Virus record (IMG/VR): IMGVR_UViG_3300021057_000001
Span: 1-59,594 of that record
Source of the DNA: a virus
Lineage: Duplodnaviria > Caudoviricetes
Length of the DNA stretch: 59,594 bases
Reading direction: 5' to 3' (one strand)
The notes under the pieces are model-generated. The model searched no databases. It was not told the DNA's origin and worked only from the letters and a program-made list of their open reading frames with translations. Both the position numbers and the translations under genes were made by a program. Shown here piece by piece: positions 1-59,594 of this stretch. Numbering within the stretch: the first letter of the stretch is position 1; the number at the start of each line of letters is the position of its first letter.

Positions 1-127
1 GGCGCACTGGCCAAGGAACTCGACGAGTTCGGTCAGCGCCTTTCGGACTGAGCGATCGATCATGCGCTGGACGTCTGCGCTGTCCGGCGTGTGCTTCACG
101 GCTTTCTCCCATAGACGAGCAACTCGA
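1..127 (+). repeat. Terminal direct repeat, copy 1 (assembly overlap)
   Basis: Identical to 59468-59594; 127 nt is a common assembler k-mer length; falls inside coding sequence. Confidence 0.9.
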
Positions 128-401
128 CGAGCGGCCCCTTGTGCTCGCTGTCGAATACCCAGCACACGCCGCCAACCGCATCGACGGTCTTGGTCTCCAC
201 GATGATCGACCGCCGGTCCGGCCGGTAAACGCCGCGTTGGCTGCCGTACTCCGCGACGATGCGCGGTGTTGCGTCTCGCTTGCCACAGCGGATGCACACG
301 TCGATGCCGGAGAACGAGCAGCCGCTCTTGGCGCACTCAGCGCGTGCGCGCTCGGCCTCTTTGGCGAGACGCTCACGGTAATCGGGATCCATGAATGACA
401 T
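96..401 (-). CDS. Hypothetical protein with Cys motifs
   Basis: ORF MSFMDPDY...; overlaps neighbours in the early operon; CIRCG motif. Confidence 0.6.
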   Translation of the reverse strand: MSFMDPDYRERLAKEAERARAECAKSGCSFSGIDVCIRCGKRDATPRIVAEYGSQRGVYRPDRRSIIVETKTVDAVGGVCWVFDSEHKGPLVELLVYGRKP

Positions 402-703
402 CACTCCCCTCCCTCTCTCGTGGGCGGGCGACCGCAGCCGGGGCGCCAGTTCAATGCGTCGCGCGGACCGTTCAGGTTGAACTGCCAATCGGCACCAAGA
501 TCAAACGCCGCACACAGCCCCGCCGCGTCTCGCAGGTTGCGGGCGAGGTTCGTCAGCACCGCGTTCGTCGCCGCTGCGTCGCCTTGCGGGTACACGTTGC
601 GGCACCCCATGCAGAGCAGGCGCGTCCGGTTGTCGACGACCCACGGCAGCATGATCCCGCGCGAGGACTGACAGAGATCGCACCGCACCCCACCGCTAGA
701 CAT
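401..703 (-). CDS. Hypothetical Zn-finger protein
   Basis: CDLC and CMGC pairs; tightly coupled to neighbours. Confidence 0.6.
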   Translation of the reverse strand: MSSGGVRCDLCQSSRGIMLPWVVDNRTRLLCMGCRNVYPQGDAAATNAVLTNLARNLRDAAGLCAAFDLGADWQFNLNGPRDALNWRPGCGRPPTREGGE

Positions 704-884
704 GGGGTTTGCTCCGGGTCATGGCGTGCGTGGTGTCCGGGTACGGATTCATCCGCGTGCGACGAAACACCTTGGCGCACCGCGAACACATCCACGCGTT
801 ACCGTCGTCGCGCCAGAGCATCTTGCCGTTGCAACCGATGGTGCGCTGTCTCGGCTTACGCGCCGCCCTCTGCGCGCGGGTCAT
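696..884 (-). CDS. Small hypothetical protein
   Basis: 62 aa, CSRC motif, overlaps flanking ORFs. Confidence 0.5.
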   Translation of the reverse strand: MTRAQRAARKPRQRTIGCNGKMLWRDDGNAWMCSRCAKVFRRTRMNPYPDTTHAMTRSKPHV

Positions 885-1210
885 GGCGACTCCGTTGGAG
901 TGAGGGCGGCGGTCCCCGCGTTCTCCTTGGCGTCAGCCTTCGCCCAGTTCGCCTGAACGGCGTTGGCCACGCGAATCAGCCGCTCACCGACCCGACGAAG
1001 CGCGGCCACGTCGCGCGCGAACTCGCGATCCCACGTTAGGCGTTCGACCATCTCCGCTTCGCTCTCCATGTGGGTCTCGATGCCGAGCCCGTACATGCTC
1101 ACGAGCGGCGGCACGATGCTCTCCAGGACGAAGCGCTCTTGCTCGCAGATGAACTCGAAGCCGTCGATACCGGCCTCTCGCAGATCTGGGATCTCAACGT
1201 CGATCTTCAT
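881..1210 (-). CDS. Hypothetical protein
   Basis: MKIDVEIPDL... after AGGAG; 4-nt overlaps with neighbours. Confidence 0.6.
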   Translation of the reverse strand: MKIDVEIPDLREAGIDGFEFICEQERFVLESIVPPLVSMYGLGIETHMESEAEMVERLTWDREFARDVAALRRVGERLIRVANAVQANWAKADAKENAGTAALTPTESP

Positions 1211-1344
1211 GGCGTCTCCTTGCTGTTGAGCGCGTCGATCGCGGCGTCTAACTCCATCGTGCACTTCCACACCGGAGCGCCAGGATCGTTGCGTGCGATG
1301 AGCGCCCTTGCATACGCCACCGCCTCGTCGATGTTGGGGGTCAT
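1207..1344 (-). CDS. Small hypothetical protein
   Basis: ATGA-type overlaps on both sides. Confidence 0.45.
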   Translation of the reverse strand: MTPNIDEAVAYARALIARNDPGAPVWKCTMELDAAIDALNSKETP

Positions 1345-1679
1345 GGGTTCTTGAACCCCGGCAAGAACTGCACGCCAACGGTCGCCACGATTGCGGGCCG
1401 CCATACCGCGCCGCAGTGTTGGCACGCGTGCGTGTGGTGCGGCTTCGTTGCGAACTCGCCTTCGTCAATGTGTAGCCTGCCGCACTCGGGACAGAGCAGA
1501 CGCATCGGGATCGGCGAATCGTCCCCTGCGCCGCGCGCTGACCACTGTCCGATCTGGAACGCGTGCGCGATTGCCTGACGCGTGTGTCCCTTTGTGACCA
1601 TCTTCGCCTCCCATTCGTCGCCAGCGGACACGGCGTCGCGAATGACCGCGCACGCCTTCTCGTATTCTTCGTCTGTCAT
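1341..1679 (-). CDS. Phage Zn-ribbon protein
   Basis: PIPMRLLCPECGRLHID...HHTHACQHCG motif. Confidence 0.65.
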   Translation of the reverse strand: MTDEEYEKACAVIRDAVSAGDEWEAKMVTKGHTRQAIAHAFQIGQWSARGAGDDSPIPMRLLCPECGRLHIDEGEFATKPHHTHACQHCGAVWRPAIVATVGVQFLPGFKNP

Positions 1680-2027
1680 CTACCCCTCCTCGGTGTCGTG
1701 GGTGGCGATGGCGTGCGCGAGCACGTGCGCTTGGCACAGGTCGCAAAGCTCGTCGCTCTTGTTCGTGGGGCAGCAGTCGAAGCGGTCAGCGCCGGGTCGC
1801 GCGCCTGATTCGAGGTACGGCGCCGCCAACTCCGCCGCCCTGATCTCCACCGCCACCTCCGGCGGGGCGTCGTTCGACGGCCCCAGCGCCAACCACGCCC
1901 CGCAGTCGAGGCAGCGCAACTGCTCGATGTGAACGATGCGCGCCTCGGCCTCGCATCTGTCCTCGTCGATCGGCCAGTACCACTCGCCCGGCATCAGGTG
2001 GTCGGCGTTCTCGTGCCTACACCTCAC
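1680..2027 (-). CDS. Hypothetical Cys-rich protein
   Basis: CLDCG and CDLC motifs; operon context. Confidence 0.55.
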   Translation of the reverse strand: MRCRHENADHLMPGEWYWPIDEDRCEAEARIVHIEQLRCLDCGAWLALGPSNDAPPEVAVEIRAAELAAPYLESGARPGADRFDCCPTNKSDELCDLCQAHVLAHAIATHDTEEG

Positions 2028-2401
2028 CGCTCACCTCCGAGCGCGTCGAGGGCGGCACGGAGATTGGCGGCGGTCTCCTGCGCGTACTCGCGCCAACCCG
2101 CGATCAGGTGCGCGCGGTCGGCCTTATCGAGCATGCGCTGATACGCCCGCGCCGCCTCCACCGCCGCCTCCAGTTCAAGGACGCGGCGGGCGAGGTCGGC
2201 GCAGTGATTGACGGCGAAGGCGATGTACTGCGCGTCTCCGCGCTTGAGATGCGTCGGACTGATGCCGCCGAGGCCGCCGACAAACCAGTCGGGGTTCTCG
2301 CTGCCGTCGGACATCGTGCCGTGACTTGACGGCTCTGCCTCGTTGCGGCGCGTCCTCTTCGCGTCTAGCTCCAACGCCCGCTGGGCGAGGTGGGTGGTCA
2401 T
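2024..2401 (-). CDS. Hypothetical protein (Ead/Ea22-like)
   Basis: DAQYIAFAVN...LARRVLELE pattern typical of phage early accessory proteins. Confidence 0.5.
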   Translation of the reverse strand: MTTHLAQRALELDAKRTRRNEAEPSSHGTMSDGSENPDWFVGGLGGISPTHLKRGDAQYIAFAVNHCADLARRVLELEAAVEAARAYQRMLDKADRAHLIAGWREYAQETAANLRAALDALGGER

Positions 2402-2694
2402 GGTTTGGCTCCGGTGAGGCGGGCGAGGACATCGCGTGCTGCGCCTGCTTCCTGGCTCGCGCCCATGTTGTGCACGTAGTAACGGACGCACGCCGCCGCG
2501 AACCCGAGCGCCTCTCGCTCCTCGTCGGTGAGGCGGAGGGCGCGCAGTTCGGCAATGAGGTCGAGGACGTCGAGCGCGACGTGCTCCTCGTTGAGCGCGC
2601 CTTTGCGGCTAACGTGCGCGCCCGTGCCGGCATCGAAGGTCCAGCCCGCCGCGCGCCGCTCCATCGCCGCCAACTCCTCATCACTCAGCCTCAT
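2398..2694 (-). CDS. Hypothetical protein
   Basis: MRLSDEELAAMERR...LIAELRALR; coupled starts and stops. Confidence 0.55.
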   Translation of the reverse strand: MRLSDEELAAMERRAAGWTFDAGTGAHVSRKGALNEEHVALDVLDLIAELRALRLTDEEREALGFAAACVRYYVHNMGASQEAGAARDVLARLTGAKP

Positions 2695-3301
2695 CGCTGC
2701 CTCCGGTTGGGTGGTGGTCGAGGGCGGCGAGCTGATGGACGAGCACAACGGCAGCATCCACGGCGAGCAGCGCTTGGTACGGCATGTCATCGCGTGACGC
2801 GCAATGCTCCTCGAACACGATGGATCGCGCGTCGTCGAGAGCGCCGCGTCTGCTGGCCAACGCCTCCGCCGCCGCCACTACCAGGCGAGCGGCGCGGAGT
2901 TCGCGCACGACACAGCGCACGGAAGCCATGCAGCAGTCGTCGCCACTAGACTGCTCCAGCGTGGTTAGCTCGCTCTCGGTGAGGATGTCGAGGTCGGTCA
3001 TGGCTTTTCCTTGCGCCACGCCCCGTGGCGAAGCCCGCACCTCCGCGAGTTCGCGCGTTGTGGTGGAGAGTTGGGAGCGGAGGGCAGCGCCGTCAGCGCA
3101 AAGTTGCGCGATGTCTCGCGTGTGGACGAGGTGTAGCTCTTGGAGGGCCGACTTCGTTTGCTCCAACTCGGCGTTCACCGCGAGCCATTGCTCGTGGTTC
3201 ACGATGTCGATCGACGCCCCGCGGGCTAGCTCACGGTTGAGGCGCTCGACTTCCTCGCGTAGGGCGACCACGGTCATTTCCGGCGTGAACGAATCGGACA
3301 T
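2681..3301 (-). CDS. Hypothetical coiled-coil protein (possible internal start at 3001)
   Basis: Continuous ORF with heptad-rich N half; in-frame ATG at 3001 preceded by AAGGA. Confidence 0.5.
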   Translation of the reverse strand: MSDSFTPEMTVVALREEVERLNRELARGASIDIVNHEQWLAVNAELEQTKSALQELHLVHTRDIAQLCADGAALRSQLSTTTRELAEVRASPRGVAQGKAMTDLDILTESELTTLEQSSGDDCCMASVRCVVRELRAARLVVAAAEALASRRGALDDARSIVFEEHCASRDDMPYQALLAVDAAVVLVHQLAALDHHPTGGSDEAE

Positions 3302-3849
3302 CACCCACCCCCAGCGAGGACGCGGAGTTCGGCGAGGCGCTCGCGCTCATTGGTGAATTGCGCGCCAGTGTCCTCGTCGCGGAAGTCGTCGAACGTCTGC
3401 GCGATCTCACACGCCTCTCGCAGCAGCGCGCGCAGGCGGTCGCGGTCGGCGCGCGCCTCATCGCGCTCGACGTGCGCCACGTTGACGTCTCCGAGCGCCT
3501 CGACCATCCCCTCGGTGACGCGGAGTTTGTCGCGCAGGTCATCCCGCTCCGCCGTCATCTCCCCGAGCAACTCGCTCGTCGCCGCTTCGTTGGCCCACGC
3601 GGTCTCGGCGTCGGCGCGCAACCTCTCGCACTCCGCGATACACTCGGGGACGGCCGTGCGGGCGAGGTTCCAGAGCGCGGCGTCAGCGCGGATCTGCGCG
3701 CACCTTGCGTCGTAGTTGGCGCCTTCGACGGGCGGGCCAACCATGTGCATGCGCCCGGTCGCGGCGATGAGCGGCTGACCGTCAGCATCAGCGCGCGTCG
3801 CCTTGTCCGCCGCTTCCTTCCAGGCTTGGAGGGTGGGGGTGGGGATCAT
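3301..3849 (-). CDS. Ead/Ea22-like coiled-coil protein
   Basis: AADKAT...ADAALWNLARTAVPECIAECERLR then AERD repeats. Confidence 0.55.
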   Translation of the reverse strand: MIPTPTLQAWKEAADKATRADADGQPLIAATGRMHMVGPPVEGANYDARCAQIRADAALWNLARTAVPECIAECERLRADAETAWANEAATSELLGEMTAERDDLRDKLRVTEGMVEALGDVNVAHVERDEARADRDRLRALLREACEIAQTFDDFRDEDTGAQFTNERERLAELRVLAGGG

Positions 3850-4064
3850 GGGGTGCTCGCTTTCGGGGTGCGGCGCTTAGGCTCGATTGGGTCCCAGTCG
3901 ACGAATTCGCAGTCGCCCTCGCTGCTGAGCGCGCGATACGGCACGGTCTCGTCGACGACGTCGTCCAGTTCGATCTCGCCGGCTTCGAGCTGGCGGAGTT
4001 GCTTGGCGGTCACAGAGACGTCGACCATCACGGTCGCCCGCCATTCCACTCGAATCTTCGGCAT
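3846..4064 (-). CDS. Hypothetical protein
   Basis: 72 aa with GAGG upstream. Confidence 0.55.
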   Translation of the reverse strand: MPKIRVEWRATVMVDVSVTAKQLRQLEAGEIELDDVVDETVPYRALSSEGDCEFVDWDPIEPKRRTPKASTP

Positions 4065-4115
4065 GTCACTTCCTCTCCTTCCTCGCCGCGATGAGTGCGG
4101 CGCAGCGGGTGCGGG

Positions 4116-4865
4116 TCATGGCTCACCGCCGATTGCCAGTTCACGCTGGGCGAGACGCGCGACGATGTGCTCGCACTGCTCGCGACGCAGCTCGATCCCG
4201 ATCGCGCGCCGGCCCTCGCGACGGGCGACGGCGAGCGTGGTTCCACTACCGGCGAACGGGTCGAGCACAACGCCACCGGGTGGAACGCTGTACGCGATCA
4301 GCGGCTGGACGATGCCTTCCGGCTTCTGCGTCTCGTTCACTGCGTAGCCGTGGCAGCCGCGGACGTAGAGCACCGAGCGCATGTGTCGCGGTCCGCCATC
4401 CTCGGCAACGTACACACTCTCGCCGATTGCGCCCCACTGCGGCGGGCGCTTCTTCCGACGCACCTGCCGCGCGACGCTGTCGGCTGTGAACTGCGGCTTG
4501 ATATACAGCGACGACCACTCGCCTTGATAGAACTGCACCGCCAGCTCGTGGACCCGCTTGAAGCGGTCCGCGGCCATGTTCGACCCGTTGTGCTTCTCCC
4601 AGACGACTTCTTGCCCGAGCGTCCAGTCGGCGAACTCGTCGCGACGGTCCCAGAACATGCGGAACGAGCCGAAGCACCACAGCTGCGGCGCGAGTCGCGA
4701 TAGCGCGGTGGGCCAGCCGAGCGGCCACCGATCCCACGACAGGTGCTCCGTCACGTGGTACGGAGGATCGGTGACGACGGCGTCAACTGGTGCGAGCAGC
4801 GGCAACACCTCGAGGCAGTTGCCGTTGTAGAGCGTGACAAGATCGTCCTGGTAGAAGGGCGTCAC
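4116..4865 (-). CDS. DNA amino-methyltransferase (N6-A/N4-C, beta class)
   Basis: VTDPPY catalytic motif, TQKP, VLDPFAGSGTT SAM-binding motif, GIEL. Confidence 0.92.
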   Translation of the reverse strand: MTPFYQDDLVTLYNGNCLEVLPLLAPVDAVVTDPPYHVTEHLSWDRWPLGWPTALSRLAPQLWCFGSFRMFWDRRDEFADWTLGQEVVWEKHNGSNMAADRFKRVHELAVQFYQGEWSSLYIKPQFTADSVARQVRRKKRPPQWGAIGESVYVAEDGGPRHMRSVLYVRGCHGYAVNETQKPEGIVQPLIAYSVPPGGVVLDPFAGSGTTLAVARREGRRAIGIELRREQCEHIVARLAQRELAIGGEP

Positions 4866-4926
4866 CTCTGCCCCCTCCTCACCGCCACCGCCCGCTCGAA
4901 CGCCGCACGGTCGCCCAGGGCGGCGG

Positions 4927-5301
4927 TCATGGCTTCACCGCCCACTGCGCCGGATCCCACGGATTCTCGCCGCGCCGGATCGCCGCCCACTCGTCCTCGG
5001 TCGGCGAGCGAAACTCGCCTTCGAGCCACGAGTCGTGCTCGCCCTCGTACGAGCGCGACGACTTGGTCTTGCCCTCCCAGATGAAGATGCCCTCGTCTTT
5101 CGGCTCGATGCCGAGGTCGTCGAGACCACAGCCGAGCCCGGTCTCGGTGATGTCGAACTCGACATGCGGCCCGACGGTCCACAGCACGCAGCCGCCGTGC
5201 TCGCCCATGGCGACGACGGCAAGCGACGGCTTGGTCCAGTCGTAGCCGTCCCAGCCTTCGATGCCGTCTTTCACCGGCTTGATCTCCACGAAGTCGCTCA
5301 T
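4927..5301 (-). CDS. Hypothetical protein
   Basis: 124 aa acidic ORF with GGAGG upstream. Confidence 0.6.
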   Translation of the reverse strand: MSDFVEIKPVKDGIEGWDGYDWTKPSLAVVAMGEHGGCVLWTVGPHVEFDITETGLGCGLDDLGIEPKDEGIFIWEGKTKSSRSYEGEHDSWLEGEFRSPTEDEWAAIRRGENPWDPAQWAVKP

Positions 5302-5675
5302 CGCCTCGCCTCCAGCGCCGCGAGCACCGAGAGCAGATCGCGCACCAGGTCACGCACCTGCGCCGGCTCGAGGTGCGCCATCGCGTCGTCCCCCGTGACA
5401 TCGAACAGCGTGAAGCGGACGAACTTGCCGCCGTCCTCCGCGGCGAGCACGTAGGCCAGGCCGTCCTTGTTCAGCTCGCGCCGGATCTCGGCGGTCGGCG
5501 CCGGCGGCGGAGCCCAGCGCGCATCGGGCGGCAGCGAGCGCGCGACGCGGAGCAGCTCGGCGAGCGCGAAGTGCTGCGCGGAGACGCGTCGCGTGTCATG
5601 CGCCTCTACCAGCTGGGCCACGAAGGCGAGCACGATGTCGGGGGTAACGGGGAGTGGTGATGTGGCGGTCGCCAT
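5298..5675 (-). CDS. Hypothetical protein
   Basis: MATATSPLP..., coupled to neighbours. Confidence 0.55.
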   Translation of the reverse strand: MATATSPLPVTPDIVLAFVAQLVEAHDTRRVSAQHFALAELLRVARSLPPDARWAPPPAPTAEIRRELNKDGLAYVLAAEDGGKFVRFTLFDVTGDDAMAHLEPAQVRDLVRDLLSVLAALEARR

Positions 5676-5677
5676 GA

Positions 5678-7258
5678 TCAGGCTGCCTTTCGTGCGTTCG
5701 CGGTCAGCAGCGCGAGCGGCATCACGGGCGACACGCTGTTGCCGCACATGCGGATCTGGGCCGTCTTCGTCAGCGGCTTGCCGTTGGGGCCCGGCGGATC
5801 GATCCTGTATCCGTCCGGAAAGCCCTGCGCGCGGAATAGCTCGCGCGGCGTGAGCATCCTCATGCCGATGTCGACCACCGCGTACTCCTCGCCGTCGATC
5901 GTGACGGTAACGAGGCCGAAGCGATCGCGGGTGTCGATCGTCGTCAGCGGTTGCGTGACCGGCTGACCCGTCGACGTGCCGTTGTAGCGTGCGAGGAAGC
6001 ACGCTACGAGCGAGTGGTGGTCGCGAACCGTCACCGCGCTGAAAGGCGCCTCGAGCGAAGCGCCGCCAGGCCATCCACCCGTCGGGCGATCGGAGTAGTG
6101 CTTCGCCAGGAACGCGGCGCATAGCGCGAACTTCTCGCCTTGTGCCACCACGACGCCGAGCGGGCGCTGGATATCGTAGATGCGTGGCGCCTGCCCGACG
6201 CGCTCTCCGTTGGAGCGGTGGACGAGATATGGGACTGCGACCGCGAACTCGCCGCGCTTCGAGGCGGTGATGGTTCCGAGCGGTTCGTCGGCGGGCTTCG
6301 CGTCATTGCCTCCGCCGCTGTATGTCTTCGCCTTCATCATCAGAGGCGTCACGAGCGCGTGTCCGCCGCGTTGCCCTCCGGTGATGGTCGGCATCGGAGC
6401 GTCGATGTTGTGCACGCGTAGGTCCGTGCGCCCGACGCCGCCGTGGTTCACCGACACGACGAACGGTCGTGCGGCCTCCAGCACGTACTTGCGGATCCCG
6501 CGCGCGATTCGCGCGAGCGTCTTGTCGGCCAGCGGCCTCTCCCTCGCAAAGATCGACGGGCACGGGATGCTCCAGTCGATGCACTCGGCGGCGGTGCGGT
6601 ACGGCTGCGCGCGCCCTGGTCCGTGCGTCGGCTCGGGCCACGCGATCGCGTCGAGCGATGCCTGGAGGAACAGCCGCCGGCGCGTGGTCGGCGCGCCGAA
6701 GTCGCACGCACGCAACAGGCGATCCTCGACGGTATACCCGAGCCGCTCGAGCTTGCGCACGAAGGCGCGATAGGTCTCGCCCTTCCGCTCCTTGATGGGT
6801 TGTCCGGCACGCGGGCCAGTGCGGTGCAGCGGCCCCCAGTCGCGGAACTCCTCGACGTTCTCGATGATGATCAGCCGCGGGCGGACGCGCTGCGCCCAGG
6901 TCACCGCGACCCACGCCAGGCCGCGGATCTTCTGCTCGCGCGGCTTCCCGCCCTTCGCCTTGCTGTGGTGCTTGCAGTCCGGCGAAAACCACGCAAGCGC
7001 GACGGGGCGGCCACCGGTCGCTTTGCGCGGATCGACCTCCCACACGCTCTCGGTGTAGTGCTTGGTCTCGGGGTGATTCGCAGCGTGCATCGCGATCGCC
7101 TCCGGGTCGTGGTTCACCGCGACGTCCGGCGAGCGTCCGAGGGCGAGCTCGATACCGAGCGATGCCCCGCCGCCGCCGGCGAAGCTGTCGGCGATCAGCG
7201 CGTCGTTCGTCAGCCACGAGCGGATGACCGGCAGGCGGATCTGGTTCGACGCCTTCAC
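5678..7258 (-). CDS. DNA cytosine-5 methyltransferase
   Basis: FAGGGG (motif I), SPDC (IV), ENV (VI), TRRRLF (VIII), RMLTPREL..QGF (IX), GNSV (X). Confidence 0.95.
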   Translation of the reverse strand: MKASNQIRLPVIRSWLTNDALIADSFAGGGGASLGIELALGRSPDVAVNHDPEAIAMHAANHPETKHYTESVWEVDPRKATGGRPVALAWFSPDCKHHSKAKGGKPREQKIRGLAWVAVTWAQRVRPRLIIIENVEEFRDWGPLHRTGPRAGQPIKERKGETYRAFVRKLERLGYTVEDRLLRACDFGAPTTRRRLFLQASLDAIAWPEPTHGPGRAQPYRTAAECIDWSIPCPSIFARERPLADKTLARIARGIRKYVLEAARPFVVSVNHGGVGRTDLRVHNIDAPMPTITGGQRGGHALVTPLMMKAKTYSGGGNDAKPADEPLGTITASKRGEFAVAVPYLVHRSNGERVGQAPRIYDIQRPLGVVVAQGEKFALCAAFLAKHYSDRPTGGWPGGASLEAPFSAVTVRDHHSLVACFLARYNGTSTGQPVTQPLTTIDTRDRFGLVTVTIDGEEYAVVDIGMRMLTPRELFRAQGFPDGYRIDPPGPNGKPLTKTAQIRMCGNSVSPVMPLALLTANARKAA

Positions 7259-8443
7259 CTACGCCGACTCCAGCAGGCGATCGACGGCGTCCAGGTCCAG
7301 CTCCTTGCGCTCGCCCGCGGTCCACCCCTCAGGCTTCGGGAACTCGCCAAAGGGCATCGTGTCTTTCCCCCTGGTCACGCCGCCGAGCTTCTCCAGGCGC
7401 TCGACGATCTGGTTCTTGAGCTTCTCCGGGCTCACGCCAGGAACGCCGAACATCTGCGCCGCGCGCTTCAGCGCCGCCTGCGAGGTCTTCCGCTCGACGG
7501 CGAGCGCCTCGAACTCCTTGGCGTTCTCGCCGACGACTTCGCGGATTGCCTGCACGGCCTTGTCGCCGTCGAGGATCCGGTTTCCCTGCTTCGGGACGCG
7601 ACCGAACAGTTTACCGTTGCCGAGGTCGATCGGCCCATGCTCGTCGACGTAGGCCTGCCGGCGCGCCTTGGCTTCCTCGACCAGCTGCGATAGCCGCTCG
7701 AGCTCGAAGTGCGCCTCGCGCGCACGCTCGGGGGTAAGCGCGGTGTCGCCAATCGGGGCCAGGCCCTTCGAGGCCACCTGCACGAGCAGCCCGACCTTCG
7801 ACGGGCACCTCGACTTCGACGGGCAGTGCTTGCACCAGGTGCCCTCGCGCGTGGCGGGCGTAGAGCCTGCAGCGTACTCCTGGCGCAACTTCGCCTCTCG
7901 CACATGCAACCCCGAGAGCCGCGTCGCGAAGTCGGCCAGGTCGAACGCGTCGAGCGCGTGCTCGTCGATCGGCTGCCCGGGCATGTTCGTGTAGGCGATG
8001 CGAAGGATCGCGCGCGACTTCCCCAGCGCCCGCGCAGCCGCCAGGCCGTAGCCCCAGAGCTGCCAGTTGCGCGCGGCCGGATCGACCTCCTTGTGCCCGG
8101 TCTTCCAGTCGACGACAACGACCGCGTCACCGGCGACGCCGAGCACGTCGCACGAGCCGACGATCTCGAACGGCCCAGGCGAGCCGTAGTCGCGGCCGGA
8201 GCCCTCGCCGATGATGCGGGCGGTGCCGGTGGCGACGTCGAACGCGACCTTCACCTCGGCGCGAGAGCCGGGCGGGACGATGCGTGCGAGGCGAGGAGGG
8301 AGGGTGCCGGTGACGACCTGGCGAGCCAGATCCTCGTGCTCGTCGTTGCCGGCGTCGGCCCACGGGCTCTCGTTCTCGGCGCGGGGCAGGACGAGTGCGC
8401 CGTCGCAGGAGAGGAGGCGGGGGAGGGAGGACATGGTGATCAT
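7259..8443 (-). CDS. PD-(D/E)XK exonuclease, Cas4/RecB-like
   Basis: GSCD...VVDWKTG...QLWGY motifs; N-terminal Cys plus CKHCPSKSRC (possible Fe-S ligands); next to Sak4-like and SSB genes. Confidence 0.8.
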   Translation of the reverse strand: MITMSSLPRLLSCDGALVLPRAENESPWADAGNDEHEDLARQVVTGTLPPRLARIVPPGSRAEVKVAFDVATGTARIIGEGSGRDYGSPGPFEIVGSCDVLGVAGDAVVVVDWKTGHKEVDPAARNWQLWGYGLAAARALGKSRAILRIAYTNMPGQPIDEHALDAFDLADFATRLSGLHVREAKLRQEYAAGSTPATREGTWCKHCPSKSRCPSKVGLLVQVASKGLAPIGDTALTPERAREAHFELERLSQLVEEAKARRQAYVDEHGPIDLGNGKLFGRVPKQGNRILDGDKAVQAIREVVGENAKEFEALAVERKTSQAALKRAAQMFGVPGVSPEKLKNQIVERLEKLGGVTRGKDTMPFGEFPKPEGWTAGERKELDLDAVDRLLESA

Positions 8444-8742
8444 GGCGTCGACTCCGCGGGGCAAGCCCACTCGCTCGGCGGCTCGCGGTCGTCGACGAGC
8501 GCCGCGTGCTTGGCGAGCGCCGCATCGATGCCAGCGGACTTAACGAGCCCCATCGCGATTGCCGTTCGCACGGCGGCGACCACGACGCGCGCAGCATCTA
8601 GTTCGGCCATGATCGACGACAGCGCGTTGCCCGCCTCCGTCTGCTCGTGCCACGGCTCGCCATGGCGCAGGATGCGAATGCCGCCGAGGCTGCGGACGAA
8701 CGTGTACTTGCCGCTGTCGACGCGGACAACGTGATCCTTCAC
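8440..8742 (-). CDS. Hypothetical protein
   Basis: VDSGKYTF...ILRHGEPW motif; coupled to neighbours. Confidence 0.6.
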   Translation of the reverse strand: MKDHVVRVDSGKYTFVRSLGGIRILRHGEPWHEQTEAGNALSSIMAELDAARVVVAAVRTAIAMGLVKSAGIDAALAKHAALVDDREPPSEWACPAESTP

Positions 8743-9686
8743 GCGCTCACCCCATTCGTCAGCTTCGCCTTCCGCGCCTGGTACTCCTCGATCCCGCGCG
8801 CGTACAGCGCCGAGCCCTTCACCGGCTTTCCCTCGCCAGCGGCGGCGGCGTCGAGCTCGGCGAGGTTCCGGGCCGAGTCGAGCTTGGCGAGCCAGGACTC
8901 GAACGCGGCATCGAGGGCGGCGGTGAGGGGCGCGCTTGCGGGCGCCGGCTCGACGCGCGGGCGCTCCACGACGTCCGCGCCGTTCATCATCCAGTCCCAC
9001 ACCCGACGCGCGAAGTTCTCGCCCGGCTTCTCGAACAGGTCGCCGATCTCGATGAAGCCGTCGCAGCGCGTCTTCGCGATCTTCATCGCGTGCGTCAGGT
9101 CGACATCACCGACCAACGTGAACTCGTAATCCATCCCGTCCCGCTGGATGGAACCGAGCCCGAGCTTCTTGATCACCGTCTTGCCGTTCTCGACGTCCTG
9201 CACGTACTCCATCTTCTGGCGCATCGTCGCGATCACGTGCGACTTGGAGCCGAGCATCGCGTCGACGAGCGCGTTGTGCTTCGGCGTCACCGAGCGCCAC
9301 GCGGTCCACGAGTTTCCGCCGCGGTCGGCCGCCTGATCCTTCTGATCCAGCGCGCCATCCTTGCCGGCCCACGCGTGCGAGAGCGAGTCGATCACGATGA
9401 AGTCGTAGCCAGCGCGCTCGGCCTCCTCGATCTTCTCGACGTACGCGAGCGGGCTGAACGTGTCGAGCTCGCACACGTCGAAGTCGAACTTGTCGGCGTA
9501 CAGCGACGCGGAGCCGCGCTCGCTGTCGATGACGGCGATGCGGCCTTCGCCTCGCCCTGCCGCCTTGAGCAGCTTCCCGATCTCGGTTGCGATCCTCAGT
9601 GCCGAGTACGTCTTGCCGCTGCCCGCGAGACCGCAGAGCCCGAGCCGCAGCTTCGCCTTCGTCTTGACTGCCTTCTGGAATGCCAC
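8739..9686 (-). CDS. AAA ATPase, Sak4-like single-strand annealing protein
   Basis: Walker A GLAGSGKT, IDSERGS, Walker B IVIDSLSHAW, QRDGMDYEF. Confidence 0.85.
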   Translation of the reverse strand: MAFQKAVKTKAKLRLGLCGLAGSGKTYSALRIATEIGKLLKAAGRGEGRIAVIDSERGSASLYADKFDFDVCELDTFSPLAYVEKIEEAERAGYDFIVIDSLSHAWAGKDGALDQKDQAADRGGNSWTAWRSVTPKHNALVDAMLGSKSHVIATMRQKMEYVQDVENGKTVIKKLGLGSIQRDGMDYEFTLVGDVDLTHAMKIAKTRCDGFIEIGDLFEKPGENFARRVWDWMMNGADVVERPRVEPAPASAPLTAALDAAFESWLAKLDSARNLAELDAAAAGEGKPVKGSALYARGIEEYQARKAKLTNGVSA

Positions 9687-9689
9687 TTG

Positions 9690-9868
9690 TCACCTAACCT
9701 TTCGCGCGCTCGGCCCGACTCGACGGGCTTGGCTTCTGCAGCCGAGAGCAGTGCGGTTTTCCGGATCCCGCTCCGTTGCCGACTAACCGGACTCGCTACT
9801 GGCGCACCGCACGAAGGCGGCTCTGGGCTGACTTCCAGGGCGTTCGCAAAGGTCGGCCGGAAAAACGC
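9690..9868 (-). ncRNA. Candidate structured RNA leader
   Basis: About 180-nt gap with several complementary segments and two local hairpins (see findings). Confidence 0.35.
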
Positions 9869-10312
9869 TCAGAACGGGATGTCGTCGGTCGCCTGTCCGC
9901 CGCCGACATCACCGGCCTCGGCGAACCAGCGATCGACGTCGGCCACCTTGCTCGCATCGAGCTGCGCGAGCGGCAGCGCGCCGCTCATCTTCGCGCTCGT
10001 CCACGAGTTGCCGTTGTGGTTCGCGATCTCGGCGGCGAACGGAACTTTCTTGCCGTTCGCGGCGGCGGCCTTCGCGTCGTCGACGAACGTCTTGACGCTG
10101 CCGCCCTTCCAGCCGATCGCGATCATGTCGCGTTTCGTCCACTTGATGTTCTCGGCGTCGAGCTTGCCGCTGTACTTGGCGCGCTTGCCGGCGTTGGGGC
10201 CCTCGAGCACCTCCATCTCCCAGCGGACGCGCGGCCGCCCTTGGTTATCCGCGCCGAACTCGATGTTGATGGCCTTGCCGATGCAGTTGGGATCTTCGAA
10301 CAGTGCGCTCAT
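9869..10312 (-). CDS. Single-stranded DNA-binding protein (DUF669-like)
   Basis: Ends in acidic DDIPF tail; recombination module context. Confidence 0.75.
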   Translation of the reverse strand: MSALFEDPNCIGKAINIEFGADNQGRPRVRWEMEVLEGPNAGKRAKYSGKLDAENIKWTKRDMIAIGWKGGSVKTFVDDAKAAAANGKKVPFAAEIANHNGNSWTSAKMSGALPLAQLDASKVADVDRWFAEAGDVGGGQATDDIPF

Positions 10313-10564
10313 TGCTTTCGTCCTTTGCTCTTGCGGCTCCTCGCCGCGGTTCGTGCGCGCTCTCCGCCTCGACGGAGATGGCCGCGGTCGGCGGCGCGCT
10401 GTCGTCAGTCAGCGCAGGGGATGCACTCGCCCTGCTCGTTTACGTACGTCGTCGCTTCGCACTTCTCGCACCACGCCGTCGGTGGCTCCTGCTCGGGGAC
10501 ACGCGTAGGGGGGGCTGCGGATCGCGCCACTCCGTGCAGTGCCAGCAGCGCGCGCCACAGCAGG

Positions 10565-10885
10565 TCACGCGCTCCTCCGATGCGTCTGGTAACAGGCGAA
10601 GCAGCGGACACCGTGTGTCGCCGGACCGTGCGCGCCGCCGTTGATGCACAACCGCGCGGCGCGCAGCATCTGCCGCCGATCCCTTGCCCATGCGCGGCGC
10701 GCGTCCCGGCGCTCCTCGGGTGACAGTGGCGCTGGCTGCGTGCGGATGCCGGCGGCGCTCAGGTGCCTGGTGATCGTCCAGCGGTGCCGCAGCAGGCGGC
10801 GGGCGATTCGGTAGACGGGAAGGCCCTGGGCGAACAGCGCGAGGATCTGCTCGCGCTCCTGGGTGGAGACGGGGATGCCGTTCAT
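10565..10885 (-). CDS. HTH DNA-binding protein with Cys/His tail
   Basis: EREQILALFAQGLPVYRIARRLLRHRWTITRHL HTH; C-terminal CING..H..C..C. Confidence 0.7.
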   Translation of the reverse strand: MNGIPVSTQEREQILALFAQGLPVYRIARRLLRHRWTITRHLSAAGIRTQPAPLSPEERRDARRAWARDRRQMLRAARLCINGGAHGPATHGVRCFACYQTHRRSA

Positions 10886-11040
10886 GGCCACCGATCCTTG
10901 CGCCAGCTCGTCGGGATGCCGACCGAGCGCGGCACGCCGCAGTCACGGCCAACCACGATCGCGCGCGCGGGCTTCGCGGGCGTGACGATCGCGAGGGTCA
11001 CGAGGACGCCGGCGAGGAAGGCGCCGAGGTAGAGCAGCAT
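10882..11040 (-). CDS. Small membrane protein
   Basis: 52 aa MLLYLGAFLAGVLVTLAIV..., read manually; coupled to both neighbours. Confidence 0.45.
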   Translation of the reverse strand: MLLYLGAFLAGVLVTLAIVTPAKPARAIVVGRDCGVPRSVGIPTSWRKDRWP

Positions 11041-11192
11041 CAGTTACCGCCCTCCTGCTCGGCGAGCGCCTTCAGGATCAGGTCGTCGACGACGGTGCGG
11101 ACCTGCGTCCCGTGCTTGCGGGCGTACTCGCGGAGCTTCGCGAAGGTCTCCGCGCGAACGGAGATCGCCGGCTTCTTGGGGGGGCGCTTCAC
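11040..11192 (-). CDS. Ribbon-helix-helix-like protein
   Basis: PAISVRAETFAKLREYARKHGTQVRTVVDDLI pattern. Confidence 0.6.
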   Translation of the reverse strand: MKRPPKKPAISVRAETFAKLREYARKHGTQVRTVVDDLILKALAEQEGGN

Positions 11193-11395
11193 GACCTCAC
11201 CTCCGCGGCCTTCCGCTCGGCCTGCTCCTTGACGAGCAGGCCGACGGCGAGAGCGATCTGATCGCCGATCTGTCGCATGAGCACGGCGATGTCCTGCGAC
11301 GTGGGGCTCGAGTCGGCGGCGAAGTCGTCGCACAAGGACTTCGCGCGCCCGTTCAGGGCGACGAGGGCGAGCGTGCGCTTGACGTCGCGGGTCAC
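11189..11395 (-). CDS. Hypothetical protein
   Basis: GTGA overlaps on both sides. Confidence 0.5.
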   Translation of the reverse strand: MTRDVKRTLALVALNGRAKSLCDDFAADSSPTSQDIAVLMRQIGDQIALAVGLLVKEQAERKAAEVRS

Positions 11396-11922
11396 GGGCG
11401 TACCGCCTTGGCCGCCTGCTCTGCCAGCTTCTCCGTCTCTGCGCGTACGTACTCGACGGTGCGGTACGTCAGCACGAAGTAGCCGTCGAACGCCGAGCCG
11501 CACCCGTACTCGGTGACCTTCTGGAGATCCAGATCGCCGTGGTGGTTGCAGTCGAAGCCGAGCCACCACACGTCGTCGGGCTCACCCGGCTTCGCGACGT
11601 GGCAGATCGATCCCTGGCACTTGGCGGCGTACGTGATGCCGCCGTGTACGTCAGCGTCGCAGCCATCGCTCCAGCTCGTGCCCTTGCCGTGCCACGGGTG
11701 ACCTGGCGGGACCGCGACGTAGCCGCACCACGCTCCGACGTGGTTGCGATGGAGAATGCACGCATGACCCGCGTGCTCGAAGTCGACGTGATCCGGCTCG
11801 TCGTGCCACGGACCGTCGACGACGACGCGCTGCTCGATGCGGTCGATCTTGGGCAGACCGTTCTCCGAGCCCCAGACGATGAACTTCGGCAAGACGAGCT
11901 TGCCGTCGATGCGGGTGAACAT
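11392..11922 (-). CDS. Conserved phage protein (WCGYV/VHGGITY family)
   Basis: GAWCGYVAVPPGHPWHG, VHGGITY and WWLGFDCNH motifs. Confidence 0.75.
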   Translation of the reverse strand: MFTRIDGKLVLPKFIVWGSENGLPKIDRIEQRVVVDGPWHDEPDHVDFEHAGHACILHRNHVGAWCGYVAVPPGHPWHGKGTSWSDGCDADVHGGITYAAKCQGSICHVAKPGEPDDVWWLGFDCNHHGDLDLQKVTEYGCGSAFDGYFVLTYRTVEYVRAETEKLAEQAAKAVRP

Positions 11923-12081
11923 TCAAACGCTCCTGCGCGGGCGGTCCCACGCGTTGAGGAAGGTGTGCGAGTTGCCGCGCTCGACGGCGCGGCGTGCAAG
12001 CACCGAGCGGCAGAGGATCGGGTCGGTAACGATCGCGAAGTGCGCGCGCATCTGCGCGACGTAAAGCTGGCCGGGTGTCAC
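11923..12081 (-). CDS. Small hypothetical protein
   Basis: Fills the gap between coupled ORFs. Confidence 0.4.
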   Translation of the reverse strand: MTPGQLYVAQMRAHFAIVTDPILCRSVLARRAVERGNSHTFLNAWDRPRRSV

Positions 12082-12446
12082 GGCGCGCTCCGCCTGCGAG
12101 CGCGATCGAGGATGGCCTCGGGCGTGTGGTCGGGCGAGATCGGGTGAGCGTCGTAGGACGCAAGGTCGATTCGATACGTCGCAACCGTCTCGCGGTCGCC
12201 GCGCCGCACGACGCGCAGCGAGCAGCCATACTCGTCCAACTCGTAGGCGCGAGCGTTCGCGGCGGCCCAGGACCGGAACGCAAGCTCGCCGCTCGCGCCG
12301 TACTCCTTCCACCACAGCGTGAGCCCGTTGCCGGTCGTCGGCAGCGCGGCCATCGCGGAGATCGCGTTCATGATCAGCGCGACGTGACCAACGTCGATGT
12401 CCGTGCCGACGACGGGGATCGAAACGGGCTTGCGGTTCGTCGCCAT
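12078..12446 (-). CDS. Hypothetical protein
   Basis: MATNRKPVSIP..., with GGAGGG upstream. Confidence 0.55.
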   Translation of the reverse strand: MATNRKPVSIPVVGTDIDVGHVALIMNAISAMAALPTTGNGLTLWWKEYGASGELAFRSWAAANARAYELDEYGCSLRVVRRGDRETVATYRIDLASYDAHPISPDHTPEAILDRARRRSAP

Positions 12447-12646
12447 CAGATCCACCCCTCCTCGGCCAGCTTCCGCTCGCGCCGCTTGCTCCGCGCCTCG
12501 CTGGCCGCGCATGTCTCGCACCGCCGCTCGCTGAATGGGGCGTCCGGGTTCTGCGCCGGGTCGTCGCACCAGCGACGGGTGGTGACGTACGTGCAGTCGG
12601 CGATGGGGTGCGCGTCGCCGCAGTTGGAGCAGTCGGGGTGGGCCAT
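12446..12646 (-). CDS. Small Zn-finger protein
   Basis: CSNCGDAH...C and CETC motifs. Confidence 0.55.
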   Translation of the reverse strand: MAHPDCSNCGDAHPIADCTYVTTRRWCDDPAQNPDAPFSERRCETCAASEARSKRRERKLAEEGWI

Positions 12647-12648
12647 GG

Positions 12649-12933
12649 CTACTTGGTCTCCTGTGCATCGCGCGCAGCCTGGAGAGCGGCGCGCGCCTTG
12701 TTCGTGCGCTCGGCCGCAGCCCACGCGCGATCCGTGGCAGCCTTCGCAGCCGGAGTCGGCGCGTGGCGGGGCGGGGTCTCGGGAACGGCGGCGACCGCCT
12801 TGTGCTCGGCGGCGAGGGCACGCTCGTACTTGCGCTCGAGCTGGGCAATGGACTTCGCGGTAGGCCGCTTACGAAGCGCACGCTCGAAGGCAGCGTCGTT
12901 GAGTCCGTCGGGGCCGTCGTCGAGGCCCTTCAC
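12649..12933 (-). CDS. Hypothetical Ala-rich protein
   Basis: 94 aa, coupled to upstream ORF. Confidence 0.5.
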   Translation of the reverse strand: MKGLDDGPDGLNDAAFERALRKRPTAKSIAQLERKYERALAAEHKAVAAVPETPPRHAPTPAAKAATDRAWAAAERTNKARAALQAARDAQETK

Positions 12934-13247
12934 GCCACCCTCCGCTCACGCGCGATCTCGTCGTCGATCTCCGCGACCTCCGCGCGCACCGCCTCGCGCT
13001 CCGAGATCCGCCCGGCGCGGTGGTAGGCGTGCATGCGCGCTAGCGCGGCGCGCTTCTCCTCGATCAGCTGCTCGAGGCGCGACGCGAGGCCCGTGCCGTG
13101 GCAGTCGCGGCACGAACGGTGCGAGCGCTCGTCGCCGACGATGCCGCCGCCGTCACAGGTCGGGCAGTTGTTCGAGCGGCCCACCAGCGGGGAGCAGGAC
13201 TGGGTGCCGAGGAGGGGGGTGACGAGGTCGTCGTTCGTCGATGCCAT
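12930..13247 (-). CDS. First gene of leftward operon, DnaJ-type CxxCxGxG Zn finger
   Basis: CPTCDGGG and CRDCHGTG motifs; directly behind the PL-like promoter. Confidence 0.6.
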   Translation of the reverse strand: MASTNDDLVTPLLGTQSCSPLVGRSNNCPTCDGGGIVGDERSHRSCRDCHGTGLASRLEQLIEEKRAALARMHAYHRAGRISEREAVRAEVAEIDDEIARERRVA

Positions 13248-13251
13248 GGCT

Positions 13252-13303
13252 TTAGTGGTACTAATTCGCCGACGTGTTGTCAAACGAAAATTAGCGCGAC
13301 TAA
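13252..13303 (-). promoter_or_regulatory. Leftward early promoter with two TTAG-N5-CTAA operators
   Basis: Perfect -35 TTGACA (minus strand, 13278-13283); palindromes TTAGTGGTACTAA (13252-13264) and TTAGCGCGACTAA (13291-13303). Confidence 0.75.
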
Positions 13304-13305
13304 AC

Positions 13306-13488
13306 CTACCGACGAGAACGCGCTCGTTTTGCGAGCAGTTCCACGGCGGCAACTACCAGCGCGAGTGCCTCGGGATCGCCTCCCAGCGCTCGTACCGCTT
13401 TGCGTGCGAGCTGAACAGCTCGAGCACGCCCTGCCTTCACGTTCTTGCGTCCGGCCCGTTGCGGTGCCGTCTTCGTCGTCTTCGCCAC
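13306..13488 (-). CDS. Small basic hypothetical protein downstream of repressor
   Basis: 60 aa with GGAGGAG upstream of GTG. Confidence 0.5.
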   Translation of the reverse strand: MAKTTKTAPQRAGRKNVKAGRARAVQLARKAVRALGGDPEALALVVAAVELLAKRARSRR

Positions 13489-13620
13489 TTCGACTCCTCC
13501 AGCGGGGATTGCGGCTAGTGCCCTACGTCCGCTGTTGGAGCAGTTCTATACCGGCATACTGACAGCGCGTTCAGGTGTTCCGGATTACGTTGGTATCGCG
13601 AGAGAACTTAGGCGCGTGCC

Positions 13621-14019
13621 TCATTTCGCGGCAGCGCGCTTCTTTCTCAGCGAGTCAATCATGCGCTCGATGGTCGTCTGGTCGTCAGCATCGAGCTCGC
13701 TAGCGCCCTCGACGATCCGGTTGAAACTCTCGTTGCTTTCGGCGGCCGGCGCGGTTCCCTCGCCGATCTTTAGCGCGCGGATCACGTTTGCATAGACCAC
13801 GCGCTTTACCTGCCTCGATCGACCGCTCTCCAGGTTCGAGATCGTCGCGGGCGAGCACGGCACGCGTCCGGCGAGATCTTCCTGCCGCCACTCGAGCTTC
13901 TCGCGACGCTTCCGGATCGCTTCGCGTTGCTCGGGCGTCACCGAGATCATTCCTCCCTCGGGATGCTGTTGCATGCCCTTCGTGGTCTTGCGCGCCATGT
14001 CCGCGTTAGAGCGAATCAC
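13621..14019 (-). CDS. XRE-family HTH repressor (CI-like)
   Basis: IRKRREKLEWRQEDLAGRVPCSPATISNLESG HTH; divergent from the Cro-like gene; start may be 13998 or 13974. Confidence 0.85.
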   Translation of the reverse strand: MIRSNADMARKTTKGMQQHPEGGMISVTPEQREAIRKRREKLEWRQEDLAGRVPCSPATISNLESGRSRQVKRVVYANVIRALKIGEGTAPAAESNESFNRIVEGASELDADDQTTIERMIDSLRKKRAAAK

Positions 14020-14049
14020 GCGAGCACGCTAGTCGCCTTGAAGACCCGC

Positions 14050-14078
14050 TTGACTCGCGACGTTAGTGGGACGAAAAC
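14050..14078 (+). promoter_or_regulatory. Rightward early promoter with degenerate operator
   Basis: TTGACT at 14050-14055; TTAGTGGGACGAA (14063-14075) resembles the 13252 and 13291 palindromes. Confidence 0.55.
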
Positions 14079-14087
14079 AGGTGGAGC

Positions 14088-14315
14088 ATGGACACCGGCG
14101 AGCGCATCGAAGCATGGTGCGAAGCGAAGGGCGTCACCTTCGAAGACGTAGCCAACGCAGCCGGAGTAACCGTCGCTGCCGTCTATCAGTGGGTCGGCAC
14201 CGGCAAGTCGAAGACGAAGCCGGCGCTGCGCCACCTCGAGTCCGTCGTGAAGTTCCTGAAGCTCACGATGGAAGAGTTCTACGGCCCCATCCCCAAGTCG
14301 AAGCGGGCCTCGTGA
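14088..14315 (+). CDS. Cro-like HTH protein
   Basis: GVTFEDVANAAGVTVAAVYQWVG HTH; 75 aa; divergent from the repressor. Confidence 0.85.
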   Translation: MDTGERIEAWCEAKGVTFEDVANAAGVTVAAVYQWVGTGKSKTKPALRHLESVVKFLKLTMEEFYGPIPKSKRAS

Positions 14316-14632
14316 CCTCACGACGTCAGGCCGATCGCGGCACGTACGCGTTGCTCGCTCCCTCCGCGAATCGCGTGAAGGTGGGATCCGCGTCGAATAT
14401 CGACACGCGCATCCGCGATATCGCACGCATCTGCCCGGTGCCGCTCATGTTGATCGGGCGCTCTAACTCGTTCGTCGAGTCGCGGATTCATGACGAGATT
14501 GCGACTGCGCACGTGAACGGCGAATGGTTCGAGGCGACGCCGGAGGTGCTCGCCGCGATCGAGCGCCACATGGTGCGCATTGAAAGGCCGGTCGATGCTT
14601 CGCCCCGCGAAAAGTCGAGGTGGCACCGATGA
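14312..14632 (+). CDS. T5orf172/MUG113 (GIY-YIG-like) domain protein
   Basis: TYALL...RVKVGSASNIDTRIRDI...ESRIH...NGEWF. Confidence 0.8.
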   Translation: MTSRRQADRGTYALLAPSANRVKVGSASNIDTRIRDIARICPVPLMLIGRSNSFVESRIHDEIATAHVNGEWFEATPEVLAAIERHMVRIERPVDASPREKSRWHR

Positions 14633-14667
14633 CTCTCGAAAACCGAGTCGCGCAAAGCGTCGTGACC

Positions 14668-15216
14668 TCACCTCTTCGCCCGCTGCCGCTCGACGTAGCA
14701 CTCGCCGAGAGCGAACTCGCCGGTCAGTTCGATCTGTCTGCGCGTCCACTCGCACTCGCCGTAGGTTCTGCGGCAGAACACGCCGTCTTCGCCCGTGGTG
14801 TGCGCGGTGGCGCTCATGCATGCGACGTTCTTCGTCGCGCGACACGCCTTCGACTTCTTCGCGCACATGGATCGCGTCTCGTAACAGAAGACGCCAGCGC
14901 CGGGCAGTGGCCCGCACCAGTGCGGTTTGTCCGTGAAGTAGATGCTGATCCCGTTCTCGACGGTCGAATCGTCATCGGGTTCCACGACCCCGACCGACGC
15001 GCCATCCACGGTCACCCCCTCCTCCGCCAGCACCTCGGCCACGGTACGCCGCACCGCCCGCTCGGCCACATCGCCGGCCACCTCGAGCATCAGCGCCGGC
15101 AACTTGCGCCAGGCGTAGGCGTCCGCGCTTTCGTTCGGGTCGTCCATGGTGACTCGGACGCCGTCGGCGCGAGCCAAGCCGGCCGCCAGAACCACCACCA
15201 CGCTCGCTCGCTTCAT
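14668..15216 (-). CDS. Secreted Cys-rich protein (antisense moron)
   Basis: Signal-peptide-like MKRASVVVVLAAGLARA/DG; 8 Cys in the C-terminal half. Confidence 0.6.
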   Translation of the reverse strand: MKRASVVVVLAAGLARADGVRVTMDDPNESADAYAWRKLPALMLEVAGDVAERAVRRTVAEVLAEEGVTVDGASVGVVEPDDDSTVENGISIYFTDKPHWCGPLPGAGVFCYETRSMCAKKSKACRATKNVACMSATAHTTGEDGVFCRRTYGECEWTRRQIELTGEFALGECYVERQRAKR

Positions 15217-15314
15217 CACCCTGCTCCCTTCGTAAGCGTTTCTCGTAAGGACTTCACCGCCAGCCTCCGCCAAGCCAGTTGGCGCACGTTGGCGCAGCCC
15301 ACTGCGAGGTTCTC

Positions 15315-15743
15315 ATGAGCGCGGAACCGCTGTCGAATCTCGTCGAGTTGGAGCCAAAGGACGAAAGCCCGGCCGAGAAGCTCGAGCGCGACGTCTACCG
15401 CTTCGTTCAGTCGATTCTGTCCGTCGTCGGTGGTCACGACACGGCAGCTCGGATCATGCGGATGGACTCCGGCGATCTGACGCGTGCGCTGGCGCCGAAG
15501 CCGACGCGCAACCTCACCGTCCAGAACATCATGCGACTCGGCGCGCACCTCGCGCAGTCGTCGCCGGTGACCGCGCAGCGACTTGCTGCGGCGATCCTGA
15601 AGCCCTTCGACCTCGTGGTCTCGCCACGGACGCAGCTAACTGCCGCCGAGCAGGCGCGGCGAGCGCGCAAGCTCATGAACGCGATGTCCGCCGCGTGCGG
15701 CGTCGATCTGTGGGCGCAGGCGATGGAGGACCCGGGCACGTAG
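15315..15743 (+). CDS. Putative CII-like regulator
   Basis: Position after Cro; HTH-like GGHDTAARIMRMDSGDLTRAL. Confidence 0.5.
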   Translation: MSAEPLSNLVELEPKDESPAEKLERDVYRFVQSILSVVGGHDTAARIMRMDSGDLTRALAPKPTRNLTVQNIMRLGAHLAQSSPVTAQRLAAAILKPFDLVVSPRTQLTAAEQARRARKLMNAMSAACGVDLWAQAMEDPGT

Positions 15744-15753
15744 TTCTCTCTCC

Positions 15754-15833
15754 GCACCGGATGGTCACTCGATCGGCCCGCTGCCCTCACAGCCAGCCAC
15801 GTCGACGAGCAGGGTTCGACTCCCAACGGTGCA
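15754..15833 (+). pseudogene. Degenerate tRNA-like element
   Basis: GCACCG/CGGTGC acceptor-like stem, GGTC/GGCC D-like stem, GGG-TTCGACT-CCC T-loop; non-canonical anticodon arm. Confidence 0.35.
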
Positions 15834-15913
15834 CGACAGCAATGGGTGATCGCAGTTACAGCGCCACAGCTACGCCCGCGAGCGAGAGACTCACGAAGGG
15901 CTCACGCGCGTCG

Positions 15914-16345
15914 ATGGAGATCGTCTACCTGGCGCACCCGCTCGGCGGCGACGTCGACGCGAATGCCGCACGCGCCCGCCGCTGGCTCCGCTGGCTGATG
16001 GACACATGTCCGCAGTACGCGTTTTGCTGCCCGTGGCTGCCCTTCGTCGATGTCGGTTACCCCGACGACAAGCGCGGACCAGGCGCGATCGATCCTGACT
16101 CGATGCCCGAGTACAGGGCTCGGTGCTTGCGTGACGACATCGCGATCGCGGCGCGCTGCGACGGCATCGTTCTCGTCGGCGATCGCGTCTCGCCCGGGAT
16201 GGCACAGGAGCGCGACGCGGTGGTTGCGTCCGGCGGTTGGGTCGCCGATCTGACCATCTTCAAGGAGTCGTTGATGACCGAGCGTGCATGGCCGAAGGGG
16301 CCGCACGCCACCCCGATCGACCTCGGCCGCGGGTGGCTCCGATGA
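15914..16345 (+). CDS. DUF4406 / nucleoside deoxyribosyltransferase-like protein
   Basis: IVYLAHPLGGD...DIAIAARCDGIVLVGDRVSPGMAQE pattern. Confidence 0.65.
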   Translation: MEIVYLAHPLGGDVDANAARARRWLRWLMDTCPQYAFCCPWLPFVDVGYPDDKRGPGAIDPDSMPEYRARCLRDDIAIAARCDGIVLVGDRVSPGMAQERDAVVASGGWVADLTIFKESLMTERAWPKGPHATPIDLGRGWLR

Positions 16346-17208
16346 TCTACGTGCTCAGCATCTCCGGCGGGAAGGACTCGGCCGCCCTGTGGGCATGGGC
16401 GAAGCGTACCGGGCTCGCACCGCGACGCGCTGTCGCCTGCGACACCGGATGGGAGTACGACGGCGAGGAGTTCGACGACGGGCACACGGCCACGTCGTGG
16501 CACGCGTACATCGCCGCGCTCTCATTCGCCATCGGCGAGCCAATTACGATCGTTGCCGCTGATCGGCAGTTCGACGAGCGCGTGCTCGCGCACAACACCT
16601 TCCCGGGGATGCTGAACCGCCGATGGTGCACCGAAGAGCTGAAGCTGCACCCGTTCCGCGCAGAGGTCGACCGCATTCGAGAAGAGACCGGCGACGACGT
16701 TACGGTCGTAGTGGGCGTTCGCGCCGAGGAGAGCGATGCGCGCGCGAAGATGCCGGAGCGAGAGTGGAGCGACTTCTACGACTGCGAGATGTGGCGCCCG
16801 ATCATCGGGTGGACGCTCGAACAGGTGATCGCCGAACACCACGACGGGAACCTGCCGATCAACCCGCTGTACTTCGAGGGTGCTGAACGCGTCGGCTGTT
16901 TCCCGTGCGTGAAGGCTCGGAAGAAGGAGCTACGCGTGCTCGCGCGGGTCCCTCGCCGGGTCGAGCGCTTGCGTCAGCTCGAAGCAAAAACCGGAACGAC
17001 GATGTTCTGCCTGGAGCAGCCGAAGAAGAAGGGTCAGGAGCGGAAGCTGATCCCCACGCCGATCGACAAGATGATCGAGTGGGCGCAGACGGAGCGCGGC
17101 GGGAAGAGGTTGATGCTGCCGATGTTCCAGGAGCCGAGCGGCTGTGCCCGGTGGGGCATCTGCGAGCGCCCGCTACCTGACGACGACGGAGGCGCCGGTG
17201 ATCGCTGA
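16342..17208 (+). CDS. PAPS reductase family protein
   Basis: SGGKDS PP-loop, DTGWE, WCTEELK, GVRAEES..R, RVGCFPC. Confidence 0.9.
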   Translation: MIYVLSISGGKDSAALWAWAKRTGLAPRRAVACDTGWEYDGEEFDDGHTATSWHAYIAALSFAIGEPITIVAADRQFDERVLAHNTFPGMLNRRWCTEELKLHPFRAEVDRIREETGDDVTVVVGVRAEESDARAKMPEREWSDFYDCEMWRPIIGWTLEQVIAEHHDGNLPINPLYFEGAERVGCFPCVKARKKELRVLARVPRRVERLRQLEAKTGTTMFCLEQPKKKGQERKLIPTPIDKMIEWAQTERGGKRLMLPMFQEPSGCARWGICERPLPDDDGGAGDR

Positions 17209-17434
17209 ACTCGTCGCCCAGCTGCGCCACGACGTCTACGACGAGCTGGCCACCTCCGGATCGCCCACCGACGCCTACGCCGTCGCGCGTGAGCTCGGCT
17301 ACCGCAAGGGCTGGAACGATCGAGCTCACTCCATCGCCGAGCAGATCGAGCGGACGGAGCGCGGCCTGCGCGAGCTTCGAGAAGCCGTCCCCACGCTGTT
17401 CGAGGCGGTGGACGTCGAGGGGGAGTGGGAGTGA
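17198..17434 (+). CDS. Hypothetical protein
   Basis: GGAGG upstream of GTG; coupled to neighbours. Confidence 0.55.
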   Translation: MIAELVAQLRHDVYDELATSGSPTDAYAVARELGYRKGWNDRAHSIAEQIERTERGLRELREAVPTLFEAVDVEGEWE

Positions 17435-17604
17435 CCTGCGTCGACTGCAAGCGCGACGTCGCGATCACCGTGGAACAGCACGCGGTCATCGCACGCGGGT
17501 CGCGTTGCCAGCGCACCGCGACGTGGCACGTCTGCCCGCGCTGCTGGGCCGCACGCGGCGGTGATGTCGAGCACCGAGCACCGCGCGCTGGAGAGCGCCC
17601 GTGA
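17431..17604 (+). CDS. Small Zn-finger protein
   Basis: CVDC...CPRC, read manually; GTGA overlaps on both sides. Confidence 0.45.
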   Translation: MTCVDCKRDVAITVEQHAVIARGSRCQRTATWHVCPRCWAARGGDVEHRAPRAGERP

Positions 17605-18944
17605 AACTGCGGCCGTATCAAGAGCGCGCGACAGATCTCGTCCGTGCGTCGTACGCGAGCGGCCACCGTGCGCCGCTTTTGCAGCTGCCGACCGGTGGCG
17701 GGAAGACCGTCATAATGGCGCACGCGATCAAGTCCGCCGTCGCGCGCGGTCGCGAGGTGCTGGTCAACGTGCACCGCTCAGAGCTCGTCACGCAGACCGT
17801 AGCGAAGCTCGAAGCGGCTGGCGTGACCGACCTGCGGATCATCCAGGCGGCCAGCGACATCGGCAACCCGACGGCGAAGGTGGCCGTCGCGTCGATCCAG
17901 ACGCTCACGAACTGGCAACGCGACCGCATGCCTCGCGCCGACCTCGTCATCTTCGATGAGGCACACCACGTTGTCGCGAAGACCTGGGCGACGATCGCCG
18001 GGCACTACGCGGACGCGCTCTTGCTCGGGTGTACCGCGACGCCCCAGCGCGCTGACGGCAAGGGGCTCGGTGACATCTTCGACGATCTTGTCATCGGCGC
18101 CAGCGTCGTCGAACTGACGGCGCTCGGCTGTCTCGTGCCGTGCCGCGTCTGGGCTGCGCCGCGCAAGCTCGAGTCCGCCCAGGTCGTGCTGTCGCCGGCG
18201 AAGGCGTACCTCGAACACGCCGCGGGTCGGCGCGCCGTTGTGTTCTGTTGCTCGCTCGAGCACGCCCGCACTGTCGCCGACGAGATGAACGCGGAAGGCA
18301 TCCGCACCGACGTCGTGCATGCCGGGCTCGCGTCGGCGACGCGCGCGGACACGCTCGCGCGGCTCAACCGCGGCGGGATCGACGCGGTCACGAACGTTCA
18401 CGTGCTCACCGAGGGCTGGGACGATCCGTCCGTTTCCGTCTGCATCCTGGCGCGGCGCCCGCAGCATGCCGGGACGTTCCTGCAGATGGTCGGTCGCGTC
18501 TTGCGGCCGGCGCCGGGCAAGACGCACGCGACGCTGATCGACCTCTGTGGCTCGGTGCACGACCACGGACCGCCGGAGATGGAGCGCGAGTTCTCGCTCG
18601 ACGGTCGCGGCATCAAGAAGGTGGACCGCGACGCGATTCGGCAATGCCTCAGTTGCGGTGGCGTGTTTCTCGCCGGGCCGACGCACTGCCCGATGTGCGG
18701 GTGCGAGCTGCCGCGGCGCGAGATGGCGCTGCCCGTCGAGGTGGGCGGCGAGCTCGTGGACCTGGCGACGCTGCCGAAGCTGCCGCCGAGGACGGTGACG
18801 CTGAGCATCACGGCCAAGTACGCCGGCTGGTGCCGCGCGTGTTCGTCGCCGATCGCGGTGGGCGAGCAGATCTACTGGAGTAGTGGCGGCGGGAAGGGGA
18901 GCGCACGACACGCGGAGTGTCCAATCAGGAGTGCAGCGGTATGA
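17601..18944 (+). CDS. SF2 DEAH helicase with C-terminal Zn ribbons
   Basis: LRPYQ, PTGGGKT, DEAHH, TATPQR, TEGWD, QMVGRVLR; CLSC..CPMC and CRAC motifs. Confidence 0.95.
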   Translation: MKLRPYQERATDLVRASYASGHRAPLLQLPTGGGKTVIMAHAIKSAVARGREVLVNVHRSELVTQTVAKLEAAGVTDLRIIQAASDIGNPTAKVAVASIQTLTNWQRDRMPRADLVIFDEAHHVVAKTWATIAGHYADALLLGCTATPQRADGKGLGDIFDDLVIGASVVELTALGCLVPCRVWAAPRKLESAQVVLSPAKAYLEHAAGRRAVVFCCSLEHARTVADEMNAEGIRTDVVHAGLASATRADTLARLNRGGIDAVTNVHVLTEGWDDPSVSVCILARRPQHAGTFLQMVGRVLRPAPGKTHATLIDLCGSVHDHGPPEMEREFSLDGRGIKKVDRDAIRQCLSCGGVFLAGPTHCPMCGCELPRREMALPVEVGGELVDLATLPKLPPRTVTLSITAKYAGWCRACSSPIAVGEQIYWSSGGGKGSARHAECPIRSAAV

Positions 18945-19348
18945 GCGACGCTCTGGAATCTCTAGTCCTGCGCGCTGCCAATGAGCGCATCGATCAAATC
19001 GAAAAACGCATCGACGCGTTGCGCCCCACATGGATCACCGTCGAGACCTACGCTGAGCGGAGGTCGATCGCGGAGTCGACGGTGCGCGCCGCGGTGAAGT
19101 CCGGTCGCCTGCCGGCGATGGCATACGGAGACACTGGTCGCACGTACCGAGTGCGTGCTGATGTCGAGATCGGCGAGCCGGTCGTCGACTCACTGGAGTC
19201 GCTCGCTCGCGAGTTGTCTCGCTACGAGATAGCGGCAGGTCGAGCAGGCATGACACTCCGCGATTTCGTCGTGGCCGCATGCGACGCGGTTGTCACCTAC
19301 GGAGTCGGCTACCCCAATCGCAAACCAGACGAAGGGGATCCGTTTTGA
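18941..19348 (+). CDS. Excisionase-like HTH protein
   Basis: WITVETYAERRSIAESTVRAAVKSGRLPA...TYRV. Confidence 0.65.
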   Translation: MSDALESLVLRAANERIDQIEKRIDALRPTWITVETYAERRSIAESTVRAAVKSGRLPAMAYGDTGRTYRVRADVEIGEPVVDSLESLARELSRYEIAAGRAGMTLRDFVVAACDAVVTYGVGYPNRKPDEGDPF

Positions 19349-19539
19349 CCTCCAAAGAAGCCAAACGCCTGCGCGTGTGCATGCACTGCGAGCGTCCCGC
19401 GATCGTCGCGTCACGTCGCGACGGAGCCGGTGAGCGCGCTGTCCTGTGGTGTACGCAGTGTCATCGGCTCGCGTGCGCGGGCGACTCGTTCGTGAAGGTG
19501 CCAACCGCCGGGCTGCCTGCCGTGCCGGGGCCATCATGA
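19345..19539 (+). CDS. Small Zn-finger protein
   Basis: CMHC and CTQC motifs; coupled to neighbours. Confidence 0.5.
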   Translation: MTSKEAKRLRVCMHCERPAIVASRRDGAGERAVLWCTQCHRLACAGDSFVKVPTAGLPAVPGPS

Positions 19540-19862
19540 CCGAGTCCCAACTCCAAGACGCGATCCGCTTGGTGCTCAACCACCCGGACCTCGTGCTGTA
19601 CCGCAACAACTGCGGCATCGCCGAGATGCGCGGTCACAAGGTTCGCTTCGGCGTCGGCTCGCCCGGTGGCGCGGACCTCATCGGCTGTTTCCGCGGTCGG
19701 TTCCTCGCCGTCGAGATCAAGACGCCGACAGGCCGACAGAGCCCGGAGCAGCGCGCGTTCCAGCAGCTCATTGAATCCAAGGGTGGCATCTACGTGATCC
19801 TCCGCAGCGTCGAGGACGCGCGCGCGTGGCTCGCGCAGCTCACCCGCACCGAGGCCGCGTGA
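19536..19862 (+). CDS. VRR-NUC nuclease
   Basis: TESQLQ, GGADLIG, AVEIKTPTGRQSPEQ. Confidence 0.92.
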   Translation: MTESQLQDAIRLVLNHPDLVLYRNNCGIAEMRGHKVRFGVGSPGGADLIGCFRGRFLAVEIKTPTGRQSPEQRAFQQLIESKGGIYVILRSVEDARAWLAQLTRTEAA

Positions 19863-21964
19863 TCGCCGTGGATGCCCGCGCCAGGCTGTCTACGCTCGAC
19901 GCTGCGTGTCTGTGTGCCGAGCGCGGACTGCACGTCATCCCGGTCTGGCGGACCGTCGCCGGGCAGTGCCCGTGCGCGCGCGGCAAGGACTGCATCAGCC
20001 CGGGCAAACACCCAGTCATCGACGCATGGCAGACATCAGCGACGACCGAGTTGACCGTGCTGCGCGACTGGTTCGCCGCGGACCGACACAACCTCGGCGT
20101 GGTCTGCGGCGCATCGGATATCTGCGTCATCGACATCGATCCACGCAACAAGGGCGCCGAGACGTTCGCTGCACTCACGGCCGAGCTCGGGCCGCTGCCC
20201 GGCACCGTCAGCGCCGACAGCGGCGGCGGTGGTGAACACTACGTATTCCGTCGCCCGCCTGGCGAGTTGCTTTCCAAGCTCGGCCCCGGTGTCGACCTGC
20301 TCCATGGTGCGCGGCAGTTCCTTGTCGAGCCGTCGCTCCACGCCTCCGGCAACCCGTATCGCTGGAAGCCGGGGCGCGCGCCCGACGAGGTGAAGATCGC
20401 CCAGCTGCCCGACGCGTGGATCCGCAAGGCCCAGCGCCCAGCCGTCGTTCGCACGTGGACGGCACCCGTCGTATCCACCGACCAGCGCGTTCGCCGAGCG
20501 TCCGCGTACCTGGCGAAGCTGCCCGGTGCAGTCTCCGGCGACGGCGGACACACCGCGACGTTCAACGCGGTGGCAACCATCATGTTCGGCTTCGACCTCG
20601 ACGCCGCGACGACGTACCAGCTCATCGCGCATGAGTACAACCCGCGCTGCGACCCACCGTGGTCCGAGCGCGAGCTCAAGCACAAGATCGATTCCGCCGC
20701 CAAGAACTGCACGCGCACGCGTGGCTACCTGCTCGACGACGATCGCCGCCCAACGCGCACGACCGAGCAGGCGGCACGACAAGCGCCGGCGCCGACCGAC
20801 AGCGAGCCGGAGAACTGGGCGGCGCAGATCATCGCGACCGACAAGGGCAAGACAAAGCGCGGCTACCACAACGTGCTGACCTTCGTGCGGCTCTACCCGG
20901 ACTACCGCGGACGCTGGAGCTTCGACACCATGACCGGCGATGTCTGGTTCGGCGACGCGAAGATGCCGGATACGTTCGTGCACGAGATTCGGGCGCACGC
21001 CGATCGGCGCCTCGGTTTTACGCCAAGCCGCGACGACGTCGAAGCCGCGATCCAAACGTGCGCCGAGCAACGCCCCTTCCATCCGATCCAGAACTACCTG
21101 CGCTCGGTCGACTGGGATGGCGTGCCGCGCCTGCGGTCAATGGCGCGCGACTACTTCGGCAGCGACAGCGATCTCCACGCCGAGCTGGTGCGGAAGTGGA
21201 TGATTAGCGCGGTCGCTCGGGCCATGAACCCGGGCTGTAAGGTCGACACGGCGCTGATGCTCCACGGAGAGCAGGGCTACTTCAAGTCGACGTTCTTCTC
21301 GATCCTCGGAGCCCAGTGGCATGCCGACTCCGCGATCGACATCTCGAACAAGGACAGCTTCCAGCAGATTCACGCCGCGTGGATCTACGAGTTCAGCGAG
21401 CTCGAGAACGTCGTGCACGGACGCGCCGAGTCGCGGCTCAAAGCGTGGCTGACGTCGACGCACGACATGTACCGCGCGCCGTACGCGCGCACCGTCGTCC
21501 GCAAGGCGCGCAGCTGCGTCATTTGCGGCACGACGAACCGGAAGCAGTTCTTGACCGACGAAACCGGCACGCGCCGGTTCTGGGTCGTACCCGTCTACCA
21601 GATCGTCCCGCGCGAACTACTCGCGGAGATGCGCGACCAGCTCTGGGCAGAAGCGTTCGCTGCGTACGAAGCCGGCGAGAAGTGGTGGCTCGAACGCGAA
21701 CAAGACGCCGAGCTCGAGGAAGCGAACATCGACTTCAGCGACGAGGACCCGTGGCAGCAGCCGATCGCATCCTGGCTCACACAACCGACGATCACGGAGA
21801 TCACGATGTCAGAGCTGTGCCTGATAGCGCTCAAGCTCGAGGTGAGCCGACACGACTCGTCCACCACTCGCCGTGTTGCGAAGGTGTTGGCCAGGTTGGG
21901 GTGGCGACGCAGGCGTGAGACCAACGGCGATCGAGTCTGGCGCTATGTGCGAGGTGACTCGTGA
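19859..21964 (+). CDS. Bifunctional primase-polymerase fused to VapE-type helicase
   Basis: GKHP, NLGV, VIDIDPRN, GGEHYVF, EPSLHASG (Prim-Pol); HPIQNYL..VDWDG, GEQGYFKST, RAPY, GTTN, TGTRRFW (VapE). Confidence 0.93.
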   Translation: MIAVDARARLSTLDAACLCAERGLHVIPVWRTVAGQCPCARGKDCISPGKHPVIDAWQTSATTELTVLRDWFAADRHNLGVVCGASDICVIDIDPRNKGAETFAALTAELGPLPGTVSADSGGGGEHYVFRRPPGELLSKLGPGVDLLHGARQFLVEPSLHASGNPYRWKPGRAPDEVKIAQLPDAWIRKAQRPAVVRTWTAPVVSTDQRVRRASAYLAKLPGAVSGDGGHTATFNAVATIMFGFDLDAATTYQLIAHEYNPRCDPPWSERELKHKIDSAAKNCTRTRGYLLDDDRRPTRTTEQAARQAPAPTDSEPENWAAQIIATDKGKTKRGYHNVLTFVRLYPDYRGRWSFDTMTGDVWFGDAKMPDTFVHEIRAHADRRLGFTPSRDDVEAAIQTCAEQRPFHPIQNYLRSVDWDGVPRLRSMARDYFGSDSDLHAELVRKWMISAVARAMNPGCKVDTALMLHGEQGYFKSTFFSILGAQWHADSAIDISNKDSFQQIHAAWIYEFSELENVVHGRAESRLKAWLTSTHDMYRAPYARTVVRKARSCVICGTTNRKQFLTDETGTRRFWVVPVYQIVPRELLAEMRDQLWAEAFAAYEAGEKWWLEREQDAELEEANIDFSDEDPWQQPIASWLTQPTITEITMSELCLIALKLEVSRHDSSTTRRVAKVLARLGWRRRRETNGDRVWRYVRGDS

Positions 21965-21965
21965 C

Positions 21966-22194
21966 GTCCCACTCTCGTCCCAGTTCGGTCCCACTTCGCG
22001 AAAACGCGAATCCTCAATCGTTGTCTATCACTGTCCTACTGTCCTGCTTGTCCCAGATAGATCTCCAAGAAGGAATAGAGAATAGAGAGAGTGGAGAGAA
22101 GAGAGAAATCCGAGTGGCCGAAGTGGTCCGGAGGGACAGCTCCGCGAGATCACTCGAATCGCGACTGGGACGGCTAGTAGGACGGAAGCGGGAC
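21966..22194. promoter_or_regulatory. Putative replication origin with inverted GTCCCA-like iterons
   Basis: Six GTCC(C/T)(A/G) copies on the left, four inverted copies on the right, purine-rich low-GC core; directly after the primase. Confidence 0.65.
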
Positions 22195-22214
22195 GGCTCA
22201 CGGCGAGGTGTGTC

Positions 22215-22922
22215 GTGACACGTGGAACACGTTCACGGCAGCGCGAGAGCAGTTCGGTCGACGCGCCTGCGATCAGCGCGCGTGCAGCGGTGCGGGGCGC
22301 GAGTGGCGATCCCGCGCGAGGTGCGTACTGCACGCCGCTGTACGTCGCGCGGGCGCTGCCTGCATTCGACCTGGACCCGTTCACAAACGATCGATCGCAC
22401 ATTCGCGCCACCGTCACCTGCCAGATCGAGCGCGGCGACGACGGGTTCGGTTCGGGCGATCCGGGATCGTTTCGCGTCGGCGCAAACGGTTACGGCCGCG
22501 CTCGCGCCGCGAGTCGTGTCTGGCTCCAGCCCGATTACACCGAGACGCTGCGCGCCTGCCGCCACTACCTCCACACGCGCTTCGTGGCGCTCCTGCGCTT
22601 CGACCCACGCCCCGAGTGGGCGGATCTGATCGGCGGCGCGTCGGGCTGGATCGGCGTCCTGTCAAACAGCCCCGGCCGCTCGAGCTTCGAGTTCGAACCG
22701 GCGCCGGGCGTGGTCGCCTCGAGCAACACGTTCCCCCACGCACTCTACGCCCGCCACTACGACGACGTCACCCCTGCGATGCGCGCGCTGTGCTCCTACC
22801 CCGAGGGCACCGCACGCCACTGGCGCAAGCGGTCCGCGCTCGACGGCGCTGGCGCGCGCGACTGGCTCCGTGCGTGGGGCCTCTCTCCTGACCTCTTCAC
22901 TACGAAAGACGATCCGACATGA
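22215..22922 (+). CDS. Phage Dam-like N6-adenine methyltransferase homolog (variant QPDY motif)
   Basis: YCTP, FDLDPF, DDGF, VWLQPDY and LLRFDPRPEW occur in the order of the phage Dam family motifs. Confidence 0.65.
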   Translation: MTRGTRSRQRESSSVDAPAISARAAVRGASGDPARGAYCTPLYVARALPAFDLDPFTNDRSHIRATVTCQIERGDDGFGSGDPGSFRVGANGYGRARAASRVWLQPDYTETLRACRHYLHTRFVALLRFDPRPEWADLIGGASGWIGVLSNSPGRSSFEFEPAPGVVASSNTFPHALYARHYDDVTPAMRALCSYPEGTARHWRKRSALDGAGARDWLRAWGLSPDLFTTKDDPT

Positions 22923-23404
22923 CGACGACACCTGGCAGCCGCCAGCAGAACATTCCCGGAACGGAGCCCTCGAACGCCCGCGTCGCCGACGCCATCGAGC
23001 GCTGGCTCGAGCGGCTCGAGCGTAAGAAGCAAGCAGCCGAGCTGGAGGCTGAAGCCGACGATGCCGTGGTGATCGCCATGGTCGAGGAGCGCGTGCCGTA
23101 CTACCCGTACACAGATCCTGAGACCGGCAAGCGCAAGTACCGCGTGGTCGATACGACGCCGCGAGGGAAGTCGATCTCGGCGCGGCCACAGGCGCCTGCG
23201 GACGTCGAGACCGACGAGCCGGAGGTGTCTCCTGACGCGGAGCAGTCGACGCCGGTGGAGCGCGTGGAGCACCGCAAAGTGAGCCGCTCGAAGGCGAAGA
23301 AGGACATCGCGGCCGAGGAGAAGGCGAGGGCTGATCGAGCCAACGGCCAAGCGAGCGACGTCGGCGAGTTCCGCAAGGCGCGCTCGTACGGAGACGACGC
23401 GTGA
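22919..23404 (+). CDS. Hypothetical protein
   Basis: 161 aa, coupled to neighbours. Confidence 0.6.
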   Translation: MTTTPGSRQQNIPGTEPSNARVADAIERWLERLERKKQAAELEAEADDAVVIAMVEERVPYYPYTDPETGKRKYRVVDTTPRGKSISARPQAPADVETDEPEVSPDAEQSTPVERVEHRKVSRSKAKKDIAAEEKARADRANGQASDVGEFRKARSYGDDA

Positions 23405-23697
23405 CCGCGGACTGGCCCGCCATCGGCACGACGTGGGTCGACAGCATGGGGCGCACGCTCGTCGTCCGCGAAGTGAATCCAAAGTCGCGACGGGACAGGC
23501 AGGTCGTCGGCGAGGTTGATGGCAAGCCGTACGCGTGCTCGTCGGCCGTGTTCGACGTCGTATGGCGCAGTGGGGCTGTCGAGGGAATTACGCGCGCCGA
23601 GGTGCAAGCGGCCACGAGTGAAGCGGCGCTCGTCGGTAAGCTCACGCCGCTGTACACGAGCGACGGCAAGGCGCTGCCGTACACGAGGCGGTCGTGA
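23401..23697 (+). CDS. Hypothetical protein
   Basis: GTGA overlaps. Confidence 0.55.
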   Translation: MTADWPAIGTTWVDSMGRTLVVREVNPKSRRDRQVVGEVDGKPYACSSAVFDVVWRSGAVEGITRAEVQAATSEAALVGKLTPLYTSDGKALPYTRRS

Positions 23698-23933
23698 CGC
23701 GGCGCCAGCTGTCGTTCTGGACAATCTACCTGCCGCATTGGATCTCAGGCGCGGTCGCACTGTTCGTGATCGCGATGTGGCCGTCGTACGGCGGAACGGC
23801 GGTCGCGATCCAGATCGCATTCCAGGTGGGGATGCTGATCGGCTCGGTGCTCAACGACGTGCGCAGCGGCGACATCGTCGACCGCGACGTCAAGCCCGAG
23901 AACGTGCCGCACGACGCGGCGGAAGGAGCATGA
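23694..23933 (+). CDS. Small two-TM membrane protein
   Basis: Two hydrophobic segments. Confidence 0.55.
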   Translation: MTRRQLSFWTIYLPHWISGAVALFVIAMWPSYGGTAVAIQIAFQVGMLIGSVLNDVRSGDIVDRDVKPENVPHDAAEGA

Positions 23934-24175
23934 GGATGAAGTTTCGAGTCACCATGAAAGATCCTGACACGCTCCACGACGCAATTCGTGAGGCAGTCGA
24001 GCGCGAGGTTGCAGCAATGCCCGACCTCGACGATGACGAGCGCGAAGCCATCATCGAGAAGCGCAACGAGAAGGTCAGCGACAAGTGCGACCGCTGGTTC
24101 AAGTACAGCGAGTACCTGACCGTTGAGATCGATACGGAAGCGATGACCTGCGTCGTCGTGCCGGAGCCCCGCTAG
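23930..24175 (+). CDS. Conserved phage protein
   Basis: MKFRVTMKDPD...WFKYSEYLTVEIDTE; AAGGAG upstream. Confidence 0.7.
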   Translation: MRMKFRVTMKDPDTLHDAIREAVEREVAAMPDLDDDEREAIIEKRNEKVSDKCDRWFKYSEYLTVEIDTEAMTCVVVPEPR

Positions 24176-24177
24176 CC

Positions 24178-24774
24178 ATGGGCCCGACCTACCTCGTGCG
24201 CCCGGTGGTGTTGCTCGACTGCGACGGCGTCTTGGCCGACTTCATCGGCCGCGTCTGCGACACGATCGAGGCGTTCGGCGGTCCGCGCTATGAGCCGCAC
24301 CACGTCACCGAGTTCAACTTCACGAAGGCGCTCGGCCTCGATGACTCGCTCGCTCGCAAGGTGAAGCGCGCGATCAGCGATGACAGCGCGTGGTGGTCGA
24401 CGCTGCCGCCGTTCCCGGAGGCCATCACGGGCGTCGCCGCGCTGCGCGAAGTCGCTGACGTCTACATCGTTACGTCGCCCTGGAACAGCAACCGCACGTG
24501 GCTGCATGCGCGTGAATCCTGGCTCAAGCACCACTTCGACATCCCGCATTCGCACGTGATCGCGTGCTCGGCGAAGCACCTGGTGCGCGGCGACGTCTTC
24601 GTCGACGACAAGACGGAAGCCGTCGCTGCATGGCAGGCCGCGCACCGCGACGCGATTGCCGTGCAGTGGGAGACGCCGCACAACCGCAACGACGGCTGGA
24701 CGGGGCGATCGACGCGCTCGTGGGCCGACGTCCGCCACCTCACCACCGTGCGCGCGGAGGCGCGGGTGTCGTGA
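24178..24774 (+). CDS. 5'(3')-deoxyribonucleotidase (HAD, NT5C-like)
   Basis: LLDCDGVLADF, IVTSP, WLKHHF, DVFVDDK, PHN. Confidence 0.9.
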   Translation: MGPTYLVRPVVLLDCDGVLADFIGRVCDTIEAFGGPRYEPHHVTEFNFTKALGLDDSLARKVKRAISDDSAWWSTLPPFPEAITGVAALREVADVYIVTSPWNSNRTWLHARESWLKHHFDIPHSHVIACSAKHLVRGDVFVDDKTEAVAAWQAAHRDAIAVQWETPHNRNDGWTGRSTRSWADVRHLTTVRAEARVS

Positions 24775-25043
24775 GTGGCGATGAGTTGTACCTGATCGTG
24801 CTCGCCGGTTGGGCAGCCGTCACCCTCGTGATCGCCGGTGTCGTCCGCGAGTACACCGGGAAGTGGGGTGACGGCGCGGTGCTCGCGTTCGCGTGGCCAA
24901 TCGCGGCGCCGGTCGTGATCCTCGTGGGCTTGGGCTGGTGCCTCGCCTGGCTCGGTCGCGCGCCGACGCGCTACTTCGTGCGGCGAGCTCGGGCTCGAGG
25001 CGGAGCGGAACGCATCGCCCGCGCAGAGGTGCACCGTGGCTAG
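24771..25043 (+). CDS. Membrane protein
   Basis: Two hydrophobic helices, AWP motif. Confidence 0.55.
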   Translation: MSGDELYLIVLAGWAAVTLVIAGVVREYTGKWGDGAVLAFAWPIAAPVVILVGLGWCLAWLGRAPTRYFVRRARARGGAERIARAEVHRG

Positions 25044-25890
25044 CACCTGCGAACACGGCAGGCCGGGCGGCGCGATGTGCCCGCACTGCCTTGGCGTCAA
25101 CAGCGCGACCATGCCCGCTAGCCTCGCCTCCACGCTCTACGCGGCGTACGCGCGTGAGCGAGGCCCCGAGTGCAAGGTCTGCCAGGCGCGGCCGAACGCC
25201 GACGGCGAGCGCATTCACGGCAAGGGCTGCTACATGCTGAGCGAGGACGGCGGTGGCTCGGACTGGCCCTACGTGCCAACGCTCGCCGAGCAGGACGAGG
25301 ACACCCGCGCCGCCTGGGAGCGCGTGGCGGAGGTGGCGCGCGATCAGCTCGCTCCGATGCCGGTGTTCCAGGTGCCGCCCGGCATGACGCTCGCCGATGT
25401 CGCGCGCGCGGTCGACAAGCTCAACGTCGACTCGGCGCGGTCGCTCGTTCTCGAATCCGCCACCTGCGAAGAGCCCATCCCGTGTGGGCAGTGCGATACG
25501 TGTCACGCCGAAGCGAAGCGCGACAACGCCGCCCGCGAGCAGCCGCCGGCGTTCGAGGGCACGGTCGACGAGCTCGACGCGAAGCTCACCGTCGACGTTC
25601 ACTGCCAGAGCAGCGCCGTCGTCGACGCCGTGCGCGAGGGCCAGGAGCGGTTCCAGGTCGCCGCGCTCGCATCCGCGATCGAGGCGTTCGGCGCGAAGGG
25701 CACGGTCTTCAAGATCGTGCTCGGCCTGCTGCTGCTCGCGCGCAAGGGCGGCCGGTTCGACGGCGCCGAGCACGACGAGATTTTCGCGGGCGATGGCGTC
25801 GAGTTCGAGAAGCTCACCGACGCCGAGCGCGAGGCGCTGTACGACCACGGCTGGCGCTACCGCGACGGTGGCTGGGCGAGGTTCGTGTGA
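25036..25890 (+). CDS. Hypothetical multi-domain protein with Cys motifs
   Basis: CPHC, CKVC and CGQCDTC motifs; C-terminal GAEHDEIF...GW. Confidence 0.6.
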   Translation: MASTCEHGRPGGAMCPHCLGVNSATMPASLASTLYAAYARERGPECKVCQARPNADGERIHGKGCYMLSEDGGGSDWPYVPTLAEQDEDTRAAWERVAEVARDQLAPMPVFQVPPGMTLADVARAVDKLNVDSARSLVLESATCEEPIPCGQCDTCHAEAKRDNAAREQPPAFEGTVDELDAKLTVDVHCQSSAVVDAVREGQERFQVAALASAIEAFGAKGTVFKIVLGLLLLARKGGRFDGAEHDEIFAGDGVEFEKLTDAEREALYDHGWRYRDGGWARFV

Positions 25891-26120
25891 TCGCCTGGCT
25901 CCTCCAGCTCCTGCTCTGCACGTTCGACCTGGGCCACTGCACCCGCCTCGCCTGGACCGCCGGCGGCCCGCGGTGTGTCGAGGTGACGCTCGCGCCACGG
26001 TGCGAGCAGGTCGAAGGATGGCACGTCGTGCTCGGCACGCCGGTGTGCTGCACCCGCAAGCGAGCGAACCGCCCGTCACGCTCAAGCTCGTATCGGCGAG
26101 CGAAGGAGCGCCCACCCTGA
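25887..26120 (+). CDS. Small Cys-rich, possibly secreted protein
   Basis: Hydrophobic N-terminus and 6 Cys. Confidence 0.4.
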   Translation: MIAWLLQLLLCTFDLGHCTRLAWTAGGPRCVEVTLAPRCEQVEGWHVVLGTPVCCTRKRANRPSRSSSYRRAKERPP

Positions 26121-26222
26121 GCCATAGCCGCTCCGCCCCGGCGTCCCCACGCCCGAGCAGAGCCTGTCTCGCGTAGCCACCCGGCCGCTGCTCGACGTCT
26201 CCACCCTACACGGAGCCGTCGA

Positions 26223-26888
26223 ATGTCGCCATCGCTTCCGCCCGAGCTCGTCGCCGATATCCGCAACCTCGGCCGCTGTGCACGCTGCCCGCGTGACCGC
26301 GAGCCCGACAGCGACCACTGCACGGAGTGCGAGTCGAAGCTCAAGGGCTACGCCGCCAAGTCGATGTCCAAGTCGCGTGGCGAACGCCGCGCCGCGCACG
26401 AGTGCATCCAGTGCGGCGAGAAGTTGCCGAAGGAATGGCCGGGAACGCGATGCAGGCGCTGCCGCCACGAGAACGCGAAGGCCGCCGCTCGGAGGCGGCG
26501 TGTTAAGCGTACGGCGCGGAGTGTTAAGCGTGCTCGGCGAGATCCCGCCCCCGCACGCGGCCACTACAAGACCGAGGTGTACGCGGACGGCGCCGAGCGG
26601 ACCCGGTACGTCGGTCAGTCGCATCGCGGCGGCCCGACGCGTGTAGAGCAGGATGCGTCGGCGGCCAAGCTGGTGATCGAGGTGCACGGCGCCACGAAGA
26701 CGTGGCTCGACGAGCGGATCGAGAAGCAGGCGGCCGTCGACGCGCTGCCCCGGATCCAGCGCGCGGCGGGGCGGAAGCTGCTCGCGGCGCAGGTGACGTA
26801 CCTTGGGCGGCTCCTGATCCAAGCAGGCGCCGAGTACGGAGACGACACGGCGCGCGCGTGGCTACAGGCGCTGGAGCAGGAGGAGTAG
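26223..26888 (+). CDS. Double Zn-finger basic protein, candidate late regulator
   Basis: CARC..CTEC and CIQC..CRRC motifs; last gene before TerS. Confidence 0.6.
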   Translation: MSPSLPPELVADIRNLGRCARCPRDREPDSDHCTECESKLKGYAAKSMSKSRGERRAAHECIQCGEKLPKEWPGTRCRRCRHENAKAAARRRRVKRTARSVKRARRDPAPARGHYKTEVYADGAERTRYVGQSHRGGPTRVEQDASAAKLVIEVHGATKTWLDERIEKQAAVDALPRIQRAAGRKLLAAQVTYLGRLLIQAGAEYGDDTARAWLQALEQEE

Positions 26889-26892
26889 CCGA

Positions 26893-26921
26893 TCGCCCCG
26901 ATTCCGCGCAGTTGCGACGCT
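26893..26921 (+). promoter_or_regulatory. Late promoter motif (terS)
   Basis: TCGCCC-N17-GACGCT, GTG start 6 nt later. Confidence 0.7.
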
Positions 26922-26927
26922 GCGGAG

Positions 26928-27332
26928 GTGAGCGAAAAGAAGGTCTACGGCGCCGCCGCGGATCCGACGAAGCGGTTCCAGCCCGGCGTTAGCGGGAACC
27001 CCAAGGGCCGGGCCAAGGGCATCGAGACGATCGCCCGCGCGTTCCTGAATGGCCGCACGTACACGGACTCCAAGGGAATCGAGCACAAGGGTGCCGACGC
27101 GCTGCTCTGCTTCCTGTGGGAAATCGCCGAGGACAAGAAGGCGAACGATCGCGATCGCGTCGTTGCGATCCGCGAGTTCTTTGACCGCAGCTTCGGCAAG
27201 GCGCAACAGAACGTCTCGATCACCGACAGCGCCACCGACGACGAGGACGAGAGCGACCTCGAGGGGCTATCGATCGACGAGCTCCGCGTGCTCGCCAAGG
27301 TGCGCGCGGCACGCGATGGCACCGTCCACTGA
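26928..27332 (+). CDS. terS: Terminase small subunit
   Basis: RFQPGVSGNPKGR (DUF5681-like), DRSFGKA motif, directly upstream of TerL. Confidence 0.85.
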   Translation: MSEKKVYGAAADPTKRFQPGVSGNPKGRAKGIETIARAFLNGRTYTDSKGIEHKGADALLCFLWEIAEDKKANDRDRVVAIREFFDRSFGKAQQNVSITDSATDDEDESDLEGLSIDELRVLAKVRAARDGTVH

Positions 27333-28917
27333 AACGAGCCTGGCCGCAGAGCGTCAGCGCGCGCTGAGGCGCCTGCTGCGGCTGTCGTTCGCTGACTTCG
27401 CGGCCTACTTCTGGCCGCGGATGACCGGCCTTGCGTGGCCGGACAACACCGCGACGCGGGCCCTGACGTCGGCGCTGCAGTCGGTCGCCGATGGCCGGAT
27501 CTGGCGGCTGCTCGTCGCGATCTCCCCGGGCATCGGCAAGTCGACGATGCTCGCGCTGTACTCCGCGTGGCGCCTGGCTCGTCGCGCGGACTGGCGTGCG
27601 CTGCACGCGATGGCGGCGTCGACGGACGCGAACCGCGAATCGCTGCGCGTGAGACGCCTGGTGCAACACGAGGATTTCGCGCGGCTGTTCCCGCACGTGG
27701 TGCTCGCCGAGGACGAGCAAACCGTGCAGTCGTGGGCGACGACGAAGGGAGGCAGGTACTACGCGCTCGGCACCGACACCGCGATCACTTCTAAGCGCGT
27801 GCTTGAGATCGTCGTCGACGACCCGATGTCGGCGCTCGACCGGCACTCGAAGGCCGAGCGCGATCGGGTATGGATGTGGCTCGACGAGGCTGCCACGTCG
27901 CGCCTCGACGGCGATCGCGCCCCGGTGATCATCGTCGCCCAGCGCCTGGACCGCGACGACATCCACGCGCGATGCCTCGGCAGCTCGAATCAGTGGGTCA
28001 TGCTCGAGCCGGCCGCCGAGCGCGACGGACGAGGCCTCGAGCTGCGCGACCACGCCGGCGATCTCGTGTGGAGCGACGACCGCGCGCCCGACGAGTTGAT
28101 CGCGCCGCAGATGTTGTCGCGCGAGAAGCTCGCCGGCTTCTCCAAGGCGGTGCGGACGACGCAGTATCAGCAGCGCCCCGACGAGAGCGGCGGCGGTGCG
28201 ATCGCGCGGGACGCCTGGCGGTTCCACGCTCCGGCGGGCGCAAACCCCAACGCGCCGCGGCCGCGGGGATGCGCGACACAGGATGTGTCGCCGACCGTTG
28301 AGACGCCAGCATCGTTCAGCCACATCGTGATCTCGCTCGATCCGACGTTCGGCGGGACGAAGACGCAGAACGACTTCGCGAGCGCGCAGGTCTGGGGCGC
28401 ATCGGGATCGGGGCGCTACCTGCTCGCTCGATGGAAGAAGCGATCGAAGCAACGCGAGCAGAGGTTTGCGCTGAAGGCGTTCCGCGAGCGCTTCCCCGAC
28501 TCGACGATCATCATCGAGAAGGCCGCCGGCGGCGAAGGCATGGCGGAGGAGCTCGAGGCCGAGACGCCGCCGGTGAAGCGAATCGAACTGATCACCGTCG
28601 GGACGCACACCGGCGGCAAGGCCGCGCGGCTCGACAACGTAAGCCCGACGATCGAGCAGGGCTTCGCGTACCTACCGATCGGGATGCCCGAGCTACAGGA
28701 CTTCGTGGACGAGCTCGCCGGCATGACGCCGCATGACGACGACATGGACTCGTGCTCGCAGGCGCTGCACTGGTTAAACATGAAGGCGGGCAAGCCGAAG
28801 CCGGTGCCCCAAGGCGGCTCGCGCGGCACGGCATCAACGGTAGTTGCTGCGGCGCCCGTCGCTCAATCTGCGCCGTCCATCTACGCCGCGATCGGCGCCG
28901 CCGCGCGCCCGAGGTGA
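27316..28917 (+). CDS. terL: Terminase large subunit
   Basis: ISPGIGKST Walker A, IVVDDP Walker B, QYQQRP, SLDPT, IIEK, HDDDMDS nuclease motifs. Confidence 0.93.
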   Translation: MAPSTETSLAAERQRALRRLLRLSFADFAAYFWPRMTGLAWPDNTATRALTSALQSVADGRIWRLLVAISPGIGKSTMLALYSAWRLARRADWRALHAMAASTDANRESLRVRRLVQHEDFARLFPHVVLAEDEQTVQSWATTKGGRYYALGTDTAITSKRVLEIVVDDPMSALDRHSKAERDRVWMWLDEAATSRLDGDRAPVIIVAQRLDRDDIHARCLGSSNQWVMLEPAAERDGRGLELRDHAGDLVWSDDRAPDELIAPQMLSREKLAGFSKAVRTTQYQQRPDESGGGAIARDAWRFHAPAGANPNAPRPRGCATQDVSPTVETPASFSHIVISLDPTFGGTKTQNDFASAQVWGASGSGRYLLARWKKRSKQREQRFALKAFRERFPDSTIIIEKAAGGEGMAEELEAETPPVKRIELITVGTHTGGKAARLDNVSPTIEQGFAYLPIGMPELQDFVDELAGMTPHDDDMDSCSQALHWLNMKAGKPKPVPQGGSRGTASTVVAAAPVAQSAPSIYAAIGAAARPR

Positions 28918-28918
28918 T

Positions 28919-28948
28919 TCGCCCCGCCGCGCCAGCGTCGGCCACTGT
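28919..28948 (+). promoter_or_regulatory. Late promoter motif (portal)
   Basis: TCGCCC-N18-CACTGT, ATG 10 nt later. Confidence 0.6.
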
Positions 28949-28958
28949 TTCGCCAGAG

Positions 28959-30353
28959 ATGGCGAACGCTGGCCGATTCCAGAAGGGCGACGATCCGCGG
29001 CGCCACACGCCCGTCGCGAAAGCCAAAGGCGCCCCCGGCTCGACCGGCGTCATCTCATACAGCGGCTACCTCCAGTCCAGCGAGCCCGGCGAGATCACCG
29101 GCCGCCAAAAGTGGATCGAATACTCCAGAGCCTGGGCGCATCCGCCCGTCGCGATCTGGGCGATCCTCCGCTCGGCGCTGCTCTCCGGGATGAAGTGGTC
29201 ACTGACGGAGAATCCCGCCGGCGGCGCACAGGCGAAGCGCGGCGTCGAGATCGTCCAGCAGGGGTTGCTCGACGCGCGGCTTTCGCGCCCGTGGCCGCAG
29301 ATTGTCGCGAAGGCGCTGCTCGCCGACGCGAACGGGTTCTCGCTCCACGCGACGGCGCTGGGCCGCCGCAAGGACGGGCTCGTCGTCTACACCGACATCG
29401 CGCATCGCCCGCCGCACACCGTCGAGAAGTGGCTGCGCAAGGTCGAGAACGACGAGACCACGCCGTTTGTCGCCGTCGAGCAGACGACCGCGAGCGGCAA
29501 GCGGTTCCCGGTTCCGCTCGACGAGTGTCTGTATCTCGTCAGCGACACGCTGACCGACTCGCCCGAGGGTGCCGGGTTCCTGCGACTCGTCGCCGAGCGT
29601 CTTCGGAGGATCTCGAAGTACGAGCGGCTCGAAGGCTCGGAGCTGTTCTCTTCGATGGGGGGCACACCGATCGCGCGCGCGCCGCTCGAGGAAATCGCGA
29701 AGCACGCAGCGCAGCAGCCGGGCGCGACGGACGCGACCATCACCGCGGCGATCTCGAGCGCGACGACGGCGATCGAGACCGCGGTGTCAGAGCGGATCAA
29801 GACGCCCGACGTTCAGCAGTACCTGAAGCTCGACTCGGCGACGTACAAGGGCGAGAACCCGGACACGATCTCGTCGACGCAGAAGTGGGCGATCGAGACG
29901 GTGAAGGGCGAACTGCAGGGGCTGCCCGAGATCCGCAAGATCATCGCCGACCTGACGCTTGACGTCGCCCGCATGCTCGGCGTCGAGTTCGCGTTCATCG
30001 GCGGCGGCGACACCAGCGGGACGCAGGCGCTCCACGAGTCCAAGACCTCGGTCTTCGCGCAGTCGCTTCAGGCCGGCGCGGCGCGTGTCGCGCAGTCAGC
30101 GGATCAGCAGCTCGTGCGGCGGCTCGTCCGCGCGAACGGGCTCGATCCGGACGTCGCCGCACCGTACCTGACGCCGGCGGCAATCTCGTCGAAGGACGTC
30201 GAGAAGGTCGCTAGGGCTCTTGGTCTGCTCAACATGGCCGGCCTGGCGCCGAACCACCCGGCGAAGATCGCGATGTTCGAGGCGCTGGAGCTGCCGTGGC
30301 AGGACGAGGCGGCAGGGCTGATGTTGCCGACGAGCGGAGGGGGATTCCCATGA
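28959..30353 (+). CDS. Portal protein
   Basis: Follows TerL, about 464 aa; NGFS, DSPEGAGFLR, GGDTSGTQAL, QQLVRRLVRANG features of DUF935-like portals. Confidence 0.85.
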   Translation: MANAGRFQKGDDPRRHTPVAKAKGAPGSTGVISYSGYLQSSEPGEITGRQKWIEYSRAWAHPPVAIWAILRSALLSGMKWSLTENPAGGAQAKRGVEIVQQGLLDARLSRPWPQIVAKALLADANGFSLHATALGRRKDGLVVYTDIAHRPPHTVEKWLRKVENDETTPFVAVEQTTASGKRFPVPLDECLYLVSDTLTDSPEGAGFLRLVAERLRRISKYERLEGSELFSSMGGTPIARAPLEEIAKHAAQQPGATDATITAAISSATTAIETAVSERIKTPDVQQYLKLDSATYKGENPDTISSTQKWAIETVKGELQGLPEIRKIIADLTLDVARMLGVEFAFIGGGDTSGTQALHESKTSVFAQSLQAGAARVAQSADQQLVRRLVRANGLDPDVAAPYLTPAAISSKDVEKVARALGLLNMAGLAPNHPAKIAMFEALELPWQDEAAGLMLPTSGGGFP

Positions 30354-30895
30354 GCCAACTCCTCACCTTCGCCAACACGGCGACCGCGACGATCTACGGC
30401 TCGCTCGCCGGCTGCCTGGCCTACCTCGGCGCGCGCACGACTGATTGGAATGCCGTCGCCACGGACGAGACGCTCTGGCGCTTGCTCGTCCAGGCGCGCG
30501 ACCTGATCGACGCGCAGTCGTGGTCGTCTGCGTACGACACGTTCGCCGAGCGCGACGCGCTGGACCTCGGCACGGGATCGGGGGATGCCGCGTTCCCGTT
30601 CCGCGCCGCGGCGTACTTGCTGGCCGAGATGGGCCGCACGGATCCCTCGGTGCTGTCCGGCGCCGTCGAGAGCAACGTCTCTAGCATCAGCGACGGCAGC
30701 GCCAGCGTCAGCTACTTCTCTCCCAAGAGCCTCGCGCGCGGGACCGTGACGATCTTCCCGAAGCGGGTGATGGATCTGATCGGCGCGTACCTCGCGAAGA
30801 CGAACCTCGGCGGCCCGCAGGGCGGCACGTCTGTCTCTGGCTCCGACGCGAACCCGTTCGACGAGGCCACCGACTTCGAGCCGGACGACGTATGA
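30350..30895 (+). CDS. Head-tail adaptor (DnaT-like family)
   Basis: YGSLAGCLAYL...LLVQARDLID...ISDGSASVSY...LIGAYL. Confidence 0.7.
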   Translation: MSQLLTFANTATATIYGSLAGCLAYLGARTTDWNAVATDETLWRLLVQARDLIDAQSWSSAYDTFAERDALDLGTGSGDAAFPFRAAAYLLAEMGRTDPSVLSGAVESNVSSISDGSASVSYFSPKSLARGTVTIFPKRVMDLIGAYLAKTNLGGPQGGTSVSGSDANPFDEATDFEPDDV

Positions 30896-31275
30896 GCGAC
30901 CTCGGCAAGCTCGTCGCGCAACACCTTGGCTCTGTGGCCGAGACCGGCTACGGCGCGATCACGCTCTCGCGCAAGACGGCGGGGACGTGCAACGCCAGCA
31001 ACGTCACCGCAGGCAACGCGCCGACTTCGGTCGACTACCCGTGTCGCGGTCGGCTCTCGTCGCGACAGTCCACCGTCGTCGTGGGCGGCACGTACACGCG
31101 CGTGCAGACGCCGACGATCGTGATCCTGCGCGACTCGCTCCCCGTCGGTGTCCGTCCAAAGGTCGGCGACACGGTGACGCGAACTGGGACCACGTATCGA
31201 GTCCTCGAAGGCGGCACGTCGCGCGGCGGCAGCGAGGCCACCTACGAGTGCGCGGTCTCCGCGCCGGGCGGGTGA
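30892..31275 (+). CDS. Head closure / head-tail joining protein
   Basis: 127 aa; PKVGDTV...YRV...YEC pattern; follows the adaptor. Confidence 0.6.
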   Translation: MSDLGKLVAQHLGSVAETGYGAITLSRKTAGTCNASNVTAGNAPTSVDYPCRGRLSSRQSTVVVGGTYTRVQTPTIVILRDSLPVGVRPKVGDTVTRTGTTYRVLEGGTSRGGSEATYECAVSAPGG

Positions 31276-31278
31276 CGC

Positions 31279-32730
31279 GTGAGTGAGCGCGACATGCGCA
31301 GGCTCAAGGCGCTGCTCGAGAAGCGGCTCGGGCTGTCATGGGCGGATATCACCGAGTGGCTCCGCGAGCAGAATTCCGTCGAGGAGATCGAGCGCCGTCT
31401 TGCGACCGGCCAGTGGGGCGAGCTCGTTCAAGGTGTCGACGCTGCGGGCAAGAAGCTCGCCGACGATCTGCACCAGGCGTACGTAGTCGCCGGGCAGACG
31501 CAGGCTGAGTGGCTCGACCGTCAAGAGCGGCTCGCCGACACGCTGGCTCGGTTCGACACCGGCCAGGCTGCCGTCGTCGATCGCCAGCGACAGAGCGAGG
31601 TCAAGCTCGTCGGCGCTATCACCGAGGAGAGCCGCACCGTCGTGCGGCAGATCCTCGTCGACGGCCGGCTCGCCGGCGAGCACCCGCGCGACATGGCCCG
31701 GCGGTTGGCCCCTGTCGTGCGCGACTCGATCGGGCTGACGCCGTCGCAAGAGAAATGGGTCTCGAACTACCGCCGCGCGCTCGAACAAGGCGACTACGCG
31801 CGCGCGCTCGGCTACGAGCTGTCGAGCGGGAACGCGGATCGCACAGTTCAGTCGGCGCAGAGCCGCGGTAAGGCCCTCAGCCCCGCGCGGATCTCGGAGA
31901 TGGTCGACGCGTACCGGCGCAACGCGATCGCGTACCGGGCCGAGACGATCGCGCGGACCGAGGCGCAAGGCGCAGCCGAGGCAGGCGCTCAGGATGCGCT
32001 GCGGCAGGCCGTCGACCGCGGCAACGTGAAGGCGGAGGAGTTGATCGTCATGTGGCATGCCGGGCCGGGAACGGCCGACGCGCGCGAGATGCACCAGGCG
32101 ATGGACGAGAAGACGGTGCGGTTCGGCGAGGACTTCATCCTGCCCGACGGGACGGCGATGCGGGGGCCGCACGACTCGCGCGGCGGCGCGCGTCATAACG
32201 CGTCCTGCCGGTGCACGTCGAGCACGACGATCGATCTGGACCGGGCACCGGAGATCGATCTGGATGTACCTGCAGCGGCGCCTGTACCAGTACCTGCGGC
32301 GACCGTCGAGGAGCCACCCGCGCAGCCCAAGAACCCCAGGCGCGTGGCTGCCGCAAGGCTCGCCGCTGCGGCATCGGTCGAGCGGCGACGCGAGATCCAC
32401 TCGGCGGCGCGCAGCAATCTTCCTCCAGAGTTGCACGTAGTCTGGGACAAAGAGGGCCACAAGTTCATGAGGGAAGAGGCCGCCCGGATCCGTGGGGTCA
32501 AAGACCGCGTGAACGCGTCGTCCACGCTCTCTCAGGCGTTCGCGGAGAAGTACGGCTCAGGCGCTGAGACCGCGTTCGGCAACGAAGGCGATCGGTACTT
32601 CCGGCGCGCCGAGCTCGAGGCAGAGCACGCGATATCGTGGGCCGACGAGCAGGAACGGAAGTACTACGCCGAGGCCGAGGCGGCGGCAGCGCGCGGAGAA
32701 TTGAACGACGACGACGATGTGCCCTTCTGA
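31279..32730 (+). CDS. MuF / SPP1 gp7-like head morphogenesis protein with C-terminal extension
   Basis: IGLT, RAETIARTE, REMHQAMD, RGPHD...NASCRC; about 160 aa extension ending DDDDVPF. Confidence 0.88.
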   Translation: MSERDMRRLKALLEKRLGLSWADITEWLREQNSVEEIERRLATGQWGELVQGVDAAGKKLADDLHQAYVVAGQTQAEWLDRQERLADTLARFDTGQAAVVDRQRQSEVKLVGAITEESRTVVRQILVDGRLAGEHPRDMARRLAPVVRDSIGLTPSQEKWVSNYRRALEQGDYARALGYELSSGNADRTVQSAQSRGKALSPARISEMVDAYRRNAIAYRAETIARTEAQGAAEAGAQDALRQAVDRGNVKAEELIVMWHAGPGTADAREMHQAMDEKTVRFGEDFILPDGTAMRGPHDSRGGARHNASCRCTSSTTIDLDRAPEIDLDVPAAAPVPVPAATVEEPPAQPKNPRRVAAARLAAAASVERRREIHSAARSNLPPELHVVWDKEGHKFMREEAARIRGVKDRVNASSTLSQAFAEKYGSGAETAFGNEGDRYFRRAELEAEHAISWADEQERKYYAEAEAAAARGELNDDDDVPF

Positions 32731-32743
32731 TACGATAGGCGCG

Positions 32744-33019
32744 ATGGTCGGCGACGACAGGCACGCGGCGATCCTGCGCAGAGTTGCGCTGGTCGCTCTC
32801 GACGAAGCCCAGGCGGCGCAGCGGCTGGCGCAAGAGGCTCCGAGTGAAGGTCTCACGCGCGCAGCGTTCCGTGCATGCGTGTTCGCGCGTCGCGCTCTGC
32901 TCCGGGCGTCCGAGGTGCAGTCGGACAGCCGCAAGGAAACGAAGATGATCGAGCTGTCCATGGTGATGGCCGAGGCCGCCGAGGCGTTGAGCGCCAGTCT
33001 CGTTCGTTTCGCAGGGTAG
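32744..33019 (+). CDS. Small helical protein downstream of MuF (candidate partner or immunity protein)
   Basis: 91 aa; TACGAT -10-like hexamer at 32731-32736. Confidence 0.5.
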   Translation: MVGDDRHAAILRRVALVALDEAQAAQRLAQEAPSEGLTRAAFRACVFARRALLRASEVQSDSRKETKMIELSMVMAEAAEALSASLVRFAG

Positions 33020-33041
33020 TTCGCGCGCCACTGCGGCTGAA

Positions 33042-33070
33042 TCGCCCCGCCGCTCCTGAACCCTGAGACT
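33042..33070 (+). promoter_or_regulatory. Late promoter motif (protease/scaffold)
   Basis: TCGCCC-N17-GAGACT, ATG 9 nt later. Confidence 0.7.
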
Positions 33071-33079
33071 GGGTTCCAG

Positions 33080-33514
33080 ATGAGCGAGCCCCTTCGAAAG
33101 ATCGAGACCTCGGTCTGCAAGGTCGATCGAAAGCTCGGGCTCGTCTTCATGCGCGCCATTGTCTGCAAGATCGACGGCGAGCCGTACTACGACCTCGGCT
33201 CGGTCGACGAAAGCACCGGCGAAGCGTACGCGGACCACATCTCCGAGGAGGAGATGCTGGAAGCCGTCACCGACTTCATGCTCAAGGCGCGAACCGTCAA
33301 GGCCATGCACGCCGGCGGTTCGCGCGGCGTCGTCGTCCACTCCTGGCCCGAGACGGCCGAGACGGCGAAGGCGTACGACGAGCCCGCGCCGCGGATCACC
33401 GGCTGGAAGGTTGCCGTCAAGGTCGACGACGACCTGCTCGCGAAGCTCGAGAGCGGCGAGATGACCGGCAGCTCGATCGGCGGCCGGGCGCAGCGCGAGA
33501 AGGAGTCGACGTGA
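33080..33514 (+). CDS. XkdF-like prohead protease
   Basis: KVDRKLGLVF, DHISEEEM..A..DFM, KAMH, GW...KVDD, GEMTGSSIGG. Confidence 0.8.
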   Translation: MSEPLRKIETSVCKVDRKLGLVFMRAIVCKIDGEPYYDLGSVDESTGEAYADHISEEEMLEAVTDFMLKARTVKAMHAGGSRGVVVHSWPETAETAKAYDEPAPRITGWKVAVKVDDDLLAKLESGEMTGSSIGGRAQREKEST

Positions 33515-34398
33515 TCGAGTCCAACAAGAACAAGCTGCCCAAGGCGCGGCTCGGGAAGCTCGTGATCGACGAGTTGTCGATCGTCGATCGGCCCTGCGTC
33601 GAGCCGGCGACCGTGATGCTGATGAAGCGCGCTACCGACGACGAATCGCACGCAGCGGCACACGAATCGCCCCGTCCGCCGGCCCTCACTAGAAAGGTAT
33701 CCACCATGACGCTCGATGAAGCCCTCGCGGAGATCAAGGACCTGAAGGCCAAGCTCGCCGAGCTCGACAAGTCCAAGGAGGATCTCGAGGAGATCAAGGA
33801 CGAGGCCGAGAAGCGCGCGACCATGACCGACGCGCAGCGCGCGCACTACAAGACGCTCGACAAGGCGGACGCCAAGGCGTTCCTCGCGAAGTCGGCAAGC
33901 GAGCGCGACGCGGACGTAACGAAGCGCCTCGCGGGCGATCCGGTCGAGGTCGAGTTCAACGGCGTCGAGTACCGCAAGAGCTCGGGCCCGGCCGTCATCG
34001 AGCTCGCGAAGGCGGCGAAGGCGCAGGCCGAGCAGCTCGCCAAGCGTGACAACGAGATCAAGAAGGCGCGCATCCGCAAGGCGGCGTCGGAGATCCTGAA
34101 GAACGCGCCCGGCACCGACGCGACGCACGACTTCATCGTCGAGCAGCTCGAGGGCAACGCAGACGCGATGGCGACCCTGAAGGGCCTCGTCGCCACCTCG
34201 TCGATCGGCAAGTCGGCGGCGGGCGCCGGCGGCGAGGCAATCGTCGACACCGGCCCGCAGGCCGAGTTCGACGCGCTCGTCGCCAAGCACGTCGAGATCC
34301 ACAAGTGCGACGCCGGCACGGCGCGGCTCGCGGTCACCAAAACCGAACGCGGTCGCGCTCTCTACGGAGAGATCGAGCTGCTCAAGAAGCGTCGCTAA
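33511..34398 (+). CDS. Scaffolding protein
   Basis: IDELSIVDRPC N-terminus then Lys/Glu/Ala coiled coil; precedes capsid genes. Confidence 0.7.
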   Translation: MIESNKNKLPKARLGKLVIDELSIVDRPCVEPATVMLMKRATDDESHAAAHESPRPPALTRKVSTMTLDEALAEIKDLKAKLAELDKSKEDLEEIKDEAEKRATMTDAQRAHYKTLDKADAKAFLAKSASERDADVTKRLAGDPVEVEFNGVEYRKSSGPAVIELAKAAKAQAEQLAKRDNEIKKARIRKAASEILKNAPGTDATHDFIVEQLEGNADAMATLKGLVATSSIGKSAAGAGGEAIVDTGPQAEFDALVAKHVEIHKCDAGTARLAVTKTERGRALYGEIELLKKRR

Positions 34399-34453
34399 GG
34401 GCCACGTCGCCCCGTCAACACCATCGACCTGACCCACATCACGGAGCAAGACC

Positions 34454-35443
34454 ATGACCACCGCGAACGCCGTCGAGCAGGACCCGCACTACATCGAGAT
34501 TCCCGCAGGTTCGAATCTCTCGTCGTACCAGTACCGCTTCATGACCAACACGAGCGGTCAGGCGGCGCTGCCGTCGTCCGGCGGTGCGGTCATCGGCGTG
34601 CTGACGAACGATCCGGACGCCGCCGACAAGCCGGCCACGATCCAGTACTCGGGCATCGCACTCGTGCTCGCGGCGGGCTCGATCACAGCGGGCGGCAAGG
34701 TGCAGTCCGACGAGAACGGCAAGGCCGTCGCTCAGTCCGGCACCGGCATCCCGGCCGGCTGGGCGATGAAGACCACCGCGGCAGACGAGTACTGCCCGGT
34801 CCTCCTGGCGAACCAGGCAGGCGTCGCCGCCGTGACGAGCGAGGAGACGGTGACGAGCGGTGCGCTGTCGCTGAATCCGCAGTTCACCTACCTCTCGGTC
34901 ACCGGCACGCAGGCGTACACGCTCGCGGCCGGCACCTACGTCGGCCAGCGGAAGATCATCGAGTGCACGGTCGCTGCGAGCACGCCGGTCGGCACGCTGA
35001 CGCTCGCCGACGCCTACGGCACCGAGCCCCTGACTCACGTGTTCCGCGCGGTCGGCCAGAAGCTCGTGCTCGAGTGGCGCACCGGTGGCTGGAAGGTCCT
35101 CGACAAGAAGCGCGCCGGCGCGATGACGGTCGTCGTCGGCACCACGGTGCTCACCGGCGAGGACATGGTCTATCGCTACGAGCTGTCGGTGACCGGCACC
35201 GTCGCGTCGGACAGCACCAAGGGAATCCCCGACGGTCTCGTCGCCGGCGAGACGATCGACGTGCAGGTCACGACGGCCGCGTCCACGCCCGATGGCGAGA
35301 TCAACATCACCGCCGAGGATCTCGACGGTGCCGCAGCCACGAAGATCGACACGATCGACGGCACCACCAGCCACATGTTCCGCGGGATGTGGACCGGCCT
35401 CAAGTGGCAGACGGTCGCCATCACCGGAGTCGTCCTCGCGTAA
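34454..35443 (+). CDS. Capsid cement/decoration protein with two repeated beta domains
   Basis: DUF2190-like N-terminus (IGVLTN..., ITAGGKVQSDENGKAV) followed by an internal repeat. Confidence 0.7.
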   Translation: MTTANAVEQDPHYIEIPAGSNLSSYQYRFMTNTSGQAALPSSGGAVIGVLTNDPDAADKPATIQYSGIALVLAAGSITAGGKVQSDENGKAVAQSGTGIPAGWAMKTTAADEYCPVLLANQAGVAAVTSEETVTSGALSLNPQFTYLSVTGTQAYTLAAGTYVGQRKIIECTVAASTPVGTLTLADAYGTEPLTHVFRAVGQKLVLEWRTGGWKVLDKKRAGAMTVVVGTTVLTGEDMVYRYELSVTGTVASDSTKGIPDGLVAGETIDVQVTTAASTPDGEINITAEDLDGAAATKIDTIDGTTSHMFRGMWTGLKWQTVAITGVVLA

Positions 35444-35483
35444 CCGGGCATCGCCCAGCAACACCAACCGGAGCAACTGAGCC

Positions 35484-36470
35484 ATGACCCGTCCCACTTC
35501 CGCCGATGCCCACGTCGCCCAGGTCATCACCGACTGGGCGATCGCCTACGCCAACGAAGCCACGTCGTACAAGTGCGACTTGCTGTCGCCGAACGTCCCC
35601 TCATCGAAGCGAGAGGCGAAGTTCTACACCTACGACAAGGCGCCGTGGTTCACGGACGAGATGCAGAAGCGCGGCGAGGGCGCTCCAGTCCCGATGTCGG
35701 GCTACACGCTCTCGACCACGCTGTTCGAGATCGACACGTGGTCGCTCGGCAAGCCGATCGACGACCAGGCCCGCGACAACGAGGACGACATCCTCGACTC
35801 CGACGAGGACGCCGCGCGCTTCCTGATGGAGAAGGAGCGCATCCGTCGCGAGAAGGCGTTCGCCGCGGCCTGCCTCGCGACCTCGAAGTGGTCGCTCGAC
35901 GTGACCGGCAACACGTCGGCGTCTGACTACACCGCGAACACGGTCGCGCAGTGGGACGACTCGGACTCGAACCCGCTCGTCGACATCGCGACCTACAAGA
36001 CGCGGATGAAGCTCGCGACGGGCCTGGATCCGAACGTCTTCGTCTGTGGCCGCCAGGTCTGGGACATCGTCAAGAACCACGCCGACATCACCGACCTGCT
36101 CAAGGGCGGCGCAACCACGGCCAACCCCGCGAAGGTCACGCAGCAGGCGGTCGCCGCGCTGTTCGAGCTCGAGGACATCATCGTGATGGACGCGGTCGAG
36201 AACACGGCCGCGGCACCGAAGGCGATGACCGGCGCGTTCATCGCGGGCAAGCACGGCCTGCTCATGCATCGCAACATGAACGCGGGCCGCAAGGGTGCGA
36301 CCGCGGTCAAGACCATCACCTGGAAGCGCCCCGGTACCGACGCGCGCGGCTTCCGCATGCTGAAGTCGGCGATCGACATCCACCGCGATCTGGTCGAGGT
36401 CGAGTCGAACTTCACGGTGAAGATCTGCGCGAGCGACCTCGGCATCTTCTTCAGCGGTCTGGTGGCGTAA
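35484..36470 (+). CDS. Major capsid protein
   Basis: 328 aa; ITDWAIAY, QWDDSDSNPLVDI, TGLDPNVFVCGRQVW, DLGIFFSGLV. Confidence 0.88.
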   Translation: MTRPTSADAHVAQVITDWAIAYANEATSYKCDLLSPNVPSSKREAKFYTYDKAPWFTDEMQKRGEGAPVPMSGYTLSTTLFEIDTWSLGKPIDDQARDNEDDILDSDEDAARFLMEKERIRREKAFAAACLATSKWSLDVTGNTSASDYTANTVAQWDDSDSNPLVDIATYKTRMKLATGLDPNVFVCGRQVWDIVKNHADITDLLKGGATTANPAKVTQQAVAALFELEDIIVMDAVENTAAAPKAMTGAFIAGKHGLLMHRNMNAGRKGATAVKTITWKRPGTDARGFRMLKSAIDIHRDLVEVESNFTVKICASDLGIFFSGLVA

Positions 36471-36473
36471 GTC

Positions 36474-36848
36474 ATGACTCGCCGGCGCCCCAGGGAGCGC
36501 CGCGAGTACCGCGCGGGCGAGCCGCTGATCGCGCGGCAGCCGCTGCAGTTCTCGGGGCAGAAGGTCGCGGCACGCGCTGTCGTGCCCGAGTCGATGTTCT
36601 CGTCCGAGCGCAAGCGGATGACGATGTGGCGGGCGAAGAAGGTCGACCACGAGCGCGACTTGCCCGCAAAGAAGTCTCCGCCGTCTCCGTCGCAGGCTGC
36701 GCCGGCCACCCCCTCCGAGGCCACGGTGCAGTCGCCGGAGGCGGCGGCGGTTGTCGTCGCGACCAGCGACGAGCAGCTCGCCGACGCCGAGCTCGAGAAG
36801 CTGACGGACCCCAAGCCCAAGGCTGACCGCCGTGGGCGAAGCCGCTGA
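36474..36848 (+). CDS. Hypothetical protein after MCP
   Basis: 124 aa with low-complexity tail. Confidence 0.6.
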   Translation: MTRRRPRERREYRAGEPLIARQPLQFSGQKVAARAVVPESMFSSERKRMTMWRAKKVDHERDLPAKKSPPSPSQAAPATPSEATVQSPEAAAVVVATSDEQLADAELEKLTDPKPKADRRGRSR

Positions 36849-37242
36849 TCGCCTCCAGGCGAAGCTGTACTCGCTGATCGAGCGCGCCGCGAAGGCGCTG
36901 ATCCTCGAAGTCAACCGCGAGCTGCGGAAGCGGGGCACCGGAACGCCGGTCGACACCGGCCACGCGCGCGCTTCGTGGATTCCCGCGGTCGGTGCGCCTA
37001 CGCTGCTCGAGCCGGTCGGTGCAGATAGCTCGCTCGCGGCCGCCGGCGCTGCACGGGTGATGGCCTTCAAGCTCGGGCAGGGGATGCTGTTTATCTCCAA
37101 CGTCGCGCCGTACATCTCGAGGCTCAACGCTGGGCACTCGAAGCAGGCGCCAGCGCTGTTCGTCGAGCGCGCGATCGCGGCGGCCATCGCGACGATCAAG
37201 GCGAAGACCGGCGTCGATTTCGGCTCCGTCACGGCGCTCTGA
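36832..37242 (+). CDS. HK97 gp10-like neck protein
   Basis: TPVDTGHARASW, ISNVAPYISRLNAGHSKQAP. Confidence 0.88.
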   Translation: MGEAADRLQAKLYSLIERAAKALILEVNRELRKRGTGTPVDTGHARASWIPAVGAPTLLEPVGADSSLAAAGAARVMAFKLGQGMLFISNVAPYISRLNAGHSKQAPALFVERAIAAAIATIKAKTGVDFGSVTAL

Positions 37243-37243
37243 T

Positions 37244-37272
37244 TCGCCCCACCTGGGTCGTGCGGCGACGCT
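37244..37272 (+). promoter_or_regulatory. Late promoter motif (tail terminator)
   Basis: TCGCCC-N17-GACGCT, GTG 6 nt later. Confidence 0.7.
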
Positions 37273-37278
37273 CTCTAC

Positions 37279-37692
37279 GTGACCGAGGAAGACGCGAACG
37301 AGGCGATCGCCCAGCACTGGAACACCGGCTGGATCGCCGTGCACGGGCCGCTGACCGCGGATCCGGTGACGTCTGTGATCGAGGGCGAGATCGCCGAGTC
37401 CGCTGCGGAATGGGTGAGGTTCTCGATCGTCCCTGCGGGCTCGCAGCTGCAGACGCTCGACGCACAGCAGCGCGAGCGCACGGGCTTCCTCTCCGTGCAG
37501 GTCTTCACCTCGCCGGTCGGGACCAGGAGATCGAGCGAGCTGGTCGACGATGTGCGGACGATCCTGGAGGCGCAGGTGATCGCGTCGGGGAGCGAGAGGA
37601 TCTGGACGCACGCCGCGAGCTCCGGGCCTGGTCAGCCCGACGGCGCGTGGACCATGCGGCTGGTAACCGTGCCGTTCCGTTGGTACGGGTAA
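37279..37692 (+). CDS. Tail terminator-like protein
   Basis: WVRFSI...RTGFLSVQVF...G...VTVPF. Confidence 0.75.
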   Translation: MTEEDANEAIAQHWNTGWIAVHGPLTADPVTSVIEGEIAESAAEWVRFSIVPAGSQLQTLDAQQRERTGFLSVQVFTSPVGTRRSSELVDDVRTILEAQVIASGSERIWTHAASSGPGQPDGAWTMRLVTVPFRWYG

Positions 37693-37698
37693 CGGCAA

Positions 37699-37727
37699 TC
37701 GCCCCGTCCTCGTCGTAGCGGCACGCT
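37699..37727 (+). promoter_or_regulatory. Late promoter motif (tail tube)
   Basis: TCGCCC-N17-CACGCT, ATG 9 nt later. Confidence 0.7.
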
Positions 37728-37736
37728 GTCTCTACC

Positions 37737-39275
37737 ATGACCTACCAGGGCACCGGGCACCTTGTCGCGTTCGCGCGCGAATCCTCGGCAGGCGTCGCGC
37801 CGTCGACAGGCTGGCGCACCCTGGCACCGCTCCACACCGGCGGCGTCAGCGGCAACGTCAACACGCACGTGGACATTCTCGACGAGTCGATGTCCTCGCG
37901 GATGATGAACGGCAAGCCGGTGCACGTCGACAAGGACGTCACGCCGACGCTGACGTTCAACCTGAAGAAGTCGAACATCGACTTCTGGCTTCCCGCGCTG
38001 CTCCGCTCGACGCCGGTGACGCCGTGGGCGGGCGCGCAGGTGCTGTATGCGACGGCCGCGGTCGACGGCGGCGGCGGGGCCGACTCGTTCACGGTCTCGG
38101 GTGCGCCGACGCTGCCCGCCGGCACGCTGATCCTGGTCCGCGGCTTCGAGACCGACGCGAACAACGGCGTCTTCGTGCTCGCCGCGGGATCGAACGCGAC
38201 GACGCTCAACGTCGCAACGGGCACGCTGACGGCAGAGACGATCGCGGCCGGTCTCGCGACGATCGAGGTCTGCGGCTTCCAGTTCACCACGGGCGATCTG
38301 CAGGTCAACGCGAGCAACAACCTGATCACGGGCAGCCAGGACCTCACGGTATTCGGCCTCGCAATCGGCCAGCCCATCCTCGTCGGTGGCTCGACGGCGG
38401 GCACGCAGTTCGCCACGCTCGGCGGCAAGGCGATCGCCTACGTGTCCGAGACGGTGACAACGAACCTGATCCAGCTCCAGTACCAGGCCAAAATCACCGA
38501 CCGCAACACGACGACCACGTGGGGCGGCGCGGACAACGGCTCCGGCAAGACGGTGCGAATCTGGTTCGGCCCGTTCATCTACAACCTGCCGAACGAGTCG
38601 ACGTCGCTGATCGCGCAGCCCTCGTGGCACATGGAGAGTCGCTACACCAACGGCGTCGCGGCCGACGCGCTGTTCGCCTACACCGAGCAGATGATCCTGA
38701 ACCGGGCGACGCTGAACCTGGGCATCGCACAGGCGGCGACGTTGGCGCTCCAGTTCCACGCGCGCGAGGTCACGGATCCGGTCGCGGTCGCCGATCGCGT
38801 CTCGGGCCCGTCGGCGGCCTACCCGGAGATCGCCAAGGACCTGTTCGACGCGACCTGCGGCATGTGGCTGTCACGCGTGGTGAAGGAGAGCGACGCCTCG
38901 ACGCTGATCGCTGAGATCAACGCTGCGACGATCACGCTGGCGCTGGGAGGGCAAGCACGCAAGCAGCTCGCGACGTGCGGCGCGGCCGGCTACGACTTCG
39001 GCTACTTCGCGCCGCAGATCGCGCTGACGCCGTACTTCGCTCGGGCGGCGACCATGGCCGCGGTGTCCGCGCTGACGGACTGCCGCTACGAGGCGCTGCT
39101 GTCGAACGGACAGGGCGCGCTGCTCGTGCACTCGCCATGCGGCACGCTCGCGAGGAACGGCGAGACGATCGCGGCGGGGCAGCCGGTGACGGAAGACATG
39201 AGCTTCACGCCGTACCCACACCCCGACACTGGGATCGGCATCTCGGTCGCGGTGTTCCCTCACGTGCCGTGGTGA
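37737..39275 (+). CDS. Major tail tube protein with inserted beta domains
   Basis: VAFARESSAGVAP N-terminus, GF...NNG insertion; lies between terminator and chaperones. Confidence 0.75.
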   Translation: MTYQGTGHLVAFARESSAGVAPSTGWRTLAPLHTGGVSGNVNTHVDILDESMSSRMMNGKPVHVDKDVTPTLTFNLKKSNIDFWLPALLRSTPVTPWAGAQVLYATAAVDGGGGADSFTVSGAPTLPAGTLILVRGFETDANNGVFVLAAGSNATTLNVATGTLTAETIAAGLATIEVCGFQFTTGDLQVNASNNLITGSQDLTVFGLAIGQPILVGGSTAGTQFATLGGKAIAYVSETVTTNLIQLQYQAKITDRNTTTTWGGADNGSGKTVRIWFGPFIYNLPNESTSLIAQPSWHMESRYTNGVAADALFAYTEQMILNRATLNLGIAQAATLALQFHAREVTDPVAVADRVSGPSAAYPEIAKDLFDATCGMWLSRVVKESDASTLIAEINAATITLALGGQARKQLATCGAAGYDFGYFAPQIALTPYFARAATMAAVSALTDCRYEALLSNGQGALLVHSPCGTLARNGETIAAGQPVTEDMSFTPYPHPDTGIGISVAVFPHVPW

Positions 39276-39277
39276 AT

Positions 39278-39652
39278 ATGAAGGGCAAGACCATCAAGCT
39301 GACGATCGACACCGGCGCGTACGAGCTCGGGCCGGTGCCGCCGAACACGCGCGTCGTGATCGAAGCGGGCTACCTGTTCGCTGGCGGCGCGCGCACGCTG
39401 ATCAATGAGGCGCTGCTCAAGACCGACGACGGCGCGGCGAGCAATCGCGCCGTGCTGGAACGGATCGCGGAGCGCGTCGTCGTGGCGTGGTCCGTCAGCG
39501 AGAAGCTCGATCGCGCGGCCGTCTCTCAGTTCCTGCTCGCGCTGTACGAGGAGCACGCCGATGCGGCGCTCGCGTTCTCGAAGGCGCTCGCCGACAAGAC
39601 ACGGTTCGCGCTGCCCACCCTCGTCGATGCGGAGGCGCTGGGGGAAGGGTAG
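39278..39652 (+). CDS. Tail assembly chaperone
   Basis: Position; ends in ...ALGEG with slippery GGGGGAA. Confidence 0.7.
   Translation: MKGKTIKLTIDTGAYELGPVPPNTRVVIEAGYLFAGGARTLINEALLKTDDGAASNRAVLERIAERVVVAWSVSEKLDRAAVSQFLLALYEEHADAALAFSKALADKTRFALPTLVDAEALGEG
39640..39646 (+). other. -1 programmed ribosomal frameshift site
   Basis: G GGG GAA just before the chaperone stop; the -1 frame stays open to 40017. Confidence 0.7.
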
Positions 39653-40017
39653 CGGCCTGGCTCCAGTGGGAGCGCGAAGCCTCGCCGCACCTGCGACAGA
39701 TGCGCCTGTGGAACCGGACCCGCGAACAGATGGGACCGGAGGCGCGTGCGATCTTCGCGCGTCAGCCTGAGCAAGACGAGGCGATGGGCGTCGTGCTGAT
39801 GGCATGGGGCGACCTGTCGACGTGCCGGCCCGTCGGCATGGTCGAGGGCCGGATCCCGTGGGACAAGGCGAAGGACTGGGGAATCGAAAACGGCCTCGAT
39901 GTCGACGAGCGGCGCCTGCTGTGGCGCGTGATCCAGCGGCTCGACATCGAGGAGATGGACCGTCGCGCCTTCGAGGCGAGGACGGATCGCCCCGCTCAGC
40001 CATCGCCGCGACGATAG
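39646..40017 (+). CDS. Tail assembly chaperone, frameshifted extension
   Basis: AWGDLSTCRPVGM..GRIPW...DW...GL motif typical of pre-TMP chaperones. Confidence 0.75.
   Translation, partial: RVAAWLQWEREASPHLRQMRLWNRTREQMGPEARAIFARQPEQDEAMGVVLMAWGDLSTCRPVGMVEGRIPWDKAKDWGIENGLDVDERRLLWRVIQRLDIEEMDRRAFEARTDRPAQPSPRR
39987..40015 (+). promoter_or_regulatory. Late promoter motif (tape measure)
   Basis: TCGCCC-N17-GACGAT, ATG 5 nt later. Confidence 0.65.
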
Positions 40018-40020
40018 GAC

Positions 40021-41475
40021 ATGTCCGACTACGACATCGTGATCAAGCTCGACCCAGGACAGCCCGTCCAGGGCGCGAAGCAGGTGACCGCCGCGGTCGC
40101 CGGCCTTGAGGCACAGGGCAAGAAGGCGAAAGAGGCCATGGACGGCGCCGCCAGTGCCGCCAGGTCGCTGAAGTCGATCGACTTCAAGCAGGCCGCCGCG
40201 GCCGGCGCCCAGGCGTGGGGCATCCTGTCGCAGAAGTTCGAGCTGGGGAACACCCTGCTCGGCAAGGCGATCGACTCGACGGTGAAGTTCGCGGCCCTCG
40301 GCGCGCAGCTCGGCGGCCCGTGGGGCGCGGCCCTCGGCGCGATCGCCGGCGGACTGATCGAGGTCACCGACAACATCACGGGCCTGCGTTCGGAGGTCAC
40401 GAAGCTGGCCGAGGAGTCGAAGAAGCTGGCCGAGGACCACATCGCGAAGATGGGCGGCAGGCTCGGCGAGCTCGCGCGCGAGGCGAAGAAGACGGCCGGC
40501 GAGCTGAAGGAGATGAACGACGGCCTGTATGCGCTGCCCGGCGCGCTGGCTGCGACGTTCGATGCGTTCAACAAGGAGCGCGACGTCGTCAAGCGGGCGC
40601 GCGAGGAGATCGAGAAGTACAACGCGGCGAAGTTCGCGGCGTCGCCGCAGGGGAACGCGCTGAAGGGGTTCTCGGGCGGCGTCATGGGGCGCGAGGCGAA
40701 GCCGACGGCTGGCGGGGAGCGCCAGTACTACAACGGGCTCTCGCCGCTCGACTTCGCGCCGAGCCCGGCGCGCACGCCATACATGGGGCTCGGCGAGCGT
40801 GCGGACGGAGGGACTGGGCCGTACGCGGTCAACGTGACCGAGCAGCACGATCTCCAGGGGATCGCCCTCGACAACCTGAACACGAAGATCAAAGCGAACG
40901 CCGACGAGACCCTCCTCCTCGCCGCCAACACCCGCACATGGCGTCAGGAGCTCGCCGCGTCCAACACCGTCCTCCTGGCCGTGGTCGACGGTATCAAGCA
41001 GGCAGGTGCTTCGTTCGTCGACACGCTCGTCGATGGCGCGTTCGGCGCCGACGTGAGCTGGAAGCGGTGGGGCGAGGACATGCTCAAGATGTTCGCGAAG
41101 CTGATCCTCCAGGCGTCACTCCTCAAGGCGATCGGCTCACCGACGGGCGGCGTCGGCGGCACCGCGACCGGACTGTACAAGCTGCTCGGCTTCGCCAGCG
41201 GCGGCGTGATCATGCCGTCCGGCGGCGGCACGGCGGACACGCAGACCGTGGCGTTCCGCAAGAGCCCGAGCGAGACCGTGCACATCAACACGCCGGCGCA
41301 GGAAGCCGCGTACCGCAACGGGGGCGGTGGCGGCGGGCCCGTGAACTTCCAGATCGTGAACACCCCCGTCGACGACCGCGCGCTACTCCAGGCATTCAGC
41401 AGCCCCGCGGGAACGCAGACGTTCCTGAACCAGGTCCGCGCCAACCGCGGCGCGATCAAGGCGCTCCTCGAGTAG
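40021..41475 (+). CDS. Tape measure protein (short, 484 aa)
   Basis: DIVIKLD N-terminus, Ala/Gly-rich helices, GFASGGVI..GGGTADT C-terminal motif. Confidence 0.85.
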   Translation: MSDYDIVIKLDPGQPVQGAKQVTAAVAGLEAQGKKAKEAMDGAASAARSLKSIDFKQAAAAGAQAWGILSQKFELGNTLLGKAIDSTVKFAALGAQLGGPWGAALGAIAGGLIEVTDNITGLRSEVTKLAEESKKLAEDHIAKMGGRLGELAREAKKTAGELKEMNDGLYALPGALAATFDAFNKERDVVKRAREEIEKYNAAKFAASPQGNALKGFSGGVMGREAKPTAGGERQYYNGLSPLDFAPSPARTPYMGLGERADGGTGPYAVNVTEQHDLQGIALDNLNTKIKANADETLLLAANTRTWRQELAASNTVLLAVVDGIKQAGASFVDTLVDGAFGADVSWKRWGEDMLKMFAKLILQASLLKAIGSPTGGVGGTATGLYKLLGFASGGVIMPSGGGTADTQTVAFRKSPSETVHINTPAQEAAYRNGGGGGGPVNFQIVNTPVDDRALLQAFSSPAGTQTFLNQVRANRGAIKALLE

Positions 41476-41484
41476 CGGCGGGAA

Positions 41485-41513
41485 TCGCCCCGCGGTGCTC
41501 TCCCCGAGACCCT
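41485..41513 (+). promoter_or_regulatory. Late promoter motif (post-TMP genes)
   Basis: TCGCCC-N17-GACCCT, GTG 6 nt later. Confidence 0.7.
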
Positions 41514-41519
41514 ACATGG

Positions 41520-42431
41520 GTGAGGCCAGACGGCTCTAGGCTCGGCGCGAACGTCGGATTCGGGTACCTGACCGATGACGACGATGACGACGCGTCGGGC
41601 GGGACCGGCGGCGACCTGTTCGACGCGCTGATCCCGACCTGGGACGCGACGCGGAACGTGTCGCAGAACTCGACGTTCACGCTGGCGATCACCGCGAACA
41701 GCGCACAGACGAACGGCGTCGTTGTCGTGAAGGTCAGCGATCTGGACGACGGGCGCGGCGGATCGGCCATCACGATTTCGACTGCAGCGCTCGACGGCTG
41801 GACGCAGACCGGCTGGTCGCGAAGTGGTGGGTTCTGGACGAACACGCTGACTCGTTCGAGCGTGGCGAGCGGGACCACGGCGCCGAGCTTCACGTTCACG
41901 TCTTCGGTAGCCGGCACGTGCACGATCTCGACGAGCTCGACCGCGCCACAGACCACCCAGGCCATCGGCGGCGGCCAGGCGCGCACGACGGTGTTCGGCG
42001 CGGCGGCGGCGTTCGAGGCGGTGCCCGCGCTCGTCGGCGCGTCGCTGCCCGGCGACTTCAAGGCGACGATCACCTGCACGGGCGTCGCGCAGACCAACGG
42101 CTACGTGTTCATGGCCGGCAACTTCAGCGCCACGCCGGTGTTCGCGACCGTCTCGCTCGATGGCTGGTCGGAGAGCGGCTGGACGCAGATCGATACGGGC
42201 AACGTTCCGTACGAGACCGACGGTACGCCCGAGTACACGCACTACAACATTCTGACCCGCACGAACGTGCCGGTGGGAACCACCGAACCGACATGGACGC
42301 TGTCCCTCGTCCTGTCGTCGCCGGGCTCGCCCTACACGATCCGCTCTCTCCAGATCGGACCGCCGACGTTGCTGCCGCACACCGATCAGGCCACGGGCGG
42401 CGGCGCGTCGCTGTCGTCGGCATACGCATAG
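41520..42431 (+). CDS. Virion protein with two Ig-like beta repeats
   Basis: Thr/Ser-rich; duplicated AQTNG...LDGW(T/S)(Q/E)(T/S)GW...LTR..V..GTT.P. Confidence 0.7.
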   Translation: MRPDGSRLGANVGFGYLTDDDDDDASGGTGGDLFDALIPTWDATRNVSQNSTFTLAITANSAQTNGVVVVKVSDLDDGRGGSAITISTAALDGWTQTGWSRSGGFWTNTLTRSSVASGTTAPSFTFTSSVAGTCTISTSSTAPQTTQAIGGGQARTTVFGAAAAFEAVPALVGASLPGDFKATITCTGVAQTNGYVFMAGNFSATPVFATVSLDGWSESGWTQIDTGNVPYETDGTPEYTHYNILTRTNVPVGTTEPTWTLSLVLSSPGSPYTIRSLQIGPPTLLPHTDQATGGGASLSSAYA

Positions 42432-42441
42432 GAGCCCACGC

Positions 42442-43476
42442 ATGCAGCGCATTGTCCAAAGCGAATCGACCGCCGCGCGGCGCCGCGTGTACTTCACCGC
42501 GGTCAAGGTCGACGACGTCACCGACGACCTGGTGACCGCGGAGATCGGGACGTGGGTCGTCAAGATCTCGAAGAACGGCGCCGACGCTGCGGCTCCGAGT
42601 GGCTCGACGGTCACCGAGGTCGACTCCACCGACTTCCCCGGCCTCTGGTACTGGGAGGGCAACGCCGCCGACTTCGACACGCTCGGCGTGCTCCTGGTCC
42701 GCATCACGAACACCAGCGGCTCGAAGGTGATGCGCTCGAGGTCGATCCTCGTGCACGTCGTCGCGAGCGATTCGATCTACGTGACGCCGCCGGCGGACAT
42801 CAAGAAGGTCGACGGCACCGCGATCCCGACGCCGACGACTGCCGGCGTGCTCCGCGTCGACGTCAAGGCGATGGAGACGGGCGTGCTAACGAACACGGCC
42901 ATCGCCTCCGACGCCATCAGCGCCGCGAAGGTCGCCGACGGCACGATCGATCTCGCCACGTTCGCAGCCGACGCACTGCTCTCCGCCTTCGGTATCGCGA
43001 ACATGGGCACGGCGCAGGCCGGCTCGACGGGTACGACTCTGAAGCTCGCCAACGCGGCGTCCTCCAGCGACGACCGCTACCTGAACGGCGTCGTGCTGAT
43101 CACCGGCGGCACCGGCGCCGGGCAGATCAATCAGATCTCGGACTACGTCGGCGCCACGCGCGTCGCCTCCGTCGCGCAGACGTGGGCCACGACGCCCGAC
43201 GCCACCTCGGTCTATGTCATCTACGCTGGCGGCGCGGCGTCGAGCGCTCCGAGCGCGGCGACCGTCGCGACCGAGGTCTGGGCCAAGGTGCTGGAGGGCT
43301 CGCACACCTCGGCGGACCTCATGCGCCTGTTCGCGTCGGCGCTGCTGGCGATGGCGAGCGGCTGGTCGACCGGAACGCTCGTGTTCCGCGACCTCGCGAA
43401 CACCAAGAACCGGTTCGTGTCCGTCGTCGACGAGGACGTCGGTCGCACGAGCCTCTCCATCCTCGACGCGACGTAG
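42442..43476 (+). CDS. Virion structural protein
   Basis: AGGAG RBS; ISKNG..PGLWYW, GTAQAG..., ITGGTGAGQ..I.DY.G.TRVA motifs. Confidence 0.75.
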   Translation: MQRIVQSESTAARRRVYFTAVKVDDVTDDLVTAEIGTWVVKISKNGADAAAPSGSTVTEVDSTDFPGLWYWEGNAADFDTLGVLLVRITNTSGSKVMRSRSILVHVVASDSIYVTPPADIKKVDGTAIPTPTTAGVLRVDVKAMETGVLTNTAIASDAISAAKVADGTIDLATFAADALLSAFGIANMGTAQAGSTGTTLKLANAASSSDDRYLNGVVLITGGTGAGQINQISDYVGATRVASVAQTWATTPDATSVYVIYAGGAASSAPSAATVATEVWAKVLEGSHTSADLMRLFASALLAMASGWSTGTLVFRDLANTKNRFVSVVDEDVGRTSLSILDAT

Positions 43477-43485
43477 GAGCACGCC

Positions 43486-44634
43486 ATGGCCGACAACGTA
43501 GCAATCACCGCCGGCGCCGGCACCAGCGTCTCGACCGACGACGCCGGCGCGAGCGGCCACGTCCAGCGCATGAAGCTGGCGGTCTCGGCCGACGGCTCGG
43601 CGACGCACGTCGGCGCCGACGCCAACGGACTCCAGGTGCAGGGCGCCGCGGCGACGGATGCCGCGGTCGCCGGGAACCCCGTGCTTGTCGGCGGCCGGGC
43701 CTCGGCGGCAGCGCCCACCGATGTCTCCGCCGACGGCGACGCGGTCTCGGCGTGGCGACTCCGCAACGGCGCCGCTGCGGTGGCGGTGACGGCGGCCGGC
43801 GCGCTGATCGGGGGCGACGCCTCGAACGGCCTCGACGTCGACGTGACGCGGCTGCCTGCTCCATTCGGCGCGGCGGGTGCGACGAGCGTCGCCAAGGCCG
43901 AGGACGCTGCATCGGCGAGCGCTGACGTCGGCATCCCCGCGCTCGCCGTGCGCAAGGCGACTCCGGCCAACACCAGCGACACCGACGGCGACTACGAGAT
44001 GCTGCAGATCTCGGCGGGGCGGCTGTGGACGTCGGCCACGATCGACGCGGCGCTGCCGGCGGGCACGAACGCGATTGGCAAGCTGGCTGCCAACAGCGGC
44101 GTCGACATCGGTGATGTGGATGTGACGTCGCTGACGGGCGGCACGATCGCGCACGACGCGGCCGACAGCGGCAGCCCGATCAAGGTCGGTGCGCGCGCGG
44201 CGGCGACGCTTGCGGATGACACGATGGTCGCGAACGGCGACCGCACCGACGCCGTCTCCGACCTCGACGGCGCGCTGATCGTGCGCCCCGGGTTCCCGCT
44301 CGGCGACCTCATCAGTGAGCGAGTCACGAACACCGATGGCGCCTCGACGGCGCTGACGAACTTCGGCGCCGGCGGCGCGGGTGTCCGCAACTTCGTCACG
44401 GCGATCGTCGTCTACAACTCGTCGGCGACGGCGGGAACGATCGACTTCCGCGACGGCACTGGCGGCGCGGTGCTGTTCACTGTCCCGATCCCGGCGACGG
44501 GCGGCTGCGTCATCGCAAACGGCGGCATGCCTCTGTTCAAGACCAGCGCGAACACCGCGCTCGCCTTCGACGTCTCGGCGGCGCTGTCGACGGTGACCAT
44601 CTCGCTCTCGGGGTTCCGGTCGAAGGTGGTCTGA
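43486..44634 (+). CDS. Virion structural protein with internal repeats
   Basis: MADNVAIT...HVQRMKL; repeated (A/H)DAA..G.P..VG.RA units. Confidence 0.75.
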   Translation: MADNVAITAGAGTSVSTDDAGASGHVQRMKLAVSADGSATHVGADANGLQVQGAAATDAAVAGNPVLVGGRASAAAPTDVSADGDAVSAWRLRNGAAAVAVTAAGALIGGDASNGLDVDVTRLPAPFGAAGATSVAKAEDAASASADVGIPALAVRKATPANTSDTDGDYEMLQISAGRLWTSATIDAALPAGTNAIGKLAANSGVDIGDVDVTSLTGGTIAHDAADSGSPIKVGARAAATLADDTMVANGDRTDAVSDLDGALIVRPGFPLGDLISERVTNTDGASTALTNFGAGGAGVRNFVTAIVVYNSSATAGTIDFRDGTGGAVLFTVPIPATGGCVIANGGMPLFKTSANTALAFDVSAALSTVTISLSGFRSKVV

Positions 44635-45473
44635 TGCGCCTGCGGCTGCCCACTCCGCGCTTCGAGCTGCCGCCTGCGGTTCTCCGCGATCTCGAGCGCG
44701 GAACGCCGCTGCCGCTCATCGGCTGGAGCGCTCCGCCGCCGATCACGCAGCGTTGCGCGGCGACGTTTCAGGCGGTCGGAGCCACTGCGAGCAACTCCGC
44801 CGGCGGTGACGCGACACCAGCGTGGCCGACGCACGTCGCCGACGACATCGCGATACTGGAGGTCAGCCAAGCCAAGGCGTCGGCGAATGATCCCGGGGTG
44901 GCGACGCTCAGCACCGCGAACGGATTCGCGGCCATCACAGGAGCCGATCGCGGCTCGGTTCACAACCCAGGCATCGGCGGCTCTGGCGTGCACGTCACCG
45001 CGTTCTGGTGCCGCGCGACGAGCTCGAGCATGTCGTCGCCAGTCGTGGCGGGTATCGCCGACGCCGTCATCAACGCGCGCATTCTGACGATTCGCGGCGC
45101 CATCACGAGCGGCGATCCATGGGATGTGGTGTCGACCGCGGCAAACAACGCCTCGGGCACGGCTGTCACCATCACCGGTGCAACCACGACCGGCGCGGAT
45201 CGATTGGTCGTCGTCGTGACGGCTGGCAGCATCGCCAGCGCGACGATCTCGTCGTACGCGAACGCCGATCTCACGTCGGTCACCGAGCGCAACGACAGCG
45301 GCACGCAGTGTCATCTCTCGTCGGCGACAGGCGACAAGGCCACCGCTGGAGCGTACGGGAACACGACGGCGACGCTCAGCAGTGCCTCGGCCTGGGCCGG
45401 GCTGACGATCGCGATCAAGCCGGCTCCGTCGTTGGGCAGCAGCGGCAACCTCCTCCTGCTCGGAGTCGGCTGA
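44634..45473 (+). CDS. Virion structural or fibre-like protein
   Basis: PAWPTHVADDIAIL...; Ser/Thr/Ala-rich; ends in LLLLGVG. Confidence 0.7.
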   Translation: MRLRLPTPRFELPPAVLRDLERGTPLPLIGWSAPPPITQRCAATFQAVGATASNSAGGDATPAWPTHVADDIAILEVSQAKASANDPGVATLSTANGFAAITGADRGSVHNPGIGGSGVHVTAFWCRATSSSMSSPVVAGIADAVINARILTIRGAITSGDPWDVVSTAANNASGTAVTITGATTTGADRLVVVVTAGSIASATISSYANADLTSVTERNDSGTQCHLSSATGDKATAGAYGNTTATLSSASAWAGLTIAIKPAPSLGSSGNLLLLGVG

Positions 45474-45475
45474 CT

Positions 45476-48016
45476 ATGAGCCTGCTCCTCCTGCTCCGCA
45501 CGAACGCGTACGGCAAGCCGTACTCCTCGTACTGGAGCGACCACTTCCCTCGCAAGAGCCAGGGCCACTCCTCGCACTGGAACTACCACTTCCCCGACGA
45601 GCCGTCGACGGACACGCCGGGCACCGATCCGGAGGGAGCGGCCACCTTTGCTCTCACCCTCGAGTCCGAAACCAAGGTCACGTTCGCGTGGCGCACCGGC
45701 CTGTTCAAGAGCTACTCCGGCAAGGAGCGCCGGCAGAACCTGATCGACGACCCGGCTATGCGCTTCGAAGGCAAGGCGCTGCTGGTCGGCGACGACCTGC
45801 GCACGGCGAGGTCGAGGATCGCCAGCTACGCGGCTCTGGGAAGGCCGTTCCAGCTCGGGCTGCCGTACGAGGAGCTGGCGCTGCGTGCCAAGTCGACAGG
45901 GGCTGTCGTCGCGGTGCACTCGACGGCACGCGCCGACTGGGCCGTGCCTGGGCAGCGCGTCGTCGTACGCCGCAAGACGGGCAACGCCTATCAGAACATC
46001 GAGGCGGTGATCCAGTCGACCACCGCGACCACGATCACCATCGACAAGACGCTCGGCGACGTCGGCGCTCTTGGCGCGTCGATCATGCCGACGATCGCCG
46101 TCTACCTCGAGCCGCAGCAGGGGTTCCAGCGCTACGTGACACCCGACGGCGTCGAGCACTGGGCGCTGCGTGCCCGATGCGCCGTGGCCGGGTTCGCCTC
46201 GAGCGACGTGCGCGCGCGGCTCTCGCTCGCCTCGCCGAAGACCACGAGCGGCGCATTGACCGGCCTCACCCTGTGGGCACGCGACGCCGGCGCGGCAGGC
46301 AACTCGATCGTGATCACCCAGAACGATGACGCGCTGACCAGCGGCGGCGAGCTCGTCGAGGACACGGTCGCCAAGACGCTCACGATCAAATTCATGGGCG
46401 GGCTCACGACGGCGGCCCAGTACTTCACGCTGATCAGCAACGGCTCGTCGCTGGTCCGCCCGGACGGCACGTACACGCCCAGCGCGGTGCTGGCCAGCAC
46501 GAGCGACGAGTTCGCGGCCTCGGCGCTATCAGGAGGCGCGAACGCCACCCCGTGCTCGTGGGGCCTCAGCGCGACGGTGGCGACGTTCGCCGGCTCGCCG
46601 ATCTGGGACCGCGGCATCGACGCCCAGGGCGGATCTGCCGACGACTCGGTGCACACCATGGCCCAGGTGCAGGACCTCGGCGGGCTGCCGTTCGCTGCTG
46701 GGAGCGCGACGATGCCCGATTGGGGCCGCCGCATCGCGATCGATCGAGCGCGCCTCGATCAGTGGCAGTGGGTGAAGAAGTTCCTCGACACCGTGAAGGG
46801 CCGCTGGAAGTCGTTCTGGCTGCCGACGATGCGGCCGGATCTGGTTCCGACGGCGAAGGGCGTCGGTACGCTGACCGTCGAGTCGGGCGAGAGCGACGTC
46901 GCGGCCTGGTACCCGCTGCAGCGCGGCCACCTGATGGTGCGTGAGGCGAGCGGAACGATCACGTATCTCGTCATCGCCGATGCGATCGACAACCACAACG
47001 GGACACACACGCTGTCGATCCGGAACGCGGCTGGCGGCTCGGTGACGCTGGCCACGCTGCCCGAGCTCGTGTGCTGGCTCGAGCGCTGCCGGCTGGAGAG
47101 CGACGAGGTGCAGGTCCAGTTCGCCGATGCGCGGTTCGCGGTGAGCATGCTGGCGAGGGCGGTGCAGCAGGACGAGGAGGATGCGGCGGCCGATACCCTC
47201 CTGCGAGACGAGGGCAGCGTCGAGGAGGGCCGCGCGCGCGAGGCGATCCGGATCGAGCACGGCAGCGTCGAGTACCTGATCGCCACCGGAACCCGGAATC
47301 TCACGATCGGCTCCGACACGTTCACCGCGCAGCCGGCCGGTCGCGGAGAGATCCGCGTCACGAACGCAAACGCTGACGCCGACGAGATGCAGATCCATCT
47401 TCCGGTCTCGCATCCGTTCTGTCGTCGCTGGCTTGGCGCGCCGACGCCACCGCAGCTCGTGAACGTGACCATCTATCGCTACCAGATCCTAAGTGGCGAG
47501 TCGGAGATTCAGTTCGCTGGCGAGGTCCTGTCGGTGCAGCCCGACGGGCACACCGCGGTGATTCGCCTGATCTCCACGTTTGCGCGCGCGCTGCTCCAGC
47601 GCGTTCCCAGCCAGACCGTGGGACGCACGTGCTCACACCTGCTCGGCGACGAGAACTGCCGCGTCAATCTCAACACCTTCAAGGTGTCGACCACGGTCAG
47701 CTCGTTCAGCGGCCGCTCGATCACGGTCGCATCTGTCGGTGGCAACCCGACGGGATGGTTCGACGGCGGCCACGTTACGCACACGGCAAGCGGCGAGAAG
47801 CTCACGATCTCGGTGCACAACGGCTCGATCCTCGAGCTGCAGCACGCCATCTATGGCCTGGCCGTGGGCGACGCGATCGACATCTTCCCGGGGTGCGCCA
47901 AGACGGTCGCGATCTGCGCCTCGAAGTTCAATAACGCGGACAACTTCAGCAACCCGCCCCTCTTGCCCGTCGCGAACCTGATGCGCGCGACCGGCTTCGG
48001 AGTCATCCGGTCATGA
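45476..48016 (+). CDS. Distal tail protein fused to baseplate hub (DUF2163/BR0599-like)
   Basis: WRT...SGKERR and KGRWKSFWLPT (Dit-like); CSHLLGDENC and PGCAKTVAICASKFNNADNF (hub). Confidence 0.8.
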   Translation: MSLLLLLRTNAYGKPYSSYWSDHFPRKSQGHSSHWNYHFPDEPSTDTPGTDPEGAATFALTLESETKVTFAWRTGLFKSYSGKERRQNLIDDPAMRFEGKALLVGDDLRTARSRIASYAALGRPFQLGLPYEELALRAKSTGAVVAVHSTARADWAVPGQRVVVRRKTGNAYQNIEAVIQSTTATTITIDKTLGDVGALGASIMPTIAVYLEPQQGFQRYVTPDGVEHWALRARCAVAGFASSDVRARLSLASPKTTSGALTGLTLWARDAGAAGNSIVITQNDDALTSGGELVEDTVAKTLTIKFMGGLTTAAQYFTLISNGSSLVRPDGTYTPSAVLASTSDEFAASALSGGANATPCSWGLSATVATFAGSPIWDRGIDAQGGSADDSVHTMAQVQDLGGLPFAAGSATMPDWGRRIAIDRARLDQWQWVKKFLDTVKGRWKSFWLPTMRPDLVPTAKGVGTLTVESGESDVAAWYPLQRGHLMVREASGTITYLVIADAIDNHNGTHTLSIRNAAGGSVTLATLPELVCWLERCRLESDEVQVQFADARFAVSMLARAVQQDEEDAAADTLLRDEGSVEEGRAREAIRIEHGSVEYLIATGTRNLTIGSDTFTAQPAGRGEIRVTNANADADEMQIHLPVSHPFCRRWLGAPTPPQLVNVTIYRYQILSGESEIQFAGEVLSVQPDGHTAVIRLISTFARALLQRVPSQTVGRTCSHLLGDENCRVNLNTFKVSTTVSSFSGRSITVASVGGNPTGWFDGGHVTHTASGEKLTISVHNGSILELQHAIYGLAVGDAIDIFPGCAKTVAICASKFNNADNFSNPPLLPVANLMRATGFGVIRS

Positions 48017-49614
48017 GCGGCTGGCTGATCGCCGCCGAGCTCGCGCTGCTCGGCATTCGCTGGGGCTACCACCGGTGGTTCGAGGACAAGGACAGCCCTG
48101 CGCCGCAGGACGAGATCCAGATCCCGCTCACCGCGGAAGGCGCCGCGTACCCGCTCGTCTACGGGCGATGCATGGTGCGCGAGCCGATCCTTGCCTGGGC
48201 TGGCGAGGTTGACGCCGAGCCCGACCCTGACGACGGCGGTCTCGACAGCCAGACGTTTTGGCAGGGGGCGCCATTCCTCTACTACGGCACGTTCCTGTTC
48301 AACATCGGCATCGGTTTCCAGACCTATGATGGCGTGCAACCGGCGAACTACATCTACGGCATCTACGCTGGCGACGAACGGATCTCGGACGGACCGCATC
48401 CGCTTCTGATCAGCCCCGGCGCCCCGTACGTTCGCCTCAGCGATCTCGTCGGCAACGGAAACAACGAGAGTGCGGTGTCGACCGGACCGCGTCCCTGTTT
48501 CGTGTCGACGCTCTACAACCAAGGCGATGACCAGGGCAGCGAGTTTCTCGTGGGCGGGCTCGTCGAGTTCTACAACGGCGGCCACAACCAGAAGCTGGTC
48601 ACCGCTGGAACGCCGACGACGGCGGCCGGCGATCGAATGGTCGACGAGGGAGCAACCGCCACTCAGGTCCCCGGCTTCCGCGGGCTGCTCTCGGTTTTCC
48701 TCGGCGGCGAGTCTGGCTCCGCACCGGGGCTCGAATCGACGAAGTGGTGTCTCGGCTCGTCCGGGAAGATGCACGCGATGAGCTTCGAGGTCGGAAGCTA
48801 CTCGGTCTCGAACTTCGGCTCGCCAACGATCGGCAGCGAGGCGAATCCGGTCGACGTTCTCTACGACCTGCTGACGGGGAGCCGAAAACTGAACCTTCCG
48901 ACCAGCATGATCGATACGACTTCGTGGCAGGAGGTCGCGAACAAGCTCTACGCCGAGGGCAACGGCTACTCGCGGTCGCTGCCGCGCGGCTCGCTGCGCG
49001 AGATGATCCGCGAGATCCTCCTGCAGGGGGACATCGTAATGTACCCGCACCATGCGAGCGAGACCATCAAGCTGAAGGCAATCCGCGCCGACTACGTCTA
49101 CAGTAACCTCCTCGTGATCGATCCGGACTCGTGCGAGTCCTTGAAGTTCGTCGACAGCTACGGGCGCTCGACGATGCCGAACAAGTTCCGCCTCGTCTAC
49201 TCGAACCGGAACAAGCAATACGCGGACGACAGCGTCATCGCGACCAACGATGGCAACGCCTTTGCGCAGATTGCCGCGGGCGAGGAGCTGCTGATCCGCA
49301 TGCCGGGCGTCTGCACGGCGACGAACGCACGGGCATGTCTGGCGCGCGAAGCATCCGCTCGCGGTCGGTCGCTGATGAAGCTGCAGGCGATCGTCAGCCA
49401 GAAGTTCCGCAACTCGATGCCGGGCGACGCCCTCGTGGTGAACTGGCCGGAGTATGGGCTCGCCGGTCGCGTGTTCCGCCTGGCCACGCCGTCGCGCCGC
49501 GGGCAGGACGCGAACACGCTCGAGCTCGACCTGATCGAAGACCACTTCTACACGTTCAGGTTCCAGACCGGCGACGGCACCGGTCTGCCGTCGCTTCCCG
49601 GCGATGCAGCCTAG
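48013..49614 (+). CDS. Central tail / tail tip protein
   Basis: TAEGAAYPLVYG, VPGFRG, EANPVDVLYDLLT, IKLKAIRADY, LDLIED motifs. Confidence 0.85.
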   Translation: MSGWLIAAELALLGIRWGYHRWFEDKDSPAPQDEIQIPLTAEGAAYPLVYGRCMVREPILAWAGEVDAEPDPDDGGLDSQTFWQGAPFLYYGTFLFNIGIGFQTYDGVQPANYIYGIYAGDERISDGPHPLLISPGAPYVRLSDLVGNGNNESAVSTGPRPCFVSTLYNQGDDQGSEFLVGGLVEFYNGGHNQKLVTAGTPTTAAGDRMVDEGATATQVPGFRGLLSVFLGGESGSAPGLESTKWCLGSSGKMHAMSFEVGSYSVSNFGSPTIGSEANPVDVLYDLLTGSRKLNLPTSMIDTTSWQEVANKLYAEGNGYSRSLPRGSLREMIREILLQGDIVMYPHHASETIKLKAIRADYVYSNLLVIDPDSCESLKFVDSYGRSTMPNKFRLVYSNRNKQYADDSVIATNDGNAFAQIAAGEELLIRMPGVCTATNARACLAREASARGRSLMKLQAIVSQKFRNSMPGDALVVNWPEYGLAGRVFRLATPSRRGQDANTLELDLIEDHFYTFRFQTGDGTGLPSLPGDAA

Positions 49615-49904
49615 AAGCACTCGAGGAACAGGCGAACTGCGGGCGGTCCCGGGGCGAGCTGGCAGCAACCCCGGTGGCCGTCGGCATCCGTGAAGGTTCT
49701 TGGGCACTCGATGGGGTCCGACGGGCACGGGGGCGGCCCCTCGCAGAACGCCGTACAACTAGGGCCGTTCTCGGTGGGGTTCTCGACGCACGCACGCGAG
49801 CACATCTCGTCGCCAACACCGCACGAGACGCGGTCGTGTGGGCTGGGATCGGCACCATCCCCCGCGCACCCCGCCGCCGCCGCGAGCACCAGAAGTACCC
49901 TCAT
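49611..49904 (-). CDS. Cys-rich lipoprotein (antisense moron)
   Basis: MRVLLVLAAAAG/C lipobox and multiple Cys; TACGAT -10 ends 6 nt before the ATG. Confidence 0.7.
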   Translation of the reverse strand: MRVLLVLAAAAGCAGDGADPSPHDRVSCGVGDEMCSRACVENPTENGPSCTAFCEGPPPCPSDPIECPRTFTDADGHRGCCQLAPGPPAVRLFLECF

Positions 49905-49985
49905 GCCCCGATCGTAGCCACGCCCGCCCGCCGCCGCCACTTCGAGAGCTGCCGCACCGCGCTGCACCTGCCGCTTGAGGCGGAA

Positions 49986-50014
49986 TCGCCCCGCGGCGGG
50001 GCCCTTGGGAGCCT
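49986..50014 (+). promoter_or_regulatory. Late promoter motif (lysis operon)
   Basis: TCGCCC-N17-GAGCCT, GTG 6 nt later. Confidence 0.7.
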
Positions 50015-50020
50015 TGTCCC

Positions 50021-50677
50021 GTGGGTGACGATCCGACGAAGCCGGGCCGTGCAGGCTCCATGTCCGACACCGACCGAGCGCTGGTCGGGCGCGACCGCCG
50101 ACGCTCGCCCGCAGTTGGTGTTCCCGCGATCGATCCCGCCCTTGCCGAGCAGCTCATGCGGCTGGCGCAGCTCGAGGCCGACCTCATCGCCGAGGCGGAC
50201 GAGTTCGACGAGCAGTTCACGCCGGTGGCCGAGGTCCTCGCGCTGGCGAACACCGCGCGCGAGCGCGACCTCGTGCTCGCCCTGTGGCAGCACAGCGCGA
50301 ACCAGGAGCTGCGGTTTCGTCGCCAGCGCAAGCTGTCGAGCGAGGGCGCGCTCCGCCGCGACACCGACGCGAACACGAAGGCCATCACCGACATCCACGG
50401 GGCGAGCGGCGGCAACGGCAAGCTCGGCGAGCTCCGCAGGCGTGTCGACTCGCTCTCCAAGGCGGCGTGGTGGTTCGTCACCGCGGTCATCGGCGGCATC
50501 GGCGCCGCCGCGGTCAAGCTGGTCATGGTCGTCCGGGCATTCGACGCCGTCGAGAACACGGCCCAGCACAACTCGGCGCGGCTGCTCGAGCAGCAAGCGC
50601 GAATTCTGCGGCTCGAGACCGAGCTGCTCACCAGGTTCAGGCCGGCGGATGCGCCGGATAGGAGCAACGTCCCATGA
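50021..50677 (+). CDS. Membrane protein with coiled coils (lysis region)
   Basis: One TM (AAWWFVTAVIGGIGAAAV) flanked by coiled coil. Confidence 0.7.
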   Translation: MGDDPTKPGRAGSMSDTDRALVGRDRRRSPAVGVPAIDPALAEQLMRLAQLEADLIAEADEFDEQFTPVAEVLALANTARERDLVLALWQHSANQELRFRRQRKLSSEGALRRDTDANTKAITDIHGASGGNGKLGELRRRVDSLSKAAWWFVTAVIGGIGAAAVKLVMVVRAFDAVENTAQHNSARLLEQQARILRLETELLTRFRPADAPDRSNVP

Positions 50678-51222
50678 AGAAGATCGCCACGTCCGTTCTG
50701 TTCCTCGCCATCGGTTTCGCAGCCATGTTCGCGTTCATCGAAGTCGGCCGCGCGGATACGCCGTCGGTCACGCAGCTGGCCCAGGCGCGCGACACGACCG
50801 AGCATCCGTATCGGCCGCTCGTGGCCCAGGCACCGGGCTCCGGTGCCGTCACGATCCCGCCGTACGAGGGGCCGCCGCTCGACGTGCCGGCCACGGAGAC
50901 ATCGACGGCGCAGGCGCTCCCCGATCCGTCCGCCGAACCTACCGAGTCCGCCACGCTCGTCTGGAAGCTCTACAAGGCGGGTCACCTGATCCCCGCCCTC
51001 ATCGTGTTCGCGTTCTTCGCGTTGATGCTCCTGCAGCGGTGGATCGCGTGGCTGCGCACCGGCTACCGAAAGCTCGTCGTCGCCTCGACGCTCGCCGGCC
51101 TGGCCATGCTCGCCGAGCGCGCCGCGAACGGCGAGACACCGAACATGATGATGATCATGGGCGCGTTCGGTGCGGCCATCGCGCTGTACGTCAAGGGCGA
51201 GGGCGAGACGAAGGCGGCCTAG
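50674..51222 (+). CDS. Multi-TM membrane protein, holin candidate
   Basis: N-terminal hydrophobic helix, Pro-rich linker, three C-terminal TM segments. Confidence 0.6.
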   Translation: MKKIATSVLFLAIGFAAMFAFIEVGRADTPSVTQLAQARDTTEHPYRPLVAQAPGSGAVTIPPYEGPPLDVPATETSTAQALPDPSAEPTESATLVWKLYKAGHLIPALIVFAFFALMLLQRWIAWLRTGYRKLVVASTLAGLAMLAERAANGETPNMMMIMGAFGAAIALYVKGEGETKAA

Positions 51223-51224
51223 CG

Positions 51225-51515
51225 GTGGGCACCCGCCTGCAACGTCACCTTGGCGTGCTCGGTACGATCGATCCGGGCCAGTGGACATCGGATCCGCTGC
51301 GTCACCGCGTCGGCCAAATGCTGACCGTCTACTACAGCTGCCCGAAGTGTGGCGGCGTAGACGAGATCGCGACGTCGAGGATTGCCGCTGATGGCGGTGT
51401 GGTTCCGGCGGTTCAGTGCAGCGGCGCGGCGTGCTCGTTCAAGGACTTCGTTTCGCTCGAAGGCTGGCGCGAGCCCGCGTTCGACGTCTCGGACGTGCGG
51501 AGGGCCAAGGCGTGA
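51225..51515 (+). CDS. Small Cys protein (DUF6527-like)
   Basis: SCPKCGG...IAADGGVVPAVQC...CSF..FVSLEGW. Confidence 0.55.
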   Translation: MGTRLQRHLGVLGTIDPGQWTSDPLRHRVGQMLTVYYSCPKCGGVDEIATSRIAADGGVVPAVQCSGAACSFKDFVSLEGWREPAFDVSDVRRAKA

Positions 51516-51589
51516 TCTGGCTCCTCCGCCTCCTCTTCGCGCCACTACTCGCAATCGCGGCCATCGGCTGGCTGCTCTGGAGGGACTGA
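51512..51589 (+). CDS. 25-aa hydrophobic peptide
   Basis: VIWLLRLLFAPLLAIAAIGWLLWRD, read manually; coupled on both sides. Confidence 0.35.
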   Translation: MIWLLRLLFAPLLAIAAIGWLLWRD

Positions 51590-51810
51590 TGCGCCTCTTG
51601 CTCGCCATCGCGCTCGCCGCCTGTCTCGACGATCCGCCGTCCACCGAGGACGGCCACGATCCGGACGCCGACGTTTGCTGCTGGGGACTCGTCTTTCCGT
51701 GGCTGCCGTCGCCGCCGGAGTGTCTCTGCGGCTACACGGCCGAGGGCACGAAGAAGTGGCTCGAGTGCGTCGACGCCACGTACTGGTGCGACAAGCGGGG
51801 TGTGCCGTGA
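51589..51810 (+). CDS. Cys-rich lipoprotein
   Basis: MRLLLAIALAA/C lipobox, 6 further Cys. Confidence 0.65.
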   Translation: MRLLLAIALAACLDDPPSTEDGHDPDADVCCWGLVFPWLPSPPECLCGYTAEGTKKWLECVDATYWCDKRGVP

Positions 51811-52181
51811 CGGCGCTCGCTCTCGGCTGCGGCGGCCTTGCGCTCCTCGCTGTCGTTGCCTGCTTCGTGCTCGGGCTCAAGCTGTCGGCGGCTGGGAGGC
51901 GCGAGACCGAGGCCGTGCAGGCGAAGGCCGAGATGGTCGTGGCGACTGGTGAGATCGCCGCCGATCGCGACCGCCACAAGGAGCGAGCGGACAAGGCCGA
52001 GACCCAGGTCGCCGACCTGACGAAGCGCCTGCTCACGGCAGAGGAGCACGTCGCGGAGCTCGCCGCGAAGCTGGCGCGCCAGGTGATCCAGCGCGTCAAG
52101 GAGCAGCCACCGTCGCAGGACGGCGCGGATGCGGTGAACCAGCTGTTCTCCAGGCCGCTCTCGGGGAAGGAGAAGCCATGA
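51807..52181 (+). CDS. i-spanin-like protein
   Basis: N-terminal TM followed by long coiled coil, in the lysis region. Confidence 0.6.
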   Translation: MTALALGCGGLALLAVVACFVLGLKLSAAGRRETEAVQAKAEMVVATGEIAADRDRHKERADKAETQVADLTKRLLTAEEHVAELAAKLARQVIQRVKEQPPSQDGADAVNQLFSRPLSGKEKP

Positions 52182-52543
52182 GGAAGACGCGCCTTGTCGA
52201 ATGCGACCCGCAGTGGGTCGAGAATTATCACGGCACCGGCAAGATCGACGCGGTCCGATTCAATTGCCCCGAGGGGCATGTCGACTGCATCCACGTCATC
52301 CCGTTCACACCGGCGCTCGACGGCTCGGCGAATGTTCGGGATCGCGTGCAGTGGCAGCGAGCCGGCGACGACTTCGAAACGCTGACGCTCGCGCCGTCGA
52401 TCAAGCGCAACCCTCGGTACGCGTCGCGCGAGGAGGCCATCGCGGCGGGCTGCCTGTCCGAGTACGTCAACGACTCGATGCTGTGCGCGTTCCACGGTTT
52501 CGTCACGAACGGGCAGATCACGTTCTGCGGGGACAGCAAGTGA
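52178..52543 (+). CDS. DUF6527-like protein
   Basis: FNCP...WQRAGDDFETLTLAPSI...CAFHGFVTNGQI. Confidence 0.65.
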   Translation: MRKTRLVECDPQWVENYHGTGKIDAVRFNCPEGHVDCIHVIPFTPALDGSANVRDRVQWQRAGDDFETLTLAPSIKRNPRYASREEAIAAGCLSEYVNDSMLCAFHGFVTNGQITFCGDSK

Positions 52544-52869
52544 CGCGCATCCTCGACATGCTCTGGCGCACACTCGCCTTCGCGGTCCTCGTGCCGCTCG
52601 CGATCGTTGCGCTCGCCCTCTGCGGCTGCGGCCCGAAGTGCCCGAAGCCTCCACCGTGCATTCCGCCGCCGCCAGTGGTCACCGTCGTCAAGCCGCCGCC
52701 GTGCACGCTGCCCGAGCTTCCTCAGCCGATCGAGGGTCTCGGCGTGCCCGACGCGCAGCGCGACGGCTACTTCGTACCGCGCCAGCGCTGGGCCGAGCTC
52801 GGCGGGTACGTCGCCGGCGTTCGCGAGTGGATCGTCGCGGCGACGGCGTGCCTCGAGGCGAGCAAGTGA
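52540..52869 (+). CDS. o-spanin-like lipoprotein
   Basis: LALCG/C lipobox, Pro-rich linker, C-terminal helix with Cys. Confidence 0.65.
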   Translation: MTRILDMLWRTLAFAVLVPLAIVALALCGCGPKCPKPPPCIPPPPVVTVVKPPPCTLPELPQPIEGLGVPDAQRDGYFVPRQRWAELGGYVAGVREWIVAATACLEASK

Positions 52870-53012
52870 ACTGGAACGAGGTCGAGCGCGACGAGCGCTA
52901 CCGCCGCGTGTTCGTCGTGTGGCGCTGTCGGAGCTGCGGCAAGCGCGCGGTCACGATCGGCGCCGCGTCGCCCGGCAACTGCTGCTGCAGCGGCAAGGAA
53001 GTGCGGGTGTGA
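52866..53012 (+). CDS. Small Zn-ribbon protein
   Basis: CRSCG...CCC; coupled to neighbours. Confidence 0.4.
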   Translation: MNWNEVERDERYRRVFVVWRCRSCGKRAVTIGAASPGNCCCSGKEVRV

Positions 53013-53088
53013 GCTGGTCCGCTCGCCGCCGCCGCGACGCCGCGGAGTTCAAGGTGCTGCGCGTCGTCGACGACCCGAGGTGGAACTG

Positions 53089-53286
53089 ATGCACTGCAAG
53101 CTCGGTCCGCTCAAGTGCTCGCAGTGCGCCGGCGTACCCGCCAAGCGCGTCGATGTCGTCGATGGCTCGGTGACCGTGGACGGCGTGGTCACGCGCGATG
53201 CCCAGCCGGAGAGCGACCTCAATCAGCGAGCGCAGAACAGCCGTCGGCGTGGCGGTCAAACGCGCACGGGAAGGGGCAAGCGATGA
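53089..53286 (+). CDS. Small hypothetical protein
   Basis: CSQC motif; overlaps the endolysin start. Confidence 0.4.
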   Translation: MHCKLGPLKCSQCAGVPAKRVDVVDGSVTVDGVVTRDAQPESDLNQRAQNSRRRGGQTRTGRGKR

Positions 53287-53921
53287 CACGATTCGCAGAA
53301 GCATTCCCGCCGCCGGACGTCTACCTGGACCGGCGCAACTTCTCGCACGGTCACCACATCGACGGCGGCAACCGTCCATGGAAGGCCATCACCGGCATCT
53401 GCTTGCACCAGACCGCGTGCGTTCTCGGCGAGCGGCCAGAGCGCTGGGACACGCTCGGCGCGCACCTCGGCATCCTTCGTTCGGGGCGCGTCGTCCACGT
53501 CCACGACTTCTCGCGGCTCGTGTGGCACGCCAACGGGTGGAACGCGAAGACGATCGGCATCGAGATCGACGGCCTGTTCGAGGGCGTCCACGGCGATCAG
53601 CGCACGGTCTGGGACGACCCGTCGACGCCGCAACACGAGCGCGGGATGGACGTGACGCCGCAGCAGATCGAGGCAGCGAAGCAGACGATCCGCTGGTGCT
53701 GCACCGAGGTCCAGCGGCACGGCGGCGAGGTTGCTGTGCTGGTCGCGCACCGGCAGTCGTCGAAGTCGCGCAGGAACGATCCGGGATCGCAGGTCTGGAA
53801 GGAGATCGCGCTGCCGATGATGGCCGAGCTGGGGCTCAGCGACGGCGGGCCGGGGTTCGCGATCGGCGGGTACGCCATCCCCGAGGAGTGGGACGAGACG
53901 CGGAAGGGGATCCGGTACTGA
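53283..53921 (+). CDS. Endolysin, N-acetylmuramoyl-L-alanine amidase (Amidase_2)
   Basis: ICLHQT, AH, WHANGWN..TIGIEIDG, LVAHRQ, RNDPG Zn-amidase motifs. Confidence 0.92.
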   Translation: MTRFAEAFPPPDVYLDRRNFSHGHHIDGGNRPWKAITGICLHQTACVLGERPERWDTLGAHLGILRSGRVVHVHDFSRLVWHANGWNAKTIGIEIDGLFEGVHGDQRTVWDDPSTPQHERGMDVTPQQIEAAKQTIRWCCTEVQRHGGEVAVLVAHRQSSKSRRNDPGSQVWKEIALPMMAELGLSDGGPGFAIGGYAIPEEWDETRKGIRY

Positions 53922-54058
53922 TGGTGCGCCTCGCCGACCTGCGCCGCCGTCCGCGCACGGTCGCGCGACTGGCCAGGCGCCGCGGCGGAGTGCGCGTCGT
54001 CGGCGAGCGCGGTCAGCTGCTGTTCACGCTGTGCATTCCGTCGGGGCCGATCGCGTGA
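53921..54058 (+). CDS. Small basic hypothetical protein
   Basis: 45 aa coupled to the endolysin stop. Confidence 0.35.
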   Translation: MVRLADLRRRPRTVARLARRRGGVRVVGERGQLLFTLCIPSGPIA

Positions 54059-54143
54059 GCTGCGGCGGGCGGCCGGGCAAGGGACGTTCGCTTGGGTGGA
54101 GCAGTGCTGGGACGTGGGCTACAGGAGCCCTTGGAAGGCGTAG

Positions 54144-54437
54144 CTAGCGATCGAGACGCAGCGTCGGCTGGTCGCCGTCCATCGACTCCCAGCCGATCGT
54201 CGGCGCATTCGCCGCATACGAGGTCGCAATCGCAAGAGCCGAGAGGCCGTCATCGCTCATTGCGAAACCGGCCGGCACGACCAGATGGAACGGAACCCGC
54301 TCTCCGCCACGCTCGACCACGATCCTTCCGACGTCATTCACGCGCGTGTCGAGCGGCCACACTAACGTCACCACGCGTACGGCGCCGTCGTCGGTCAGTA
54401 CGATACCGTCCTCGAACGAAGGCCAGCGGATATCCAC
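54144..54437 (-). CDS. Hypothetical protein downstream of hicB
   Basis: 97 aa; TAGGGT -10-like hexamer 6 nt before the GTG. Confidence 0.55.
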   Translation of the reverse strand: MDIRWPSFEDGIVLTDDGAVRVVTLVWPLDTRVNDVGRIVVERGGERVPFHLVVPAGFAMSDDGLSALAIATSYAANAPTIGWESMDGDQPTLRLDR

Positions 54438-54482
54438 GCCATCACCCTACCGCGCGTCGGCGCACGTTGACCAGCGGCGGTT

Positions 54483-55256
54483 TCAGGTCGCCTTGGAAGG
54501 CTTGAGCTGCGCCGACTTCGTGGCGCGGCTCGGTGGCGCCTTCGCGACAGACGCCCGGATAGACGGGTCGCGGGGGACGTTGACCTTCATGATGATGTCA
54601 CGCGGACGAGCCCGCATCGCCTGGATGTCCTCGCTGCTCTTCAGCGGCTCGGCGGCGAGTTCCTCCTTCAGCCGCTGGGGCAGCGTGCTCGGATCGTAGG
54701 CGGCCTTCGACTTCCCTCCGAGCTTGAGTCCGATAACGCGGGTGATCGTTCCCTTTCCCTTGTTGATCTGCATCGCTTCGATGCGCTTCACGGGCGGTGA
54801 GTCCGCCATGGTCGCGTCCTTCGCCGAACGGCGCGCCTTCGTCGGCTTCCGCTCGACCAGTGCGAGCGTGATCTCCGGGGCGATCGCCTTCAGGACATCG
54901 AGGAGCGTCTCGAGCTTCGGGATGGCGCCCTGCTCGTAGCGCGCGTAGGCGTTGCGCGAGCTCGCCCCGATCTTGTTCGCGACCTCAGCGAGCGAGAGCT
55001 TGTGGACCTCGCGCTGGTAGCGGAGGACGACCGCGATCAGCTTGCCCAGATCGTTCGACTCGACCACGACCGTTCCAGCATCGTCGACCGGCGTCACCGT
55101 GACCTTGAAGCTCGGATCGTCAACGACGTCCTCGAAGGCATCTGCGAGGGCCTGACGTGCCTCCGACTCGGACTTGCCCTGCGTGAAGACGCCTGCGATG
55201 TCGCAATGGGCGCCCCACCAGCTTCCGTCCTTCTCGATGCGTGCGGTGATCATCAT
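54483..55256 (-). CDS. hicB: HicB antitoxin with XRE HTH and basic C-terminal extension
   Basis: IEKDGSWWGAHCDIAGVFTQGKSESEARQALADA (HicB fold); LSLAEVANKIGASSRNAYARYEQG (HTH). Confidence 0.88.
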   Translation of the reverse strand: MMITARIEKDGSWWGAHCDIAGVFTQGKSESEARQALADAFEDVVDDPSFKVTVTPVDDAGTVVVESNDLGKLIAVVLRYQREVHKLSLAEVANKIGASSRNAYARYEQGAIPKLETLLDVLKAIAPEITLALVERKPTKARRSAKDATMADSPPVKRIEAMQINKGKGTITRVIGLKLGGKSKAAYDPSTLPQRLKEELAAEPLKSSEDIQAMRARPRDIIMKVNVPRDPSIRASVAKAPPSRATKSAQLKPSKAT

Positions 55257-55275
55257 GGGTAGGGTACTCCGGCGG

Positions 55276-55449
55276 CTACAGATGCGCCGCGGCTAGGATT
55301 TTCCGCGCCGTGCCCGGCGCGATTTCGGTGTGGCGCGGCACGGCGATCGTGTGCGCCTTGGTCTGGTGGCCGAAGATCTCGTGCTTGCCCCGGCGGACAG
55401 GGAACCAGCCCAGCGCGTTCAGCATCCTGACCAGTTCCCGCCGCTTCAT
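55276..55449 (-). CDS. hicA: HicA toxin (mRNA interferase)
   Basis: MKRRELVRMLNALGWFPVRRGKHEIF...VPRHTEIAPGTARKIL. Confidence 0.93.
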   Translation of the reverse strand: MKRRELVRMLNALGWFPVRRGKHEIFGHQTKAHTIAVPRHTEIAPGTARKILAAAHL

Positions 55450-55456
55450 TACCTCT

Positions 55457-55484
55457 ATTGTACACACGATTGTGGACAATGCAA
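55457..55484 (-). promoter_or_regulatory. hicAB promoter with palindromic operator
   Basis: TTGCAT-N16-TACAAT on the minus strand; inverted repeat ATTGTACACA-N4-TGTGGACAAT (55457-55480, 9/10 match). Confidence 0.75.
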
Positions 55485-55650
55485 GAGAGAATCGGCAGCG
55501 CGAAGCGAACTGGCCGGAGTACGTGCGCTGGTACCGGTCAACCGGGCAGCTGTAGCGTCGGCGCACGTTGACGGCAGCGAGACCTCAGCCCAGGATCGCG
55601 GCGTGGTGAACGTCGCGAACGGCTGCTGCTCGCTCGATGCGCTGTGCGCG

Positions 55651-55935
55651 ATGCACGCCGATGATTCGTTCGCGCAGCTTCGCGGCGTGGCTCAAGCTCG
55701 CGGGTGGCAGTGGGCCGGCGAGCTGCTCGCGCGCGGCGTGACACCCGAGACGCACGGGCCGTGGCCGGACGCGAGCGATCGGCTGATCACGGTCGCGCTG
55801 ATCAAGGTCGCCGACCTCGCGCGGGATGCCGGGCTCCGGCGGCGACTGGCGGACGAGGCGATCAGGGCGGCGCGGCGGAGGTGGCTAGAAGCGTCGGCGG
55901 CGCCTGCGATCAACGTCGACCGCGTCCGCCTGTAG
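55651..55935 (+). CDS. Hypothetical protein
   Basis: 94 aa helical ORF divergent from hicA. Confidence 0.45.
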   Translation: MHADDSFAQLRGVAQARGWQWAGELLARGVTPETHGPWPDASDRLITVALIKVADLARDAGLRRRLADEAIRAARRRWLEASAAPAINVDRVRL

Positions 55936-56073
55936 TTCCTTCGCCGCGAACGTGCCGGGCTGGAACGTCCCGAACACGACGGCGGTGCGCAGCTCGATAC
56001 GGCCGACTTCAACCTCGCCGCGCTCGACCAGGTCGGCGAGCATGCGCAGGTACTCGGCGGTCGTGAGGATCAC
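55885..56073 (-). CDS. Hypothetical protein
   Basis: AEYLRMLADLVERG motif; last gene of the leftward arm. Confidence 0.5.
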   Translation of the reverse strand: MILTTAEYLRMLADLVERGEVEVGRIELRTAVVFGTFQPGTFAAKELQADAVDVDRRRRRRF

Positions 56074-56243
56074 GGCTTCACCGGCTTCGCGACGCGACCG
56101 ACGCCGTGACACGTCTTGCAGGTCGGTCGATCTTCACCGGTCTCCGGATCGCGCACGACGCCATCACAGGCTGGGCAGAGCGTCGAGACGCGGTACATCT
56201 CCTCGACCGTCGACCACTGGAGCTTCGGCCTCTTCGCGCTCAC
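56070..56243 (-). CDS. Small DnaJ-type Zn-finger protein
   Basis: 57 aa read manually; CPACDG...CKTCHGVG; GTGA overlaps. Confidence 0.55.
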   Translation of the reverse strand: MSAKRPKLQWSTVEEMYRVSTLCPACDGVVRDPETGEDRPTCKTCHGVGRVAKPVKP

Positions 56244-56461
56244 GGCTCGCCCATCTTTCGCAGCTCATCAATGCGCGGATCCCGCGGATCTCCGCCGGTC
56301 GCCCAGCCATCCAGCGCCTCCTTCAGCGCCGCGCGGAGCTCGCGTACCTCCTCGATCAGCGCGAGCGACCGATCGCGGTCGAGCCACTTCTCGACGTTGC
56401 CATCGTTCGCGCGCGCGTTCGCCGCCAGGTCGCGCAGCTGGTCGTCGGTCATCTTCGCCAT
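56240..56461 (-). CDS. Hypothetical protein (Ead-like)
   Basis: MTDDQLRDL...LALIEEVRELRAALKEALDGW. Confidence 0.55.
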   Translation of the reverse strand: MAKMTDDQLRDLAANARANDGNVEKWLDRDRSLALIEEVRELRAALKEALDGWATGGDPRDPRIDELRKMGEP

Positions 56462-56470
56462 CGCCTCAGC

Positions 56471-56773
56471 CTACCCCGACCCCGGCCCGCAGTACGCGTA
56501 GCTCAGGCCCTCGCAGACGTACCCCGCGCAGCCGTCGATCGGCACGCAGAGCTCGATCCGCTCCGAGCCGCAGGTGACGACCCGGCGCATCCAGCAGTCG
56601 GAGACGTCGGGCGGCGCGTCGATGGGAATCGCGTCGAGCGGCACCGGCGCGTCGGGCGGCGGCGCGAGGTTGTCACCGCAGGCGGCGGCGATCACGAGCG
56701 CGATCGCCCAGCGCGGTCGCAGGGTTAACCCGCCCACGCAACCGCGGCGCGCCCTGGTCGATACGTGCTCCAT
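56471..56773 (-). CDS. Cys-rich lipoprotein (start uncertain)
   Basis: WAIALVIAAA/CGDN lipobox, PDA/IDAPPD linker, 6 further Cys. Confidence 0.6.
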   Translation of the reverse strand: MEHVSTRARRGCVGGLTLRPRWAIALVIAAACGDNLAPPPDAPVPLDAIPIDAPPDVSDCWMRRVVTCGSERIELCVPIDGCAGYVCEGLSYAYCGPGSG

Positions 56774-56790
56774 GTCCAAGACCCATCCCT

Positions 56791-58359
56791 TCATCGACGT
56801 CCGGAACCTTTCGCAACCACTCGCAACCTCACAGGTTCCCGATCGGCGTTCTCGTGACTCGCTGTTGAACAAGCGAGCGACACCGAAGCGCCGGGCGCGG
56901 CCCACGCGACATCGAAGTCGACATCGACGCCACGTGTGATCGCGGTTCCCGCTGGCACAAGCCTGCGCACGATCGCGCGTCGCTCCTCCGGCGAGCCAGC
57001 CTCGGCCACTGCGCGCAGTTCGGCGATCAGCGCATCGGCGTCGACGTCCTCGGCGCGGAGCCGCAGAGCATCGCGAGCCGCCTCGAGCTGCGCCTCCAGG
57101 GCTCGTCGCTCCTTCGCCGCAGCGGCGAGCTCGAGGTCGAAGGCCGCATCGGACAGCAGCCCGCGCCGGAAGCGCGCCGCGATCCCAGCCGCCGCTTGTT
57201 CCGCCTTCGCCAGCTTCGACTCCCACCGCTTGACGTCAGCCTGCCAGTCGCGGCGATCGGCAGCGCGTGCGGTCAGTCGCGAGCGCAAAGCCTCGACAGC
57301 CGCCTCGCTCGTCACGGCGTGAGCCACGGTGTCCCACACCCGAGCGTCAGTATCGACGACGGGCAGGCACGGCGCGGCACATCTCTCGGCGAGCCGGTAC
57401 TCGGCGGCAAGTCGCGATCGGCACACGTAGGCCGCGGCGCGCATGTAGCCGTTCGCTCCAGGCCGGGCGGTGCGAATGCCCAGCGGCGATCCGCACTCGC
57501 CGCACACGGCGATGCCTTCGAGGAGATAGACATGCTTCGTCTTCCGAAGTCCGCGCGTCTGCGCCTTCGACAGCGTATCCTGCGCGCGCTCGAACGTGGC
57601 CCGGTCCACGATCGCCGGCACGTCGACCCACATGCGCTTGCGCTTGTTCGCGAGCCAGCGTCCGGTGAGGTGCTCCGACGTGGCGATCCGCCAGACGGCG
57701 CGCCGGTGCCACTCGCCGCGCATGGCTGGCTCGCCGCGTTGCGCGAAGTCGTCGGCGATGTCCAGGCAGCTCTCGCCTTGGAGCACGCGTCGCAGGATCT
57801 CTCTCGCCAGGTTGGCTCGCTGTTCGTCGATCGCCCATCGCTTCCCGGCGCGGTCGTACAGAAGACCGAACGGCGTCACGCCGCACGGCTTGCCGCCGTT
57901 GGCGGTCACGCGCTCGCGCCCGGCGATCGAGCGAGCGATGCGTACCCTCGTTTCCTCGGCAGCCACCTCCGCTTTGAGCAGCGCGTACACGGAGCCGAGC
58001 ATCGTGCGGAGATCGATGCGGCTCCCCGTCGGCGTGACGATCTCGATACCGGCGCGCTGGAACGGGCCGAGGATCTGCGCTCGCTCCTGCATGTCGCTCG
58101 TGCGCGTGAGCCGATCGATGTCGAACACGACGAGGATATCGAAGGCTCTGGCTTCGGCATCGCGAACAAGCCGCGCGAAGGCGTCGCGCTTGTCGAGCTT
58201 GCCGGTCGAAGCCGAGCGCCCGTCATCGACGTACTCGCCTGCGGGCTGCCACTGCTGGGCAGCGATGAACGCGCGCAGCGTGCGTAGCTGTCCGTCGATC
58301 GTCTGCGCATCGCGCTGAGCGGCTGTCGAGACGCGGGCGTATAGAGCGGCGCGGGTCAC
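56791..58359 (-). CDS. int: Large serine recombinase (integrase)
   Basis: AALYARVST, DDGRS, IDRLTR, PFG, PAIVD..TFERAQ, YLLEGIAVCGECG Zn ribbon, coiled coil. Confidence 0.95.
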   Translation of the reverse strand: MTRAALYARVSTAAQRDAQTIDGQLRTLRAFIAAQQWQPAGEYVDDGRSASTGKLDKRDAFARLVRDAEARAFDILVVFDIDRLTRTSDMQERAQILGPFQRAGIEIVTPTGSRIDLRTMLGSVYALLKAEVAAEETRVRIARSIAGRERVTANGGKPCGVTPFGLLYDRAGKRWAIDEQRANLAREILRRVLQGESCLDIADDFAQRGEPAMRGEWHRRAVWRIATSEHLTGRWLANKRKRMWVDVPAIVDRATFERAQDTLSKAQTRGLRKTKHVYLLEGIAVCGECGSPLGIRTARPGANGYMRAAAYVCRSRLAAEYRLAERCAAPCLPVVDTDARVWDTVAHAVTSEAAVEALRSRLTARAADRRDWQADVKRWESKLAKAEQAAAGIAARFRRGLLSDAAFDLELAAAAKERRALEAQLEAARDALRLRAEDVDADALIAELRAVAEAGSPEERRAIVRRLVPAGTAITRGVDVDFDVAWAAPGASVSLACSTASHENADREPVRLRVVAKGSGRR

Positions 58360-58526
58360 GGCTTCGAGGCTGCTCCGGAGCGGCGGCGGGCGTCCAGCAG
58401 CTCGAGCAAGAGGTCGGCGAACGCGTCGACGTCCGCGAGCTCGGGGCGGTAGCGCGGCCGAGCGACAGGTGCCGGCGGGCGCTTGCTTAGCACCCGCCGG
58501 ACCCGCTCTTTGCGGCGATCGGTCAC
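58356..58526 (-). CDS. Small basic protein upstream of integrase
   Basis: 56 aa, translationally coupled to int. Confidence 0.5.
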   Translation of the reverse strand: MTDRRKERVRRVLSKRPPAPVARPRYRPELADVDAFADLLLELLDARRRSGAASKP

Positions 58527-58828
58527 TCGCCTCCGGTGGGCGGGCGGGTGAGCGCACACCGCACGCACTGCTCGAACGGCGGCTTGGCTTCGCCGATGCG
58601 TTCCCAGGCGTGCAAGCAGGCGGCGCGAATCGAGGCCATCTTCGTTGCCACCTTCTCCATCGCGCAATCGATCTCGTAGCGCTGCTCGTCGAGCATGACG
58701 ACCACGATGCTGTCTGGTTCCAACTTCGGTGCGATGTGCTCGCGCACCGTGTTGTAGGCGTCGAGCAGCGCCTTGAACCGTTCGCGCTCTTGGCGCAGTT
58801 GCCAGATGCGATCGAGGGTGTCGGTCAT
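58523..58828 (-). CDS. Hypothetical protein
   Basis: Coiled coil plus CLHAW...CVRC. Confidence 0.55.
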   Translation of the reverse strand: MTDTLDRIWQLRQERERFKALLDAYNTVREHIAPKLEPDSIVVVMLDEQRYEIDCAMEKVATKMASIRAACLHAWERIGEAKPPFEQCVRCALTRPPTGGE

Positions 58829-59124
58829 GGCACGCCTCCGGTGGGCTCGATCGACATCACACACATCCCCTCCGGGATTCCCCATTCGCCGCCGCGGGTG
58901 ATGTACGTGACGCGGACACGGAGCGAGCGGCCGGTGTAGCCGCGCGGCGCGGCGAACGGTATGCCGCTCAGTGTGGGCGCCAGCGTCGGATCCCACTCCC
59001 TCAGCAGCAGCACATCACCCACCGCGAACGGCCGATCCGCCTTGCGAATCTCGTGGCGCTTGGCGCCGGAGAGGACCGCGGCGAATGGGGCGGGCCAGGT
59101 CTTGAGGTCGTGTTCTACGGCCAT
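58825..59124 (-). CDS. ASCH/DUF3850 domain protein
   Basis: HDLKTWPAPFAAVLSGAKRHEIRKADRPFAVGDVLLLREWDP...YTGR...VTYI. Confidence 0.88.
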   Translation of the reverse strand: MAVEHDLKTWPAPFAAVLSGAKRHEIRKADRPFAVGDVLLLREWDPTLAPTLSGIPFAAPRGYTGRSLRVRVTYITRGGEWGIPEGMCVMSIEPTGGVP

Positions 59125-59387
59125 AGCCCCTGCTCCACGCGCAGCGCGGCTTCGAGCAACCCGCGCCGACGTCGCCAATTCACCCAGTACCACTCGGATG
59201 GGATGCCACTGATCTGCATGTACGCGTCACAGGCAAGCGAGTAAACGCGTGAGCAGGGGTTGATGAAGTCGACATAGCCCAGGTCCGCGGCGGCCCAGGC
59301 AAGCCCGGGTCCGTTGCGTTGGCCGTCTGCCGCACACCGCAGCAACTCCACCACCTCCGCGCGCTGTTTGCGGGTGAGGTGGGTCAT
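59115..59387 (-). CDS. Hypothetical protein
   Basis: VVELLRCAAD...LLEAALRVEQGLWP. Confidence 0.6.
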   Translation of the reverse strand: MTHLTRKQRAEVVELLRCAADGQRNGPGLAWAAADLGYVDFINPCSRVYSLACDAYMQISGIPSEWYWVNWRRRRGLLEAALRVEQGLWP

Positions 59388-59566
59388 GGGGTCCACCTGC
59401 CGTCCTTGATACATGCCGCAACGTGCTCCAAATCGCGGCGGCTCAGGTTCTGGTCGGCGTTGCCAGCGGCGCACTGGCCAAGGAACTCGACGAGTTCGGT
59501 CAGCGCCTTTCGGACTGAGCGATCGATCATGCGCTGGACGTCTGCGCTGTCCGGCGTGTGCTTCAC
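59384..59566 (-). CDS. Hypothetical protein spanning the circular junction
   Basis: 60 aa; its 5' part is duplicated at 1-99. Confidence 0.55.
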   Translation of the reverse strand: MKHTPDSADVQRMIDRSVRKALTELVEFLGQCAAGNADQNLSRRDLEHVAACIKDGRWTP

Positions 59567-59594
59567 GGCTTTCTCCCATAGACGAGCAACTCGA
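59468..59594 (+). repeat. Terminal direct repeat, copy 2 (assembly overlap)
   Basis: Identical to 1-127. Confidence 0.9.

Follow-up and report, generated by a model that had tools for sequence, protein, structure and literature searches.

An SSB-like C-terminal tip on a phage MuF head protein and its linked small downstream gene

Enzymes of bacterial replication, repair and recombination have a central docking peptide in the C-terminal tip of SSB. Published tips share an acidic run followed by a terminal Pro-Phe, as in DDDIPF of E. coli (PMC5872125), ...GGGDDEPPF of mycobacteria (PMC7847540) and DEPPF of Streptomyces SsbA (PMC3616714), with Ile at the -3 position in the E. coli tip and in the alphaproteobacterial tip LDDEIPF. 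In phage HK620, the DUF669 protein is itself an SSB, and it recruits Sak4 through its final six residues (PMC5928155).

A separate body of work concerns phage proteins that may travel with the DNA. The C-terminal MuF-associated domain (Ct_MAD) of Jamet et al. (2017, PMC5576092) was derived from the C-terminal region of COG2369 (Mu F type), with sequenced phages and bacterial genomes as its basis. That MuF extensions are ejected is, in the literature, still a hypothesis. ADP-ribosyltransferase, inorganic-pyrophosphatase and DarB-like domains are among those reported for the "polyvalent" proteins that virions deliver (Iyer et al. 2017, PMC5512222). Here we present a phage locus where the two themes meet, a MuF head protein with a conserved helical extension that ends in an SSB-like tip, followed by a small gene; the two-gene cassette has the look of a so far undescribed cargo that is delivered together with phage DNA.

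The locus lies in the window, the whole 59.6-kb stretch of viral DNA that was analysed. On the + strand, the reading frame from 31279 to 32730 (stop included) is open for 483 aa, and ...ELNDDDDVPF-stop is its C-terminus, just as the first-pass annotation had it. The GTG start at 31279 finds support in the homologue consensus, which keeps the same N-terminus; in the public gene call the protein has 478 aa. The product was assigned to MuF by its match to phrog_3517 (E 1.5e-50, residues 7-321) and by its head-module setting. Pfam PF04233 gave E 4.3e-05 and 24.7 bits, under the cut-off of 29.6, and homologues with 68-73% identity to the MuF domain do pass the Pfam threshold. Four segments make up the protein: a MuF head-morphogenesis domain (residues 1-319, 31279-32235, + strand), a Pro/Ala-rich linker (residues 320-348, 32236-32322, + strand), a helical module of about 117 aa, and the DDDDVPF-COOH tip. 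The MuF domain was delimited by its match to short-form MuF proteins of 307-325 aa, 68-73% identical, which end where the domain ends; the boundary previously placed at NASCRC was confirmed (...NASCRCT), and 164 residues follow it as a C-terminal extension. The Pro/Ala linker, read from the sequence, has an AF2 pLDDT of 59-79 and is unconserved in alignments. Beyond it, the earlier claim of a helical domain without a recognised family was borne out by the AF2 helices and by the absence of any family match.

MuF is a head component, and the gene sits near the portal gene in a head module that runs portal (28752-30353), adaptor (30296-30895), head-closure (30892-31275), MuF, small ORF, XkdF-like protease (33080-33514), scaffold-like (33511-34398), cement-like (34454-35443) and major capsid (35484-36470). 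Antisense ORFs at 31336-32460, 32498-33340 and 32557-33168 were rejected as mirror frames on their atypical GC1/GC3 profile. The position of the gene between the head-closure and the protease and scaffold genes, together with the reported binding of MuF to the portal (PMC5576092), would also fit an extension that serves head assembly in a structural way only, the acidic tail contacting scaffold or portal, for instance. We regard such a role as highly improbable, since the nearest MuF relatives assemble heads without this extension (45 short or other forms; 78 module-less loci), and the cassette moves among unrelated MuF subfamilies and into giant multidomain proteins.

The helical module (residues 349-465, 32323-32673, + strand), delimited from homologues and from the AF2 model, has no known family or fold. 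In that model, with a mean pLDDT of 86, four helices cover protein residues from about 353 to 471, the module is all-helical without an OB fold, and the tail after the helices is of low confidence. Neither a Pfam nor a PHROG family was found on the extension (residues 322-483); PDB sequence and profile searches with the extension returned nothing below E 0.01, and tblastn of it against 50,697 phage records gave no match. For the module, Foldseek against PDB and BFVD produced no match at E<=0.001, VIA-align across 48,161 chains reached a best Z of only 5.4, and the ESM Atlas offered no usable match. A known domain, which the first-pass annotation had named as an outcome contrary to its own reading, was thus found in the extension by none of the family, sequence or fold searches.

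The module family is rare, with 43 representative clusters, all of them from uncultured viral contigs, and it therefore has no biology attached to it. Within 36 representative clusters retrieved at E<=1e-30 from 1.84 billion proteins, the module is 55-79% identical. Two scans of genome contigs detected no relative in 185,579 species genomes, and our searches found no cultured phage or prophage with the module and no paper describing such a cassette. In the homologue set, which comprises 64 proteins with a full module, the module is C-terminal in 60. None of the 45 MuF relatives without a module ends in PF, and as the nearest MuF relatives (68-73% identical) are short forms, the extension is judged by this comparison to be an accessory, not a core part of the protein. 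The module is found on several MuF subfamilies, behind ADP-ribosyltransferase domains in four proteins (P0062, P0087, P0106, P0107), and in company with an inorganic-pyrophosphatase or DarB-like region in others (P0085, P0089, L005); three MuF-less module proteins have the motif GYNPYRxxxGxFAxG at their N-termini. From this distribution, the cassette is taken to be mobile and set in an effector context.

This anatomy recalls the classical MuF polymorphic toxins, with MuF at the N-terminus, 100 aa or more of C-terminal extension (164 here), a downstream ORF of less than 150 aa and an accessory, mobile cassette; the helical module would then be the toxin, the 91-aa product of the downstream ORF its immunity protein, and the tip an accessory feature. 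We nevertheless find this explanation improbable. The Pfam, PHROG, PDB and fold searches revealed no toxin domain or catalytic-looking fold in the extension, and an identity of 55-79% across hosts and architectures is unusually conserved for a polymorphic toxin. Moreover, in several relatives the module stands behind the toxin-type ART domain, not in its place, and the small gene accompanies the tip and not the module (neither of the two loci with an internal module has it). MuF toxins have also been tied to temperate phages (PMC5576092), whereas no copy of the module was found in 185,579 species genomes.

After the module comes a short flexible linker and the acidic tip (together 32674-32727, + strand), the tip itself, DDDDVPF, being residues 477-483 at 32707-32727; this segment has an AF2 pLDDT of 56-77. 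Conservation of the terminal DDxPF had been set as a test by the first-pass annotation, and every one of the 60 homologues whose module is C-terminal has acidic residues and then x-P-F at its end, the pattern of the published SSB tips. Pro at -2 and Phe at -1 are invariant (60/60 each), with D at -6 in 52, D or E at -5 in 58 and D or E at -4 in 59 of the 60. The residue at -3 falls into four classes (44 PPF, 14 VPF, 1 APF, 1 CPF). The codons of the tip vary among loci while its residues stay constant. In these homologues the linker between module and tip measures 15-65 residues (median 40), bears a net negative charge, is rich in A, E, R, D, P and G, and is not alignable. The layout as a whole is SSB-like, with a disordered linker that joins the folded domain to an acidic tip. 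In a six-frame translation of the window, [DE][DE]xPF-stop ends just two frames, the MuF ORF and the ORF of an SSB-like protein, and among 80 related high-GC MuF loci, 509,114 bases in total, it occurs only in the two with the module. None of the 60 tips has at -3 the Ile or Leu of the published E. coli and alphaproteobacterial SSB tips and of this phage's own SSB-like protein; this absence weakens a simple reading of the tip as a copy of the host tail.

Immediately downstream lies the 91-aa gene (32744-33019, + strand), which exists as the first-pass annotation had claimed and equals the public gene call P0121. Its product is modelled by AF2 as a three-helix bundle (mean pLDDT 96.2) and belongs to a family of 14 unnamed proteins among 5.8 billion, whose net charge spans -6 to +10. 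Foldseek matched it to generic three-helix bundles only (best E 0.13), VIA-align reached a best Z of 11.6, less than the approximately 13 that is common for helical models, and its structural neighbours in the Atlas were ferritin- or rubrerythrin-like bundles under the naming bar; PDB sequence and profile searches gave nothing meaningful. The first-pass annotation had credited the gene with a -10 element of its own, TACGAT, at 32731-32736, 8 nt before the ATG, and this was not supported: a promoter scan found no sigma-70-like site in 31000-33600, and a private promoter was rejected. At the gene junction (32725-32746, + strand), the sequence reads TTC-TGA-TA, with the start codon of the small gene 10-11 nt past the stop. 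TTCTGATA is unchanged in 10/10 aligned loci, and counted from the last base of the stop, a start codon comes at 13-14 nt in the eight loci checked. This close spacing suggests translational coupling of the two genes. Fusion of the two by readthrough or frameshifting was rejected as a general rule, the small ORF being in frame 0 in two loci and in frame +1 in the other six checked.

Conservation of the downstream gene, a check that had likewise been proposed for this locus, was found on all 11 contigs with a tip and in none of 73 testable module-less MuF loci. A total of 78 such loci had been collected, the short-form MuF loci having been found by an alignment-based scan where a single-sequence scan found none. 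The small gene is also absent from both loci in which the module is internal and tipless (L007, L009). By gene content, then, the small gene appears to track the tip, not the module, and the 91-aa protein appears to be the cognate partner of the tip-bearing MuF protein.

Such a linkage would be expected if the two genes formed a self-contained pair, in which the 91-aa protein is the receptor of the tip, tethered to MuF as head cargo or in a head-internal complex, and the likeness to SSB is convergent. In keeping with this, the residue at one alignment position of the small protein (F42 in the window, located in helix 2 on a face of conserved Arg and Ala) follows the tip residue at -3, being F or L in the four VPF loci and Y or H in the six PPF loci, apparently through three separate switches. 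The lack of any tip with the Ile or Leu at -3 of the E. coli and alphaproteobacterial SSB tips points the same way, as does the small-protein homologue of L001, which is fused to a long extension bearing the GYNPYRxxxGxFAxG motif and hints that both partners may be head-targeted; the fold of the small protein resembles peptide-binding MIT-type bundles, at Z scores of 10-11.6 that are within helical-bundle noise. However, the covariation is weak, with at least one such column arising in 17 of 210 relabellings, and the pair leaves unexplained the full SSB-tip pattern of three to four Asp, x-P-F, a free C-terminus and a disordered linker. A charge range of -6 to +10 would also be odd for the dedicated receptor of an invariant acidic peptide. 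On balance we consider the self-contained pair unlikely.

The second frame in the window that ends in the motif belongs to a DUF669-type SSB-like protein of 147 aa (9869-10312, - strand; context, outside the cassette), which scores 24.1 bits against Pfam DUF669 (cut-off 21). The first-pass annotation had likened the MuF tip to the tail of the phage's own SSB. The DDIPF ending of that comparison stands (ATDDIPF), and membership in the classical SSB family does not, as no PF00436 match was found in the genome. The adjoining gene (8739-9686, - strand) encodes an AAA_24 or Sak4-like ATPase (PF13479, E 2.4e-24; phrog_124, Sak4-like, a weak match). Among the VPF phages, two have an SSB-like protein, in both cases ending in DDIPF; the available records of PPF-type phages are fragments that comprise only the module gene. 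As no DNA polymerase domain was detected among the 31 larger ORFs scanned, replication of the phage probably relies on the replisome of the host, and this operates through SSB. The same 31 ORFs, which are not all the ORFs, yielded no integrase domain, and a helix-turn-helix repressor-like gene is present.

These genes raise the prospect that the tip addresses the phage's own recombination or replication proteins, linking the incoming or packaged genome to a phage annealase on the model of HK620. In that phage the SSB ends in NDYPPF, and without its final six residues Sak4 is neither bound nor stimulated as required (PMC5928155); here, both this phage and the L001 phage (G001) pair a Sak4-like AAA_24 ATPase with an SSB-like protein ending in DDIPF. 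Two of the four complete cassette genomes (G002, G003), on the other hand, have neither an AAA_24 protein above the cut-off nor a second protein ending in the motif, and while MuF belongs to the late structural proteins, Sak4 is not known to be in the virion. We thus rate a target among the phage's own proteins as very improbable.

The reading that we favour, tentatively and at somewhat less than an even chance, is that of an SSB-tip mimic, anchored on MuF and delivered by the virion, together with a cognate protein that caps it or acts as its partner; the first-pass annotation had arrived at a virion-delivered SSB-tail mimic with a small partner, a proposal that is partly supported. We read the region as a mobile two-gene accessory cassette grafted onto MuF, the first gene of which adds to MuF the helical module, the flexible linker and a tip that matches the SSB docking peptide. 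MuF would carry the extension into the procapsid, and the extension would leave the capsid together with the DNA. The exposed tip could then enter the SSB-tip pockets of host genome-maintenance proteins, which would be either blocked, with the tip as a decoy, or recruited to the entering DNA. In the producing cell, the small protein may cap or chaperone the tip and module until packaging, a role that could include that of an antidote. A bolder form of the proposal, possible if doubtful, is a capsid-delivered "pseudo-SSB", in which a non-OB module on MuF, by way of the flexible linker and a genuine SSB-type tip, hijacks or jams the host SSB hub at genome entry and the neighbouring gene encodes the tip cap; repeated Pro/Val switching at -3 would then be an adaptation to hosts or to the cap.

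If true, a conserved SSB tip on a head-internal protein would be a new phage route to the SSB hub before phage gene expression, and would add a non-enzymatic, peptide-mimic class to the known MuF C-terminal cargoes. Should the 91-aa protein prove to bind the tip, it would offer a tool, as a naturally occurring protein ligand of an SSB-type tip. Mechanism aside, a new and sharply delimited two-gene cassette has been defined.

Among known systems, the prototype MuF protein, SPP1 gp7, is a head-internal minor protein that shares the MuF domain and a gene adjoining the portal gene, and differs as a short form without an extension. The MuF polymorphic toxins (Jamet et al. 2017, PMC5576092), the main text of which does not mention SSB, have in common with our locus the N-terminal MuF domain, a variable extension of 100 aa or more, a small ORF directly after the gene and the proposal that delivery accompanies the phage DNA; in place of a recognisable toxin domain there is here a conserved helical module with an SSB-type tip, and no prophage link was found. 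T4 Alt and the polyvalent proteins (PMC5512222) are alike as effectors injected with DNA, and relatives of the window protein combine MuF, ART, pyrophosphatase, DarB-like region and module, whereas the window protein itself has MuF and module only. In the portions of PMC5512222 covered, the module and tip are not among the domains described and SSB has no mention. The HK620 DUF669 SSB and its Sak4 (PMC5928155) offer a PPF-ending phage protein for comparison, and the window also has a DUF669-Sak4 pair, with a DDIPF ending; the HK620 protein, however, genuinely binds ssDNA and belongs to the replication and recombination module, whereas here a late head protein bears the tip, and Sak4 is missing from half of the complete cassette genomes. 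Like bacterial SSB tips (DDDIPF, DDEPPF), the MuF tip lies at a free C-terminus, has x-P-F after three to four acidic residues, and is preceded by a linker that is disordered and variable. It differs in the residue at -3, mostly Pro or Val and never Ile or Leu, in that its docking on SSB partners is putative, and in what bears it, the MuF tip sitting on the helical module of a capsid protein and the SSB tip on an OB-fold tetramer.

The record is complete at 59,594 bp, with direct terminal repeats and 68% G+C, and the 483-aa ORF at 31279-32730 (+), whose product ends in ELNDDDDVPF, sits inside a standard head module. The order of this module is portal, Ad1-like adaptor, Hc1-like head-closure protein, MuF gene, small ORF, XkdF-type protease, scaffold-like protein, cement-like protein and major capsid protein. 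Residues 7-321 constitute the MuF/gp7 head-morphogenesis domain (phrog_3517, E = 1.5e-50; Pfam PF04233 scores 24.7 bits, under its 29.6-bit cut-off). The anatomy proposed in the first-pass annotation holds: past ...NASCRCT, a Pro/Ala linker leads into a helical region and an acidic tip. Here, everything C-terminal of the MuF domain is called the extension, its conserved helical part the module, and the module-plus-tip gene together with the small ORF the cassette. Elsewhere, at 4116-7258 (-) and 16237-17208 (+), the window encodes two DNA methylases (N6/N4 and C5) and a protein with a PAPS-reductase domain; these may point to DNA modification or anti-restriction functions.

Among 83 relatives of the MuF protein recovered from 5.8 billion clustered proteins, the nearest MuF domains (68-73% identity) belong to proteins of 307-325 aa that end just past the CRC motif, and relatives of 459-505 aa have the extension too; judging from these sequences, the extension is an optional add-on to MuF. 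With the extension alone as query, 43 matches were obtained at E ≤ 0.001 among 1.84 billion representatives, 36 of them at E ≤ 1e-30, with 55-79% identity, so the module is rare yet very strongly conserved. It is present on several distinct MuF subfamilies, behind an ADP-ribosyltransferase domain in some relatives (e.g. P0062, P0087, P0106 and P0107), with an inorganic-pyrophosphatase domain (P0085, P0089), with a DarB-like region (locus L005), and within four giants, 1,512-1,933 aa long (P0099, P0101, P0104 and P0105; giant-module loci L007 and L009). Such companion domains are typical of virion-delivered effectors (PMC5512222). Some of the giants also have ADP-ribosyltransferase or ParB-like regions, and the giants keep the module internally, with neither tip nor small gene. 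No match to the module was found in cultured phage records or in 185,579 species genomes, and all carriers fetched were uncultured viral or metagenome contigs of 62-69% G+C. Third-position G+C is 0.76 in the extension and 0.79 in the small ORF (32236-33019), versus 0.88 in the MuF domain (31279-32235) and 0.92 in the protease gene (33080-33514), which is compatible with a cassette acquired from elsewhere. Same-subfamily MuF proteins at L033, L055/L056/L059, L095 and L098 carry other C-terminal extensions, which range from 304 aa to over 1,000 aa and contain no Pfam domain, so that the MuF C-terminus appears to be a site where unknown cargo is generally attached.

MuF proteins sit inside the head, bound to the portal (PMC5576092), and an accessory, mobile cassette found on such a protein and beside domains of the virion-effector type favours an effector; a purely structural role for the extension within the head is highly improbable. 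The reading that we tentatively favour is a MuF-anchored putative effector, in which the tip would imitate the SSB docking peptide and the small protein would cap or chaperone the effector.

A module profile run over 117 collected proteins matched 70, with the full module in 64; of the six partial matches, two share the PPF ending, three come from fragmentary or truncated sequences, and the last, at 8.5 bits, is probably spurious. The module is C-terminal in 60 of the 64, followed by 15-65 more residues (median 40), and P-F are the last two residues in all 60. Position -3 is occupied by Pro (44), Val (14), Ala (1) or Cys (1), and an acidic residue (Asp or Glu) stands at -6 in 54, at -5 in 58 and at -4 in 59 of the 60. 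The four giants, where the module is internal, lack the motif, and a PF ending occurs in 0/45 module-less relatives from the 83-relative search. Conservation of the terminal acidic-xPF among homologues, which the first-pass annotation had put forward as a check, was thus confirmed wherever the module is C-terminal. Within the window, [DE][DE]xPF-stop closes just two frames, and across 509 kb from 80 related loci it occurs at none but the two that bear the module; given this scarcity, a chance origin of the tip is negligible. Tip codons vary among loci, and the tip residues are unchanged. Of the 44 PPF-type proteins, 20 have a Trp in the linker, 13-19 residues short of the C-terminus and frequently within D-W-x-x-P-P; the mycobacterial SSB peptide used in PMC7847540 likewise has Trp as its first residue, 19 from the end. 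On a quick, poorly resolved module tree, residue -3 switches repeatedly between Pro and Val (~10 changes, at least two forced by well-supported branches), and the VPF of the window is nested in a supported 15-sequence clade with 13 PPF members.

When a small-protein profile was run over the stop-to-stop frames of all fetched loci, the small gene (32744-33019, +, in the window) was found directly downstream of the tip-bearing gene on all 11 contigs that have one (the window, L001-L006, L008, L010, L104 and L105; 10 distinct sequences, L010 being identical to L004), so the downstream gene, also singled out for checking, is conserved. It was not found in L007 or L009, where the module is internal and without tip, nor in any of 78 module-less MuF loci, 73 of which include 400 nt or more of sequence downstream. 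Presence of the small protein tracks the tip, not the module, and this pattern speaks for the main rival reading, a self-contained tip-receptor pair with the small protein as putative receptor. The same reading draws on the tips themselves, since Ile or Leu at -3, as in some published SSB tips, occurs in 0/60, and on small-protein column F42 (window numbering), which is F/L in four VPF loci and Y/H in six PPF loci, a weak association equalled by 17 of 210 relabellings. We consider such a pair unlikely, and a classical toxin-immunity pair, with the small gene encoding the immunity protein, rather improbable.

A start codon lies 13-14 nt beyond the last base of the stop of the tip-bearing gene in the eight loci checked, and the junction reads TTC-TGA-TA in 10/10 aligned loci (window 32725-32746; L001-L008, L104 and L105 junctions), with the next start codon placed 10-11 nt after the stop. 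The three bases after TGA are TAG in five loci, TAA in one and TAC in four, the first two being invariant despite the ~68% G+C of the DNA; this junction could serve as a termination-reinitiation signal. The private -10 previously assigned to the small ORF is unsupported, a promoter scan having found no promoter-like site in 31000-33600. Taken with the close start codon and the invariant junction, this makes it most likely that the pair is co-transcribed and coupled. In L001 (5407-8499; record G001, 89.9 kb), the module-plus-tip protein (333 aa) is unfused to MuF and is followed by a 408-aa protein, the first ~95 residues of which are a small-ORF homologue, and then by a separate 284-aa MuF. 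The motif GYNPYRxxxGxFAxG (in L001 at about 5560 and 6734) is present near the N-terminus of the three MuF-less module proteins (P0063, P0069, P0071) and also in the L001 small-ORF fusion protein, and it may serve in head targeting or in binding to MuF.

The AlphaFold2 model of the module (45-sequence alignment; mean pLDDT 86, low-confidence tail) has four predicted helices, at fragment residues 34-61, 64-80, 91-107 and 118-152. Foldseek against PDB and BFVD returned nothing at E ≤ 0.001, the best Z from VIA-align over 48,161 chains was 5.4, searches of the PDB by sequence and by profile found nothing, and ESM Atlas yielded no usable match; across these searches, among them the Foldseek comparison suggested at first pass, the module matched no known fold. 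The 91-aa small protein is predicted to be a three-helix bundle (pLDDT 96.2) resembling many generic bundles, MIT domains among them, at Z 10-11.6, a level that helical models commonly reach; among 5.8 billion proteins its family counts 14 members, all unnamed.

A phage target for the tip is conceivable. The recombination module of the window (7259-10312, -) encodes a DUF2800/PD-(D/E)XK nuclease, an AAA_24 Sak4-like ATPase and, adjoining these, a DUF669 SSB-like protein (9869-10312, -) that ends in ATDDIPF, the tail that had been read at first pass as that of the phage's own SSB. A primase-polymerase/VapE helicase lies at 19826-21964, and no DNA polymerase domain was found in the 31 larger window ORFs scanned. 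The DUF669 protein of phage HK620 is a genuine SSB, whose last six residues, NDYPPF, are required to bring Sak4 onto SSB-coated DNA (PMC5928155), and it is this precedent, together with the window's own DUF669/Sak4-like pair, that would link the cassette to the phage's own Sak4 system. Such a link is distinctly improbable, however: Sak4 and a second motif-ending protein occur in just two of the four complete cassette genomes, G000 and G001, and G002 and G003 carry the cassette with both absent. Host proteins and the small protein would be the only candidate partners present in every carrier.

Full-text searching of the literature, including SSB-Ct mimics, tip motifs and ejected proteins, turned up no SSB-type tail on any capsid or MuF protein, and SSB has no mention in the main text of the MuF-extension survey PMC5576092 (the supplementary domain tables of which might list relatives) or of the polyvalent-protein survey PMC5512222. 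The likeness to SSB tails noted at first pass was substantiated, the tip having the pattern of the SSB C-terminal tip, which reads DDDIPF in E. coli (PMC5872125), ...GGGDDEPPF in mycobacteria (PMC7847540) and DEPPF in Streptomyces SsbA (PMC3616714). Although the folded domain of the extension is not SSB-like, it is followed by a variable acidic linker and the tip in the same layout as in bacterial SSB.
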